Assembly (NCBI GenBank): GCA_041494705.1
Contig: JBGQBI010000004.1
Coordinates: forward strand, 180,001 to 212,000
Length of the DNA: 32,000 nucleotides
Direction: 5' to 3'
From: Candidatus Methanoperedens sp.
GTDB taxonomy: Archaea; Halobacteriota; Methanosarcinia; Methanosarcinales; Methanoperedenaceae
Shown here: positions 1 through 32,000 of the stretch, in pieces
Layout: each line of letters starts with the position of its first letter
How positions within the stretch are numbered: the first letter of the stretch is position 1
The notes under the pieces: generated by a model
Database searches by the model: none
What the model saw: only the letters and a program-made list of their open reading frames with translations
What the model was told of the DNA's origin: nothing
Position numbers and translations under genes: made by a program

Positions 1-190
1 TATTTACAAGATGATCTAATTCAGACAACGAATATGACCATTCATCCCTTTTAAAACTGGTTGAGGAGAAAAATTCCTGGAGATTTTTTACAGGCTTTTT
101 GATTAAATCAACAGAATATTTTCCTTTAGACTTAGAAATTTTTGTAATTAGAAACTCTTTGTATTCTGGTTTTAAGTAATATTGGGGCAA
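1..190 (-). CDS. hypothetical protein, 5' part only (continues past window edge); probable last visible gene of the NurA/HerA/SMC-like operon
   Basis: The minus-strand frame is open for 63 codons down to position 2 with no stop (LPQYYLKPEYKEFLITKISKSKGKYSVDLIKKPVKNLQEFFSSTSFKRDEWSYSLSELDHLVN...). A candidate TTG start at 190..188 lies 12 nt after the TAA of the upstream ATPase gene and 3 nt after an AGGTGAT Shine-Dalgarno-like motif (200..194). It is absent from the ORF track, presumably because the edge truncates it. No motif recognised. Confidence 0.3.
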   Translation of the reverse strand, partial: MPQYYLKPEYKEFLITKISKSKGKYSVDLIKKPVKNLQEFFSSTSFKRDEWSYSLSELDHLVN

Positions 191-202
191 ATCATCACCT
201 AC

Positions 203-2272
203 TTACACAGGGACAGGGTCCCAGGTAATCTCTGACACTTTGCTGTCTGCTATGGTAATTAGTGCAAATATCGTTTCACCTTTTTTAATCTGGCTCTTTA
301 TCTCATCAACCAATATTCCAATGTTTTTTTCATCCATATGCCCGATTTCATCTACCAATATGATCTTCTTTTTCCCACCAAAATTCTGCTTTATACGGGA
401 TAAAATTGAATTTAGGGCGGTATGACCAGTTCCCATCTGAACAAATTTGATCGGTTTTCTATTTTTTACAATATATTGTCTGTTTACAAGATCGACTTTT
501 TCGACTACCCAAGATTTTTTCTCAAAGTATACATTTTGTAGAATTTCAGCAAAATATTCGGATAAAGCATCAAACAATTCTTTTGCATGCTTATAATCAA
601 TCCCCATATCTGTCTTTCTGAAATCAACCGGTTCGAGAGCCTTTTTCCATTTGTTTACTTTTGATATCAAATCAAAACATTTAGCAGATTCTTCCTCTAG
701 CCAATCTTCATCAAATGCAGGTAGGGTCTCTAATTCACCTAATTGTTCAATAAGAGCAACCAATGTCTTTTCTTTCTGTCCCAAGCTTGCAATCTCTATT
801 TCTAAATCTTCAAATTCTTTTTTTGTCCTTTTATATTGTTCACGTTGTCCGGGATTATCTAGAATTTCATCGATCTCATTTTCGGACAATGATTCAACAA
901 TCTCCTCATGTTTCGAAGATTCCTTCTCCAAAAGGTCTAATTTGCTTTCCAATTTCTTAATTTCCTTTTCAATCTGATCATATTCATACATTTGTTCTTC
1001 ATCGACATCAGGAATTTTATCACGCTTTACTTTGAGATCAGAAAGATATACTGAAAGTTTATTTAATTCGCTGCTAACTTCAGCCAAATCTCGTTTTTTC
1101 AAGATTTTAGGTTCTAATTGTTTGTTAAATTCATCTAACTCTTTATAAAATGAAAAAATATTTTTTTCATCGGTCCCGGGAACATTCATTTCAAGACTTA
1201 AATATCCCCTTAAAACTTCCATAATTTTATTGATTAATTCAGATTGTTTCTCTTCTTGTTTGAATTTCTCATTAAGAGGGTCATTTTTAAGATCCAAAAT
1301 GATTTTTTTTACATCATCAGTCCATTCTTCAATATTTTTTATTGCTATTTCTTTAGGACTATATAATTCATTAAGTTTTTTTTCAATTTTTTTAATAAAT
1401 GTGAGGTTTTCTTCTGATAAAATTTCACGATATTTTTTTATTAAAGATAGAGATTTTTTAGTGTTACTATTAACTATATTAAATTCAGTGACTTGTTGTT
1501 TGAACTTGGGGGTTCCACCGCCTAAACCTTTCTGCTTTAAATTTGTTCTTTTTTCCTTTAGACTAACTAATTCATTTTCATTTTGTTCATATAAATCCTC
1601 TATTTCGTAATATGAAATTACTTTATCAGCTATCTCTAATTTTGAGACTTCCGCTTCCACTCTATTTTTCAATTCTTTTTTATTTTCTAGTTCTCTCTTA
1701 GTTTCTTCCAATATACCCTTATTTTTTTGAATCTTTTTATCTTTCTCCTTAAAATCTATTATTTGAGTCCTTTTGTTACCCAAATCTTGGTCATATCTTG
1801 TGAGATATCTTTCATAATCTATGAGATTCTCTCTAATGAGACGAACCGATGATTGGAGTTTGACCAATGGATCATCCGGAACATCATAAAGTACTTGAAT
1901 ATTCTCATTAAAATATTCAGAACCTACGGGTTCACCATTTAATTTTGTATTCAGTGAACCTTTATCATATTGAGAATAGATTTCCATGAGACCATCCTTG
2001 CTTTTGATTATAAAATCAAATTTTAGGACATCCAATTTATCCGAACAAAGATATTCCATTTTGGCACGCAATGAATCTGAAATAATCCCTTTCTCGGCAA
2101 TGGTACTCTCATTCGCATACAGACCCAATGCGACCATATTTAGAGTTGTTGTTTTCCCCTGATCGTTTGTTCCTCGTATGAAGAATAAGTTATGATCCGA
2201 ATGCTCTTTTTTTGGAAATGTACATTTATACAGGGGCCCTCCGTCCTGGAATTCATAATTTATTGTGAACAT
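203..2272 (-). CDS. SMC/Rad50/SbcC/DndD-type ABC ATPase with long central coiled coil
   Basis: 689-aa ORF. N-terminal Walker A 'IRGTNDQGKTTTLNMV' follows a short beta-rich lead-in. About 400 aa of K/E/L-rich heptad-like sequence follows (predicted coiled coil, with breaks at 'KGLGGGTPK' and 'NVPGTDEKN'). C-terminal Walker B/D-loop is 'KKIILVDEIGHMDEKN'. No CxxC zinc hook. The start ATG overlaps the stop of the upstream 40-codon ORF (TAATG). Confidence 0.75.
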   Translation of the reverse strand: MFTINYEFQDGGPLYKCTFPKKEHSDHNLFFIRGTNDQGKTTTLNMVALGLYANESTIAEKGIISDSLRAKMEYLCSDKLDVLKFDFIIKSKDGLMEIYSQYDKGSLNTKLNGEPVGSEYFNENIQVLYDVPDDPLVKLQSSVRLIRENLIDYERYLTRYDQDLGNKRTQIIDFKEKDKKIQKNKGILEETKRELENKKELKNRVEAEVSKLEIADKVISYYEIEDLYEQNENELVSLKEKRTNLKQKGLGGGTPKFKQQVTEFNIVNSNTKKSLSLIKKYREILSEENLTFIKKIEKKLNELYSPKEIAIKNIEEWTDDVKKIILDLKNDPLNEKFKQEEKQSELINKIMEVLRGYLSLEMNVPGTDEKNIFSFYKELDEFNKQLEPKILKKRDLAEVSSELNKLSVYLSDLKVKRDKIPDVDEEQMYEYDQIEKEIKKLESKLDLLEKESSKHEEIVESLSENEIDEILDNPGQREQYKRTKKEFEDLEIEIASLGQKEKTLVALIEQLGELETLPAFDEDWLEEESAKCFDLISKVNKWKKALEPVDFRKTDMGIDYKHAKELFDALSEYFAEILQNVYFEKKSWVVEKVDLVNRQYIVKNRKPIKFVQMGTGHTALNSILSRIKQNFGGKKKIILVDEIGHMDEKNIGILVDEIKSQIKKGETIFALITIADSKVSEITWDPVPV

Positions 2273-2394
2273 TATTTTGTCTCCTCCAGAACTCCCTGGT
2301 TTTCAATTACTTTTTTGAGAAATTCGAATTCGTCCTCTTTAAGTAATTTTTTTAGCAGATTCTCCATTTCCTTATCAATTCTCTTTTTTACCAT
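2272..2394 (-). CDS. unannotated 40-aa small protein, translationally coupled on both sides
   Basis: Hand translation gives MVKKRIDKEMENLLKKLLKEDEFEFLKKVIENQGVLEETK*. The ATG at 2394..2392 shares one nt with the TGA of the HerA-like gene (TGATG). The TAA at 2274..2272 shares one nt with the ATG of the SMC-like gene (TAATG). It is below the 60-aa cutoff of the ORF track and fills the inter-ORF gap exactly. Confidence 0.45.
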   Translation of the reverse strand: MVKKRIDKEMENLLKKLLKEDEFEFLKKVIENQGVLEETK

Positions 2395-3941
2395 CATGCA
2401 CCACCCGATAATGACATTGGGAATTTTACGAATTTCAATTGACTCAGCCCATGGATTCGGGCGACACCAAATCCTGCACTAAATCCTTCTGGATCAAACC
2501 CTGCGGTCGTTATTCCAAGAGATTTGATTTTTGAAGAATCGGATTTGAAGTAAATCTTGGAATTCACGACGTTTGTAATTCCACTTGGCATATCTTCAGG
2601 ATTCTGTGAGGCAAATATTACCCCAATTTTCAGACTTCTTCCTTTTCTGCTAATAGAATCAAGAGTTTGGAGTGCCTGTTCACTTCTGGTGTTTCCATAA
2701 AATTCATGCACTTCATCGATAATGATTAACACTGGGACTGTTAATTCTTTGTTGCTCTTTGCATTATACACTTTGTCGAGCAAATCTCTGAGCAAAACAG
2801 AACCAAATCCAAAACCGTGTTTGCCGGTAACATCAATGACCGACATTTTCTTTGGCTGAAGGATATCTTCTGCCTGAAGCTCTCTAGCGTCTTTTACATC
2901 GAAAAACTCAGTTGCATGGGTTAAGGCTCGGTTAATATTGCTGAGAGTAGAAGTATGGAGTTTAGTTGGAAGGATATCCCCTAGAGAGTTTTCTGATTGA
3001 TATCCGCCCTCTTTTTCAGGATCTGAAAAATAAATGATAAAATCGTGTAAAGTATCGCTTTCTTCGGCCACATTGTTTTTCCAATAACGGAAAATTCCAG
3101 GGAGCTGATCGGCTGCAAGGTCAGAAATATTTTGAATCAAACCGGTCAGGGTTTCTGGATCTATGTTTTTCACTTTGAGTGTAATGCTCTCCGTAAGATC
3201 AATATTTACATATTTTGAGTATTTTGGTTTTTTATTTCCAGGGTAATATATTTTGTATCGTTCAATTCCTTTTGGCTGAATCCCAAGGTCTTTCCACTCT
3301 TTCATAATAACATCATTTGCAGCCTCAGTAGGTTTATCCATTGTAAGCATGTCCTCTTCTTTGACATTGATTGCGAGGACTGCACCGTTCATTTTTTCAA
3401 TAAAGTACTGAGCGAGATATTTCATCGCCACGGTCTTGCCAGACCCTGTCCTCCCGGTTATCAACATTTGGTAGAAAAAAACTTCTTCAGGGACATTTAC
3501 ATGGATGAATTGTTTTTCATCATCATAGAGATGCTGAACAGATCGAGAAAAGACTGTGGCGGGAAAAACTGGAATTCCCTTTGAATTATCGCCAAATGCA
3601 TAATGGACTTCTTCTTGATTCGATCTCCGTGCCTTTAGTTGTGGTTTAATAAAACTGCTACTTCCGTCATTTCTATCTGGGATTTCAACTATACGTATAG
3701 CAGAAATAATATTTTGACAGTTTTGATCTTGTTGAAGTGTCGGAAGGTCTAAATCTACAATTAATGTTGATGGCTTATAAGGATTATTTTGATAGGTATC
3801 TTCTGTTCGTACAATAAATTTTTTTCCTTCTTTCTCATCTTCTATTGTGATATATGATCCCTGATGTAAGATTCCGTCAGTACCCTGTTTTGATACGAGA
3901 ATTACTTTATCTCTATCTATATCCGCAACAATCCAAGTCAT
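2394..3941 (-). CDS. HerA/FtsK-superfamily (DUF87-like) hexameric ATPase/translocase
   Basis: 515-aa ORF with Walker A 'ITGRTGSGKTVAMKYL' and Walker B 'VLIIIDEVHEFYG'. 'FASQNPEDM' corresponds to the xTQRP-type motif of HerA-like ATPases. The beta-rich N-terminal ~130 aa is consistent with a HAS barrel. It lies 6 nt downstream of the NurA-like gene. Confidence 0.8.
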   Translation of the reverse strand: MTWIVADIDRDKVILVSKQGTDGILHQGSYITIEDEKEGKKFIVRTEDTYQNNPYKPSTLIVDLDLPTLQQDQNCQNIISAIRIVEIPDRNDGSSSFIKPQLKARRSNQEEVHYAFGDNSKGIPVFPATVFSRSVQHLYDDEKQFIHVNVPEEVFFYQMLITGRTGSGKTVAMKYLAQYFIEKMNGAVLAINVKEEDMLTMDKPTEAANDVIMKEWKDLGIQPKGIERYKIYYPGNKKPKYSKYVNIDLTESITLKVKNIDPETLTGLIQNISDLAADQLPGIFRYWKNNVAEESDTLHDFIIYFSDPEKEGGYQSENSLGDILPTKLHTSTLSNINRALTHATEFFDVKDARELQAEDILQPKKMSVIDVTGKHGFGFGSVLLRDLLDKVYNAKSNKELTVPVLIIIDEVHEFYGNTRSEQALQTLDSISRKGRSLKIGVIFASQNPEDMPSGITNVVNSKIYFKSDSSKIKSLGITTAGFDPEGFSAGFGVARIHGLSQLKFVKFPMSLSGGA

Positions 3942-3947
3942 TTATAT

Positions 3948-5000
3948 TCACCCAAACCTTTCTTGATTGATAGTTGATACCAAACCAATTCTTTTCATGA
4001 GTATGTTTAAATTCATCATCTTAATCGATTCCCTAGCAAATTTTTCAGCAATTATAATCGGACGAACTTGAGGATTTTTTTCATCTCCTTGGACGAGGAT
4101 AAGGTAATAAACAAGATTTATTATATTACTCAAAAAATCTATACCATATTTTTCTAAAGTAGAGATATGAAATTCAACTCGTTGGGGGCTAATATCATGT
4201 GGCTTAATATAACAAAAAACTTTACCGTTCTTTGGATTGTGTTTATCCTGATATTGAATAAAACTGGTTCGTTCTCCTTTTTTCAACAAAAGATACGACC
4301 AATGCATATCAGAATTAAAATTATTCTTCAATTTTTCGATATGATCCGTTACAAGATTACTTGAACTGTTTTTCACAATAAAAATTGGAATAAAATCTTG
4401 GTCTAACATCCAAGAATTTAATTTCGTGGTGTGGGAGCTGATCTGTCCACCAATTAATGGCCCGTCAATCATGATGATAGTGTTTTTTGGAAAATATTTG
4501 AAATTTTCCTTGAAAAACTCATCTCGTTCGTTTACGTAGAGTTCTTTTCTTTTACTCTCTACATTATCTGCATGATGAATATATTCAGATTTATCACTGA
4601 TCAGATTCGAACGCGTGAAAAAATTAAAAGTGAGCTTGACCACTGGTAGATAATCATTTTCACCAAGAAAAATAATGCTGTGAGCTGTTAGGTATGAACT
4701 TCCTTCAATAGCTTCAAATTTGTCTATTGATTCATCATATGCAGCGACTAAATAACCATTTTCGATGAGATTGGCACCATCTATTGGAGTTAATGGATAT
4801 TTTTTATCTATATCAAGAAATGATAAAACTCCTTCGGATGAAGGAAATGGATACGAATTAAAATCAACAGATTCTGGGATTGGAACATTTGGTAAATAGA
4901 TATTTTTTTGTTTTAACTCAATTAGGCTTTTAAAAAAATGCGGATGAGTTATTATTTTTCCAAACCCGGATAGAGAATTAGATGGAGACATAAGACACAT
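3948..5000 (-). CDS. NurA-like nuclease (RNase H-like fold), tentative
   Basis: 350-aa ORF immediately upstream of the HerA-like gene, which is the classical NurA-HerA arrangement. The order of acidic motifs fits NurA: 'TPIDGANL' (hDG after a beta strand), 'FLGENDY', 'IIMIDGPLIGG', and C-terminal 'RPIIIAEKFARE'. The start could be the second ATG at 4991. The call rests on synteny plus short motifs only. Confidence 0.5.
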   Translation of the reverse strand: MCLMSPSNSLSGFGKIITHPHFFKSLIELKQKNIYLPNVPIPESVDFNSYPFPSSEGVLSFLDIDKKYPLTPIDGANLIENGYLVAAYDESIDKFEAIEGSSYLTAHSIIFLGENDYLPVVKLTFNFFTRSNLISDKSEYIHHADNVESKRKELYVNERDEFFKENFKYFPKNTIIMIDGPLIGGQISSHTTKLNSWMLDQDFIPIFIVKNSSSNLVTDHIEKLKNNFNSDMHWSYLLLKKGERTSFIQYQDKHNPKNGKVFCYIKPHDISPQRVEFHISTLEKYGIDFLSNIINLVYYLILVQGDEKNPQVRPIIIAEKFARESIKMMNLNILMKRIGLVSTINQERFG

Positions 5001-5063
5001 TTTTATATATGTAGATATTTAAGTATAACCGAATTATATATAAATGTATTGTCTGGCTCTTTT

Positions 5064-5071
5064 AAAAAAAA
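5064..5071 (-). terminator. oligo-T tract (T8 on the minus strand) downstream of the Dam-class methylase gene
   Basis: A run of 8 A on the plus strand gives T8 on the coding strand, 44 nt after the methylase stop, within a 114-nt AT-rich spacer. Archaeal intrinsic terminators are oligo-T tracts. This suggests the methylase and the NurA/HerA operon may be separate transcription units. Confidence 0.3.
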
Positions 5072-5114
5072 GATGGTGATAAATCATAAATATATTTTAT
5101 TTCCAATCATTTTT

Positions 5115-5957
5115 TCATAAATCATAATTATAAATAAATAGTTCTTTACCTTTTTTCGCGGTTCTCTTTACATTAGATAATATTTTTTGATTATTTACTC
5201 CGTACTGTAATTCCCATTCAGAAATTTGTGCAAAGTTGAATAAATCTCTTATTTCAGGTGAGTCATCACAGGTTATAAGCCATCTGTGATTACATTCTTT
5301 CATTAATTTTGCGAAATGTTCATGGTTAAATGATTGGTGCAAATATCCTTTTTTTCCATATAATCTTGATTCACGAGAATTAAAATATGGAGGATCAAGA
5401 AAAATAAATACATTGTCTCCATCCATTTTTATCAAATTTTCATACTCCTCATTTGTAATCTGAACATCTTGCATTAATTCGGTTAAATTTTTTAGCCTTT
5501 CGATAGAAGACATGGTAAATCTTTTTTCAAAAGATTCTTGTGAATATCCTCCAGAGCCGGATAATCCAGAAAAAGTAATCCGGTTTAATACGAAAAATCT
5601 GATTGCAGTTTCAAGCTCAGACTCTTCATTTAAAACTTGAGTTATTAGGCTTTTATGTAAAGATTTACCATCTAATGACTGGTTTTTTATTCTAAGTACT
5701 TCTTCGATTAAATCTTCGCTGTTATCTCTTAGTTGTTTCCAAAAACAAAAAAGATCATAATTTAAGTCATTGATTTTAAATACTGAAGTATCTCTAGCTT
5801 GTTTGGCAGCGATAAATACAGAACCTCCACCAACAAAAGGCTCGCGAAATTCATCAAAATCTATTGGAATTCGAGGCAATATTTTTTTCAAAGCTCTTGC
5901 TTTCCCACCAGGATAACGGAGCGGAGTTCTTATTTTTAAGCCCATATATATCGACAA
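5115..5957 (-). CDS. Dam-class (D12, alpha-class) N6-adenine DNA methyltransferase
   Basis: 280-aa ORF with 'RYPGGKARAL' (Y/W-x-GGK N-terminal Dam motif), motif I 'EPFVGGGSVF' and motif IV 'LDPPYF'. The I-then-IV order indicates alpha class. An alternative start is the ATG at 5945. Confidence 0.85.
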   Translation of the reverse strand: MSIYMGLKIRTPLRYPGGKARALKKILPRIPIDFDEFREPFVGGGSVFIAAKQARDTSVFKINDLNYDLFCFWKQLRDNSEDLIEEVLRIKNQSLDGKSLHKSLITQVLNEESELETAIRFFVLNRITFSGLSGSGGYSQESFEKRFTMSSIERLKNLTELMQDVQITNEEYENLIKMDGDNVFIFLDPPYFNSRESRLYGKKGYLHQSFNHEHFAKLMKECNHRWLITCDDSPEIRDLFNFAQISEWELQYGVNNQKILSNVKRTAKKGKELFIYNYDL

Positions 5958-6063
5958 ATCTTTTTAAATAACAGCCAGTCATCATAAAAACAATAACATC
6001 ACTTAAATGTTACTAAATTTACAACGAGAGTGTTATTTTTACCTATATATTTCATGCACAAAT

Positions 6064-6642
6064 TCACATAAGCAGCAAATCCCAACCTATGCTCCTCCCC
6101 ATATCGCAATAATACTTCAATTTACAGCTATGCTCAATCTGCGCCGTGACAAAATAAGCCTCCTCAATCGTTTTCCCGGCAGCGAAAGTACCGTGTGCAA
6201 AAACGATAACGCCTTTGTGGTCTTTTAGCGCTCCCGAAGTATTATCCGCGAGTTCTTTTGTCCCGAAGCCGCCCCTCACCACCGGAATCTCATGCAGGAT
6301 ATACTGCCCTTCGCTGTCAGGAGGTACTATCTTATCATGCCCCAGCAGCGACTCGATAACCGAAAATGCGGGATGGGCATGGATAACCGCAAGCTCCGTC
6401 GTATTATTATAAATCGCCCTGTGAATCGGGCTTTCAGATGAAGCGATACTGTCATGACTTGAAGGCTTATCGATATCCACCTCCACAACGCTGTTTTCCG
6501 TTATCTCATCAAGAGGCACCCCGCTTTTTGTGATGAGCATCCGGCTTCCGGCGCGCACGCTCATATTCCCGAAATGCGATTCCACAAGCCCACGCTCCAC
6601 AAGCTTCTTGCCGAATTTTGCCATCTCCTGCCATTCAATCAT
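6064..6642 (-). CDS. class II aldolase/adducin-domain protein (FucA-like)
   Basis: 192-aa ORF with 'HFGNMSVR', 'VIHAHPAFS' (His zinc ligands) and 'VFAHGTFAAG'. These are typical of the fuculose-phosphate aldolase family. Confidence 0.75.
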   Translation of the reverse strand: MIEWQEMAKFGKKLVERGLVESHFGNMSVRAGSRMLITKSGVPLDEITENSVVEVDIDKPSSHDSIASSESPIHRAIYNNTTELAVIHAHPAFSVIESLLGHDKIVPPDSEGQYILHEIPVVRGGFGTKELADNTSGALKDHKGVIVFAHGTFAAGKTIEEAYFVTAQIEHSCKLKYYCDMGRSIGWDLLLM

Positions 6643-6681
6643 ATCTTAAATCCGAATTTTTCAATGAATTTTCAAACATAC

Positions 6682-7128
6682 TCATTTCCTCTTGAAAAAA
6701 AGCCAGGAATCCTTTCCCTTGAACCTGGTTTTAATCAAAGCATACCTGCCTGTTAATTTTCTTCCTTTAAGTTCAAAGAGCAGTTCATTATCCTTCTCGC
6801 TTTCAAGAATGAATTCGCCTTTATCCCATATCCGCACAGTCCCTGCGCCGTACATCCCTTCCGGTATCGTCCCTTCAAAATCAGCATATTCAAGCGGATG
6901 GTCTTCAGTCTGGATTGCAAGGCGCTTTTCACCCTCTTTGACCGGCGGCTCTTTGGGAACAGCCCACGAGCGAAGCACTCCTCCCATCTCAAGCCGAAGG
7001 TCATAATGCAAATGTGTGGCATCATGTTCATGGACTACAAAAATATTCCCTGCATGTGGTTTAATCGCGCCTTTCGGTTCAGGTGATTTTGAAAAATCTC
7101 TCAATTTATTATACTCATCAAGCGGCAT
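6682..7128 (-). CDS. stand-alone LigD-type 3'-phosphoesterase (PE) domain protein
   Basis: 148-aa ORF. 'FVVHEHDATHLHYDLRLE' and 'GVLRSWAVPKEPP' match the hallmark motifs of the DNA ligase D phosphoesterase domain. Confidence 0.8.
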   Translation of the reverse strand: MPLDEYNKLRDFSKSPEPKGAIKPHAGNIFVVHEHDATHLHYDLRLEMGGVLRSWAVPKEPPVKEGEKRLAIQTEDHPLEYADFEGTIPEGMYGAGTVRIWDKGEFILESEKDNELLFELKGRKLTGRYALIKTRFKGKDSWLFFKRK

Positions 7129-7132
7129 GGCA

Positions 7133-7762
7133 TCACCCGAAAGTAAATGCGCTCGGGCACAGCTTGTTCAAGACGCAGATTTCACATTTTGGTTTCTTCG
7201 CATCGCAGACCTGTCTTCCGTGCTGAATAAGCAACAGCGCGAAAATATCCCAGTCGTTTTTCGGGATGATTTTCATCAGGTCTTTTTCTATCTTTTCAGG
7301 GTCGGTGTTCGCTGACAGGCCAAGCCGCGAAGATAGCCTTTTCACATGCGTGTCCACAGCTATGCCCTCGATTTTCCCGAAAGCGCCTGATAATACGATG
7401 TTCGCCGTCTTTCTGGCAACTCCCGGCAGCGTGATAAGGTCTTCCATCGTGTCCGGGACTTTTGAATTGAAATTTTCAACCAGAATCCCGCATAGGTTTT
7501 TGATGTTTTTTGCCTTGTTCTTATAAAATCCGCTTGAGTAGATGTCTTTTTCAAGCTCTTCCTGCGGGGTATTCACATAATCCTGCGGCGCCCTGTACTT
7601 CTTGAAAAGGGTTTTTGTGACTTTATTTATCTGCTTATCAGTGCTTTGCGCCGAAAGGATGGTAGCAATCAGGAGTTCAAGGGGATTTGAAAAATCAAGA
7701 GCTATCTTTACATCCGGATACTCTTTTTTCAATAGCGCAATAATCCCATCGACTTTATCCAT
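7133..7762 (-). CDS. nth: endonuclease III (DNA glycosylase/AP lyase)
   Basis: 209-aa ORF with HhH-GPD region 'LITLPGVARKTANIVL' and 'VDTHV'. The C-terminal 4Fe-4S ligands 'CDAKKPKCEICVLNKLC' follow the pattern C-x6-C-x2-C-x5-C. Confidence 0.9.
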   Translation of the reverse strand: MDKVDGIIALLKKEYPDVKIALDFSNPLELLIATILSAQSTDKQINKVTKTLFKKYRAPQDYVNTPQEELEKDIYSSGFYKNKAKNIKNLCGILVENFNSKVPDTMEDLITLPGVARKTANIVLSGAFGKIEGIAVDTHVKRLSSRLGLSANTDPEKIEKDLMKIIPKNDWDIFALLLIQHGRQVCDAKKPKCEICVLNKLCPSAFTFG

Positions 7763-7836
7763 GTTTTCTATTATAAATTGCAGAATAGTTAAGAGTTTTG
7801 ACCGTGTAGTCCCGTATTCAAACTAAACAATTTTAA

Positions 7837-8952
7837 TTATCTTTGCGACTCTTTTTCAAACATGCTCCTGAGAGCGCGCGAGGATTTAACGACCTTTTCC
7901 AGAGCAGCCGAACGGGTTTGGGCGGTTGCGAGTATTGTTGTCACCGGTTCATCCTGTGAAACGACAGTTCCCGGTCGCGGTACATCGGCTGCTCTCCCCT
8001 TTTCCATGCATCCTTTAAGCGTATCTGAGACCGTTTTGCTTATCACGGTTTTCTTATCTGCATAAACAATTGACTTGGCCGCAAAACATACAGATTCTCT
8101 TACCTCTGGAAGTTCCCCTGAAAAGGATTTGACATGCGCATCGAAAATGTTTATTCCAAATGTCGGCTCCACAGTATCCATGCTGCCCTGGAAACGCGGA
8201 TTTACCTCGATGACCACTATGCCTTTCTCAGTTTGGATAAAATCCACGCCGTTTGAACCCAGAAGTCCGAATTCAAGAGAAATCTGCTTTGCATATCGTA
8301 CCATTTCATTATTGAATTTTGAATGGAATGGCGTGACGTTGCCGCAATAAGCAAAAGGCAGCCCGGTCAATGAAGGAACGCCTATTAACTGTTCATTCAG
8401 TGCAACCACAAAGGCATCCTCCCCGTTGCTTATTATAGAGGCGCTGCAGGGTATCCCTTCAATATATTCCTGCGCTATGAATTCACGGGCATCGTTTCTC
8501 TCTTTAAAAACAGACAATTCTTCCTCGTTTCTTACGACCATGTTCCGCATCCCTCCCGAACCTGATTTTGGCTTTATCATCAGCGGGAATCCAAGTTCAT
8601 GGGCTTTGTCTATTGATTCTGTTTCAGGATGGGGAATCCCCATCGACAAAAGCTTCCCCGGAAGCTTTGATTTGTCGCTGACCTCTTCCATGACTGCCGG
8701 CGGATTGTTTAATACGTTCTTAAATTTTAATTTCTCATAACCCGGTCCCAGAATCACGGCATCGGACCCACCAAAGGGTCTCGCTAATTCTTGCAATTCA
8801 TTTTCCTGGCTGCTTTTGAAAACCAGGGATTTATCAGAGCAGTTGCATGTGTCCACATCTCCAAAACGGTCAAGAGTAAAAACCGTGTATCCGGCTTTCT
8901 TTGCCGAACATACGATACTGCGGGCGCTGTTGGCTATAACCAGCACTTTCAT
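7837..8952 (-). CDS. ATP-grasp domain enzyme (predicted carboligase, substrate unknown)
   Basis: 371-aa ORF with 'PLMIKPKSGSGGMRNMVV', 'FIAQEYIEG' and 'VIEVNPRFQGS' (ATP-grasp E-x-N Mg site). It has an ATGA start/stop overlap with the upstream trm56-like gene. Confidence 0.7.
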   Translation of the reverse strand: MKVLVIANSARSIVCSAKKAGYTVFTLDRFGDVDTCNCSDKSLVFKSSQENELQELARPFGGSDAVILGPGYEKLKFKNVLNNPPAVMEEVSDKSKLPGKLLSMGIPHPETESIDKAHELGFPLMIKPKSGSGGMRNMVVRNEEELSVFKERNDAREFIAQEYIEGIPCSASIISNGEDAFVVALNEQLIGVPSLTGLPFAYCGNVTPFHSKFNNEMVRYAKQISLEFGLLGSNGVDFIQTEKGIVVIEVNPRFQGSMDTVEPTFGINIFDAHVKSFSGELPEVRESVCFAAKSIVYADKKTVISKTVSDTLKGCMEKGRAADVPRPGTVVSQDEPVTTILATAQTRSAALEKVVKSSRALRSMFEKESQR

Positions 8953-9482
8953 TTGCTTATTACCTCTTTGCCTCTTTTTTTGGGAATAATCTCAATCTCG
9001 CCCCCTGTAAATTGCGTTTTCAAAGCGTCCTTCCCCTCTGCAGCCTTAAGCCTGTCAAGAATTATGGCAAGCGCCGCGACCTCGGAGTGCGGCTGGTTTC
9101 CCACAGCCACGTTCCAGTCTGCAAGTTCGTACATCTCAGGCGGAACTTTCTCTGCGCCGACTACAATCATAAGATTCTCCGCATCCGCCGCTATTTGCGG
9201 TATCGCATCCGGGAGATTGACGCCGTACATGGTTAGATGCAGCACCTTCCCGCCTGCTTCTTTCCATTTTTTAATCTCACTTTTCCAGCTTGCAATCCTT
9301 CTTACATAGAACGAGCCGCCCCACCTTGCCGCTGCCTCGTTCAGGCTCTTCTCGATGCCGCTGTCATCAGAATCAAGGAGCATGCCCTCTGCACCCAGGG
9401 CGCGCGCCGTGAGTGCAACATGAGTGGTTATCCTCTGGTCTCTCTGGATGCGGTGGCCGAGACGGAGTATTGTAATTCGCAT
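8949..9482 (-). CDS. tRNA (cytidine56-2'-O)-methyltransferase, aTrm56 (SPOUT)
   Basis: 'MRITILRLGHRIQRDQRITTHVALTARALGA' is the characteristic aTrm56 N-terminus. The ORF track starts at 9536, but I place the start at the ATG at 9482, 18 codons downstream, which gives that canonical N-terminus. Confidence 0.8.
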   Translation of the reverse strand: MRITILRLGHRIQRDQRITTHVALTARALGAEGMLLDSDDSGIEKSLNEAAARWGGSFYVRRIASWKSEIKKWKEAGGKVLHLTMYGVNLPDAIPQIAADAENLMIVVGAEKVPPEMYELADWNVAVGNQPHSEVAALAIILDRLKAAEGKDALKTQFTGGEIEIIPKKRGKEVISK

Positions 9483-9604
9483 AGGTTTGACGTGAATATA
9501 CATGCGGGCATTTAAATTGATGCCCAAAAAGCCCAATCAAAAGTGTTATATGAAGCCACCACCATAAAAAACCATTCAATTATCACGATTAAACGAGGAA
9601 TTTT

Positions 9605-10009
9605 ATGAGCGAAAAAATTGGAATACTGGCACTCGGGCATGGAAGTAAACTCCCCTATAACAAAGACGTGGTGACAGGGGTTGCCGGGCTTATTGCGAAG
9701 AAATACAGGAACGTGGTCGTCAGGACCGGTTTTATGAATATGAACAATCCCACAATGAAGGAAGGGCTTGACGCTTTCAAGGGTACGGGCGTGACCACTA
9801 TCGTGGCCGTCCCTATTTTCCTGGCGCATGGCGTTCATACCACGGAAGACATACCCCATATCCTTGGCGTAAGCCGCGAGGACAGGAAAACCACGATAAA
9901 ATTAGATGGCAGGGATGTAACGCTTGTATATTCGGAACCGCTCGGCGTTGATGAACTGGTCGCTGAACTGGCATTCAAGAGGGCACAGGAAGCCCTTTCA
10001 TCGAATTGA
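9605..10009 (+). CDS. cfbA: small CbiX-type sirohydrochlorin chelatase (CfbA-like nickel/cobalt chelatase)
   Basis: 134-aa ORF with 'GILALGHGSK' and 'FLAHGVHTTEDIPHIL' (CbiX-S His motifs). It is directly coupled to a Mur-ligase-like gene, as in F430 biosynthesis clusters. Confidence 0.7.
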   Translation: MSEKIGILALGHGSKLPYNKDVVTGVAGLIAKKYRNVVVRTGFMNMNNPTMKEGLDAFKGTGVTTIVAVPIFLAHGVHTTEDIPHILGVSREDRKTTIKLDGRDVTLVYSEPLGVDELVAELAFKRAQEALSSN

Positions 10010-11367
10010 TGCATTTTAAATCCTCATCCAGAGTAGCCGTTCTTGACCTGACACACGGCGGCGCGGTAATAGCCCGGAAGCTCAAGGATATTGTAAGCGA
10101 AATTGCTGCGGTTGATGTGTATAAGACGCTGGGCGCAGGAGAGTTAGACGCTCTGGAAAATTGCGGCATAAGAACTTCCCGCGAACCGCTGGACGCATCT
10201 GATTTTGACATCATAATTGCCCCTGTGCATCTTGATTCCAATTATCCCATGCTCAAGGATGCACTTTCGAATAATATACCTGTTTTATCGCATCATGCAG
10301 CGGTAGGGCAGATTTTATCCGGGTACAACCTGAAAAATAAAACCCTGGTTGAAATAACAGGCACGAAAGCAAAAACAAGCACAGCAATCCTGCTTGCCGG
10401 GATTTTATCCGTGGAAAAAAAGGTGGTATCACACACAAGCCGCGGCATTGAGGACTGGAGTGCTGGAAAAGTAATCAAAAAAGGGTTGAGCATAACGCCT
10501 GCAAGCGTCCTTTCGGCGCTTGACGTTTTGATAGAGTCGGGCATTGAATTTGACGTGTTCATATCGGAAATTTCACTTGGCGGGACAGGCTGTGCCGATA
10601 TCGGAGTGATTACCACAATAGCCAATGACTATAAAATAGCCAGTGGCACAAAGCTGGCAAGCGACGCAAAGCGCCAGATGATACTTAATGCAAAACCCAA
10701 AAGTTCGGTAGTGGTAAACAACGATGCTTTGAGGTTTTTCGGGGCATGCAGAAGGGACTTGAATATTATTTCCTTCACTGATTCAGTCGATGCCTCATGC
10801 AATGTTTATTACGAGGACGAAAAAACAATAGCGTATTACGTTGATAAAAAACACGGCAGGATAGCTCTCCCTGAAGCGCAGGGTTACGATATGACCGCCT
10901 ATAAAACCGCATTTGTGTGTGCAACTGCCGCGGCTCTCGCGATTAATACCGGCGCCGATGCCATCGGGCATGCGCTTTGTGAATTTAGCGGCGCCGAGGG
11001 GCGCATGAAAAAGACCACCTTTGACGGAAGAACGCTGATAGATAACTCAAATTCAGGGATGGACGTCAGGGCTGCTGAAAAGGCTCTCGATTTTTCAAAA
11101 GTGGAGGGGGGTAGAATCGTCATGGTGCTCGGCGAGGAGGCAAAAGAAGTATGCGAAGGGCTTGACCCCTCGGGTGTTGAACAGTTCATCCAAAAGCACC
11201 TCGATGAACTTGCAGCCCTTGTGCTTGTGGGAGAAAGAATGAAGCCGCTTGTTAATACCGGAAATAATATCCATTATGCCATGAGTCTGGCAGCCGGGAT
11301 TGAACTTGCAAAAAAATTGACGCATGAAAAGGATATTATTTTATCCTGTGTGAAGTGTTTCAGGTAA
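10009..11367 (+). CDS. cfbE: Mur-ligase-family protein, probable coenzyme F430 synthetase (CfbE-like)
   Basis: About 452-aa ORF with N-terminal 'VLDLTHGG' and the Mur-ligase P-loop 'ITGTKAKTSTA'. It is adjacent to the CbiX-S gene. The ORF track uses TTG at 10006; the ATG at 10009 overlaps the upstream TGA by 1 nt (TGATG). Confidence 0.6.
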   Translation: MHFKSSSRVAVLDLTHGGAVIARKLKDIVSEIAAVDVYKTLGAGELDALENCGIRTSREPLDASDFDIIIAPVHLDSNYPMLKDALSNNIPVLSHHAAVGQILSGYNLKNKTLVEITGTKAKTSTAILLAGILSVEKKVVSHTSRGIEDWSAGKVIKKGLSITPASVLSALDVLIESGIEFDVFISEISLGGTGCADIGVITTIANDYKIASGTKLASDAKRQMILNAKPKSSVVVNNDALRFFGACRRDLNIISFTDSVDASCNVYYEDEKTIAYYVDKKHGRIALPEAQGYDMTAYKTAFVCATAAALAINTGADAIGHALCEFSGAEGRMKKTTFDGRTLIDNSNSGMDVRAAEKALDFSKVEGGRIVMVLGEEAKEVCEGLDPSGVEQFIQKHLDELAALVLVGERMKPLVNTGNNIHYAMSLAAGIELAKKLTHEKDIILSCVKCFR

Positions 11368-11373
11368 TTAAAT

Positions 11374-12294
11374 ATGGAACTTAAAAGACCCATCAAACAT
11401 GCGAAGATTGGACGTGACATGACCGTGAGCGAGCTTGTGGAGGCGTTTTCCGGCTGCGCTTTCGGGGCCGGGCGCCTTTTTGAAGCCGTGGATATTTACA
11501 GGGAGATGGTCAAAGACCGGGAATGCACGAAGTTCTTCGGGCTTGCGGGCGCTATGGTTCCCGCCGGAATGAGGCAAATTGTAAGCGACATGATAAGGGA
11601 CGGGGAAATCGATATTCTTGTCACCACGGGCGCCAATCTTGTCCATGATATCATCGAATCCATGGGACTTCACCATTACAAGGGAACTGACGTGGCAGAC
11701 GATGTGCAGCTAAAACATGATGCCATAAACCGCATCTATGACGTGTTCCTCCCCGAGCATCATTTTACGGATTTTGAGGAGAAGCTGCAATCGATTTTTA
11801 AGGTAATCCCGGAAAACCTGTCGATAACCGAACTTCTCTCGCACATCGGCGCAAAACTGGACGATGACAACTCTATACTCAAAAGCGCCTATGACATGGG
11901 CGTTCCCGTTTACTGCCCCGCTATCCAGGATTCGATAATTGGTTTGCAGGCATGGTTATACAAACAGACAAAGCCGCTCAACGTAGATGTATTTGCAGAT
12001 ATGCGGGGATTGATTGACAGGTGCTACGAGGCAAAACGCGCCGGCGTTATGATAGTGGGCGGCGGTGTTCCCAAGAACTTCATCCTCCAGTCCATGCTTG
12101 TCACGCCGAGGTCTTTTGATTATGCCATCCAGCTTACCATGGACAGGCCCGAAACCGGCGGGCTCTCAGGCGCCACGCTTGATGAGGCGCGCTCGTGGGG
12201 AAAAATCGGTGAGAAAGCGAGGTCTGTGACTGTTTATTCAGATGCCACCATCACGCTTCCCATAATTGTGGCTGCGGCGAAAAGTGGGAAATAA
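11374..12294 (+). CDS. dys: deoxyhypusine synthase
   Basis: 306-aa ORF with 'ILVTTGANLVHD', 'GGGVPKNFILQ' and 'GATLDEARSWGK'. These are typical of the archaeal DHS family. Confidence 0.9.
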   Translation: MELKRPIKHAKIGRDMTVSELVEAFSGCAFGAGRLFEAVDIYREMVKDRECTKFFGLAGAMVPAGMRQIVSDMIRDGEIDILVTTGANLVHDIIESMGLHHYKGTDVADDVQLKHDAINRIYDVFLPEHHFTDFEEKLQSIFKVIPENLSITELLSHIGAKLDDDNSILKSAYDMGVPVYCPAIQDSIIGLQAWLYKQTKPLNVDVFADMRGLIDRCYEAKRAGVMIVGGGVPKNFILQSMLVTPRSFDYAIQLTMDRPETGGLSGATLDEARSWGKIGEKARSVTVYSDATITLPIIVAAAKSGK

Positions 12295-12305
12295 ATAAGA
12301 TCAAA

Positions 12306-12854
12306 TCAGATAATCTTATTATCTCCCATCAATTTTTGCGTAGATATCCAGAAGCATATGACCGTAAAAGGATAGGTTACGAGCCAGCCCACAGCGAGAA
12401 CTCCCCCGATACTGTTAATCACCAGCAGGATAACCCCGAGTATTATCGAGAATTGAAAATTTTCCCTTCCGATCCTGTAGCTCTTCTTGAGTGAATCAAT
12501 TGCCCCGAGGTTCTCTCCAATCGCGATAAGGATCGCATACTGGAAAAGGAATAATAGTATCAGCCCGGGTATAATGAGAAGAATAAGCCCGGCCAGTATC
12601 GCCAAACCGCCGATAATAGCCATCACCCAGCTTACAGCGAAGTAATCAAAACCCTTGAAAACGTCTTTTATTTCCACTTCTTCACCACGAATGATCTTCC
12701 GTCCCATAATGTAGAGCCCGAAGAGCAATGGTGGCGCCGTGATAATCAGAATCGAACCTATTGCCGCGACAACTGTTGCAACAATAAATACGGCGAATTG
12801 TTTCTTGTATATGTCGAAACCTTCACTTAAAATATCTTCCACTTTCAAATTCAA
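12306..12854 (-). CDS. integral membrane protein, function unknown
   Basis: 182-aa ORF with about 4-5 long hydrophobic segments (for example '[31 protein letters not shown]' and '[21 protein letters not shown]'). Confidence 0.6.
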
Positions 12855-12946
12855 AGAATCAACTCCAAGCCAATATAATCCCCGACAAATTATATAGTTT
12901 TTCTATATAGTTTATCCTGTTAGTATTCTTACCGAACACCATGTAA

Positions 12947-13108
12947 TCATTTTTTTGTTCTTATGCGCGCCCCGGGTTCACCGCTACAAGTAAAAGGCTC
13001 TATCTCCACTTCTGACCCTTCTTTGAGTTCTAACTTTTCACATATCTCCACTGGTATGGTAATTACCAGGTTTTTACCGGATTTGCGAAGTTTTACTACT
13101 TCACCCAT
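12947..13108 (-). CDS. unannotated AbrB/SpoVT/MazE-type small DNA-binding protein (53 aa)
   Basis: Hand translation gives MGEVVKLRKSGKNLVITIPVEICEKLELKEGSEVEIEPFTCSGEPGARIRTKK*. The segment 'KSGKNLVITIPVEICEKLELKEGSEVEIE' has the typical swapped-hairpin AbrB-like pattern. It starts 16 nt after the stop of the radical SAM gene on the same strand and is below the ORF-track cutoff. Confidence 0.6.
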   Translation of the reverse strand: MGEVVKLRKSGKNLVITIPVEICEKLELKEGSEVEIEPFTCSGEPGARIRTKK

Positions 13109-13124
13109 ATTATCACTCTATGGC

Positions 13125-14270
13125 TCACAACCGTTTCATCATTATCGCCATTATCCCCGGCTTTGCATCCCTCACAGGCTCTGACGGAAACCCAAACATC
13201 GGCATACCTCCGCCTCCCAAAAACTCCTTCTCCCACCGCTCGGTTATTTCCTTGAATATCCTCTTATAAGCAGTACAGTGGGGATCGACGCCCTTTATTT
13301 CACAATCCGTAGGCGCCATGGCATTATAGGGGCATCCACCCCGGCAGAATTTGATGTATTTGCATTCCCCGCAATTCTTGTCCACATATTCCTTGAACTG
13401 GAACATGAGTTTCCATGCATGAGAATTCGCAAGGTCTTCCCTGCCCGGATGGTCATGAACATTGCCCATCACATATTTTGGCAAGCCGACAAAGCGGTAG
13501 CATGGATATATGCTCCCGTCAGGCCCGACCGCAAAGGTATCCCCCATGCAGTCCACGAAGGTGCAGACGGTGCCCCGGCTGGTGAACACGCATTTGCACA
13601 GGTGGTCAATATTCATAAGTTCAATCTTACCCATGTTTTCCAGGTATTTATCAAGAAGATAAACTAACAATTCCCCGTACTCTTCGGGGTCAAGCGCCCA
13701 TTTCCCTGGGTTTTCGGAACGTATCGATGGCAGTGCTGGATGCAATTTAAAATTCAAACCATTCTTTAGGAAAAAATTGAAAATATCCTCTTTTAACTTT
13801 ACGGAATGAGAGGTAAAGGTACAGATGAAACTCACCTTGAGACCCGCAGCCTTTGCAATTTCATAGCCCCGCATGGTCTTCTTGTAGTATCCTTTTCCTC
13901 TCTGGAGGTCGGTAAGCTCTTCGGGACCGTCTAGGCTTGAACCGATGGGAATATTATACTCAGCCAGGATTTGTGCTATTTCCGGCGTCATTTTCCAGAG
14001 ATTGGTCTGCAGGGCAAAAGCCGGTTTCAGATGAGCTAAACCCCGGGCGAGCATGGGCAGCGCCTGCCTGTAAAAATCCGCGCCTGCAAGGAGCGGCTCA
14101 CCGCCGTGGAAAGTAAATGTAACCGGATCTTTGCGGAAATCTTTTAGCCATTTAACCGTTTCTTCGATGGTTTCAATGCTCATTATCGGAGAACCTTCCT
14201 CGGAACTCCAGCAATAACTGCATTTGGAAGGACAGCCCAGCGTAGGGATTATCATCACGTGAAAAGCCAT
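13125..14270 (-). CDS. radical SAM enzyme with C-terminal SPASM-type auxiliary cluster domain
   Basis: 381-aa ORF. 'GCPSKCSYCW' gives the CX3CX2C radical SAM motif. The Cys-rich C-terminal region 'CGECKYIKFCRGGCPYN ... CTAYK' fits SPASM/anSME-like maturases. Confidence 0.85.
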   Translation of the reverse strand: MAFHVMIIPTLGCPSKCSYCWSSEEGSPIMSIETIEETVKWLKDFRKDPVTFTFHGGEPLLAGADFYRQALPMLARGLAHLKPAFALQTNLWKMTPEIAQILAEYNIPIGSSLDGPEELTDLQRGKGYYKKTMRGYEIAKAAGLKVSFICTFTSHSVKLKEDIFNFFLKNGLNFKLHPALPSIRSENPGKWALDPEEYGELLVYLLDKYLENMGKIELMNIDHLCKCVFTSRGTVCTFVDCMGDTFAVGPDGSIYPCYRFVGLPKYVMGNVHDHPGREDLANSHAWKLMFQFKEYVDKNCGECKYIKFCRGGCPYNAMAPTDCEIKGVDPHCTAYKRIFKEITERWEKEFLGGGGMPMFGFPSEPVRDAKPGIMAIMMKRL

Positions 14271-14446
14271 AAAGCTCCTTGTTTTGACCTTCTTTAAACT
14301 ATTAATAGTTTTGCTGTAATTTCCCGGATGTGTAGTCCTGAATGAATAAACACTCTAAAGACGTACTTGAACAATTGAAGAAGTGGGAGAAATTGCTAAA
14401 TTCAAACGAATATTTAGCGTTTAAAGTTATATAGTCAGATATCGTT

Positions 14447-14794
14447 TTATCTTTTTCTTCTTGGTTTCTTAGGGCTATTTATTATTGTTGAAGTATTCTT
14501 AGAATCAACTACATTAATCACATTCCCTTTAGTTTGAATAACCTGAGTAATCTTTTGTTCTTTTTTGCGGCGAGGCTTACTTTGTTCTGCGGGATTTTTT
14601 AAGATGTACTTCCCCAGTTGTATCGTGATTTGACCAATGAAATCAGGTTTCCACAAACTTCCCCCGCCCAATGCCCCCAAAAATAATCCAATAGCTAATG
14701 TGGTGGGATTCCAACTACTACCAATTATAAAAAATATAGCAAGTAGAATACAAATCAACCCTGCTGCGTAGCCTTTTGTAGTTGAATCTTCCAT
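14447..14794 (-). CDS. small membrane protein with basic C-terminal tail, hypothetical
   Basis: 115-aa ORF with two hydrophobic helices ('AAGLICILLAIFFIIGSS' and 'LAIGLFLGALGGGSL') followed by a K/R-rich tail. It sits in an AT-rich patch next to a tRNA gene. Confidence 0.5.
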   Translation of the reverse strand: MEDSTTKGYAAGLICILLAIFFIIGSSWNPTTLAIGLFLGALGGGSLWKPDFIGQITIQLGKYILKNPAEQSKPRRKKEQKITQVIQTKGNVINVVDSKNTSTIINSPKKPRRKR

Positions 14795-14889
14795 ATGTAG
14801 GTAAAATAGTAAACCAAATATATAAAACCTCTTTCAAGGTTTTGGGGAGAAGTCGCTATAGTTTTTGCTCGGTCTTTGTAAAAACGAAG

Positions 14890-14963
14890 CGGGCTGGGAG
14901 GGATTTGAACCCACGGCCGTCGGATTAAGAGTCCGACGCTCTGCCTGTCTAAGCTACCAGCCC
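14890..14963 (-). tRNA. tRNA-Lys (anticodon CUU)
   Basis: Hand-folded cloverleaf on the minus strand. Acceptor GGGCTGG/CCAGCCC has 7 bp. D arm is GCTT-AGACAGGCA-GAGC. Anticodon arm is TCGGA-CTCTTAA-TCCGA (anticodon CTT). The variable loop is CGGCC, the T arm is GTGGG-TTCAAAT-CCCTC with one U-U mismatch, and the discriminator is G. CCA is not encoded. Confidence 0.8.
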
Positions 14964-15025
14964 AATAGAAAGGGCTTTCCTCTAATAATGCTATCTAAAT
15001 ATATACATTTCGCAGTTACCATATC

Positions 15026-15415
15026 ATGAAAATTGCACGCGATACATTAAATTTCATACTCGAAGTCTGCAAATCCTCATATCCAAAAGAGTTTGCAGGC
15101 ATGCTTTCCGCAGATGGCGATGTCATAACAGACGTCGTGGTCGTCCCCGGAACCGAATCAACAGATGAAAGCGCGGTGATGCAATTATTCATGCTTCCCA
15201 ATATACGCACCGTGGGAACAGTACACAGCCATCCAACAGGCGACACAAGACCATCAGCCGCCGACCTTGAACTGTTCGATGCAAAAGGCAGCATACACAT
15301 AATTGTGGGCGCGCCTTACACTATCACAAGCTGGACATGCTACAATAAAGAGGGAAAACCTGTCAAACTTGAGATAGTCGATTACGAGTTTAAAGAAAAA
15401 GAAGAAAACTGGTAA
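15026..15415 (+). CDS. JAB1/MPN/Mov34 (JAMM) metalloprotease domain protein
   Basis: 129-aa ORF. 'GTVHSHPTGDTRPSAADL' gives the H-x-H-x7-S-x2-D JAMM zinc motif, and an upstream Glu occurs in 'YPKEFAG'. Confidence 0.8.
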   Translation: MKIARDTLNFILEVCKSSYPKEFAGMLSADGDVITDVVVVPGTESTDESAVMQLFMLPNIRTVGTVHSHPTGDTRPSAADLELFDAKGSIHIIVGAPYTITSWTCYNKEGKPVKLEIVDYEFKEKEENW

Positions 15416-15844
15416 TTATTTTTTCTTCCGGGTTTCTATATCTTTTTTAAGCCAGGGACCGACATCAGCCCCATGAGTAAGGGCTTTCAGGTCATCTTTT
15501 AAGTTAGCGGGCTTGACTTTGATTAACCAGCCCTCGCCATAAGGGTCTTTTGCAAGGAGACCGAGTTCATCCTCAATGTTTTCATTTACTTCAATAACCT
15601 TGCCGGATACGGGCATCAATAGCCCGCCCACCCATTTTGCAGACTCAAGCGAGCCGAATGCCTCACCGCTTTCGAACTCATCATCTTCCATCGGAAGGTC
15701 TATGAACTCGATATTGCCCGCAGCTTTTGCACCATAGGCATCCATGCCCACTGTCACATTGCCATTGTCTTCTACCTTTGCCCATGTGTGATCTTTAGTA
15801 TAATACAGCTCATCCGGAAGATTATATCCCTCTATTTCGACCAT
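15416..15844 (-). CDS. glycine-cleavage H-protein-like lipoyl carrier
   Basis: 142-aa ORF with 'YTKDHTWAK'. 'SLESAKWVGGLLMPVSGKVIEVN' matches the ES-x-K lipoyl-lysine motif followed by PvsG-V. Confidence 0.8.
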   Translation of the reverse strand: MVEIEGYNLPDELYYTKDHTWAKVEDNGNVTVGMDAYGAKAAGNIEFIDLPMEDDEFESGEAFGSLESAKWVGGLLMPVSGKVIEVNENIEDELGLLAKDPYGEGWLIKVKPANLKDDLKALTHGADVGPWLKKDIETRKKK

Positions 15845-15889
15845 ATTTTTTCCTCATTTAATTCGTTAATAACATTGTCATATATATAC

Positions 15890-16306
15890 TTAATTATCGG
15901 CATACCGTTCGCGCTCTTTTGCGATTAATCCGGTATAATAATCCACAGCCTCTTTCACTTTCATGACCAGGCAAAGCTCTCCTTTTATTTTTACGAGCCA
16001 TTCGCTGTACGGGTTCCCATTGATGATGTTGGGGTCTTCCCAGAGTTTTTCATTGATTCCCGTGACCTCGGCGTCGAAGGGGAGTGATATCTGCGAGACC
16101 GCTTTTATGGTTTCATACGCCACAAGCATGTCCCCTTTTTTGACGGATTCCCCGATTTCGGGCAGGTCTATGTGCACTATTCCTTTGGAAAGTGACTGGC
16201 CGAGTTCTGTTATGCCGATGAGTATCTCGCCCTTTTGCGGCTTCAGCCATACGTGGTTTTTCATGTAATACCTATCATCCGGGAATTCAAACTCATAAGC
16301 CTTCAT
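15890..16306 (-). CDS. second, divergent GcvH-like lipoyl-carrier paralogue
   Basis: 138-aa ORF with 'YMKNHVWLK' and 'AYETIKAVSQISLPFDAEVTGINEKL'. The lysine is retained at the lipoyl position. It is in tandem with the previous gene. Confidence 0.7.
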   Translation of the reverse strand: MKAYEFEFPDDRYYMKNHVWLKPQKGEILIGITELGQSLSKGIVHIDLPEIGESVKKGDMLVAYETIKAVSQISLPFDAEVTGINEKLWEDPNIINGNPYSEWLVKIKGELCLVMKVKEAVDYYTGLIAKERERYADN

Positions 16307-16380
16307 GGTGCTTACAATTTGAAGAGAGGTATAAAATACTTTTGCAGGGCAGTGTGTTTAAAATCTTTTGGTTTGGAAAA

Positions 16381-16445
16381 CCACAGAGGGCACAGAGTTC
16401 ACAGAGAAAAGAGGCAACTCTCTGCGTTCTCTGTGTACTCTGTGG
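16381..16445. repeat. imperfect hairpin built from CACAGAG heptamers
   Basis: The left arm gcacagagttcacagagaa (16390..16408) matches the reverse complement of ttctctgtgtactctgtgg (16427..16445) at 17 of 19 positions. The loop is 18 nt. An extra ccacagag unit lies at 16381. Confidence 0.7.
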
Positions 16446-16507
16446 TAAATTATCCTAACTTTGATTTCGTTGACCCAGAAAAGTCTCTTAAATTTCGCTT
16501 AAAGTAA

Positions 16508-16572
16508 CTTTGCGCTCTTGGCGTGCTTTGCGGTGCAGGATTTTTACCGCAGAGGGCGCAAAGGACGCAAAG
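16508..16572. repeat. imperfect hairpin built from CTTTGCG/CGCAAAG units
   Basis: The left arm 16508..16533 (ctttgcgctcttggcgtgctttgcgg) matches the reverse complement of 16547..16572 (ccgcagagggcgcaaaggacgcaaag) at about 20 of 26 positions by hand alignment. The loop is 13 nt. Confidence 0.6.
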
Positions 16573-16638
16573 AATTTGCTCAACACCAAACCTTTTTACA
16601 GTCCCGCAGCACAATGGAATTTCCCGGAGCGATATGGA

Positions 16639-17286
16639 ATGATACCAAAAGCAGTGATTTTCGACATGGACGGCGTGCTTGTGGATTCAATGCCCTATCA
16701 TGCGGATGCCTGGATAGCAGTTTTTGCCGAAGTTGGTATCCATATCAACCGGCAAGATATCTATGATATCGAGGGGTCGAATCATGAAGGGATAATCAGG
16801 CTTGTATTCGGAAAGGCGGGGAGGACGCCGGAGCCAGAGGATTTCGAAGAGCTTGCAAGGAAGAAAATGGAGATTTTTACAAAAACCAATAAAGTAACGG
16901 TATTTCCCGAAATATCTGAATGCCTTGGGTTTTTGAAAAACAAATGCCTTCTCGGTGTTGTGTCGGGTTCTGACAGGGCTGTTGTTATGGAGCTGCTTCT
17001 GCGTTTTTTCCCGGGAACATTTGACGCTGTGGTAACTGGAAATGATGTGAAGGAGGGGAAGCCATCGCCTGAGCCGTACCTGAAAGCCGTCGGGATGCTG
17101 AAAATTGCTAAAGATGAGTGTATCGTTATCGAGAACGCGCCGCTGGGCGTGGAATCGGCTACGAGGGCGGGTTTGTTCTGCATAGCGATTCCCACATACG
17201 TTGAGGCGCAGAGGTTGAAGGATGCGGATGTGGTGCTTGCGAATCATGGTATGCTGAAGGAATATATAGCGCGTTTATTTCTTTGA
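16639..17286 (+). CDS. HAD-superfamily hydrolase (beta-phosphoglucomutase-like subfamily)
   Basis: Motif I is 'VIFDMDGVLVDS', with 'VVSGS' and 'ENAPLGVESA' downstream. The ORF track begins at TTG 16510, inside the hairpin repeat. I place the start at ATG 16639 (MIPKAVIFDMDG...), which gives the normal distance to motif I. Confidence 0.8.
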   Translation: MIPKAVIFDMDGVLVDSMPYHADAWIAVFAEVGIHINRQDIYDIEGSNHEGIIRLVFGKAGRTPEPEDFEELARKKMEIFTKTNKVTVFPEISECLGFLKNKCLLGVVSGSDRAVVMELLLRFFPGTFDAVVTGNDVKEGKPSPEPYLKAVGMLKIAKDECIVIENAPLGVESATRAGLFCIAIPTYVEAQRLKDADVVLANHGMLKEYIARLFL

Positions 17287-17480
17287 ACTGTGAGAGTTGT
17301 TTTTGGGAATACAACCAAAATGGTTTTATATGCGTCACAAACCCCGTATTAGGCTCTTATATTACAAGAATGCTAAAAACAAAACAGATTCAAAGAAGGA
17401 GAAGTATTTAAATGAAAGGAGCGAATATCAAAGTGAATTACAGGTTTAACTTCGTTTGTAAAGATAGGCAGGTTTAAAAC

Positions 17481-18407
17481 GTGGCGTCTATAACATTTCA
17501 ACAATCCACAAACATAATCAAGCGTGCTGCCCCACCGCCTATCACTAACGGCCGACGAAGGAAGATAATCGCTTTTGGCTGGTATGGCGGGAAGTTCTCC
17601 CATTTAGACTGGTTACTCCCACTACTACCACCTTGTCATCACTTCTGCGAGCCATTCAGTGGTTCTGCGGCTGTCTTACTGAACCGCGCACCGTCTCCAG
17701 TGGAGACCTACAATGACATTGATGGTGAAGTTGTTAATTTTTTCAGAGTTCTTCGAGATCATAAAGACCGCTTAATTGAGGTTATTGGTCTGACCCCATT
17801 CTCACGTGAAGAATTTAGTATGGCTTGTGAGATTGATACAACCACTGACCCAATTGAACGTGCCCGCCGCTTTTACATACGCGCCCGTCAAGTAAGAACT
17901 GGGCTTGCTCAGAGAGCGAGCTTAGGGCGTTGGGCGAACTGTAAAAATACATCCCGCAGCGGGATGAGTGGCGCCGTAAGTCGCTGGCTTGGTGCAGTAG
18001 AGTATCTTCCAGAGATTGCCGTCCGTCTGCTTCGCGTCCAAATTGAAAATCGGCCTGCTGTGAATGTTATCAGGCTGTATGACTCTCCGAAAACTCTCTT
18101 CTATTGCGACCCTCCCTACGTACATATCACCCGCGGCGACCACAACGCCTATTGCGGTGAAATGATCGATGATGAACATAGGGAATTAGCCGCTCAACTA
18201 AATAACGTTGTTGGGAATGTTGCCCTCTCTAACTATGATTGCCCGTTGATGGATGAGTTGTATCCAGAACCTAAATGGTTCAAGAATATCGGCCTAGAAA
18301 AGACAATTCATTCAACAAAGGATATGCGGCAGGAGGTACTTTGGACCAATTACGACCCGTTGGAAGCGATGAAAGCAAACGCCACTATTATGGATGTTGA
18401 CCTATGA
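17481..18407 (+). CDS. Dam-class (D12) N6-adenine DNA methyltransferase of a type II R-M-like pair
   Basis: 308-aa ORF with a GTG start. It carries 'GWYGGKFSHL', motif I 'EPFSGSAAVLL' and motif IV 'YCDPPYVH'. Its stop overlaps the next gene's start (ATGA at 18404..18407). Confidence 0.85.
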   Translation: MASITFQQSTNIIKRAAPPPITNGRRRKIIAFGWYGGKFSHLDWLLPLLPPCHHFCEPFSGSAAVLLNRAPSPVETYNDIDGEVVNFFRVLRDHKDRLIEVIGLTPFSREEFSMACEIDTTTDPIERARRFYIRARQVRTGLAQRASLGRWANCKNTSRSGMSGAVSRWLGAVEYLPEIAVRLLRVQIENRPAVNVIRLYDSPKTLFYCDPPYVHITRGDHNAYCGEMIDDEHRELAAQLNNVVGNVALSNYDCPLMDELYPEPKWFKNIGLEKTIHSTKDMRQEVLWTNYDPLEAMKANATIMDVDL

Positions 18408-19525
18408 GTGCCGAACAAATCCTTAATCGGGCTTTGGCACGTGCACAAGAAAATCTGAGGCAACCAGTGGTTCAGGATACTGCCATTCGTGCACGGCTTG
18501 ACTATGTGTGCCGATGCATTTCTAATCGTGCTGGTGTTCGGCTTTTGATGGCATGCCTCTTAGCTAAAGTAGATCAGCCACATATTGACCCTCGCAAACC
18601 GTACACTGAAATCGGAACTGAAGACTCTTTCTCTGGTCGGACTTACGACGAGCGATATTTGACTCATTTCATCAATGAAAACCAGCTTCCATGCAACCCA
18701 ACAACGGCATTTCTCACTCCAGTGCTACGGAATATCAATCATCCATTGACAATGGATATTGAACTTATAGGAAGACCACGAGATTTATACGTTTATACAT
18801 TGCAATTGCTAGATGATGTTTATCAGAACAGAGTATCTGCAGAAGACCTGCTGGTTGATACAATCAAGTTGCTTATTTTAATAAGAAATGAAACAAGAGA
18901 AAGAATGGCGGCTTTGTTGGCCAAACTACAGTGCGGAGAAGGCGCACTTCCTCTTTCCTCGGAATCTATCGTTACGCTAATCGAGCAGCACCTAGCGTGT
19001 AAAAACTCCAGCCGTCTCCCAGTGCTAATTGTTGCGGCCGCCTATCAAGCCGCCAGTGCGCACCTCGGTGAGTGGTTACGGCCTCTTAATACTCATAACG
19101 CTGCAGATTTACAGACTGGAGCTATTGGAGATGTTGAGATTTGCCTTGTTGGTGAAAATGATGTGGTGACAGCTTATGAAATGAAGATGAAGCGTATCAC
19201 AATTGACGACATCGATACTGCTTTTCAGAAAATTATCCGTTCAGACCCTAAAATAGACAACTACATTTTCATCACAACGGATAGCATTGACGTGACCATT
19301 GCAGAGTACGCCGCCAAGTTTTACGAGGAAACTGGTGGAACAGAGATTGTCATTCTAAATTGCATTGGGTTCCTTAGACATTTTCTGCACTTTTTCCATC
19401 GATTGCGCATGGATTTCTTAAAGGCATATCAGGACTTGGTGTTGAGTGAGCCAGATTCTGCCGTCAGCCAACCGCTCAAGGAAGCATTTCTGGCATTGAG
19501 GCAAGCTGCTGAATCCAATGAGTGA
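18404..19525 (+). CDS. putative restriction endonuclease (PD-(D/E)xK-like motif), specificity unknown
   Basis: 373-aa ORF translationally coupled to the methylase. The segment 'GAIGDVEICLVGENDVVTAYEMKMK' fits the D-x(n)-E-x-K nuclease core pattern. I recognise no other domain. Confidence 0.5.
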   Translation: MSAEQILNRALARAQENLRQPVVQDTAIRARLDYVCRCISNRAGVRLLMACLLAKVDQPHIDPRKPYTEIGTEDSFSGRTYDERYLTHFINENQLPCNPTTAFLTPVLRNINHPLTMDIELIGRPRDLYVYTLQLLDDVYQNRVSAEDLLVDTIKLLILIRNETRERMAALLAKLQCGEGALPLSSESIVTLIEQHLACKNSSRLPVLIVAAAYQAASAHLGEWLRPLNTHNAADLQTGAIGDVEICLVGENDVVTAYEMKMKRITIDDIDTAFQKIIRSDPKIDNYIFITTDSIDVTIAEYAAKFYEETGGTEIVILNCIGFLRHFLHFFHRLRMDFLKAYQDLVLSEPDSAVSQPLKEAFLALRQAAESNE

Positions 19526-19557
19526 TGTTTATTTAAATGCAATGAGATATCAAATCA

Positions 19558-20172
19558 ATGAGAGAGAACATTCCTCTATCTTTTAAGAAGAAGTACGACT
19601 TAAAACCGCTTCCATCGAATCTTTTATCAATGTCTGCTATATTAGTTGCTAAAGAGCTTTTAGGAAAATACTTCTATTCACAAAAAGATGGCTCCTTGGG
19701 GAGAATTGTAGAGACTGAAGCATATCCGGGAGATGATCCGATAAATCATGGATTAAGAGGAAAAACAGAAAAGAACTCCGCTATGTTTCTACCACCAGGT
19801 CATTGTTACATCTATTATGTTTATTATAAAAACCTCTGTTTCAATATCTCTGTGGAAAGAGAAGGTACACCGAGTGTAGTACTGATTCGGGCAACTGAAC
19901 CCCTTGAAGGAATAGATATTCTCTCTAAAAATCGAAAGCAAAAAAATCTGAAAAATCTAACAAATGGTCCTTCAAAATTTTGCCAAGCTTTTGGAATTAC
20001 AATCTCAGATAATGGAAAAGAGTTAACAAGAACCTTTTTCAGGATATACAAAGGTAAAAAAGACGATTTTGAAATTATTAGAACCGGCAGGATAGGGGTA
20101 GAAGAGGTGAACCCAAAACAATATAGATTTAACATCAAAGATAATCCATTTGTCTCAAGGTATAGTGGCTGA
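19558..20172 (+). CDS. DNA-3-methyladenine glycosylase, MPG/AAG family
   Basis: 204-aa ORF with 'AKELLGKYF', 'ETEAYPGDDPINHG', 'GKTEKNSAMFLPPGHCYIYYVY' and 'VLIRATEPLEG', all hallmark MPG-family motifs. The gene is visibly more AT-rich than its neighbours. The start might be the internal Met (MSAILVAKELLGK). Confidence 0.8.
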   Translation: MRENIPLSFKKKYDLKPLPSNLLSMSAILVAKELLGKYFYSQKDGSLGRIVETEAYPGDDPINHGLRGKTEKNSAMFLPPGHCYIYYVYYKNLCFNISVEREGTPSVVLIRATEPLEGIDILSKNRKQKNLKNLTNGPSKFCQAFGITISDNGKELTRTFFRIYKGKKDDFEIIRTGRIGVEEVNPKQYRFNIKDNPFVSRYSG

Positions 20173-20390
20173 TGCTATCACTATTTTTAGGTTGAAAAAC
20201 TGTTGTATATTTATAAAATCAATACCAGCGTGAAATCCCATCTTCACAAAACACTGCAAGACGAGGGATGATTCAAATGAGTATAAACGTAACTACAATC
20301 TACCATAACCCAGTGCTTAAGGACAAAGCCTAAGTATAGCGTTTTTTGCATGACGTAAATCCTGAGTTTCAATATACTTACTTACAAACA

Positions 20391-20465
20391 CTCCATCCTT
20401 TCCCCACACTTCCATGAAAAACAACTCGGCGCCCTTAGACGCCCGCTGCGCCACTCCCTGAGATA
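20391..20465. repeat. GC-rich degenerate intergenic repeat, copy A
   Basis: Contains the core aaaaacaactcggcgccc (20417..20434) and a short GC stem ggcgc/gcgcc (20428..20432 and 20448..20452) with agacg in the loop. By-eye alignment to 30238..30300 gives roughly two-thirds identity. Confidence 0.35.
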
Positions 20466-20524
20466 AGTCTTCTGGAATTATTTATTAACCGCCACCGCCA
20501 TTAAGAGCTTGAGGAAAGAAAATT

Positions 20525-20821
20525 ATGGAATCTGTTTATTTCTATGAAGATAAAGTCAGCAAAGACATGGCAACAGTACTGGAAGACGATTTCTTCAAAC
20601 GCATCGGCTATACGGTCAGGGAATGCATGCTCCTGGGGTCAGAGCGCAAGGGTTATTTCCTGTATATCAAAGCCAATTCAGAAGACATCGACCGCGCAGA
20701 AGAGAAATTCGAGGGAGTTGGCCTGGAAAAGCTCATTGGCGAAGAAAAGAAAATAGTCACTGCCTCTTTTATCGCGGAAGAGGAGAATGCTGCAAGCGGC
20801 ATGGGAATGATGTTTGGCTAG
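20525..20821 (+). CDS. hypothetical 98-aa protein with ribosomal-stalk-like acidic C-terminal tail
   Basis: The ORF has an AG-rich region upstream (gaggaaagaaaattATG). Its C-terminus 'EEENAASGMGMMFG*' resembles the conserved tail of archaeal stalk proteins aP1/aP0 (acidic run + G-L-G-A-L-F-G). The remainder has no recognised domain. Confidence 0.55.
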   Translation: MESVYFYEDKVSKDMATVLEDDFFKRIGYTVRECMLLGSERKGYFLYIKANSEDIDRAEEKFEGVGLEKLIGEEKKIVTASFIAEEENAASGMGMMFG

Positions 20822-20837
20822 GAGCCAATATTGAATC

Positions 20838-21368
20838 ATGCGAATTCTCGTCCATGTCTGCTGCGCGCCATGCTTTACATATCCCCATAAACGGCTGCTT
20901 GAGGATGGGCACGATGTGACCGCTCTTTTTTACAACCCGAACATCCATCCTTATACTGAATATAAGAACCGGATGGAAGCGCTTGAAAAATATGCGCAAA
21001 TAAAAGGAACAAGAGTGATTTATAAGGACTATGATATGGAGAATTACCTTCGCGGCGCCCTCGCTTCAGCTGACAGGTGCGAATTCTGCTATTCCCTGAG
21101 GCTTGCAGAAGCTGCGAAAACCGCGCGCCAGTTCGGGTTTGACGCGTTCACGACAACTCTCCTTATCTCGCCATACCAGAAGCATGAACTGCTCGCCAGA
21201 ACCGGGGAAAAAATCGCGAATGAGTATGGTGTCAAATTTTATTACGAGGATTTCAGGGAAGGATACAGGGAATCCCGCGAGCTTGCAAGAGCTCTTGAAT
21301 TATATATGCAAAAATACTGCGGCTGCATTTTCAGCGAAAAAGAGCGGTATTACAAGCAAAAACCTTGA
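20838..21368 (+). CDS. queH: DUF208-family epoxyqueuosine reductase QueH-like protein
   Basis: 176-aa ORF. 'ILVHVCCAPCFTYP', 'RCEFCYSLRL' and 'YCGCIFSEKE' match the three conserved Cys motifs of QueH. Confidence 0.8.
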   Translation: MRILVHVCCAPCFTYPHKRLLEDGHDVTALFYNPNIHPYTEYKNRMEALEKYAQIKGTRVIYKDYDMENYLRGALASADRCEFCYSLRLAEAAKTARQFGFDAFTTTLLISPYQKHELLARTGEKIANEYGVKFYYEDFREGYRESRELARALELYMQKYCGCIFSEKERYYKQKP

Positions 21369-21397
21369 AATATGATTTTTACCCGTCTTATTACATC

Positions 21398-22222
21398 TCA
21401 TTTTGAACTCTCATCATGAACCCACCATTCGCCCTCTACCGTATGCTCTTTCTTCCATATCGGGACTTCAAGTTTCAGGCGTTCAATGGCTTCTCTTAAT
21501 ACAGGAAAAAGCTGTTCCCTGTGGCTTGCCGCGACAACAATGTAAACGATATCCTCACCTTTTGGGATGACGCCCGTCCTGTGATGCATTAACACATCGA
21601 TTATGCCTTCTTTTTCCCGAAGACTGGCGCATATTTCATCCATTTTTTGCCTGGCAAGCTCTCCATACTCCTCAAATTCAAGATATTCAGTCCTTGCGCC
21701 CTTATTTTGCGCCCTGACGATACCTGTGAATGTCCCAATGGCACCTGTTTTTTCCAGATCTTTTGATTTTCTGACCTTATGAACGAGTGAATCCAGCGTA
21801 TGGTATTCCGGCTGTCGCATGATAATTTCCACGAGTTCCTCAATGTCTGCACTTTCCGGATTATCCAGTCTTTTAATAATTTCCGCGGCTTTTACATCGC
21901 CAAGTGCTATTTTGGGGAGTTTGCTATCCTTAAAACCCTCGACCACTGCAAAATCCATCCCTTCATTTGCAAGCTCATCGATTGCGGTTGTAAGATTGTT
22001 GTCCTTCGAGAATTTCACAAGTTCTTCAGGGGTGACTGCGACCACCACGTCTGCGCCTGCATTCGCATGTTTCCATGTATCGGTACCGGGGGTGTTTATC
22101 CTGTTATCATGCATGTGCTTAATTGTCCCGACAGAACCGCGCTTTGAAAGCGCACTTACCAGATGTTCCACTAATGTTGTTTTCCCTGTTTTTTTGTATC
22201 CCACGACCGAGATGATTTTCAT
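21398..22222 (-). CDS. MobB - MoaE fusion (molybdopterin-guanine dinucleotide biosynthesis adapter + molybdopterin synthase catalytic subunit)
   Basis: 274-aa ORF. The N-terminus has the MobB P-loop 'VVGYKKTGKTTLVEHL'. The C-terminal MoaE region has 'GTFTGIVRA', 'MHHRTGVIPKGEDIVYIVVAASHR' and 'PIWKKEH'. Confidence 0.8.
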   Translation of the reverse strand: MKIISVVGYKKTGKTTLVEHLVSALSKRGSVGTIKHMHDNRINTPGTDTWKHANAGADVVVAVTPEELVKFSKDNNLTTAIDELANEGMDFAVVEGFKDSKLPKIALGDVKAAEIIKRLDNPESADIEELVEIIMRQPEYHTLDSLVHKVRKSKDLEKTGAIGTFTGIVRAQNKGARTEYLEFEEYGELARQKMDEICASLREKEGIIDVLMHHRTGVIPKGEDIVYIVVAASHREQLFPVLREAIERLKLEVPIWKKEHTVEGEWWVHDESSK

Positions 22223-22227
22223 AACAA

Positions 22228-23922
22228 CTACATCGATTCCGGCGCTGTAATCCCAAGCGTATCAAGCGCATTTGCAAGCACGATTCGGGAGCAGTCGACG
22301 AGAGCAAGGCGCGCAGCCCTGAACTCGGGTTCGGCATCGAGCACAGGCACATACCTGTAGAACTGGTTAAAAGCATCGGCAAGTTCCCTCGCATAAATGG
22401 CAAGGACATTTGGTTTTAAATCCCTTGATGCGACATCGATGGTGTTTTCAAACCAGGCCAACTTTTTTACGAGCGCGATTTCCTGTTCCTCAAGCAGCAC
22501 ATTGGGGTCAAATACCTCAAATGCAATTCCATCTTCCTGCGCTTTCCTGATAATGCTGCATGCCCTGGCATGTGAATACTGGATAAAGGGCGCTCCCTGT
22601 TTTTCAAAGTCAACAGCTTCCTTCCAGTTAAACGTAGTTGCCTTTTCGGGTGATATCCTGATAATATCGTACCTCACAGCCCCGATGCTTACAAAAGCTG
22701 CCACCTTCTTTTTAAACTCCTCATCCTTTTCAGGAAGTTTTTTATCTACCACTTCATAAGCCGCCTTTTCAACCTCGTCCAGGAGTTCGTCAGCCGAAAT
22801 GAAAACACCCCTTCGCGTACTCATTGAGCCTTCAGGCAGCGATACGAACTCAAAAATCACTATTTCCGGCTCCTTAAGGCCGAGAATCCGAAGCATCGCC
22901 TTAAGCTGGGATGATATGAGCTTGTGGTCTGCGCCGAGTATGTCTATCATCCTGTCGCATTGTTTTGCCTTCCATTCGTGGTACGAAAGGTCGCGGGTGG
23001 TGTAAAGAGATGTCCCGTCCGAGCGCTGGATTACCAGCGACTTTTGAATCCCCATGTCGTTTAAATCAACCATGAACGCCCCGTCCTTTATCATGGCACG
23101 GTCAAGTTTTCTTATCCGAACCATCATTTTGTTGACATCGCCGCCCCTCACGAACTGCGATTCCCAGGTGAATTTGTCATGGTGGATATTCATGCGGCGC
23201 AGGGATTCTTTTATCCCCTCCATGGCGGTATCTATGGCGTCTTTGAATTTTTTATTGGTTTCCGGGTCGCCTGCCTCGTATTTTTTCATTATGGCATCCA
23301 CTTCGGGCGAATGCTCTTTTTCATCCACAAGATTCTTATTTGCGTTGATATAGACCTCGGCTATTGCATGGTCTTTCTTTTTGCCTGTATCGAATTTAAA
23401 ATTCTCAAGTCCCCAGACCACTACGGCAATCTGCCTTCCCATATCGTTTATGTAATATTGCGTTTCGACGTCATAACCGGCGCGCGTAAGTACTCTGGCA
23501 AGTGTATCGCCAATTACCGAGTTCCTGATATGACCGATATGCAGCGGACCGTCAGGGTTTGCAGAAGTGTGCTCAAGGATGACTTTTCCCCTGTTATCCA
23601 GGTTCCCGAAATTCTCTCTTTCAAGCAGAATGCGCAGAACGGTTTCATTTAAAAACGAGCGGCTAACGAAAAAGTTGATGTAAGGTCCTGCCGTCACTGC
23701 CCTGTCGATGAAGGAATCTGGCGGTATTTTGATATTTGCATATATGATTTCAGATATCTCTTTTGGGCTTCTTTTGTATTTCGGAGCCAGCTTGAATGCC
23801 ACCGAGGAGGATATGTCCGCATGCGGGCTTTCATTTAACGCCATGTCTTCGGCTTCAAATCCCGCTTTAACCACTGCATTCGATAATACAGATAAAACTT
23901 CATCTTTGAATTTAAGGTACAT
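22228..23922 (-). CDS. argS: arginine--tRNA ligase
   Basis: 564-aa ORF with 'HTSANPDGPLHIGHIRN' (HIGH motif), 'MSTRRG' (KMSK-equivalent) and a C-terminal DALR-type anticodon-binding region. Confidence 0.95.
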   Translation of the reverse strand: MYLKFKDEVLSVLSNAVVKAGFEAEDMALNESPHADISSSVAFKLAPKYKRSPKEISEIIYANIKIPPDSFIDRAVTAGPYINFFVSRSFLNETVLRILLERENFGNLDNRGKVILEHTSANPDGPLHIGHIRNSVIGDTLARVLTRAGYDVETQYYINDMGRQIAVVVWGLENFKFDTGKKKDHAIAEVYINANKNLVDEKEHSPEVDAIMKKYEAGDPETNKKFKDAIDTAMEGIKESLRRMNIHHDKFTWESQFVRGGDVNKMMVRIRKLDRAMIKDGAFMVDLNDMGIQKSLVIQRSDGTSLYTTRDLSYHEWKAKQCDRMIDILGADHKLISSQLKAMLRILGLKEPEIVIFEFVSLPEGSMSTRRGVFISADELLDEVEKAAYEVVDKKLPEKDEEFKKKVAAFVSIGAVRYDIIRISPEKATTFNWKEAVDFEKQGAPFIQYSHARACSIIRKAQEDGIAFEVFDPNVLLEEQEIALVKKLAWFENTIDVASRDLKPNVLAIYARELADAFNQFYRYVPVLDAEPEFRAARLALVDCSRIVLANALDTLGITAPESM

Positions 23923-23995
23923 AAATCGAAATTAACACACCAGCTTAGTACATAATTTTTTCTTAAAAGATTTAATATACAATATTATCCTGGCC

Positions 23996-24065
23996 GGTAA
24001 CCAATATGGTAATAAACTTGGTTTTTTATTATTCTACTTGTTAACATATATGGTACCAAATGGTA
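23996..24065. promoter_or_regulatory. cluster of ACCA/TGGT inverted repeats in the argS / nrdH divergent intergenic region (candidate operator sites)
   Basis: Three sites are present: ACCA-ATA-TGGT at 24000..24010, the perfect 8-bp palindrome TGGTACCA at 24051..24058, and ACCA-AA-TGGT at 24055..24064. The string ATATGGTA occurs twice (24004..24011 and 24048..24055). A TATA-like cttataattt and an AAGGAG RBS follow before the nrdH-like ATG. Confidence 0.25.
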
Positions 24066-24144
24066 GAGAATTGTATCCAGAAGTGGTCTGGAAAACTGTT
24101 ATAACCCTTCAGGATATACTTATAATTTACAAAGGAGATATGGC

Positions 24145-24408
24145 ATGCAGGGCATCCTGATATATTCTACCAAAAACTGTCCGAATTGCAGGGTACTGAA
24201 GCAATTCCTGGAAAATAAAAATGTACCATTTACTGAGGTAGATATGGCTACCCCGGCGGCATTAACAGAACTGAGGATGAACGGCGTATTTACGATGGCA
24301 GCGCCGGTGCTGCAAGTAGGTAATAAATTCCATACATATAATGACCTGTTTACACAGGACAGGATAAACCAGAACAAACTGGAATCTTTGCTTAAGGAAG
24401 GAAAGTAG
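24145..24408 (+). CDS. NrdH/glutaredoxin-like small redoxin
   Basis: 87-aa ORF. 'IYSTKNCPNCRVLKQFL' contains the CxxC active site at the thioredoxin-fold position. It lies immediately upstream of nrdD. Confidence 0.7.
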   Translation: MQGILIYSTKNCPNCRVLKQFLENKNVPFTEVDMATPAALTELRMNGVFTMAAPVLQVGNKFHTYNDLFTQDRINQNKLESLLKEGK

Positions 24409-24520
24409 GGCTTTCAGCAAGTTATGCTTTGGCTCTGGTGAACCCACGGGTTTCAAATCAAAGTGTGTATTGGCTGTGAAGGATGAACTGCATGACCGAC
24501 TAAAAGAGGTGCAATAAACG

Positions 24521-26917
24521 ATGGGCAAATACATTGAAGTTCAGATATTAAATCTTATGCAGGAACATAAAGGGGAGCTGTTAGATGCGTTCCTGAAGGA
24601 AAAAGAGAAATCTCTTACCGGACAGAAAACCAAAACAGCTCAAACAAGAAAAATACAGACCATCCAGAAAACGCTCGGCGGTTCCCGGATATCGGTGATC
24701 CCCAAGGTGAGGACAACTGACGGGCATCTTATGGACTGGGACAGGAACACCATCGTCAAACAGCTTTTGAAGGAGACAAAACTCTGCGAGCAGTTCCACG
24801 GGATAGCGCCGATAAGCGAAGAGGAAGCAAAAGAGATTGCCAGGGAAACCGAGAAGAGAATAAAGGACATGGGCGTGAAATTCCTTTCAGGGCCGCTGGT
24901 GCGCGAACTGGTCAATATCATACTTCTTGAACGCGGGCATACCGAATGGCGAAATATCTCAACGAGGGTAGGCACGCCTGTTTTTGACGCTTACCGCATT
25001 GATATGGGCACGGGCTTTGAAGCCAACGACAATGCCAACCTCCAGGAGAATGCGGAGACAAGCCACAAGAAAAAAGCGGATAAGATGAGCAAGGAACAGT
25101 ATCTTCTCATGCTCCCGCCGCGGCTTGCGGACTCGCATCTCAACGGCGATATCCATATCCACGACCTTGAATACCTGGGAACGCGCGCTTTCTGCCAGGA
25201 CTGGGATTTGCGGTATTTCTTCTATTACGGATTGATGCCCGATGGCAGCGGCACAAAAGCAAGCGTGGCAGGGCCTGCAAAGAAAGCAGAGGTTGCGATA
25301 CTTCATGCAGTGAAAGCCCTTGGCAGCGCCCAGACGAATTTTGCCGGCGGGCAGGGATTCTATAATTTCCTGACATTTATGGCTCCATTTTTTGAAGGCA
25401 TGGGCTACAAAGAGATAGAGCAGCTCATGCAGATGTTCGTTTATGAAATGACCCAGATGATGGTGGCGCGCGGCGGGCAGCTGGTATTCTCCTCCGTCCA
25501 GTTGTCCCCCGGCGTCCCCAAACTCTGGCGCGATAAGCCTGTTGTTTATAAAGGGAGTGTCTGGGACGGTGTAATGTCCCCCAAACGCACATACGGGGAA
25601 TTCGAGCGCGAGGTCCGCCTCTCGTTTGAAGCGCTGATGAACGTTATGCTTGAAGGCGATTACTGGGGAAAACCGTTCAATTTCCCGAAACCCGAGATAA
25701 GCATCGAGCCTGATTTCATGGTGGAGGATGAGGAATTCAACCGCTCGCATCCTGATATTTTAAGCTACGACGAGCTTTATACGAAGGCGTTTGAACTTGC
25801 CGCCAAGTACGGAGCGCCGTATTTTGACAACCAGCTGCCTGAATACAGGGGCGCGGGGAAGGGCATAAGCTGCTACCAGTGCTGCGCATATAATTTCTCA
25901 TCATCGCTTGAAAAAGACTCCGAGTTTGATGATAAGCTTTATTTCAGGAACGGCAAGCATTTTTCAATGGGCGCCTGGCAGGTAGTATCGCTTAACTGCC
26001 CGCGGGCCGGGTACAAGGCAAAGAAGAACGACGAGGCGCTTTTTGCAGAACTCAGGCAGATGATGGATATGTGCATGGAACTCTTCAAGGTGAAGCGAAA
26101 GTGGATGGATATCGTTATCAAGAATAACAGGATGCCGTTCGCCACGCAAAGACCGAAGGACCCATACACCATGCAGCGCGGCGAAATTGCAGTTGATACG
26201 AAAGGGCTTGTTTATACTATTGGCGTGGTGGGCATCAATGAGATGGTGCAGCACCATACAGGGAAGCAAATCTATGAGAGCGAGGAGGCAAGGAGGCTTG
26301 CCATCCGCGCCATGTTCGAGATGAAGTTCTATGCAAAGGAACTCTCGGAGAAGCACGGCATGGAGATAGCGCTTGCAAGGACGCCTGCGGAGACGACGGC
26401 GCAGAGGTTTGCGGTCTCAGACCTGCTGCACAAGGAATACAGGAAGTGTGCAGAGCCGATAATCAAAGGCAATGTCCCGGAGGCGCTCTCGCATATCCAC
26501 GAGACGCGCGACCTGCCGGTATATTACACCAACGGCACGCATGTGCCCCCGGGTGCTGACGTGACGCTGCCGCAGCGCATCAAGCTTGAGGAGACTTTCT
26601 TCCCGATAGTGGACGGAGGGAATATCCTCCATATCTGGCTTGGCGAGGCTGCGCCTGACCCCCACGGGCTCAAGGAGTTCGCCATGAACATCGCGAAGAA
26701 CACGCAGGTGGGCTATTTTGCTTTCACGAAGGACATGACTGTTTGCATGGATGATTTCCATGTGGCGTCAGGACTGCTGGATGAGTGCCCCAACTGCGAG
26801 AGCGAGAATGTGGAGCATTTGAGCAGGGTGACGGGATATATCCAAGCTGTGAGCGGGTGGAATGAGGGGAAGAAGCAGGAGCTGAAGGACAGGAAGAGGT
26901 ATGGGGTGGGGGTGTGA
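24521..26917 (+). CDS. nrdD: anaerobic (class III) ribonucleoside-triphosphate reductase
   Basis: 798-aa ORF with an N-terminal ATP-cone-like segment ('VRTTDGHLMDWDRNTIVKQL'). The C-terminus has a zinc ribbon 'CPNCES' followed by the glycyl-radical motif 'SRVTGYIQAV'. Confidence 0.9.
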   Translation: MGKYIEVQILNLMQEHKGELLDAFLKEKEKSLTGQKTKTAQTRKIQTIQKTLGGSRISVIPKVRTTDGHLMDWDRNTIVKQLLKETKLCEQFHGIAPISEEEAKEIARETEKRIKDMGVKFLSGPLVRELVNIILLERGHTEWRNISTRVGTPVFDAYRIDMGTGFEANDNANLQENAETSHKKKADKMSKEQYLLMLPPRLADSHLNGDIHIHDLEYLGTRAFCQDWDLRYFFYYGLMPDGSGTKASVAGPAKKAEVAILHAVKALGSAQTNFAGGQGFYNFLTFMAPFFEGMGYKEIEQLMQMFVYEMTQMMVARGGQLVFSSVQLSPGVPKLWRDKPVVYKGSVWDGVMSPKRTYGEFEREVRLSFEALMNVMLEGDYWGKPFNFPKPEISIEPDFMVEDEEFNRSHPDILSYDELYTKAFELAAKYGAPYFDNQLPEYRGAGKGISCYQCCAYNFSSSLEKDSEFDDKLYFRNGKHFSMGAWQVVSLNCPRAGYKAKKNDEALFAELRQMMDMCMELFKVKRKWMDIVIKNNRMPFATQRPKDPYTMQRGEIAVDTKGLVYTIGVVGINEMVQHHTGKQIYESEEARRLAIRAMFEMKFYAKELSEKHGMEIALARTPAETTAQRFAVSDLLHKEYRKCAEPIIKGNVPEALSHIHETRDLPVYYTNGTHVPPGADVTLPQRIKLEETFFPIVDGGNILHIWLGEAAPDPHGLKEFAMNIAKNTQVGYFAFTKDMTVCMDDFHVASGLLDECPNCESENVEHLSRVTGYIQAVSGWNEGKKQELKDRKRYGVGV

Positions 26918-26975
26918 AATTTTTTACAATATATCTGAATTAAAAAGTTAATCAAACAAAGGGTAAAAATGAAAA

Positions 26976-28271
26976 ATGAAATTTAACAAATGTCATCTCC
27001 TTGATGCAAGAAATATTAAAGAAAAAATCAACGATGAAATCGTTGATGTGACGATAACTTCCCCTCCGTATTTCGACATGAAGGATTATGGACACAAGAA
27101 CCAAATTGGTTATGGTCAAGAATATGATGAATATTTGGAAGATCTTAAAAAGGTATTTCAGAATGTCTACGATGTAACAAAGGATACAGGATCTCTTTGG
27201 GTGATCATTGATACATTCAAAAAGAACAATGAAATTGTTCCATTACCATTTGATTTTTCAAATATAATAAAAAAAGTAGGTTGGAAACTTCAGGATATTA
27301 TCATTTGGAACAAAAACAAAACAGTTCCTTGGAGCAACAAAGGACAAACAAAAAACAAGTTCGAATACATTCTGCTCTTCTCTAAATCTAAAAATTTTAA
27401 ATATTATAGGGATCGTGTAAGAGAATACAATACTAAGTTTCTAAAAAAATGGTGGGTTAAATATCCAGAAAGGTACAATCCAAAAGGGAAAGCTTCTGAG
27501 GGAATATGGGATCATGATATCCCAACTCAGGGCTCTTGGGGTAATGGATATATTAAACATTTCTGCCCATTGCCTACAGATATGATTGGAAAAATGATTC
27601 TATTAACTTCTGATGAGAATGATGTTATTTTAGATCCTTTTGCTGGAACTGGTTCAGTTTTGGTACAAGCAGCATGCATGAAAAGAAAATATATAGGTTT
27701 TGAACTTAATGAAAATTATATTACAATGTTCGATAATTATCTTGAGAAATCTTTAGAGAAGGGTTCTAATGATTATAAGGTACTACAGAATGGGAAATAC
27801 GATCAAGAGATATTCGCTACAACAATTTTAAATCTGAGAGCATTAAAATTTGCAAAAGTTCTAAGAAATAAAATCAAGGGGGAACTTCAGGATCTCGTTG
27901 AATTAATATATGTTGAGATTTCAGAGAAAAAACCAAGTGGAAAACACAAAATTATAACGGTAAATTATGATATCATTGTTGATAATCAAAATTTTCTCGA
28001 ATGTCAGAATCCCGAAATAATTTCTTTAAATGAAGAGATAACGAACATAGTTTCAAATCCACCTTTATCTGGTTATGGAATTGAGGCATATTTTAGATAT
28101 AAATATAATAAAATATATTTATCGAATCGTTGTGCAAATAAAGATTTGTTCTTATACTCGTATAATGGTACTCATAAATATATTGGTAAGTTCAATCCTA
28201 AACATAAAATTAGTAAATTCACTATTATAAGTCCTATAAAAGTAGATTTAAACGAAGAAGATTTTGAATAG
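26976..28271 (+). CDS. beta-class N4-cytosine or N6-adenine DNA methyltransferase with ~180-aa C-terminal extension
   Basis: 431-aa ORF. Motif IV 'ITSPPYFDM' lies near the N-terminus and motif I 'ILDPFAGTGSVLVQA' near residue 220, so the IV-before-I order indicates beta class. The C-terminal region (about 250..431) has no recognised motif. The gene is AT-rich. Confidence 0.85.
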   Translation: MKFNKCHLLDARNIKEKINDEIVDVTITSPPYFDMKDYGHKNQIGYGQEYDEYLEDLKKVFQNVYDVTKDTGSLWVIIDTFKKNNEIVPLPFDFSNIIKKVGWKLQDIIIWNKNKTVPWSNKGQTKNKFEYILLFSKSKNFKYYRDRVREYNTKFLKKWWVKYPERYNPKGKASEGIWDHDIPTQGSWGNGYIKHFCPLPTDMIGKMILLTSDENDVILDPFAGTGSVLVQAACMKRKYIGFELNENYITMFDNYLEKSLEKGSNDYKVLQNGKYDQEIFATTILNLRALKFAKVLRNKIKGELQDLVELIYVEISEKKPSGKHKIITVNYDIIVDNQNFLECQNPEIISLNEEITNIVSNPPLSGYGIEAYFRYKYNKIYLSNRCANKDLFLYSYNGTHKYIGKFNPKHKISKFTIISPIKVDLNEEDFE

Positions 28272-28286
28272 GTTAGGTTAATAACT

Positions 28287-29999
28287 ATGTCTAAGAAAAT
28301 AAGAAGCAAGAGAAAGAAATTAAGCCCCGAAGAAAAAAAGAAAAGAAGAGAAGAGACAAAATTTAAGCAGGACATCAAAACAGTTTTTACTAACTCATCG
28401 TTTATTCAAATTCCTACAAGGCATGTACATTTTGAGTTCGTGGGACGGACTGGTGAATTAGATAACGTTTTTTTATTTGAAAATATTCTTATTCTATGCG
28501 AAGACACAACATTAAAAGATAATGATGATCTGAAGGGTCATTTATTAAAAACTGACGATTTTTTTGAGCATATTCGAAATCATAGTATAGAGTTTATTAA
28601 TTTATTGCAGACTAAATTTCCAGAATTTAATGAAAAAAAAAGTCTAAAATATTCTGATGTTGATTATAAATTATTTTTTCTGTATTGTTCGCGCAACCGA
28701 ATAGATAAGACATATGAGGAACGGCATCCCAAAATTAAATTCTTAGATTATCCCTATCTACAGTATTTTTTAAATTTATCCAAGACCATAAGTAGAACCA
28801 CTCGATTTGAACTTTTTAAATTCTTGGGATTAAATTTAAAAGAGATTGGATTACAAAAGAGTGGAGATGATAAGTGTACTTATAGCGGGTTTCTTTTGCC
28901 CGAATCTCCAAGTGGATTTCCGAAGGGATATAAAGTGGTTTCTTTTTTAATAGAACCCAGTAGATTGCTTGAACAATCTTATGTTCTAAGAAAAGATAGT
29001 TGGCGAGATAAGGATTGTCTGTATCAAAGATTATTGATTAAGAGAAAAATAAACAGCATGAGAGCATATTTAACAGACGAGAATAGAGTTTTTATTAATA
29101 ATATCATTGTAACTCTACCAAGCAACACAGAAATTTTTGATATGGATGGCAATCAATTGAAAGTTTCGCAGATATACCAAATGCAACTCATTAATATTCA
29201 ACTAGATAAAGAACTCAATACCATAGGCATAATAGATGGTCAGCATCGTGTATTTACCTATTATGAAGGGATGGATAGAGCTGAGAAACACATCAGTATA
29301 TTGAGAGATAAGCAGCATTTATTATTGACCGGTATTATTTATCCTGAAAATATAACCGATTTAGAAAAAACTAAATTTGAGGCAAAATTATTTTTGGAGA
29401 TAAATGACAAACAAGCTAGAGCTAAAGGCGATTTAAAGCAAGCCATTGAAACTTTAGTAGATCCGTTTTCACCAACTGCAATTGCAAAAAAAATAATAAT
29501 AAACCTCGGACAGACTGGCCATCTTACAAATTTACTTGAGGAACATTTCTATGACGTGGGAAAAATAAAAACAACATCAATAGTGAGTTATGGTATGAAG
29601 CATATCGTCAAATTAAGTGGTAATGATTCATTATTTAGTATTTGGTTAAACCCAGACAAAGAAAAATTGCTTGAACAAATGGATATAAAGTTGTTAGATA
29701 GCTATATTGACTTTTGCACAAAGGAAATTAATAATTTTATCTCAGGATTTAGAATGAATATACCTAAAGAGATATGGACACCTGATAAAAAAACAAGTAG
29801 AGTTTTAACTACTACAACGATTAATGGTTTAATATTTTGTCTTAGGAAGGTAATAGAAAATAAAAAGACTGGAGATATAGACTATTACAAAGAAAAATTT
29901 TCAAGCTTAGAACTTGATTTTACGCCAGAAAAATTTGGATACAAATCTAGTCACTGGAAAGGCTTGGGTGAGGAGATATATTCACAGTGTTTCAGCTAA
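28287..29999 (+). CDS. DGQHR-domain protein (DndB / ParB-like nuclease superfamily)
   Basis: 570-aa ORF starting 15 nt after the methylase stop. The eponymous motif is 'IGIIDGQHRVFTYY', followed by 'LFLEINDKQARAKGDL'. The N-terminal 25 aa are highly basic (MSKKIRSKRKKLSPEEKKKRREETK). Residues ~30..300 are unassigned. Confidence 0.75.
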   Translation: MSKKIRSKRKKLSPEEKKKRREETKFKQDIKTVFTNSSFIQIPTRHVHFEFVGRTGELDNVFLFENILILCEDTTLKDNDDLKGHLLKTDDFFEHIRNHSIEFINLLQTKFPEFNEKKSLKYSDVDYKLFFLYCSRNRIDKTYEERHPKIKFLDYPYLQYFLNLSKTISRTTRFELFKFLGLNLKEIGLQKSGDDKCTYSGFLLPESPSGFPKGYKVVSFLIEPSRLLEQSYVLRKDSWRDKDCLYQRLLIKRKINSMRAYLTDENRVFINNIIVTLPSNTEIFDMDGNQLKVSQIYQMQLINIQLDKELNTIGIIDGQHRVFTYYEGMDRAEKHISILRDKQHLLLTGIIYPENITDLEKTKFEAKLFLEINDKQARAKGDLKQAIETLVDPFSPTAIAKKIIINLGQTGHLTNLLEEHFYDVGKIKTTSIVSYGMKHIVKLSGNDSLFSIWLNPDKEKLLEQMDIKLLDSYIDFCTKEINNFISGFRMNIPKEIWTPDKKTSRVLTTTTINGLIFCLRKVIENKKTGDIDYYKEKFSSLELDFTPEKFGYKSSHWKGLGEEIYSQCFS

Positions 30000-30040
30000 T
30001 TTTTAACTTATTCAGGTTACTTTAATACGATAACCAAAAT

Positions 30041-30110
30041 CATGCTCCTAAAACAAACTGCGCCCCCCTCCTCGAAGAGCGACTCCACTGGCGCAGCCCC
30101 GCTGGCAACC
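30041..30110. repeat. GC-rich degenerate intergenic repeat, copy B
   Basis: Contains the core aaaacaaactgcgccc (30050..30065) and a 7-bp stem ctgcgcc/ggcgcag (30058..30064 and 30090..30096). It resembles copy A by eye (catg..aaaacaa.ct.gcgccc). Confidence 0.3.
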
Positions 30111-30204
30111 TTTCATCTGCGGTTTTTGATGTAGTTTTACCAACATCGTTTTTTGAGAAAGCGCCTTAAATTAATCGTGTTTGATTTATAAAAATTCAAG
30201 GCGC

Positions 30205-30300
30205 TTCATGGAATTCCAGCCCCCTTCAATCCCGTAACTCAACCTCGCCCCCTCCACTCCCGCAAACACACGGCGCCGCCAGACGAGCGCGGCGCCTTGG
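30205..30300. repeat. GC-rich degenerate intergenic repeat, copy C (left flank of hicBA)
   Basis: It starts ttcatg...tccagccccc (30205..30224), like copy D. It contains the core gcaaacacacggcgccgcc (30262..30280). A perfect 8-bp stem ggcgccgc/gcggcgcc (30272..30279 and 30289..30296) encloses a 9-nt loop containing agacg. Confidence 0.4.
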
Positions 30301-30368
30301 ATGGAACTGTAACTACTTACAATCGTAAGAGATGATTATATTTAGATAAAAAACATACAATAGCTACC

Positions 30369-30581
30369 ATGAGAACATTCCTTGTATCCATTCAGAAGGA
30401 AGACAAATTCTTTGTTGCAAGATGCCCTGAGCTTGGTGTAACCTCACAGGGAGAAACCCTTGAAGAAGCGCAGGCAAACATCAAGGAGGCCATCGAACTC
30501 TATATCGAAAGTTTCGGTGAAGACCTGCCTCGCGAGACATCCAAACCTTTCTGGACAACAGTTGAAGTAGCCTATGCCTAA
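30369..30581 (+). CDS. hicB: HicB-like antitoxin (UPF0150-type N-terminal domain)
   Basis: 70-aa ORF. 'FFVARCPELGVTSQGETLEEAQANIKEAIELYIE' is typical of the HicB N-domain. It overlaps the hicA start by 8 nt. Confidence 0.75.
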   Translation: MRTFLVSIQKEDKFFVARCPELGVTSQGETLEEAQANIKEAIELYIESFGEDLPRETSKPFWTTVEVAYA

Positions 30582-30801
30582 ACTGCCTGTAATATCTGGT
30601 AAAGAACTTGTCTCTGCATTAAAAAAGGCAGGATTTGTGGAAGTTCGTCAAACGGGCAGTCACGTTTCTCTTCAAAAAGTCACGCCAGAAATAACCTATA
30701 AAACTGTTGTTCCACTGCATCGGGAACTTGCAAAAGGGACACTTCTTGATATTCTTCATCAGACTGGTTTGAGTAGGAAAGACCTGCTGGAATTGCTTTA
30801 A
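30574..30801 (+). CDS. hicA: HicA mRNA interferase toxin
   Basis: 75-aa ORF. 'ISGKELVSALKKAGFVEVRQTGSHVSLQK' matches the YcfA/HicA dsRBD-like motif with the catalytic GSH. Confidence 0.8.
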   Translation: MPKLPVISGKELVSALKKAGFVEVRQTGSHVSLQKVTPEITYKTVVPLHRELAKGTLLDILHQTGLSRKDLLELL

Positions 30802-30900
30802 TTCATGAAGTGCTCTTAAAAATCCAGCCCCCAAAGCACTCACGCAATCACTGTTCTCCTCCATCCACCAAAACCCTCTGGCCTCCGCGAAAAGCACCCG
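30802..30900. repeat. GC-rich degenerate intergenic repeat, copy D (right flank of hicBA)
   Basis: It starts ttcatg (30802..30807) ... tccagccccc (30823..30832), in the same orientation as copy C. The downstream ctcctccatccacc resembles ccctccactcc in C and ctccatcc in A. Overall similarity is low and judged by eye. Confidence 0.3.
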
Positions 30901-31077
30901 TATATGGGATATGTGATTCATTCTAGATTGAGTACCGTATTTTAGGACGACAGGGAATAAATGCGGAGCAATTTGCCTGATTTATTCTGTTTTTGGAATT
31001 ATAATGACAACTGTTGCTGATTTCTGAACCGATATAAGTAATGAGTTATTTATCAGGTATCAGGTGATACAAAATGA

Positions 31078-31299
31078 ATCACATCAAAAGAAGGAATCGC
31101 CTTTGTCTCTGATAAAGGCAAAGTACAGAAAACAACTCCGGTTCTCAATACGTTGAAGGAGTGGCGTGAGTTTGAATACTCACGGGCACAGAAAACAACT
31201 CCGGTGCTTGAAACACTCGATGCAATGATAGCAAGAGCAGAGCAGGAATTGGCTGCTGAATCGAATAATGAACGAACAGTTAATTTTAGAGGTCGATAA
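31078..31299 (+). other. 73-codon open frame without ATG start, containing an in-frame internal repeat; possible small gene (TTG 31153) or gene remnant
   Basis: The frame is open from the TGA at 31075..31077 to the TAA at 31297..31299, 2 nt before the ATG of the dsrE-like gene. An 18-nt exact direct repeat acagaaaacaactccggt occurs at 31125..31142 and 31188..31205 (63 nt apart, in frame), encoding QKTTPVL twice. The only in-frame alternative start seen is TTG at 31153. Confidence 0.25.
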
Positions 31300-31301
31300 A
31301 C

Positions 31302-31631
31302 ATGACAAATTTATTATTAGTATTGTCCAAAGACCCGTATACAACCGAGATACCCAATCTCGTGCTGGATATCGGTTTAAATGCCAAGGCAAAGAAGGGC
31401 AACAACGTCTCCCTGTATCTTGTGGAGGACGGGGTTACCGCTGCAAGGAAAAGCGAATTCGGAAATAAACTTCAGGATGCTAAAAAGAAAGGCATCAGAA
31501 TTCTCGCAGATGATAAGGCTGTGCAGTCAAGAGGACTTGACGGCAACTTGGTTGCTGGCGTGGAAGTAAAGGAAATAGGCACCCTTCTCGACCACATAGT
31601 TGAGGACAACACGAGAGTGGCATGGTTCTGA
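31302..31631 (+). CDS. DsrE/DsrF/DsrH (TusBCD)-family small protein
   Basis: 109-aa ORF. The size and pattern fit the family ('LLLVLSKDPY', 'LYLVEDGV', 'ILADDKAVQSRGL'), and a second family member follows. Confidence 0.6.
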   Translation: MTNLLLVLSKDPYTTEIPNLVLDIGLNAKAKKGNNVSLYLVEDGVTAARKSEFGNKLQDAKKKGIRILADDKAVQSRGLDGNLVAGVEVKEIGTLLDHIVEDNTRVAWF

Positions 31632-31641
31632 GGTGATAGGA

Positions 31642-32000
31642 ATGGCAAACAACGGCAATAGCAAAACCTTAACAATCGTATCGATAAACGGACCATATCG
31701 CGATGAAGCGGCATATACACTCATCAGGCTCGCCCATGCTGCAAAGGAGAAGGGTATCAATGTCAACTTCTTCAACTACCTTGACGGTACAATAATCGGA
31801 CACCGTGACCAGGGACCGAAGGAGTTCCCTGTTGTGGAGTCACTTTTTGGCACAGTGCTCAAGAAGGGGCTTAAAAATCCTAAGACCGATGCAATCGCAT
31901 GCATAAAATGCACCGATGCCCGCGGTGTGACAAAACAGCAGACTGAAGGCGTAGTCATCGGCGGGTTATATGACCTCGGTGAATGGACAGCGGAATCGGA
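31642..32000 (+). CDS. DsrE-like sulfurtransferase-family protein, 3'-truncated by window edge
   Basis: Hand translation gives MANNGNSKTLTIVSINGPYRDEAAYTLIRLAHAAKEKGINVNFFNYLDGTIIGHRDQ...IACIKCTDARGVTKQ... The 'TIVSINGPY', 'FNYLDG' and 'ACxxCxxxRG' patterns fit DsrE/TusD-like proteins. An AGGTGAT motif lies 4 nt before the ATG. It is not in the ORF track because it runs off the edge. Confidence 0.6.
   Translation, partial: MANNGNSKTLTIVSINGPYRDEAAYTLIRLAHAAKEKGINVNFFNYLDGTIIGHRDQGPKEFPVVESLFGTVLKKGLKNPKTDAIACIKCTDARGVTKQQTEGVVIGGLYDLGEWTAES

Follow-up and report, generated by a model that had tools for sequence, protein, structure and literature searches.

A methyltransferase-linked HerA–NurA cassette with an SMC-like ATPase: a candidate restriction-like defence system of archaea and bacteria

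The window analysed here, the whole 32,000-nt stretch of a Candidatus Methanoperedens sp. contig, begins with an AT-rich island (positions 1..6060) whose GC content was 0.326, compared to 0.458 for positions 6061-26975. The preliminary description, made from the sequence alone, had set this island apart from the adjacent genes, and its spot G+C counts (16 in the line at 1261 and 37 in the line at 9361) were exact. In the extended contig the AT-rich sequence ran on for ~0.9 kb to the left of the window, which brings the island to ~6.9 kb in total (L001 ~6210-13100); it is bounded by an aldolase-II gene on one side and by HicB-like/DeoC genes on the other. We found no direct repeats bracketing the island, and every strain with an identical copy of the aldolase gene also has the island.

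Translation of the window reproduced the six ORFs described earlier, all on the minus strand and at the same coordinates. The first to be read on this strand codes for a D12-class (Dam-like) N6-adenine DNA methyltransferase (5115..5957, 280 aa from the TTG at 5957). The coordinates of this ORF held, while its start is more likely the ATG at 5945, which gives a protein of 276 aa, the same as in the gene call on the JGI contig. The methyltransferase is followed by a 114-nt spacer (5001..5114, minus strand) with the T8 run noted earlier, and then by TTTATATA box(es) ~40 nt ahead of the ATG of the next gene. Because of this order we read the spacer as a likely archaeal terminator with a promoter behind it, and it probably provides the downstream operon with a promoter of its own.

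The downstream genes, again all on the minus strand, are tightly packed, with each junction as claimed. A NurA-like protein of 350 aa (3948..5000) is separated by a 6-nt gap from a HerA-like protein of 515 aa (2394..3941), whose stop overlaps the start of a 41-aa micro-protein (2272..2397) in an ATGA (within the string TGATG). The micro-protein in turn shares one nucleotide, in a TAATG, with an SMC-like protein of 689 aa (203..2272). Through the stop/start overlaps on both sides the micro-protein is translationally coupled to the HerA-like and SMC-like genes. A 12-nt gap containing AGGTGAT leads to the last ORF (1..190), which starts at a TTG at 190 and has its first 63 codons within the window. 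Extension of the contig, a check proposed in the preliminary description, completed this gene (L001:12083-12958) to 291 aa.

The assignment of the methyltransferase to the Dam class was borne out by matches to Pfam PF02086 (D12; E 2.2e-37) and to PADLOC MTase_II (PDLC03247; E 4.4e-115), and the TIGR00571 dam profile came just short of its cut-off of 114.85 bits, with 114.6. The quoted motifs YPGGK, FVGGGS and DPPY were all present in the translation. Among the window ORFs, a Pfam search revealed no recognisable cognate restriction enzyme beside it; between the methyltransferase and the flanking housekeeping genes lies only the five-gene core. A classical Type II restriction-modification system would have a cognate endonuclease next to its methyltransferase. 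The five core families bear no resemblance to restriction enzymes, which are often unrecognisable by sequence.

The 350-aa protein, earlier called NurA-like from motifs that we recovered in the translation (IDGA, MIDGPL, PIIIAEKFA), matched Pfam NurA (PF09376) above the cut-off (1.6e-5, 25 bits against 21). Its AF2 model (pLDDT 87.9, pTM 0.86) was matched by Foldseek to Sulfolobus NurA 2ygk (E 5e-5, TM 0.46/0.50), as well as to the T. kodakarensis HerA–NurA structure (9x1l_G) and Pyrococcus NurA (3tal/3taz). Six acidic residues (D89, E90, D179, D231, E276 and E319) showed no variation among 32 homologues. Domain, predicted RNase-H fold and catalytic-type acidic residues thus support membership in the NurA family and point to a putative nuclease.

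For the 515-aa protein, with its motifs GRTGSGKT, IIIDEVHEF and FASQNPEDM found as quoted, the HerA-like call agreed with matches to Pfam HerA_C (3.6e-8) and DUF87 (4.6e-6; AAA_10 was also matched), to the PADLOC HerA 'type III coevolved' profile (3.2e-19) and to S. solfataricus HerA in the PDB (4d2i, 4.9e-6). In 36 homologues 88 residues were at least 95% conserved, and the Walker A (G163-T170) and Walker B (D409-E410) motifs are invariant, which places the protein among the hexameric translocase-like ATPases of the HerA/FtsK superfamily. Weak matches to VirB4, TraD, CedB and FtsK families, along with matches to phage terminase/FtsK-like PHROGs, were seen too. The NCBIfam profiles of repair HerA scored only 33.5 bits (NF040819, cut-off 970) and 28.6 bits (NF040937, cut-off 800). 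The HerA–NurA of T. kodakarensis, whose structure has been solved, acts from the ends of dsDNA and digests both strands, and its authors proposed an antiviral role (PMC12977600).

The 689-aa protein itself had no Pfam match. Still, the earlier SMC/Rad50-like call was upheld by its relatives, as 17 of 27 members of the family matched AAA_23 and one matched SMC_N (5.7e-15); the motifs GTNDQGKTT and ILVDEIGHMD were present as quoted. Conserved positions include Walker A (G34-T42), a signature-like G614-T615-G616, Walker B (D641-E642) and the D-loop D647, as expected of an ABC ATPase of the Rad50/SMC class, and a long coiled coil is present. The translated sequence contains no CxxC and hence no zinc hook, again in line with the earlier reading. 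The family is closed (187 cluster representatives, nearly all the full-length ones being ~640-730 aa), and its PADLOC matches, to LmuB, PtuA, AriA, DndD and JetC, were weak and at superfamily level. LmuB was the most frequent specific match (15/27 members at <=0.01, best 4.7e-12; E 0.047 for the window protein), and relatives matched the other four at similar levels.

The micro-protein, a helical peptide, matched no family in the Pfam, PADLOC and NCBIfam profiles. Of the 36 loci listed, 35 have a micro-ORF of 40-63 aa at the corresponding position and in the same orientation; its pN/pS is ~0.3 in close pairs, and it is under purifying selection. For the 291-aa protein, the AF2 model (pLDDT 86.8, pTM 0.62) contained H-H-H-beta-beta elements and predicts a multi-domain, winged-helix-like fold; no PDB fold was matched significantly (best MukE, E 0.5). 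Its family, of ~295 aa and present in every complete cassette, conserves an RRxDxLPKKT motif and has no invariant acidic residues. The protein is probably a non-enzymatic partner of the SMC-like ATPase, and the model suggests a role in DNA binding.

The five-gene core (NurA-like, HerA-like, micro-protein, Rad50/SMC-class ATPase, ~295-aa protein) was arranged identically, in gene order and in strand, in each of the 33 complete cassettes that we examined. This answers a further check proposed earlier: the NurA-like/HerA-like/SMC-like trio is collinear wherever the core is complete. We found the cassette in 38 of 185,579 species genomes, a rare and patchy distribution covering both domains: Methanoperedens, other Methanomicrobia, Asgard, Bathyarchaeia, Thermoplasmatota and DPANN among archaea, and Bacillota, Bacteroidota, Chloroflexota and CPR among bacteria. 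Of the 23 testable loci, 22 had a cassette more AT-rich than its flanks, with a mean difference of 10.6 GC points. Both observations agree with the earlier proposal of a horizontally acquired module.

The components differ in their rates of change. The median pairwise identity was 53% for HerA and 45% for NurA, compared to 22% for the SMC-like and 23% for the 291-aa protein. The distances of the last two track each other and HerA closely (Spearman rho 0.84-0.87), while those of the methyltransferase track the core weakly (rho 0.19-0.43). The SMC-like and 291-aa components thus appear to evolve at arms-race-like rates. Conserved HerA and NurA, a fast SMC-like/291-aa pair and a loosely tracking methyltransferase fit a design of effector, sensor and exchangeable modification module; the weak co-evolution makes it unlikely that a single methylated motif is read in a hard-wired manner.

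A DNA methyltransferase is the sole recurrent neighbour of the core. It accompanies 25 of the 33 complete cassettes, immediately adjacent in 21 and one gene away in four more. The linked enzymes are 19 of the D12 class, five of the beta class (PF01555) and one HsdM; their position relative to the core is upstream in 13 cassettes and downstream in 12, and the strand varies as well. Four bacterial loci have an overlap of 10-37 nt between the methyltransferase gene and the start of the NurA-like gene. Some linked enzymes may be components of classical R-M systems next door: in L005 the methyltransferase is preceded by a 312-aa ORF of unknown function, and L022 has a type I HsdM. The remaining eight cassettes (L014, L017, L024, L026, L035, L043, L053 and L054), three of which have very short flanks, are free of methyltransferases within two genes. 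Variable methyltransferase classes around a fixed core are also known from accepted methylation-based systems, e.g., DISARM.

The preliminary description could not match this gene combination to a named system, nor could we: the NurA-like, micro- and 291-aa proteins are not covered by any model of PADLOC-DB v2, which matched the ATPase at superfamily level only, and we found no published description of the cassette in the literature. With the archaeal mre11-rad50-herA-nurA operon the cassette shares a HerA-family hexameric ATPase beside a NurA RNase-H-fold nuclease (a pair also present as bacterial NurA–HerA) and a coiled-coil ABC ATPase of the Rad50/SMC class. Its effector would probably work as in archaeal HerA–NurA, with dsDNA threaded through HerA into NurA. 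Unlike that operon, the cassette has no Mre11 (Pfam Metallophos, the calcineurin-like phosphoesterase, was absent from all six window proteins) and no CxxC hook; its ATPase forms a closed family of its own, its HerA-like protein falls far below the repair equivalog cut-offs, it has in addition a conserved micro-protein and a winged-helix-like protein of ~295 aa, and the whole is methyltransferase-linked, mobile, AT-rich and sporadic. A housekeeping repair operon, already doubted in the preliminary description, was rejected on the absence of Mre11 and zinc hook and on the repair HerA scores; the rarity and the AT-rich composition reported above agree.

Sir2-HerA ('Nezha') and DUF4297-HerA are likewise mobile defence loci that pair a HerA ATPase with an effector, toxic or degradative. 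They consist, however, of two genes and make no use of methylation, while the cassette pairs HerA with NurA (for which PADLOC gave no match) and adds three further conserved genes and a methyltransferase; PADLOC and Pfam searches of the neighbours detected no Sir2 or DUF4297 beside the cassette HerA. In Lamassu (LmuACB/DdmABC) and Wadjet (JetABCD), an SMC/Rad50-like ATPase with a small non-enzymatic partner is a DNA sensor coupled to a nuclease, a likeness to the cassette. Here the effector is a HerA–NurA motor-nuclease with a linked methyltransferase, and the ATPases resemble each other at superfamily level only. In PADLOC searches the 291-aa family had no LmuC match and no LmuA-type effector was found; JetC was weakly matched by 3/27 ATPases, with no match to JetA kleisin, JetB KITE or JetD Toprim. 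For Dnd/Pbe we saw only weak ATPase-level matches (DndD 5/27, PbeC 3/27) and no others.

DISARM, BREX and MADS resemble the cassette in having a multi-gene restriction core with a methyltransferase of variant-dependent class on mobile islands. They share no core proteins with it, and PglZ, PglX, BrxC, DrmA, DrmB and DrmC are absent from the cassette. The P-loop region of the HerA-like protein matched the mad8 profile (9.6e-15). MADS was nevertheless rejected: MAD6, MAD7 and MAD8 are mandatory in its MacSyFinder model (bioRxiv 10.1101/2023.03.30.534895), PADLOC gave no mad6 or mad7 match in the cassette, and the MADS profiles, built from HHpred alignments to PDB entries, are generic. The 'HerA/FtsK capture' systems and DndFGH combine a HerA/FtsK translocase, a nuclease and a fast-evolving multi-winged-helix DNA-binding protein, as the cassette would, and invading DNA has been proposed to be captured and fed to the nuclease (Rakesh, Aravind & Krishnan 2024, PMC10853773). 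Unlike the cassette, they combine Orc/Cdc6 AAA+ ATPases with active or inactive REase domains, or else follow the DndH architecture; NurA, an SMC-like ABC ATPase and the micro-protein are absent from all of them, and NurA is not mentioned in that paper (PMC10853773).

On balance we lean towards reading the cassette as a horizontally mobile, restriction-modification-like defence system. The family and fold calls hold, and the core is collinear, rare, patchy and AT-rich; the only recurrent neighbour is a methyltransferase, which overlaps the NurA-like start in four loci; other neighbours are often defence or mobility genes; and the HerA–NurA of T. kodakarensis has both a dsDNA-degrading activity and a proposed antiviral role (PMC12977600). 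On the other hand, the eight cassettes with no methyltransferase within two genes speak against it, as does the need of HerA–NurA for a DNA end, since no component is an evident dsDNA endonuclease. We infer a defence function in which the proteins would form a complex that reads methylation. The separately transcribed methyltransferase, a Dam-class m6A enzyme in the window, would mark host DNA. An ATP-driven DNA-surveillance module, presumably the first to contact DNA, would consist of the ATPase together with the 41-aa peptide and the winged-helix-like partner of ~295 aa. This fast-evolving module would recognise foreign DNA, as unmarked DNA or exposed ends, and then load or license the conserved HerA hexamer–NurA dimer, which would thread dsDNA and degrade both strands processively. 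The five-gene core with its methyltransferase looks like an undescribed restriction-like immune system. Tentatively, and with somewhat less confidence than in the broader reading, we propose that in archaea and bacteria alike the ATPase, partner and ~45-aa peptide read self via exchangeable m6A or m4C marks and license shredding by HerA–NurA. If true, HerA–NurA would be a dedicated restriction effector, and the cassette a natural system for settling whether its ancestral job was repair or defence.

The strongest competitor, which we consider rather unlikely, keeps the defence function and drops the methylation: in a Lamassu/Wadjet-type core, the SMC-like protein would sense DNA ends or foreign topology and activate the nuclease, and the methyltransferases would be separate genes, orphan or R-M, gathered beside it in defence islands. 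It would account for the eight cassettes with none nearby, for the changing family, side and strand, for distances that barely track the core, for the weak LmuB matches and for L005 and L022, which look like adjacent independent R-M systems. It sits poorly with immediate adjacency in 21 of 33 cassettes, with the lack of any other recurrent neighbour, with the four overlaps and with methyltransferases that usually have no recognisable restriction partner of their own; the variability of class is, moreover, shared with DISARM-type fixed cores.

Two readings without immunity appear weaker still. That the cassette is a laterally transferred module of double-strand-break repair or recombination, a Rad50-like protein with HerA–NurA and no Mre11 serving the genome maintenance of the host or of a mobile element, is improbable. 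The three enzyme families all occur in the archaeal mre11-rad50-herA-nurA operon, the island is present in all strains with the identical aldolase gene, and SbcCD/Mre11-like genes adjoin the cassette in L053, L054 and L019 (2-3 of ~40 loci), which is compatible with a repair role as well. This reading is opposed by the repair HerA scores, the missing Mre11 and zinc hook, the extremely patchy distribution in both domains, the foreign composition, the methyltransferase linkage and the apparent arms-race-like rates. We give very little weight to cargo serving a mobile element, whether in DNA transfer or packaging, partition or competitor exclusion, with the methyltransferase as an anti-restriction device. 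The transfer- and packaging-type matches of the HerA-like protein, the integrases or recombinases adjoining L007, L053 and L056 and one IMG/VR contig with the cassette would suit it. That contig was, however, the only carrier among 2.9 million viral contigs, and 72,556 plasmids and 50,697 phage records yielded no homologue. Membrane, relaxase, replication and capsid genes are missing from the cassette, and direct repeats do not flank the island.

Inspection of individual loci also showed, near the cassette, an integrase at one locus, HNH and Mrr nucleases together with a type I HsdM, a McrBC-like pair with a recombinase, a NERD-UvrD, an AIPR with an integrase, and HicB-like genes.

We found six minus-strand ORFs at the left edge of the window, the same set that the preliminary description had listed: a D12-class (Dam-like) DNA methyltransferase (MTase) at 5115-5957, a NurA-like gene at 3948-5000, a HerA-like gene at 2394-3941, a 41-aa ORF at 2272-2397, the gene of a 689-aa SMC-like ATPase at 203-2272, and a sixth ORF with a TTG start at 190 that runs past the window edge. 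All peptide motifs quoted in that description were present in the translations, and the junctions, read from the sequence, were as tight as claimed (a 6-nt gap, an ATGA overlap, a TAATG overlap, and 12 nt with AGGTGAT). The 114-nt spacer with a T8 tract that separates the NurA-like gene from the MTase was also there; it carries TTTATATA boxes ~40 nt 5' of the ATG and, by archaeal standards, may represent a terminator followed by a promoter. A sigma-70 promoter scan, with 18 sites versus 27 expected in an archaeal host, was uninformative.

The reported AT-richness was borne out: the GC content is 0.326 in positions 1-6060 compared to 0.458 in the next 21 kb, and both earlier spot counts were exact. 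The gene of the 689-aa protein was found on a 2.07-Mb JGI contig (L001), and this extension of the locus completed the sixth ORF, which codes for 291 aa. In L001 the AT-rich island spans ~6.9 kb (~6210 to 13100), with an aldolase-II gene on one side and two HicB-like genes, then DeoC, on the other. A Candidatus Methanoperedens MAG (L011) has a copy of the cassette with a 90% identical NurA and the same genes on either side. A search for an empty site returned none, each contig that carries the identical aldolase gene also having the island, and no direct repeats bracketing the island were found. The two genes at its far end (L001:13036-13842), just past the left edge of the window, code for HicB/UPF0150-like antitoxins and have no obvious toxin gene with them. 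A 46-nt direct repeat, 93% identical and containing GGGTAACCC, lies beside each of the two (L001 13286-13331 and 13797-13842).

A scan of 185,579 species, one genome per species, detected 38 cassette loci, 25 archaeal and 13 bacterial going by their record titles. The archaeal hosts belong to Methanoperedens, Methanosarcinales, Methanococcoides, Methanosuratincola, Atabeyarchaeia, Bathyarchaeia, Thermoplasmatota and DPANN lineages; the bacterial ones to Neobacillus, Bacillota, Mucilaginibacter, Chitinophagales, Anaerolineaceae, Cloacimonadota, Neomarinimicrobiota, Peribacteria and Dialister. Cultured carriers are the bacteria Neobacillus piezotolerans and Mucilaginibacter straminoryzae and the methanogen Methanolacinia paynteri. 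Exact-protein look-up added four further loci; the species-scan loci, the looked-up loci and one IMG/VR contig together gave 33 complete cassettes. The genes do co-occur elsewhere, since all 33 had the order NurA, HerA, micro-ORF, ATPase, ~295-aa protein on a single strand. The core was AT-richer than the sequence 1.5-6 kb away in 22 of the 23 loci with usable flanks (mean difference 10.6 GC points, maximum 25.6); therefore, the cassette is foreign wherever found, in agreement with the proposed horizontal acquisition. The cassette is real, well delimited, conserved and mobile. In a Chloroflexia MAG (L046:10739-15646) a whole cassette has decayed, with the HerA-like, SMC-like and 291-aa genes split into many short ORFs.

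The 350-aa NurA-like protein scored above the Pfam NurA threshold. Because this match is confined to residues 173-278, the protein was modelled with 32 homologues (pLDDT 87.9). The model matched Sulfolobus solfataricus NurA (2ygk, E 5e-5, TM 0.46/0.50), the NurA chain in the HerA-NurA complex of T. kodakarensis, Pyrococcus NurA and, through the RNase-H fold common to both, Argonaute PIWI domains. A NurA/RNase-H fold is therefore supported, as the earlier assignment implied. Invariant acidic residues of the family are found in YDES (D89, E90), IDGPL (D179) and NSD (D231), and at E276 and E319. A profile search of PDB sequences with this family gave no matches.

The placement of the 515-aa protein among HerA-family ATPases also held, and 88 positions were conserved in at least 95% of 36 homologues, Walker A and Walker B among them. 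The PADLOC-DB v2 profile that matched it best was the HerA that Shah et al. described as associated with CRISPR type III. In an Atabeyarchaeia chromosome (L005:16575-18017) and in a metagenomic locus (L056:15987-17023), the cassette is followed 1-2 kb downstream by another HerA gene, which is more canonical and has strong DUF87/HerA_C matches.

The 689-aa protein of the window had no Pfam match, while 17 of 27 relatives matched AAA_23 and one matched SMC_N (6e-15). With these matches and no CxxC motif, the description of an SMC-like ATPase without a zinc hook stands. Conserved motifs are Walker A, a GTG signature-like motif, Walker B (D641-E642) and the D-loop. An exhaustive HMMER search showed the family to be closed, with 187 cluster representatives and nearly all full-length ones at ~640-730 aa. 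The profile search of PDB sequences returned P-loop and coiled-coil noise only, with Rad50 and JetC marginal.

For the 291-aa protein no family assignment was found. It was modelled at pLDDT 86.8, and the model contains helix-helix-helix-hairpin units of the kind that winged helices typically have; Foldseek against the PDB gave nothing significant (best MukE, E 0.5), and the profile search of PDB sequences gave one match (E 1.7). The family has no invariant acidic residues and conserves a basic RRxDxLPKKT motif. We tentatively regard the modelled protein as a possible non-enzymatic DNA-binding partner; since Foldseek gave no significant match, a kleisin/KITE/DndG-like character stays a guess. 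In an uncultured Methanosarcinales MAG (L017:5938-7713) the gene is duplicated in tandem, and both products (294 and 293 aa) are strong members of the ~295-aa family.

The 41-aa ORF is a genuine gene. Of the 36 loci listed, 35 have an ORF of 40-63 aa at this place, and pN/pS is ~0.3 in close pairs. The micro-proteins of a Candidatus Peribacteria (CPR) MAG (L034:3420-3599) and a Methanococcoides MAG (L035:12562-12741) differ in only ~10 of 59 residues, which reflects either a very recent inter-domain transfer or a binning error.

Median pairwise identity decreased from HerA (53%) and NurA (45%) to the D12 MTase (39%), the 291-aa protein (23%) and the SMC-like ATPase (22%). For the ATPase, the 291-aa protein and HerA, distances tracked each other (rho 0.84-0.87); those of NurA followed these three less well (0.49-0.62), and those of the MTase hardly followed them (0.19-0.43). 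Such a pattern is what one would expect for a conserved effector, a fast-evolving sensor contacting HerA, and an exchangeable modification gene.

Apart from the MTase and a generic HerA, PADLOC-DB v2 recognised nothing in the cassette. The ATPase family matched LmuB, PtuA, AriA, DndD and JetC at the superfamily level only. An NCBIfam 'TrlF family' match was weak (3.3e-7; cut-off 350 bits) and was set aside; literature searches on TrlF gave unrelated acronyms only. The cassette does not qualify as Lamassu, Wadjet, Sir2-HerA, DUF4297-HerA or Dnd/Pbe. MADS, considered for a mad8 match, was likewise discarded, as were 'HerA/FtsK capture' and BREX-related capture systems, whose architectures differ; the 'HerA/FtsK capture' systems share their logic with the cassette but not their parts. 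No published description of the cassette was found in the freely accessible literature searched.

Most likely, the cassette is a new restriction-like defence architecture built of known domain families. The MTase would mark self DNA, the ABC ATPase with its winged-helix-like partner and the peptide would survey DNA, and HerA-NurA would, by homology, be the executioner. In T. kodakarensis the HerA-NurA complex, which lacks dsDNA endonuclease activity, digests both strands starting from DNA ends; the authors of that study suggest that it serves in defence (PMC12977600). The cassette has no obvious dsDNA endonuclease either, so entry would be via DNA ends, or melting by the ATPases would expose single strands to NurA.

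The D12/Dam-class call for the MTase was upheld (Pfam D12 2e-37, PADLOC MTase_II 4e-115). Among the 33 complete cassettes, an MTase was directly adjacent in 21 and one gene off in 4, upstream of the core in 13 and downstream in 12, with both strands used; the linked enzymes were D12 in 19, beta-class (PF01555) in 5 and Type I HsdM in 1. Four bacterial loci have an MTase gene that overlaps the start of the NurA-like gene. With D12 enzymes tallied apart, N6_N4_Mtase (six matches) was the sole family seen more than three times among 143 non-core neighbours. No nearby MTase was seen in 8 of the 33 cassettes, three of which have very short flanks, and the neighbours in L005 and L022 may be classical R-M systems. 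Thus, the link is strong and not obligatory, and the frequent exchange of MTases speaks against a reader of one fixed motif. In a Methanoperedens MAG (L015:2388-3934), the beta-class methylase encoded upstream of the cassette is split into 141- and 114-aa fragments and may be frameshifted or decaying.

The main rival, which we consider unlikely, is that the core senses DNA ends in a Lamassu-like way, independently of methylation, and that the MTases are its neighbours only. A repair module is less likely still: the cassette does not correspond to the repair operon, and the 515-aa HerA falls far under the NCBIfam repair-HerA equivalog cut-offs, as the preliminary description's case against housekeeping would have it. 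A function serving a mobile element is also less likely; the cassette is mobile, and tblastn against 72,556 plasmids and 50,697 phage records gave no cassette match. SbcD/SbcC (Mre11/Rad50-like) genes directly adjoin two metagenomic cassettes without an adjacent MTase (L053:13862-17035, L054:13871-17053), and in a Bathyarchaeota locus (L019:6293-9582) fragments of similar genes are found upstream. The adjacency may be due to chance or to variants borrowing an end-processing nuclease.

At stake is whether HerA–NurA serves in repair or destroys DNA as a defence. The 2026 structure paper on T. kodakarensis makes the case for the latter, without a genetic system as a test (PMC12977600). The cassette offers a test case, placing HerA–NurA in a mobile, methylase-linked, defence-island setting, accompanied by a conserved micro-protein and a putative SMC-like sensor module of its own. 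Cloning and challenge are feasible because cultured bacteria and a cultured methanogen carry it. If confirmed, it would be a new multi-gene defence architecture common to archaea (Asgard and DPANN included) and bacteria, and a new case of an immune complex in which a small peptide is a fixed subunit.

A second AT-rich island (GC 0.30 versus ~0.5) occupies 26976-29999 on the plus strand, directly after an anaerobic ribonucleotide-reductase-like gene. The sole tRNA of the window, a tRNA-Lys (CTT) at 14889-14963 on the minus strand, adjoins neither island. The second island codes for a 431-aa beta-class DNA methylase (PF01555, 7e-46), which has an SPPY motif, and for a protein of 570 aa that carries an IIDGQHR motif and matches DndB weakly (7.7e-6, below cut-off). 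The island appears to be an independent two-gene system linked to a methylase.

Follow-up and report, generated by a model that had tools for sequence, protein, structure and literature searches.

A mobile gene pair of a beta-class DNA methylase and a DGQHR-domain protein inserted beside nrdD, a candidate restriction-modification-like system

The insertion downstream of nrdD

The window analysed here, a 32-kb (32,000-nucleotide) stretch of DNA from Candidatus Methanoperedens, carries directly after nrdD a 3.1-kb AT-rich segment that encodes a beta-class DNA methylase and a protein with a DGQHR domain (Table 1). An earlier note, made from the letters alone, had placed an abrupt change of composition at the nrdD stop codon (26917) and a return to GC-rich DNA near 30040, and this description holds: the insert (26918-30040) has 29.8% GC, lower than any other 3123-nt segment of the 32 kb, against 45.8% in its flanks, with a GC3 of 0.25-0.26 in its two genes versus 0.66 in nrdD and 0.53 in argS. 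The spot counts given there were reproduced exactly (30 G+C in the 60-nt line 26581-26640 and 20 in the line 27301-27360), and an ORF scan at a minimum of 60 aa agreed that the insert consists of exactly two co-oriented genes 15 nt apart, the remaining ORF being a 68-aa shadow on the opposite strand. As had also been claimed, no integrase or transposase is present in or beside the insert; the site also yielded neither an att repeat nor a tRNA, and no direct repeat flanks the insert.

Table 1. Positions of the genes, domains and non-coding features at the locus, numbered within the window.
Feature	Position	Strand	Basis or remark
nrdD	24521..26917	+	anaerobic ribonucleotide reductase; PF13597 E=6e-162, TIGR02487 578 bits
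Left junction and AT-rich leader of methylase gene	26918..26975	+	GC falls from 0.57 to 0.31
Beta-class DNA methylase, 431 aa	26976..28271	+	PF01555 E=7e-46, aa 23-251
Intergenic spacer, 15 nt, GTTAGGTTAATAACT	28272..28286	+	genes form operon-like pair
DGQHR protein, 570 aa	28287..29999	+	ORF
N-terminal domain, predicted restriction-endonuclease-like PD-(D/E)xK fold, aa 1-215	28287..28931	+	AF2 and Foldseek
DGQHR domain (ParB/Srx-type) and helical C-terminal region, aa 216-570	28932..29999 (including stop codon)	+	TIGR03187
Right junction	30000..30111	.	AT-rich tail ends at ~30040, followed by GC-rich hairpin 30061-30081
Conserved non-coding block	30112..30254	.	inverted repeat 30159-30172 / 30193-30206
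hicB-hicA toxin-antitoxin pair	30369..30801	+	PF07927 HicA 3e-17 and HicB-like match

The right boundary of the insert lies between 30000 and ~30112, where a 40-nt scan shows GC rising again between 30040 and 30060 and the hairpin of the right junction is terminator-like on the minus strand. The conserved non-coding block beyond this junction, which has no Rfam match, is matched by blastn in three related loci (L101, L104, L105), 4.5-6 kb after their nrdD and past their own, different cargo; it flanks the hotspot described below and is outside the insert. The hicB-hicA pair directly downstream is context rather than part of the module, and in one relative (L099) hicB is found 6.8 kb after nrdD.

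The comparison with related genomes that the earlier note had proposed defines the insertion independently because, in 11 related loci aligned at the nucleotide level, homology to the window stops at the nrdD stop codon (26912-26923), the left edge of both insertion and hotspot. The methylase and DGQHR genes are absent from all 35 of the closest nrdD loci tabulated (75-97% NrdD identity). In every relative the site after nrdD carries other AT-rich, defence-type cargo that differs from one relative to the next, including a C5 methylase with a GHKL ATPase, a ResIII helicase, a DUF488 protein with a RecQ-like protein, an SMC-like ATPase and an HD protein. Since AT-rich defence genes of another kind occupy this position in relatives that lack the module, the region just 3' of nrdD is a variable defence hotspot, documented here for a Methanosarcinales-type lineage. 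Atypical composition, a sharp junction with a host gene, absence from relatives and varied cargo at the site are the marks of an island, and the segment is horizontally acquired, foreign DNA directly after nrdD of a methane-cycle-type archaeon. The lack of nrdG that had been remarked upon extends to the whole 32-kb window; however, the insertion is not its cause, because the close relatives that were aligned and inspected likewise have no nrdG after nrdD.

The methylase and the DGQHR protein

The motifs that had been reported for both proteins were located. In the methylase, which scores 157.4 bits against a PF01555 threshold of 26.7 and matches the PADLOC model MTase_II at 2.5e-50, SPPY (motif IV, aa 29-32) stands N-terminal to DPFAGTGS (motif I, aa 220-227), the order that defines the beta class. 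Its PDB relatives are TTHA0409, M.MboIIA, N4CMT and CcrM, so that the closest solved structures comprise both m6A and m4C enzymes, and the m4C product towards which the earlier note had cautiously leaned on the basis of SPPY is one of two candidates. The catalytic core (aa 1-260) is followed by a C-terminal domain (aa ~262-431) that is conserved in 120 homologues and has no sequence relatives in Pfam or the PDB.

The 570-aa partner is placed by its sequence profile in the DGQHR domain family TIGR03187, the match that the earlier note had asked for, with 64.7 bits against a curated cutoff of 58.85 (E=1.1e-17; aa 219-522, profile positions 13-275 of 276). The family signature consists of a QR pair, the DGQHR pentapeptide and FxxxN (PMC4619093), and all three are present as Q247-R248, D317-G318-Q319-H320-R321 (within IIDGQHRV, aa 315-322) and F369xxxN373. 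No variation was seen in these motifs among the 78 genome homologues, and in 112 database homologues they are invariant or at least 90% conserved; fold matches of the domain in BFVD are to ParB-like, AIPR and GmrSD_N proteins, with E down to 4.5e-5. Identity as DndB was rejected (PF14072, 25.6 versus 29.1 bits; TIGR04172, 39.7 versus 450), as was identity as DpdB (NF041060, 34.6 versus a cutoff of 300, with no TGT-like dpdA neighbour). The protein is likewise absent from PADLOC-DB 2.0.0, where it draws only a weak DpdB match (9.4e-9, aa 215-323), from PHROGs and from PDB sequence searches, and Pfam gives it a sub-threshold DndB match only.

The N-terminal 215 residues are predicted to fold like a PD-(D/E)xK restriction nuclease, albeit a divergent one. 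The AlphaFold model (AF2; pLDDT 88.6-91) comprises a helix (14-36), strands 48-51, 54-57, 60-64 and 67-74, a second helix (79-98) and a further strand (128-135), read against the alpha-beta-beta-beta-alpha-beta core by which the PD-(D/E)xK fold is recognized. Approximately 45 of the top 50 Foldseek neighbours in the PDB are PD-(D/E)xK nucleases with probabilities of up to 0.99, but the best E is 7.5e-3 and TM scores are 0.3-0.4, with no PDB fold match at E<=1e-3. The structural neighbours include the restriction enzymes R.BspD6I/Nt.BspD6I and BstEII, as well as Card1/Can2/Cdn1, the R2 RLE, XisH and SduA. Sequence profiles gave sporadic, single-member PDDEXK matches to PDDEXK_10 and Card1_endonuc of Pfam, and the window protein itself matched no REase model in PADLOC or Pfam. 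D59, E72, H85, N66, Y133, Y160 and E175 are invariant in the 112 and the 78 homologues, down to 35% identity, with T74 and K88/89 also conserved. D59 and E72, which we take to be the canonical catalytic positions of the fold, are 13 residues apart at adjacent strands of the 60-64/67-74 hairpin, D59 preceding the first strand, and H85 and K88/89 are on the helix after this hairpin. The canonical Lys of (D/E)xK is replaced by Thr74 in 77 of 78 homologues. A profile search of 1.84e9 representative proteins found the domain confined to the ~560-610-aa architecture of the DGQHR-protein family.

Distribution and pairing of the two genes

In 77 of the 78 genome loci that could be assessed, drawn from many phyla of bacteria and archaea, a PF01555 methylase gene is found no more than ~0.5 kb from the DGQHR gene. 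It is usually the immediate upstream neighbour in the same orientation, and the two genes overlap or are separated by 0-300 nt. Viewed from the methylase side, six of seven enzymes of the window's class adjoin a DGQHR gene; the synteny on which the earlier note had made its proposal depend is therefore found in both directions. The methylase adjoins the DGQHR gene in five of six intact viral-contig homologues with usable flanks, and the pair is present on a Rhizobium plasmid and, between integrase and repressor, in Akkermansia phage Chantilly. No third gene is conserved within +/-5 kb across 80 homologous loci. Genes for type I R-M, AbiEii, BrnT, Fic, GmrSD, RES-Xre and HEPN proteins surround loci of the pair. 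The lack of dnd and ssp genes claimed for the locus applies to the entire window, and no dnd, ssp or dpd genes occur across the 80 loci. The pair is thus a conserved, self-contained two-gene module, patchily distributed and horizontally transferred, that was not found in PADLOC-DB 2.0.0, PHROGs or the searchable literature.

The association is asymmetric: a DGQHR gene hardly ever lacks a methylase, but the methylase can stand alone, as in locus L190, where an enzyme of the window's class is solitary without a DGQHR remnant. Locus L069 has a methylase gene that looks frameshifted beside a DGQHR gene that appears intact, and locus L176 has no PF01555 methylase within its 5.5-kb contig. The two proteins mostly co-diverge: in 65 of 73 cases the nearest DGQHR neighbour comes with the same class of methylase, and shuffling gave at most 58. 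DGQHR proteins 61-65% identical can nevertheless be paired with methylases only ~25% identical, and the nearest DGQHR relatives of the window protein are partnered by DPPY, not SPPY, methylases.

Possible function of the pair

The pair is most likely an uncatalogued kind of restriction-modification (anti-virus) system, and we give a probability of about 0.55 to the reading that a divergent nuclease of restriction fold is gated, in an R-M-like arrangement, by an NTP switch of ParB/Srx type. The methylase, an autonomous beta-class SPPY enzyme, would mark host DNA as m4C or m6A, and the DGQHR protein would be the restriction or effector component with three parts: an N-terminal PD-(D/E)xK-fold nuclease (motif D59...E72-x-T74, with H85 and K88/89 on the next helix), a ParB/sulfiredoxin-type DGQHR domain that would bind and hydrolyse NTP as a conformational switch, and a helical C-terminal region of the type forming the dimer/DNA groove in DndB, GmrSD and SspE. 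As the protein surveys DNA, an unmethylated target would lead the NTP switch to license cutting by the N-terminal nuclease, and cognate methylation would shield host DNA from cleavage. Binding of ATP/GTP by a DndB-like protein has been described (bioRxiv 10.1101/2025.10.10.680097), and the DUF262 ParB domains of SspE and GmrSD are NTPase sensors that activate fused nucleases (PMC12065111). The analysis itself shows the insertion, the conservation, the near-obligate pairing and the mobility of the two genes and assigns their domains; nuclease activity, NTP dependence and methylation sensitivity are what we infer for the pair. The cautious proposal of the earlier note, an atypical module of R-M-like or methylation-regulating kind, holds, none of the three grounds it had named for abandoning it (a failed profile match, a lack of synteny, and prior cataloguing, as judged from PADLOC-DB 2.0.0, PHROGs and the searchable literature) having been encountered.

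We favour restriction because the N-terminal 215 residues have a predicted REase fold with invariant acidic residues, and because solitary methylases occur but DGQHR genes hardly ever lack one, an asymmetry typical of R-M. Further in favour are the defence-rich surroundings of the loci, the mostly joint divergence of the two genes and the strict conservation of the DGQHR, QR and FxxxN motifs. Running against this reading are the broken methylase of L069 and the missing one of L176, neither of which a lethal restriction enzyme should tolerate unless another methylase covers the sites or the assemblies are in error. The divergent methylase partners, moreover, require that target sites be shared or that sequence not be read by the nuclease itself. 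Also against restriction are the Thr at the canonical Lys position, PDB fold matches with E of 7.5e-3 or higher and the sporadic nature of the PDDEXK profile matches. That same Thr74 would fit a dead REase-fold domain that senses DNA, for example unmethylated sites, with the DGQHR domain as effector through nicking or NTP hydrolysis and the methylase setting the self mark, in an abortive or NTP-depleting response. The layout is like that of Menshen NsnA (sensor domain, ParB domain, DndB-C-like helical domain), in which inactive REase folds in N-terminal position serve as DNA sensors (PMC12065111). DNA nicking and NTP hydrolysis are both known from ParB/Srx proteins (PMC10853773; PMC12839542), and the DGQHR motifs are the strictest-conserved part of the protein. 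We regard such a sensor as unlikely, however, as D59, E72, H85 and K88/89 are kept across 35-100% identity, which is unexpected for a decayed active site; no NsnB, NsnC or other partner occurs at homologous loci, and PADLOC models Menshen, yet returns no NsnA match.

Two further explanations dispense with a methylation-shielded nuclease. Only two DGQHR proteins have been characterised: DndB, a repressor that is modulated by ATP and restrains modification, and DpdB, an ATPase helping the enzyme that modifies DNA (PMC4507180; PMC12839542). The window protein, with weak profile matches to both, might similarly act on the methylase as helper or regulator in an epigenetic module without restriction. 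The tight operon organization and the intact DGQHR gene beside the broken methylase of L069 are consistent with this. Beta-class PF01555 methylases are nonetheless autonomous enzymes, that of the window's class exists without a partner in L190, and partners only ~25% identical to one another argue against a specific enzyme-helper interface. A helper would also leave unexplained both the conserved nuclease-fold domain with its invariant acidic residues and the defence-island, prophage and plasmid contexts with a patchy distribution shaped by horizontal transfer, and we consider it quite improbable. A modification-dependent, type IV-like nuclease would recognize modified foreign DNA through its ParB-type domain, the methylase being unrelated to it and serving another purpose. 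In its favour, type IV enzymes are the best studied among ParB-fold defence nucleases (PMC4619093; PMC12065111), and viral GmrSD_N proteins are among the BFVD fold matches. We consider this reading highly improbable, since near-obligate adjacency and co-divergence are a signature of modification-protected restriction, and the protein has no DUF262/PF03235 match and no HNH/DUF1524 domain.

A methylase-shielded restriction nuclease, the reading we prefer, would share features with several known systems. Like DndB and DpdB, the window protein has a ParB/Srx-type DGQHR domain with QR, DGQHR and FxxxN followed by a helical C-terminal region, its gene adjoins that of a DNA-modifying enzyme, and NTP binding is expected; it differs in being far below the equivalog cutoffs, in its additional 215-aa N-terminal nuclease-fold domain and in its partnership with an ordinary base methylase, no dndCDE or dpdA being near the DGQHR gene in the 32-kb window or the 80 homologous loci (and no dnd in L081). 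As in type II R-M with PF01555 methylases, a mobile two-gene cassette of methylase and putative nuclease with a predicted restriction-endonuclease fold occurs in defence islands, plasmids and prophages, and the nuclease gene is almost never without the methylase. Here, in contrast, one polypeptide joins the putative nuclease to an NTP-binding domain of ParB/Srx type, a combination that we know from no characterised type II enzyme, and the putative catalytic motif is D...E-x-T rather than (D/E)xK. The combination of ParB-fold NTPase/sensor, helical middle and nuclease in one polypeptide recalls GmrSD, BrxU and SspE (PMC12065111; PMC4619093). In those proteins, however, the motif is DGQQR, not DGQHR, and the nuclease is a C-terminal HNH domain rather than N-terminal and PD-(D/E)xK-like, and the DGQHR protein has no PF03235, PF07510 or HNH match at E<=0.1. 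Its protecting methylase implies the opposite logic, an attack on unmodified DNA. Menshen NsnA has a variable N-terminal domain, sometimes of REase fold, ahead of its ParB and DndB-C-like helical domains (PMC12065111), but its partners NsnB (an ABC ATPase) and NsnC are not near window-type genes, the NsnA HMM of PADLOC gives no match, and NsnA REase domains are without the acidic residues that the window's N-terminal domain keeps invariant. Phage fusions that couple a ParB-fold NTP-binding domain to a PF01555 (N6_N4) methylase are single polypeptides with a canonical ParB N-terminal domain and are thought to be anti-defence (bioRxiv 10.1101/2025.10.10.680097), whereas the window pair consists of two separate genes, one of which combines a DGQHR-type domain with an extra domain of nuclease fold.

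It is possible, at somewhat short of even odds, that the pair represents a new, NTP-dependent two-gene R-M class distinct from Types I-IV, with a restriction enzyme of new architecture in which a divergent PD-(D/E)xK E-x-T nuclease is gated by a DGQHR switch and not by a helicase, AAA+ or GTPase motor. Such a class would be spread over bacteria, archaea, plasmids and temperate phages and would have been missed by PADLOC-DB 2.0.0, PHROGs and Pfam. Were the DGQHR protein a restriction enzyme, a ParB-fold NTP switch would join the known controls of DNA cleavage, some apparently orphan methylases in annotations would become complete R-M systems, and defence-finding tools would gain a missing model, especially for archaea and the uncultured phyla that are the source of many homologues. 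DGQHR proteins have so far been described solely as accessories in exotic DNA modification, DndB with sulfur and DpdB with 7-deazaguanine, and the role of the domain is debated; a minimal two-gene cassette in which the domain is fused to a probable nuclease and partnered by an ordinary methylase offers a much simpler system in which to probe it.

Insertion after nrdD

Two co-oriented genes, for a methylase and for a 570-residue DGQHR protein, follow nrdD in an AT-rich insert that ORF calls and a GC scan reproduce as the earlier note described it; the 15-nt spacing between the genes proved exact, as did, on recounting, its spot counts of 30 and 20 G+C. The sole further ORF within the insert is a 68-residue shadow ORF on the opposite strand. 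GC content is 0.52-0.57 in the 3' part of nrdD and 0.27-0.32 over the two genes, and it returns to 0.45-0.48 past about 30040; the insert has 29.8% versus 45.8% for its flanks, the minimum among all 3123-nt windows of the 32 kb. GC3 is 0.25-0.26 in the insert genes versus 0.66 in nrdD and 0.53 in argS. Four independent assemblies of the organism share the nrdD-methylase-DGQHR arrangement, one of them a 2.07-Mb contig bearing a Methanosarcinales-type S-layer gene. A sigma-70 promoter scan barely exceeded shuffled expectation and is uninformative because the consensus is bacterial and the host archaeal, and an Rfam scan of 26000-32000 gave no match.

Features of the insert, its flanks and other methylase-linked gene groups in the window
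Feature	Position	Strand	Remarks
689-aa protein	203-2272	-	second AT-rich island; no Pfam match
HerA-like ATPase	2394-3941	-	second AT-rich island
NurA-like protein	3948-5000	-	second AT-rich island
Dam-type methylase	5115-5957	-	second AT-rich island
Dam-type (PF02086) methylase	17481-18407		third methylase-linked pair; host-like GC
SacI-N-like restriction endonuclease	18404-19525		overlaps Dam-type methylase gene; host-like GC
nrdD	24521-26917	+	ORF call
Methylase, 431 aa	26976-28271	+	ORF call
Methylase C-terminal domain, ~170 aa	27759-28268		aa ~262-431; conserved in 120 homologues
DGQHR protein, 570 aa	28287-29999	+	ORF call
hicB-hicA toxin-antitoxin pair	30369-30801		genes overlap 8 nt; directly 3' of insert

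Eighty metagenomic loci with close NrdD relatives were retrieved for comparison. The methylase and DGQHR genes occur in none of the 35 closest (75-97% NrdD identity), and in 11 relatives nucleotide homology to the window breaks off at the nrdD stop codon (26912-26923). Each of these 11 has its own AT-rich DNA (GC 0.25-0.41) at the post-nrdD position, the cargo including a C5 methylase with a GHKL ATPase, a DEAD/ResIII helicase, DUF488 proteins with a RecQ-like DuOB helicase, an SMC/AbiEii-like ATPase, an HD-domain protein and several proteins without a Pfam match. The methylase-DGQHR segment is a real insertion, located in a hotspot. Its right boundary lies between 30000 and 30112, because a non-coding block at 30112-30254 recurs past unrelated cargo in three relatives (L101, L104 and L105). 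This block holds a 14-nt inverted repeat, AAGCGCCTTAAATT / AATTCAAGGCGCTT, forming a hairpin at 30159-30206; it has no Rfam match and may mark a boundary of the hotspot, be a site of recombination or act as a terminator. No integrase, transposase or flanking direct repeat was found at the insert, a search across the junctions for target-site duplications or att-like direct repeats returned short chance repeats only, and there is no tRNA at the insertion site, the sole tRNA of the window being at 14889-14963. The hicB-hicA pair belongs to the right flank of the hotspot, since hicB is conserved 6.8 kb past nrdD in another relative (L099).

The earlier note had remarked that nrdG is missing. The absence stands, as there is no nrdG anywhere in the window, and it does not result from the insertion, because the close relatives aligned and inspected also lack nrdG after nrdD. 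In the source lineage nrdG is unlinked to nrdD, and a NrdH-type glutaredoxin-like gene (24145-24408) immediately 5' of nrdD is kept with it in all close relatives. Within L105, 132 nt of the nrdD 3' end occur a second time (7909-8040, 84% identical to window 26787-26918), about 290 nt past the intact nrdD and immediately before the cargo; this copy resembles a scar left when an element integrated there, and gives a hint of the way the hotspot works. Two relatives (L092, 9911-13706; L101, 11360-12217) have cargo in which tandem DUF488 proteins precede a 947-aa RecQ-like protein with DuOB, HEAT repeats, RQC and HRDC and no obvious helicase core match, a combination that may be an uncharacterised defence cassette.

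Pairing of the two genes across genomes

Homologues of the DGQHR protein with 46-64% identity are distributed over Bipolaricaulota, Planctomycetota, Marinimicrobia, CPR bacteria, Bacteroidota, Proteobacteria, Thermoplasmatota and Methanobacteriota. We examined 80 genome loci, 78 of them with usable flanks, and the pair singled out in the earlier note is syntenic in these other genomes: 77 of the 78 have a PF01555 methylase next to the DGQHR gene, and in 72 it is co-oriented and directly upstream; of the others, one is divergent, three are downstream and one is 4.5 kb off. When ORFs within 5 kb on either side were clustered over the 80 loci, the methylase and the DGQHR protein were the only recurring families, the next clusters consisting of opposite-strand shadow ORFs. 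The reverse search agrees, as a DGQHR homologue follows six of seven methylases of the window's class, while a solitary one (L190) has no partner remnant. The two proteins mostly co-diverge, with clear partner replacements: methylase class is shared with the nearest DGQHR neighbour in 65 of 73 cases, where shuffling gave 44 on average and 58 at most. Chance adjacency was rejected on the synteny across phyla and the co-divergence, and the idea of an orphan DndB left behind by a decayed dnd cluster was rejected on the two-gene layout (77/78 loci) together with a family-specific N-terminal domain.

The pair also travels on mobile DNA, being carried by a Rhizobium plasmid next to a RES-Xre toxin-antitoxin pair and IS66, by Akkermansia phage Chantilly between integrase and repressor, and in five of six intact viral-contig homologues with usable flanks. 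Its defence-island neighbours include type I R-M, AbiEii, BrnT, Fic, GmrSD, McrB-like and HEPN genes. One viral contig (L177, 2189-6065) has a DGQHR homologue truncated N-terminally, starting at about residue 57, without a PF01555 methylase and adjoining a complete system of EcoO109I-like REase and HTH-C5-methylase; it looks like a decayed copy within a defence island.

The pair is absent from the catalogues searched: PADLOC-DB 2.0.0 gives only a weak DpdB match for the DGQHR protein, and PHROGs has no family for it. Source annotations read "DGQHR domain-containing protein" or "hypothetical protein", and a literature search over 8 million papers, covering DGQHR, DndB-like, PF14072 and ParB-like proteins with restriction-modification, turned up no account of the pair. 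Its theme was anticipated by a general remark that fusions of ParB-like COG1479/DGQHR domains with nucleases of the PD-(D/E)xK, HNH or HEPN type exist and that these domains have links with R-M systems (Makarova et al. 2013, PMC3632139).

Domain architecture of the two proteins

The 570-residue protein scores 64.7 bits over residues 219-522 against a curated DGQHR-domain cutoff of 58.85 and falls below the DndB and DpdB equivalog cutoffs, by a wide margin, and the Pfam DndB threshold. The hallmarks of the domain are a QR pair, DGQHR and FxxxN (Machnicka et al., PMC4619093), and all three are invariant in the 78 genome homologues and invariant or at least 90% conserved in 112 database homologues. 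In a viral structure library, the protein beyond its N-terminal domain resembles ParB-like, AIPR and GmrSD_N proteins, the lowest E being 4.5e-5.

Residues 1-215, the N-domain, have no sequence match in Pfam, PDB or PHROGs. Searches of PDB sequences gave no match at E<=10 with full-length family profiles and chance kinase matches only with an N-domain profile, and a Pfam scan of 35 single N-domains revealed no recurring family. AlphaFold2 modelled the full-length protein with pLDDT 91.2 and pTM 0.84 and the N-domain alone with pLDDT 88.6, as a long helix, a beta-meander, a helix and further strands. The top 50 PDB structures matching the isolated N-domain are almost all PD-(D/E)xK nucleases, among them the R2 restriction-like endonuclease, Cdn1/Card1/Can2, Nt.BspD6I, R.BspD6I, Bax1 and XisH, with AF1548, SduA, BstEII and arenavirus endonucleases as further neighbours; match probabilities reach 0.99, yet the best E is 7.5e-3 and TM is 0.3-0.4. 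Searching with the full-length model led to similar neighbours and, in addition, to a ParB N-domain. From the predicted structure, the N-domain likely has a PD-(D/E)xK nuclease fold. Its invariant residues are D59, E72, N66, H85, Y133, Y160 and E175; D59 immediately precedes strand 60-64 and E72 lies on strand 67-74, and these we take to be two canonical catalytic positions of the fold. Thr74 occupies the canonical lysine position, K88/89 is nearly invariant and D73 varies. In an exhaustive profile search covering 1.84 billion representative proteins, the N-domain turned up in only 347 clusters; among the 150 matches listed, the long N-domain proteins have about 540-660 residues and the remainder 110-460, consistent with fragments.

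The methylase is a PF01555 beta-class enzyme (E=7e-46, residues 23-251) with SPPY preceding DPFAGTGS. Its modified base is not assignable from sequence because the nearest solved relatives are a mixed set: TTHA0409, M.MboIIA (m6A), a rotifer N4-cytosine methylase and CcrM. The C-terminal domain, marked by LNLRALKFAKVL, PPLSKFGIEP, THKY and IISPIKV across the 120 homologues, has no relatives by profile search against PDB and Pfam, and may serve in target recognition or in contacting the DGQHR protein. About a quarter of the classified partner methylases (class A, 19 of 73) have this domain and the rest are without it. Among the partner methylases of 76 loci, 66 have SPPY and seven have DPPY or DPPF, and the window's closest DGQHR relatives (loci L001 and L004) are paired with DPPY methylases. 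Since the partners come from several lineages, their target specificities probably differ.

Function of the pair and other elements of the window

The most economical reading is that the pair is an R-M-like system, in which the methylase would protect host DNA and the DGQHR protein would attack unprotected DNA through its N-terminal nuclease domain, with the ParB/Srx-type domain as a nucleotide-dependent switch. We infer the switch from published activities, namely ATP/GTP binding by a DndB-like protein (bioRxiv 10.1101/2025.10.10.680097), the ATPase activity of DpdB (PMC12839542) and the role of DUF262 as NTPase sensor in SspE and GmrSD (PMC12065111). Restriction logic is supported by the DGQHR gene being almost never alone and the methylase sometimes alone. 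Against it count the lack of a lysine in the catalytic motif, the weak fold statistics, the methylase swaps that the DGQHR protein tolerates, and two loci. The short contig of one (L176) contains no methylase. In the other (L069, Sphingomonas sp. 7/4-4, NZ_CP115960.1, 7040-7848) the methylase lies in two frames, with an apparent frameshift between motifs IV and I, upstream of a DGQHR gene that aligns singly and at full length; the gene may have decayed to a pseudogene or the sequence may be in error, a choice that bears on the lethality argument.

The main rival would reverse the roles, with the N-domain sensing DNA and the ParB domain as effector, by analogy with Menshen NsnA, which shares the three-part layout of the DGQHR protein and whose REase-fold sensor domains are catalytically dead (PMC12065111). 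Less likely are a DndB/DpdB-like part as helper of the methylase and a type IV role for the DGQHR protein.

Besides this R-M-like candidate, the window has a second AT-rich island at 1-6000 on the minus strand (GC 0.28-0.39, GC3 0.21-0.31), which looks like another methylase-linked HerA/NurA defence cassette. Near the start of a HAD-hydrolase ORF, about 120-230 nt at 16377-16603 are 78-90% identical to intergenic DNA of two relatives (L090, 341-458; L095, 11026-11096), at other positions than in the window, and this similarity points to a small mobile element or dispersed repeat of the lineage.
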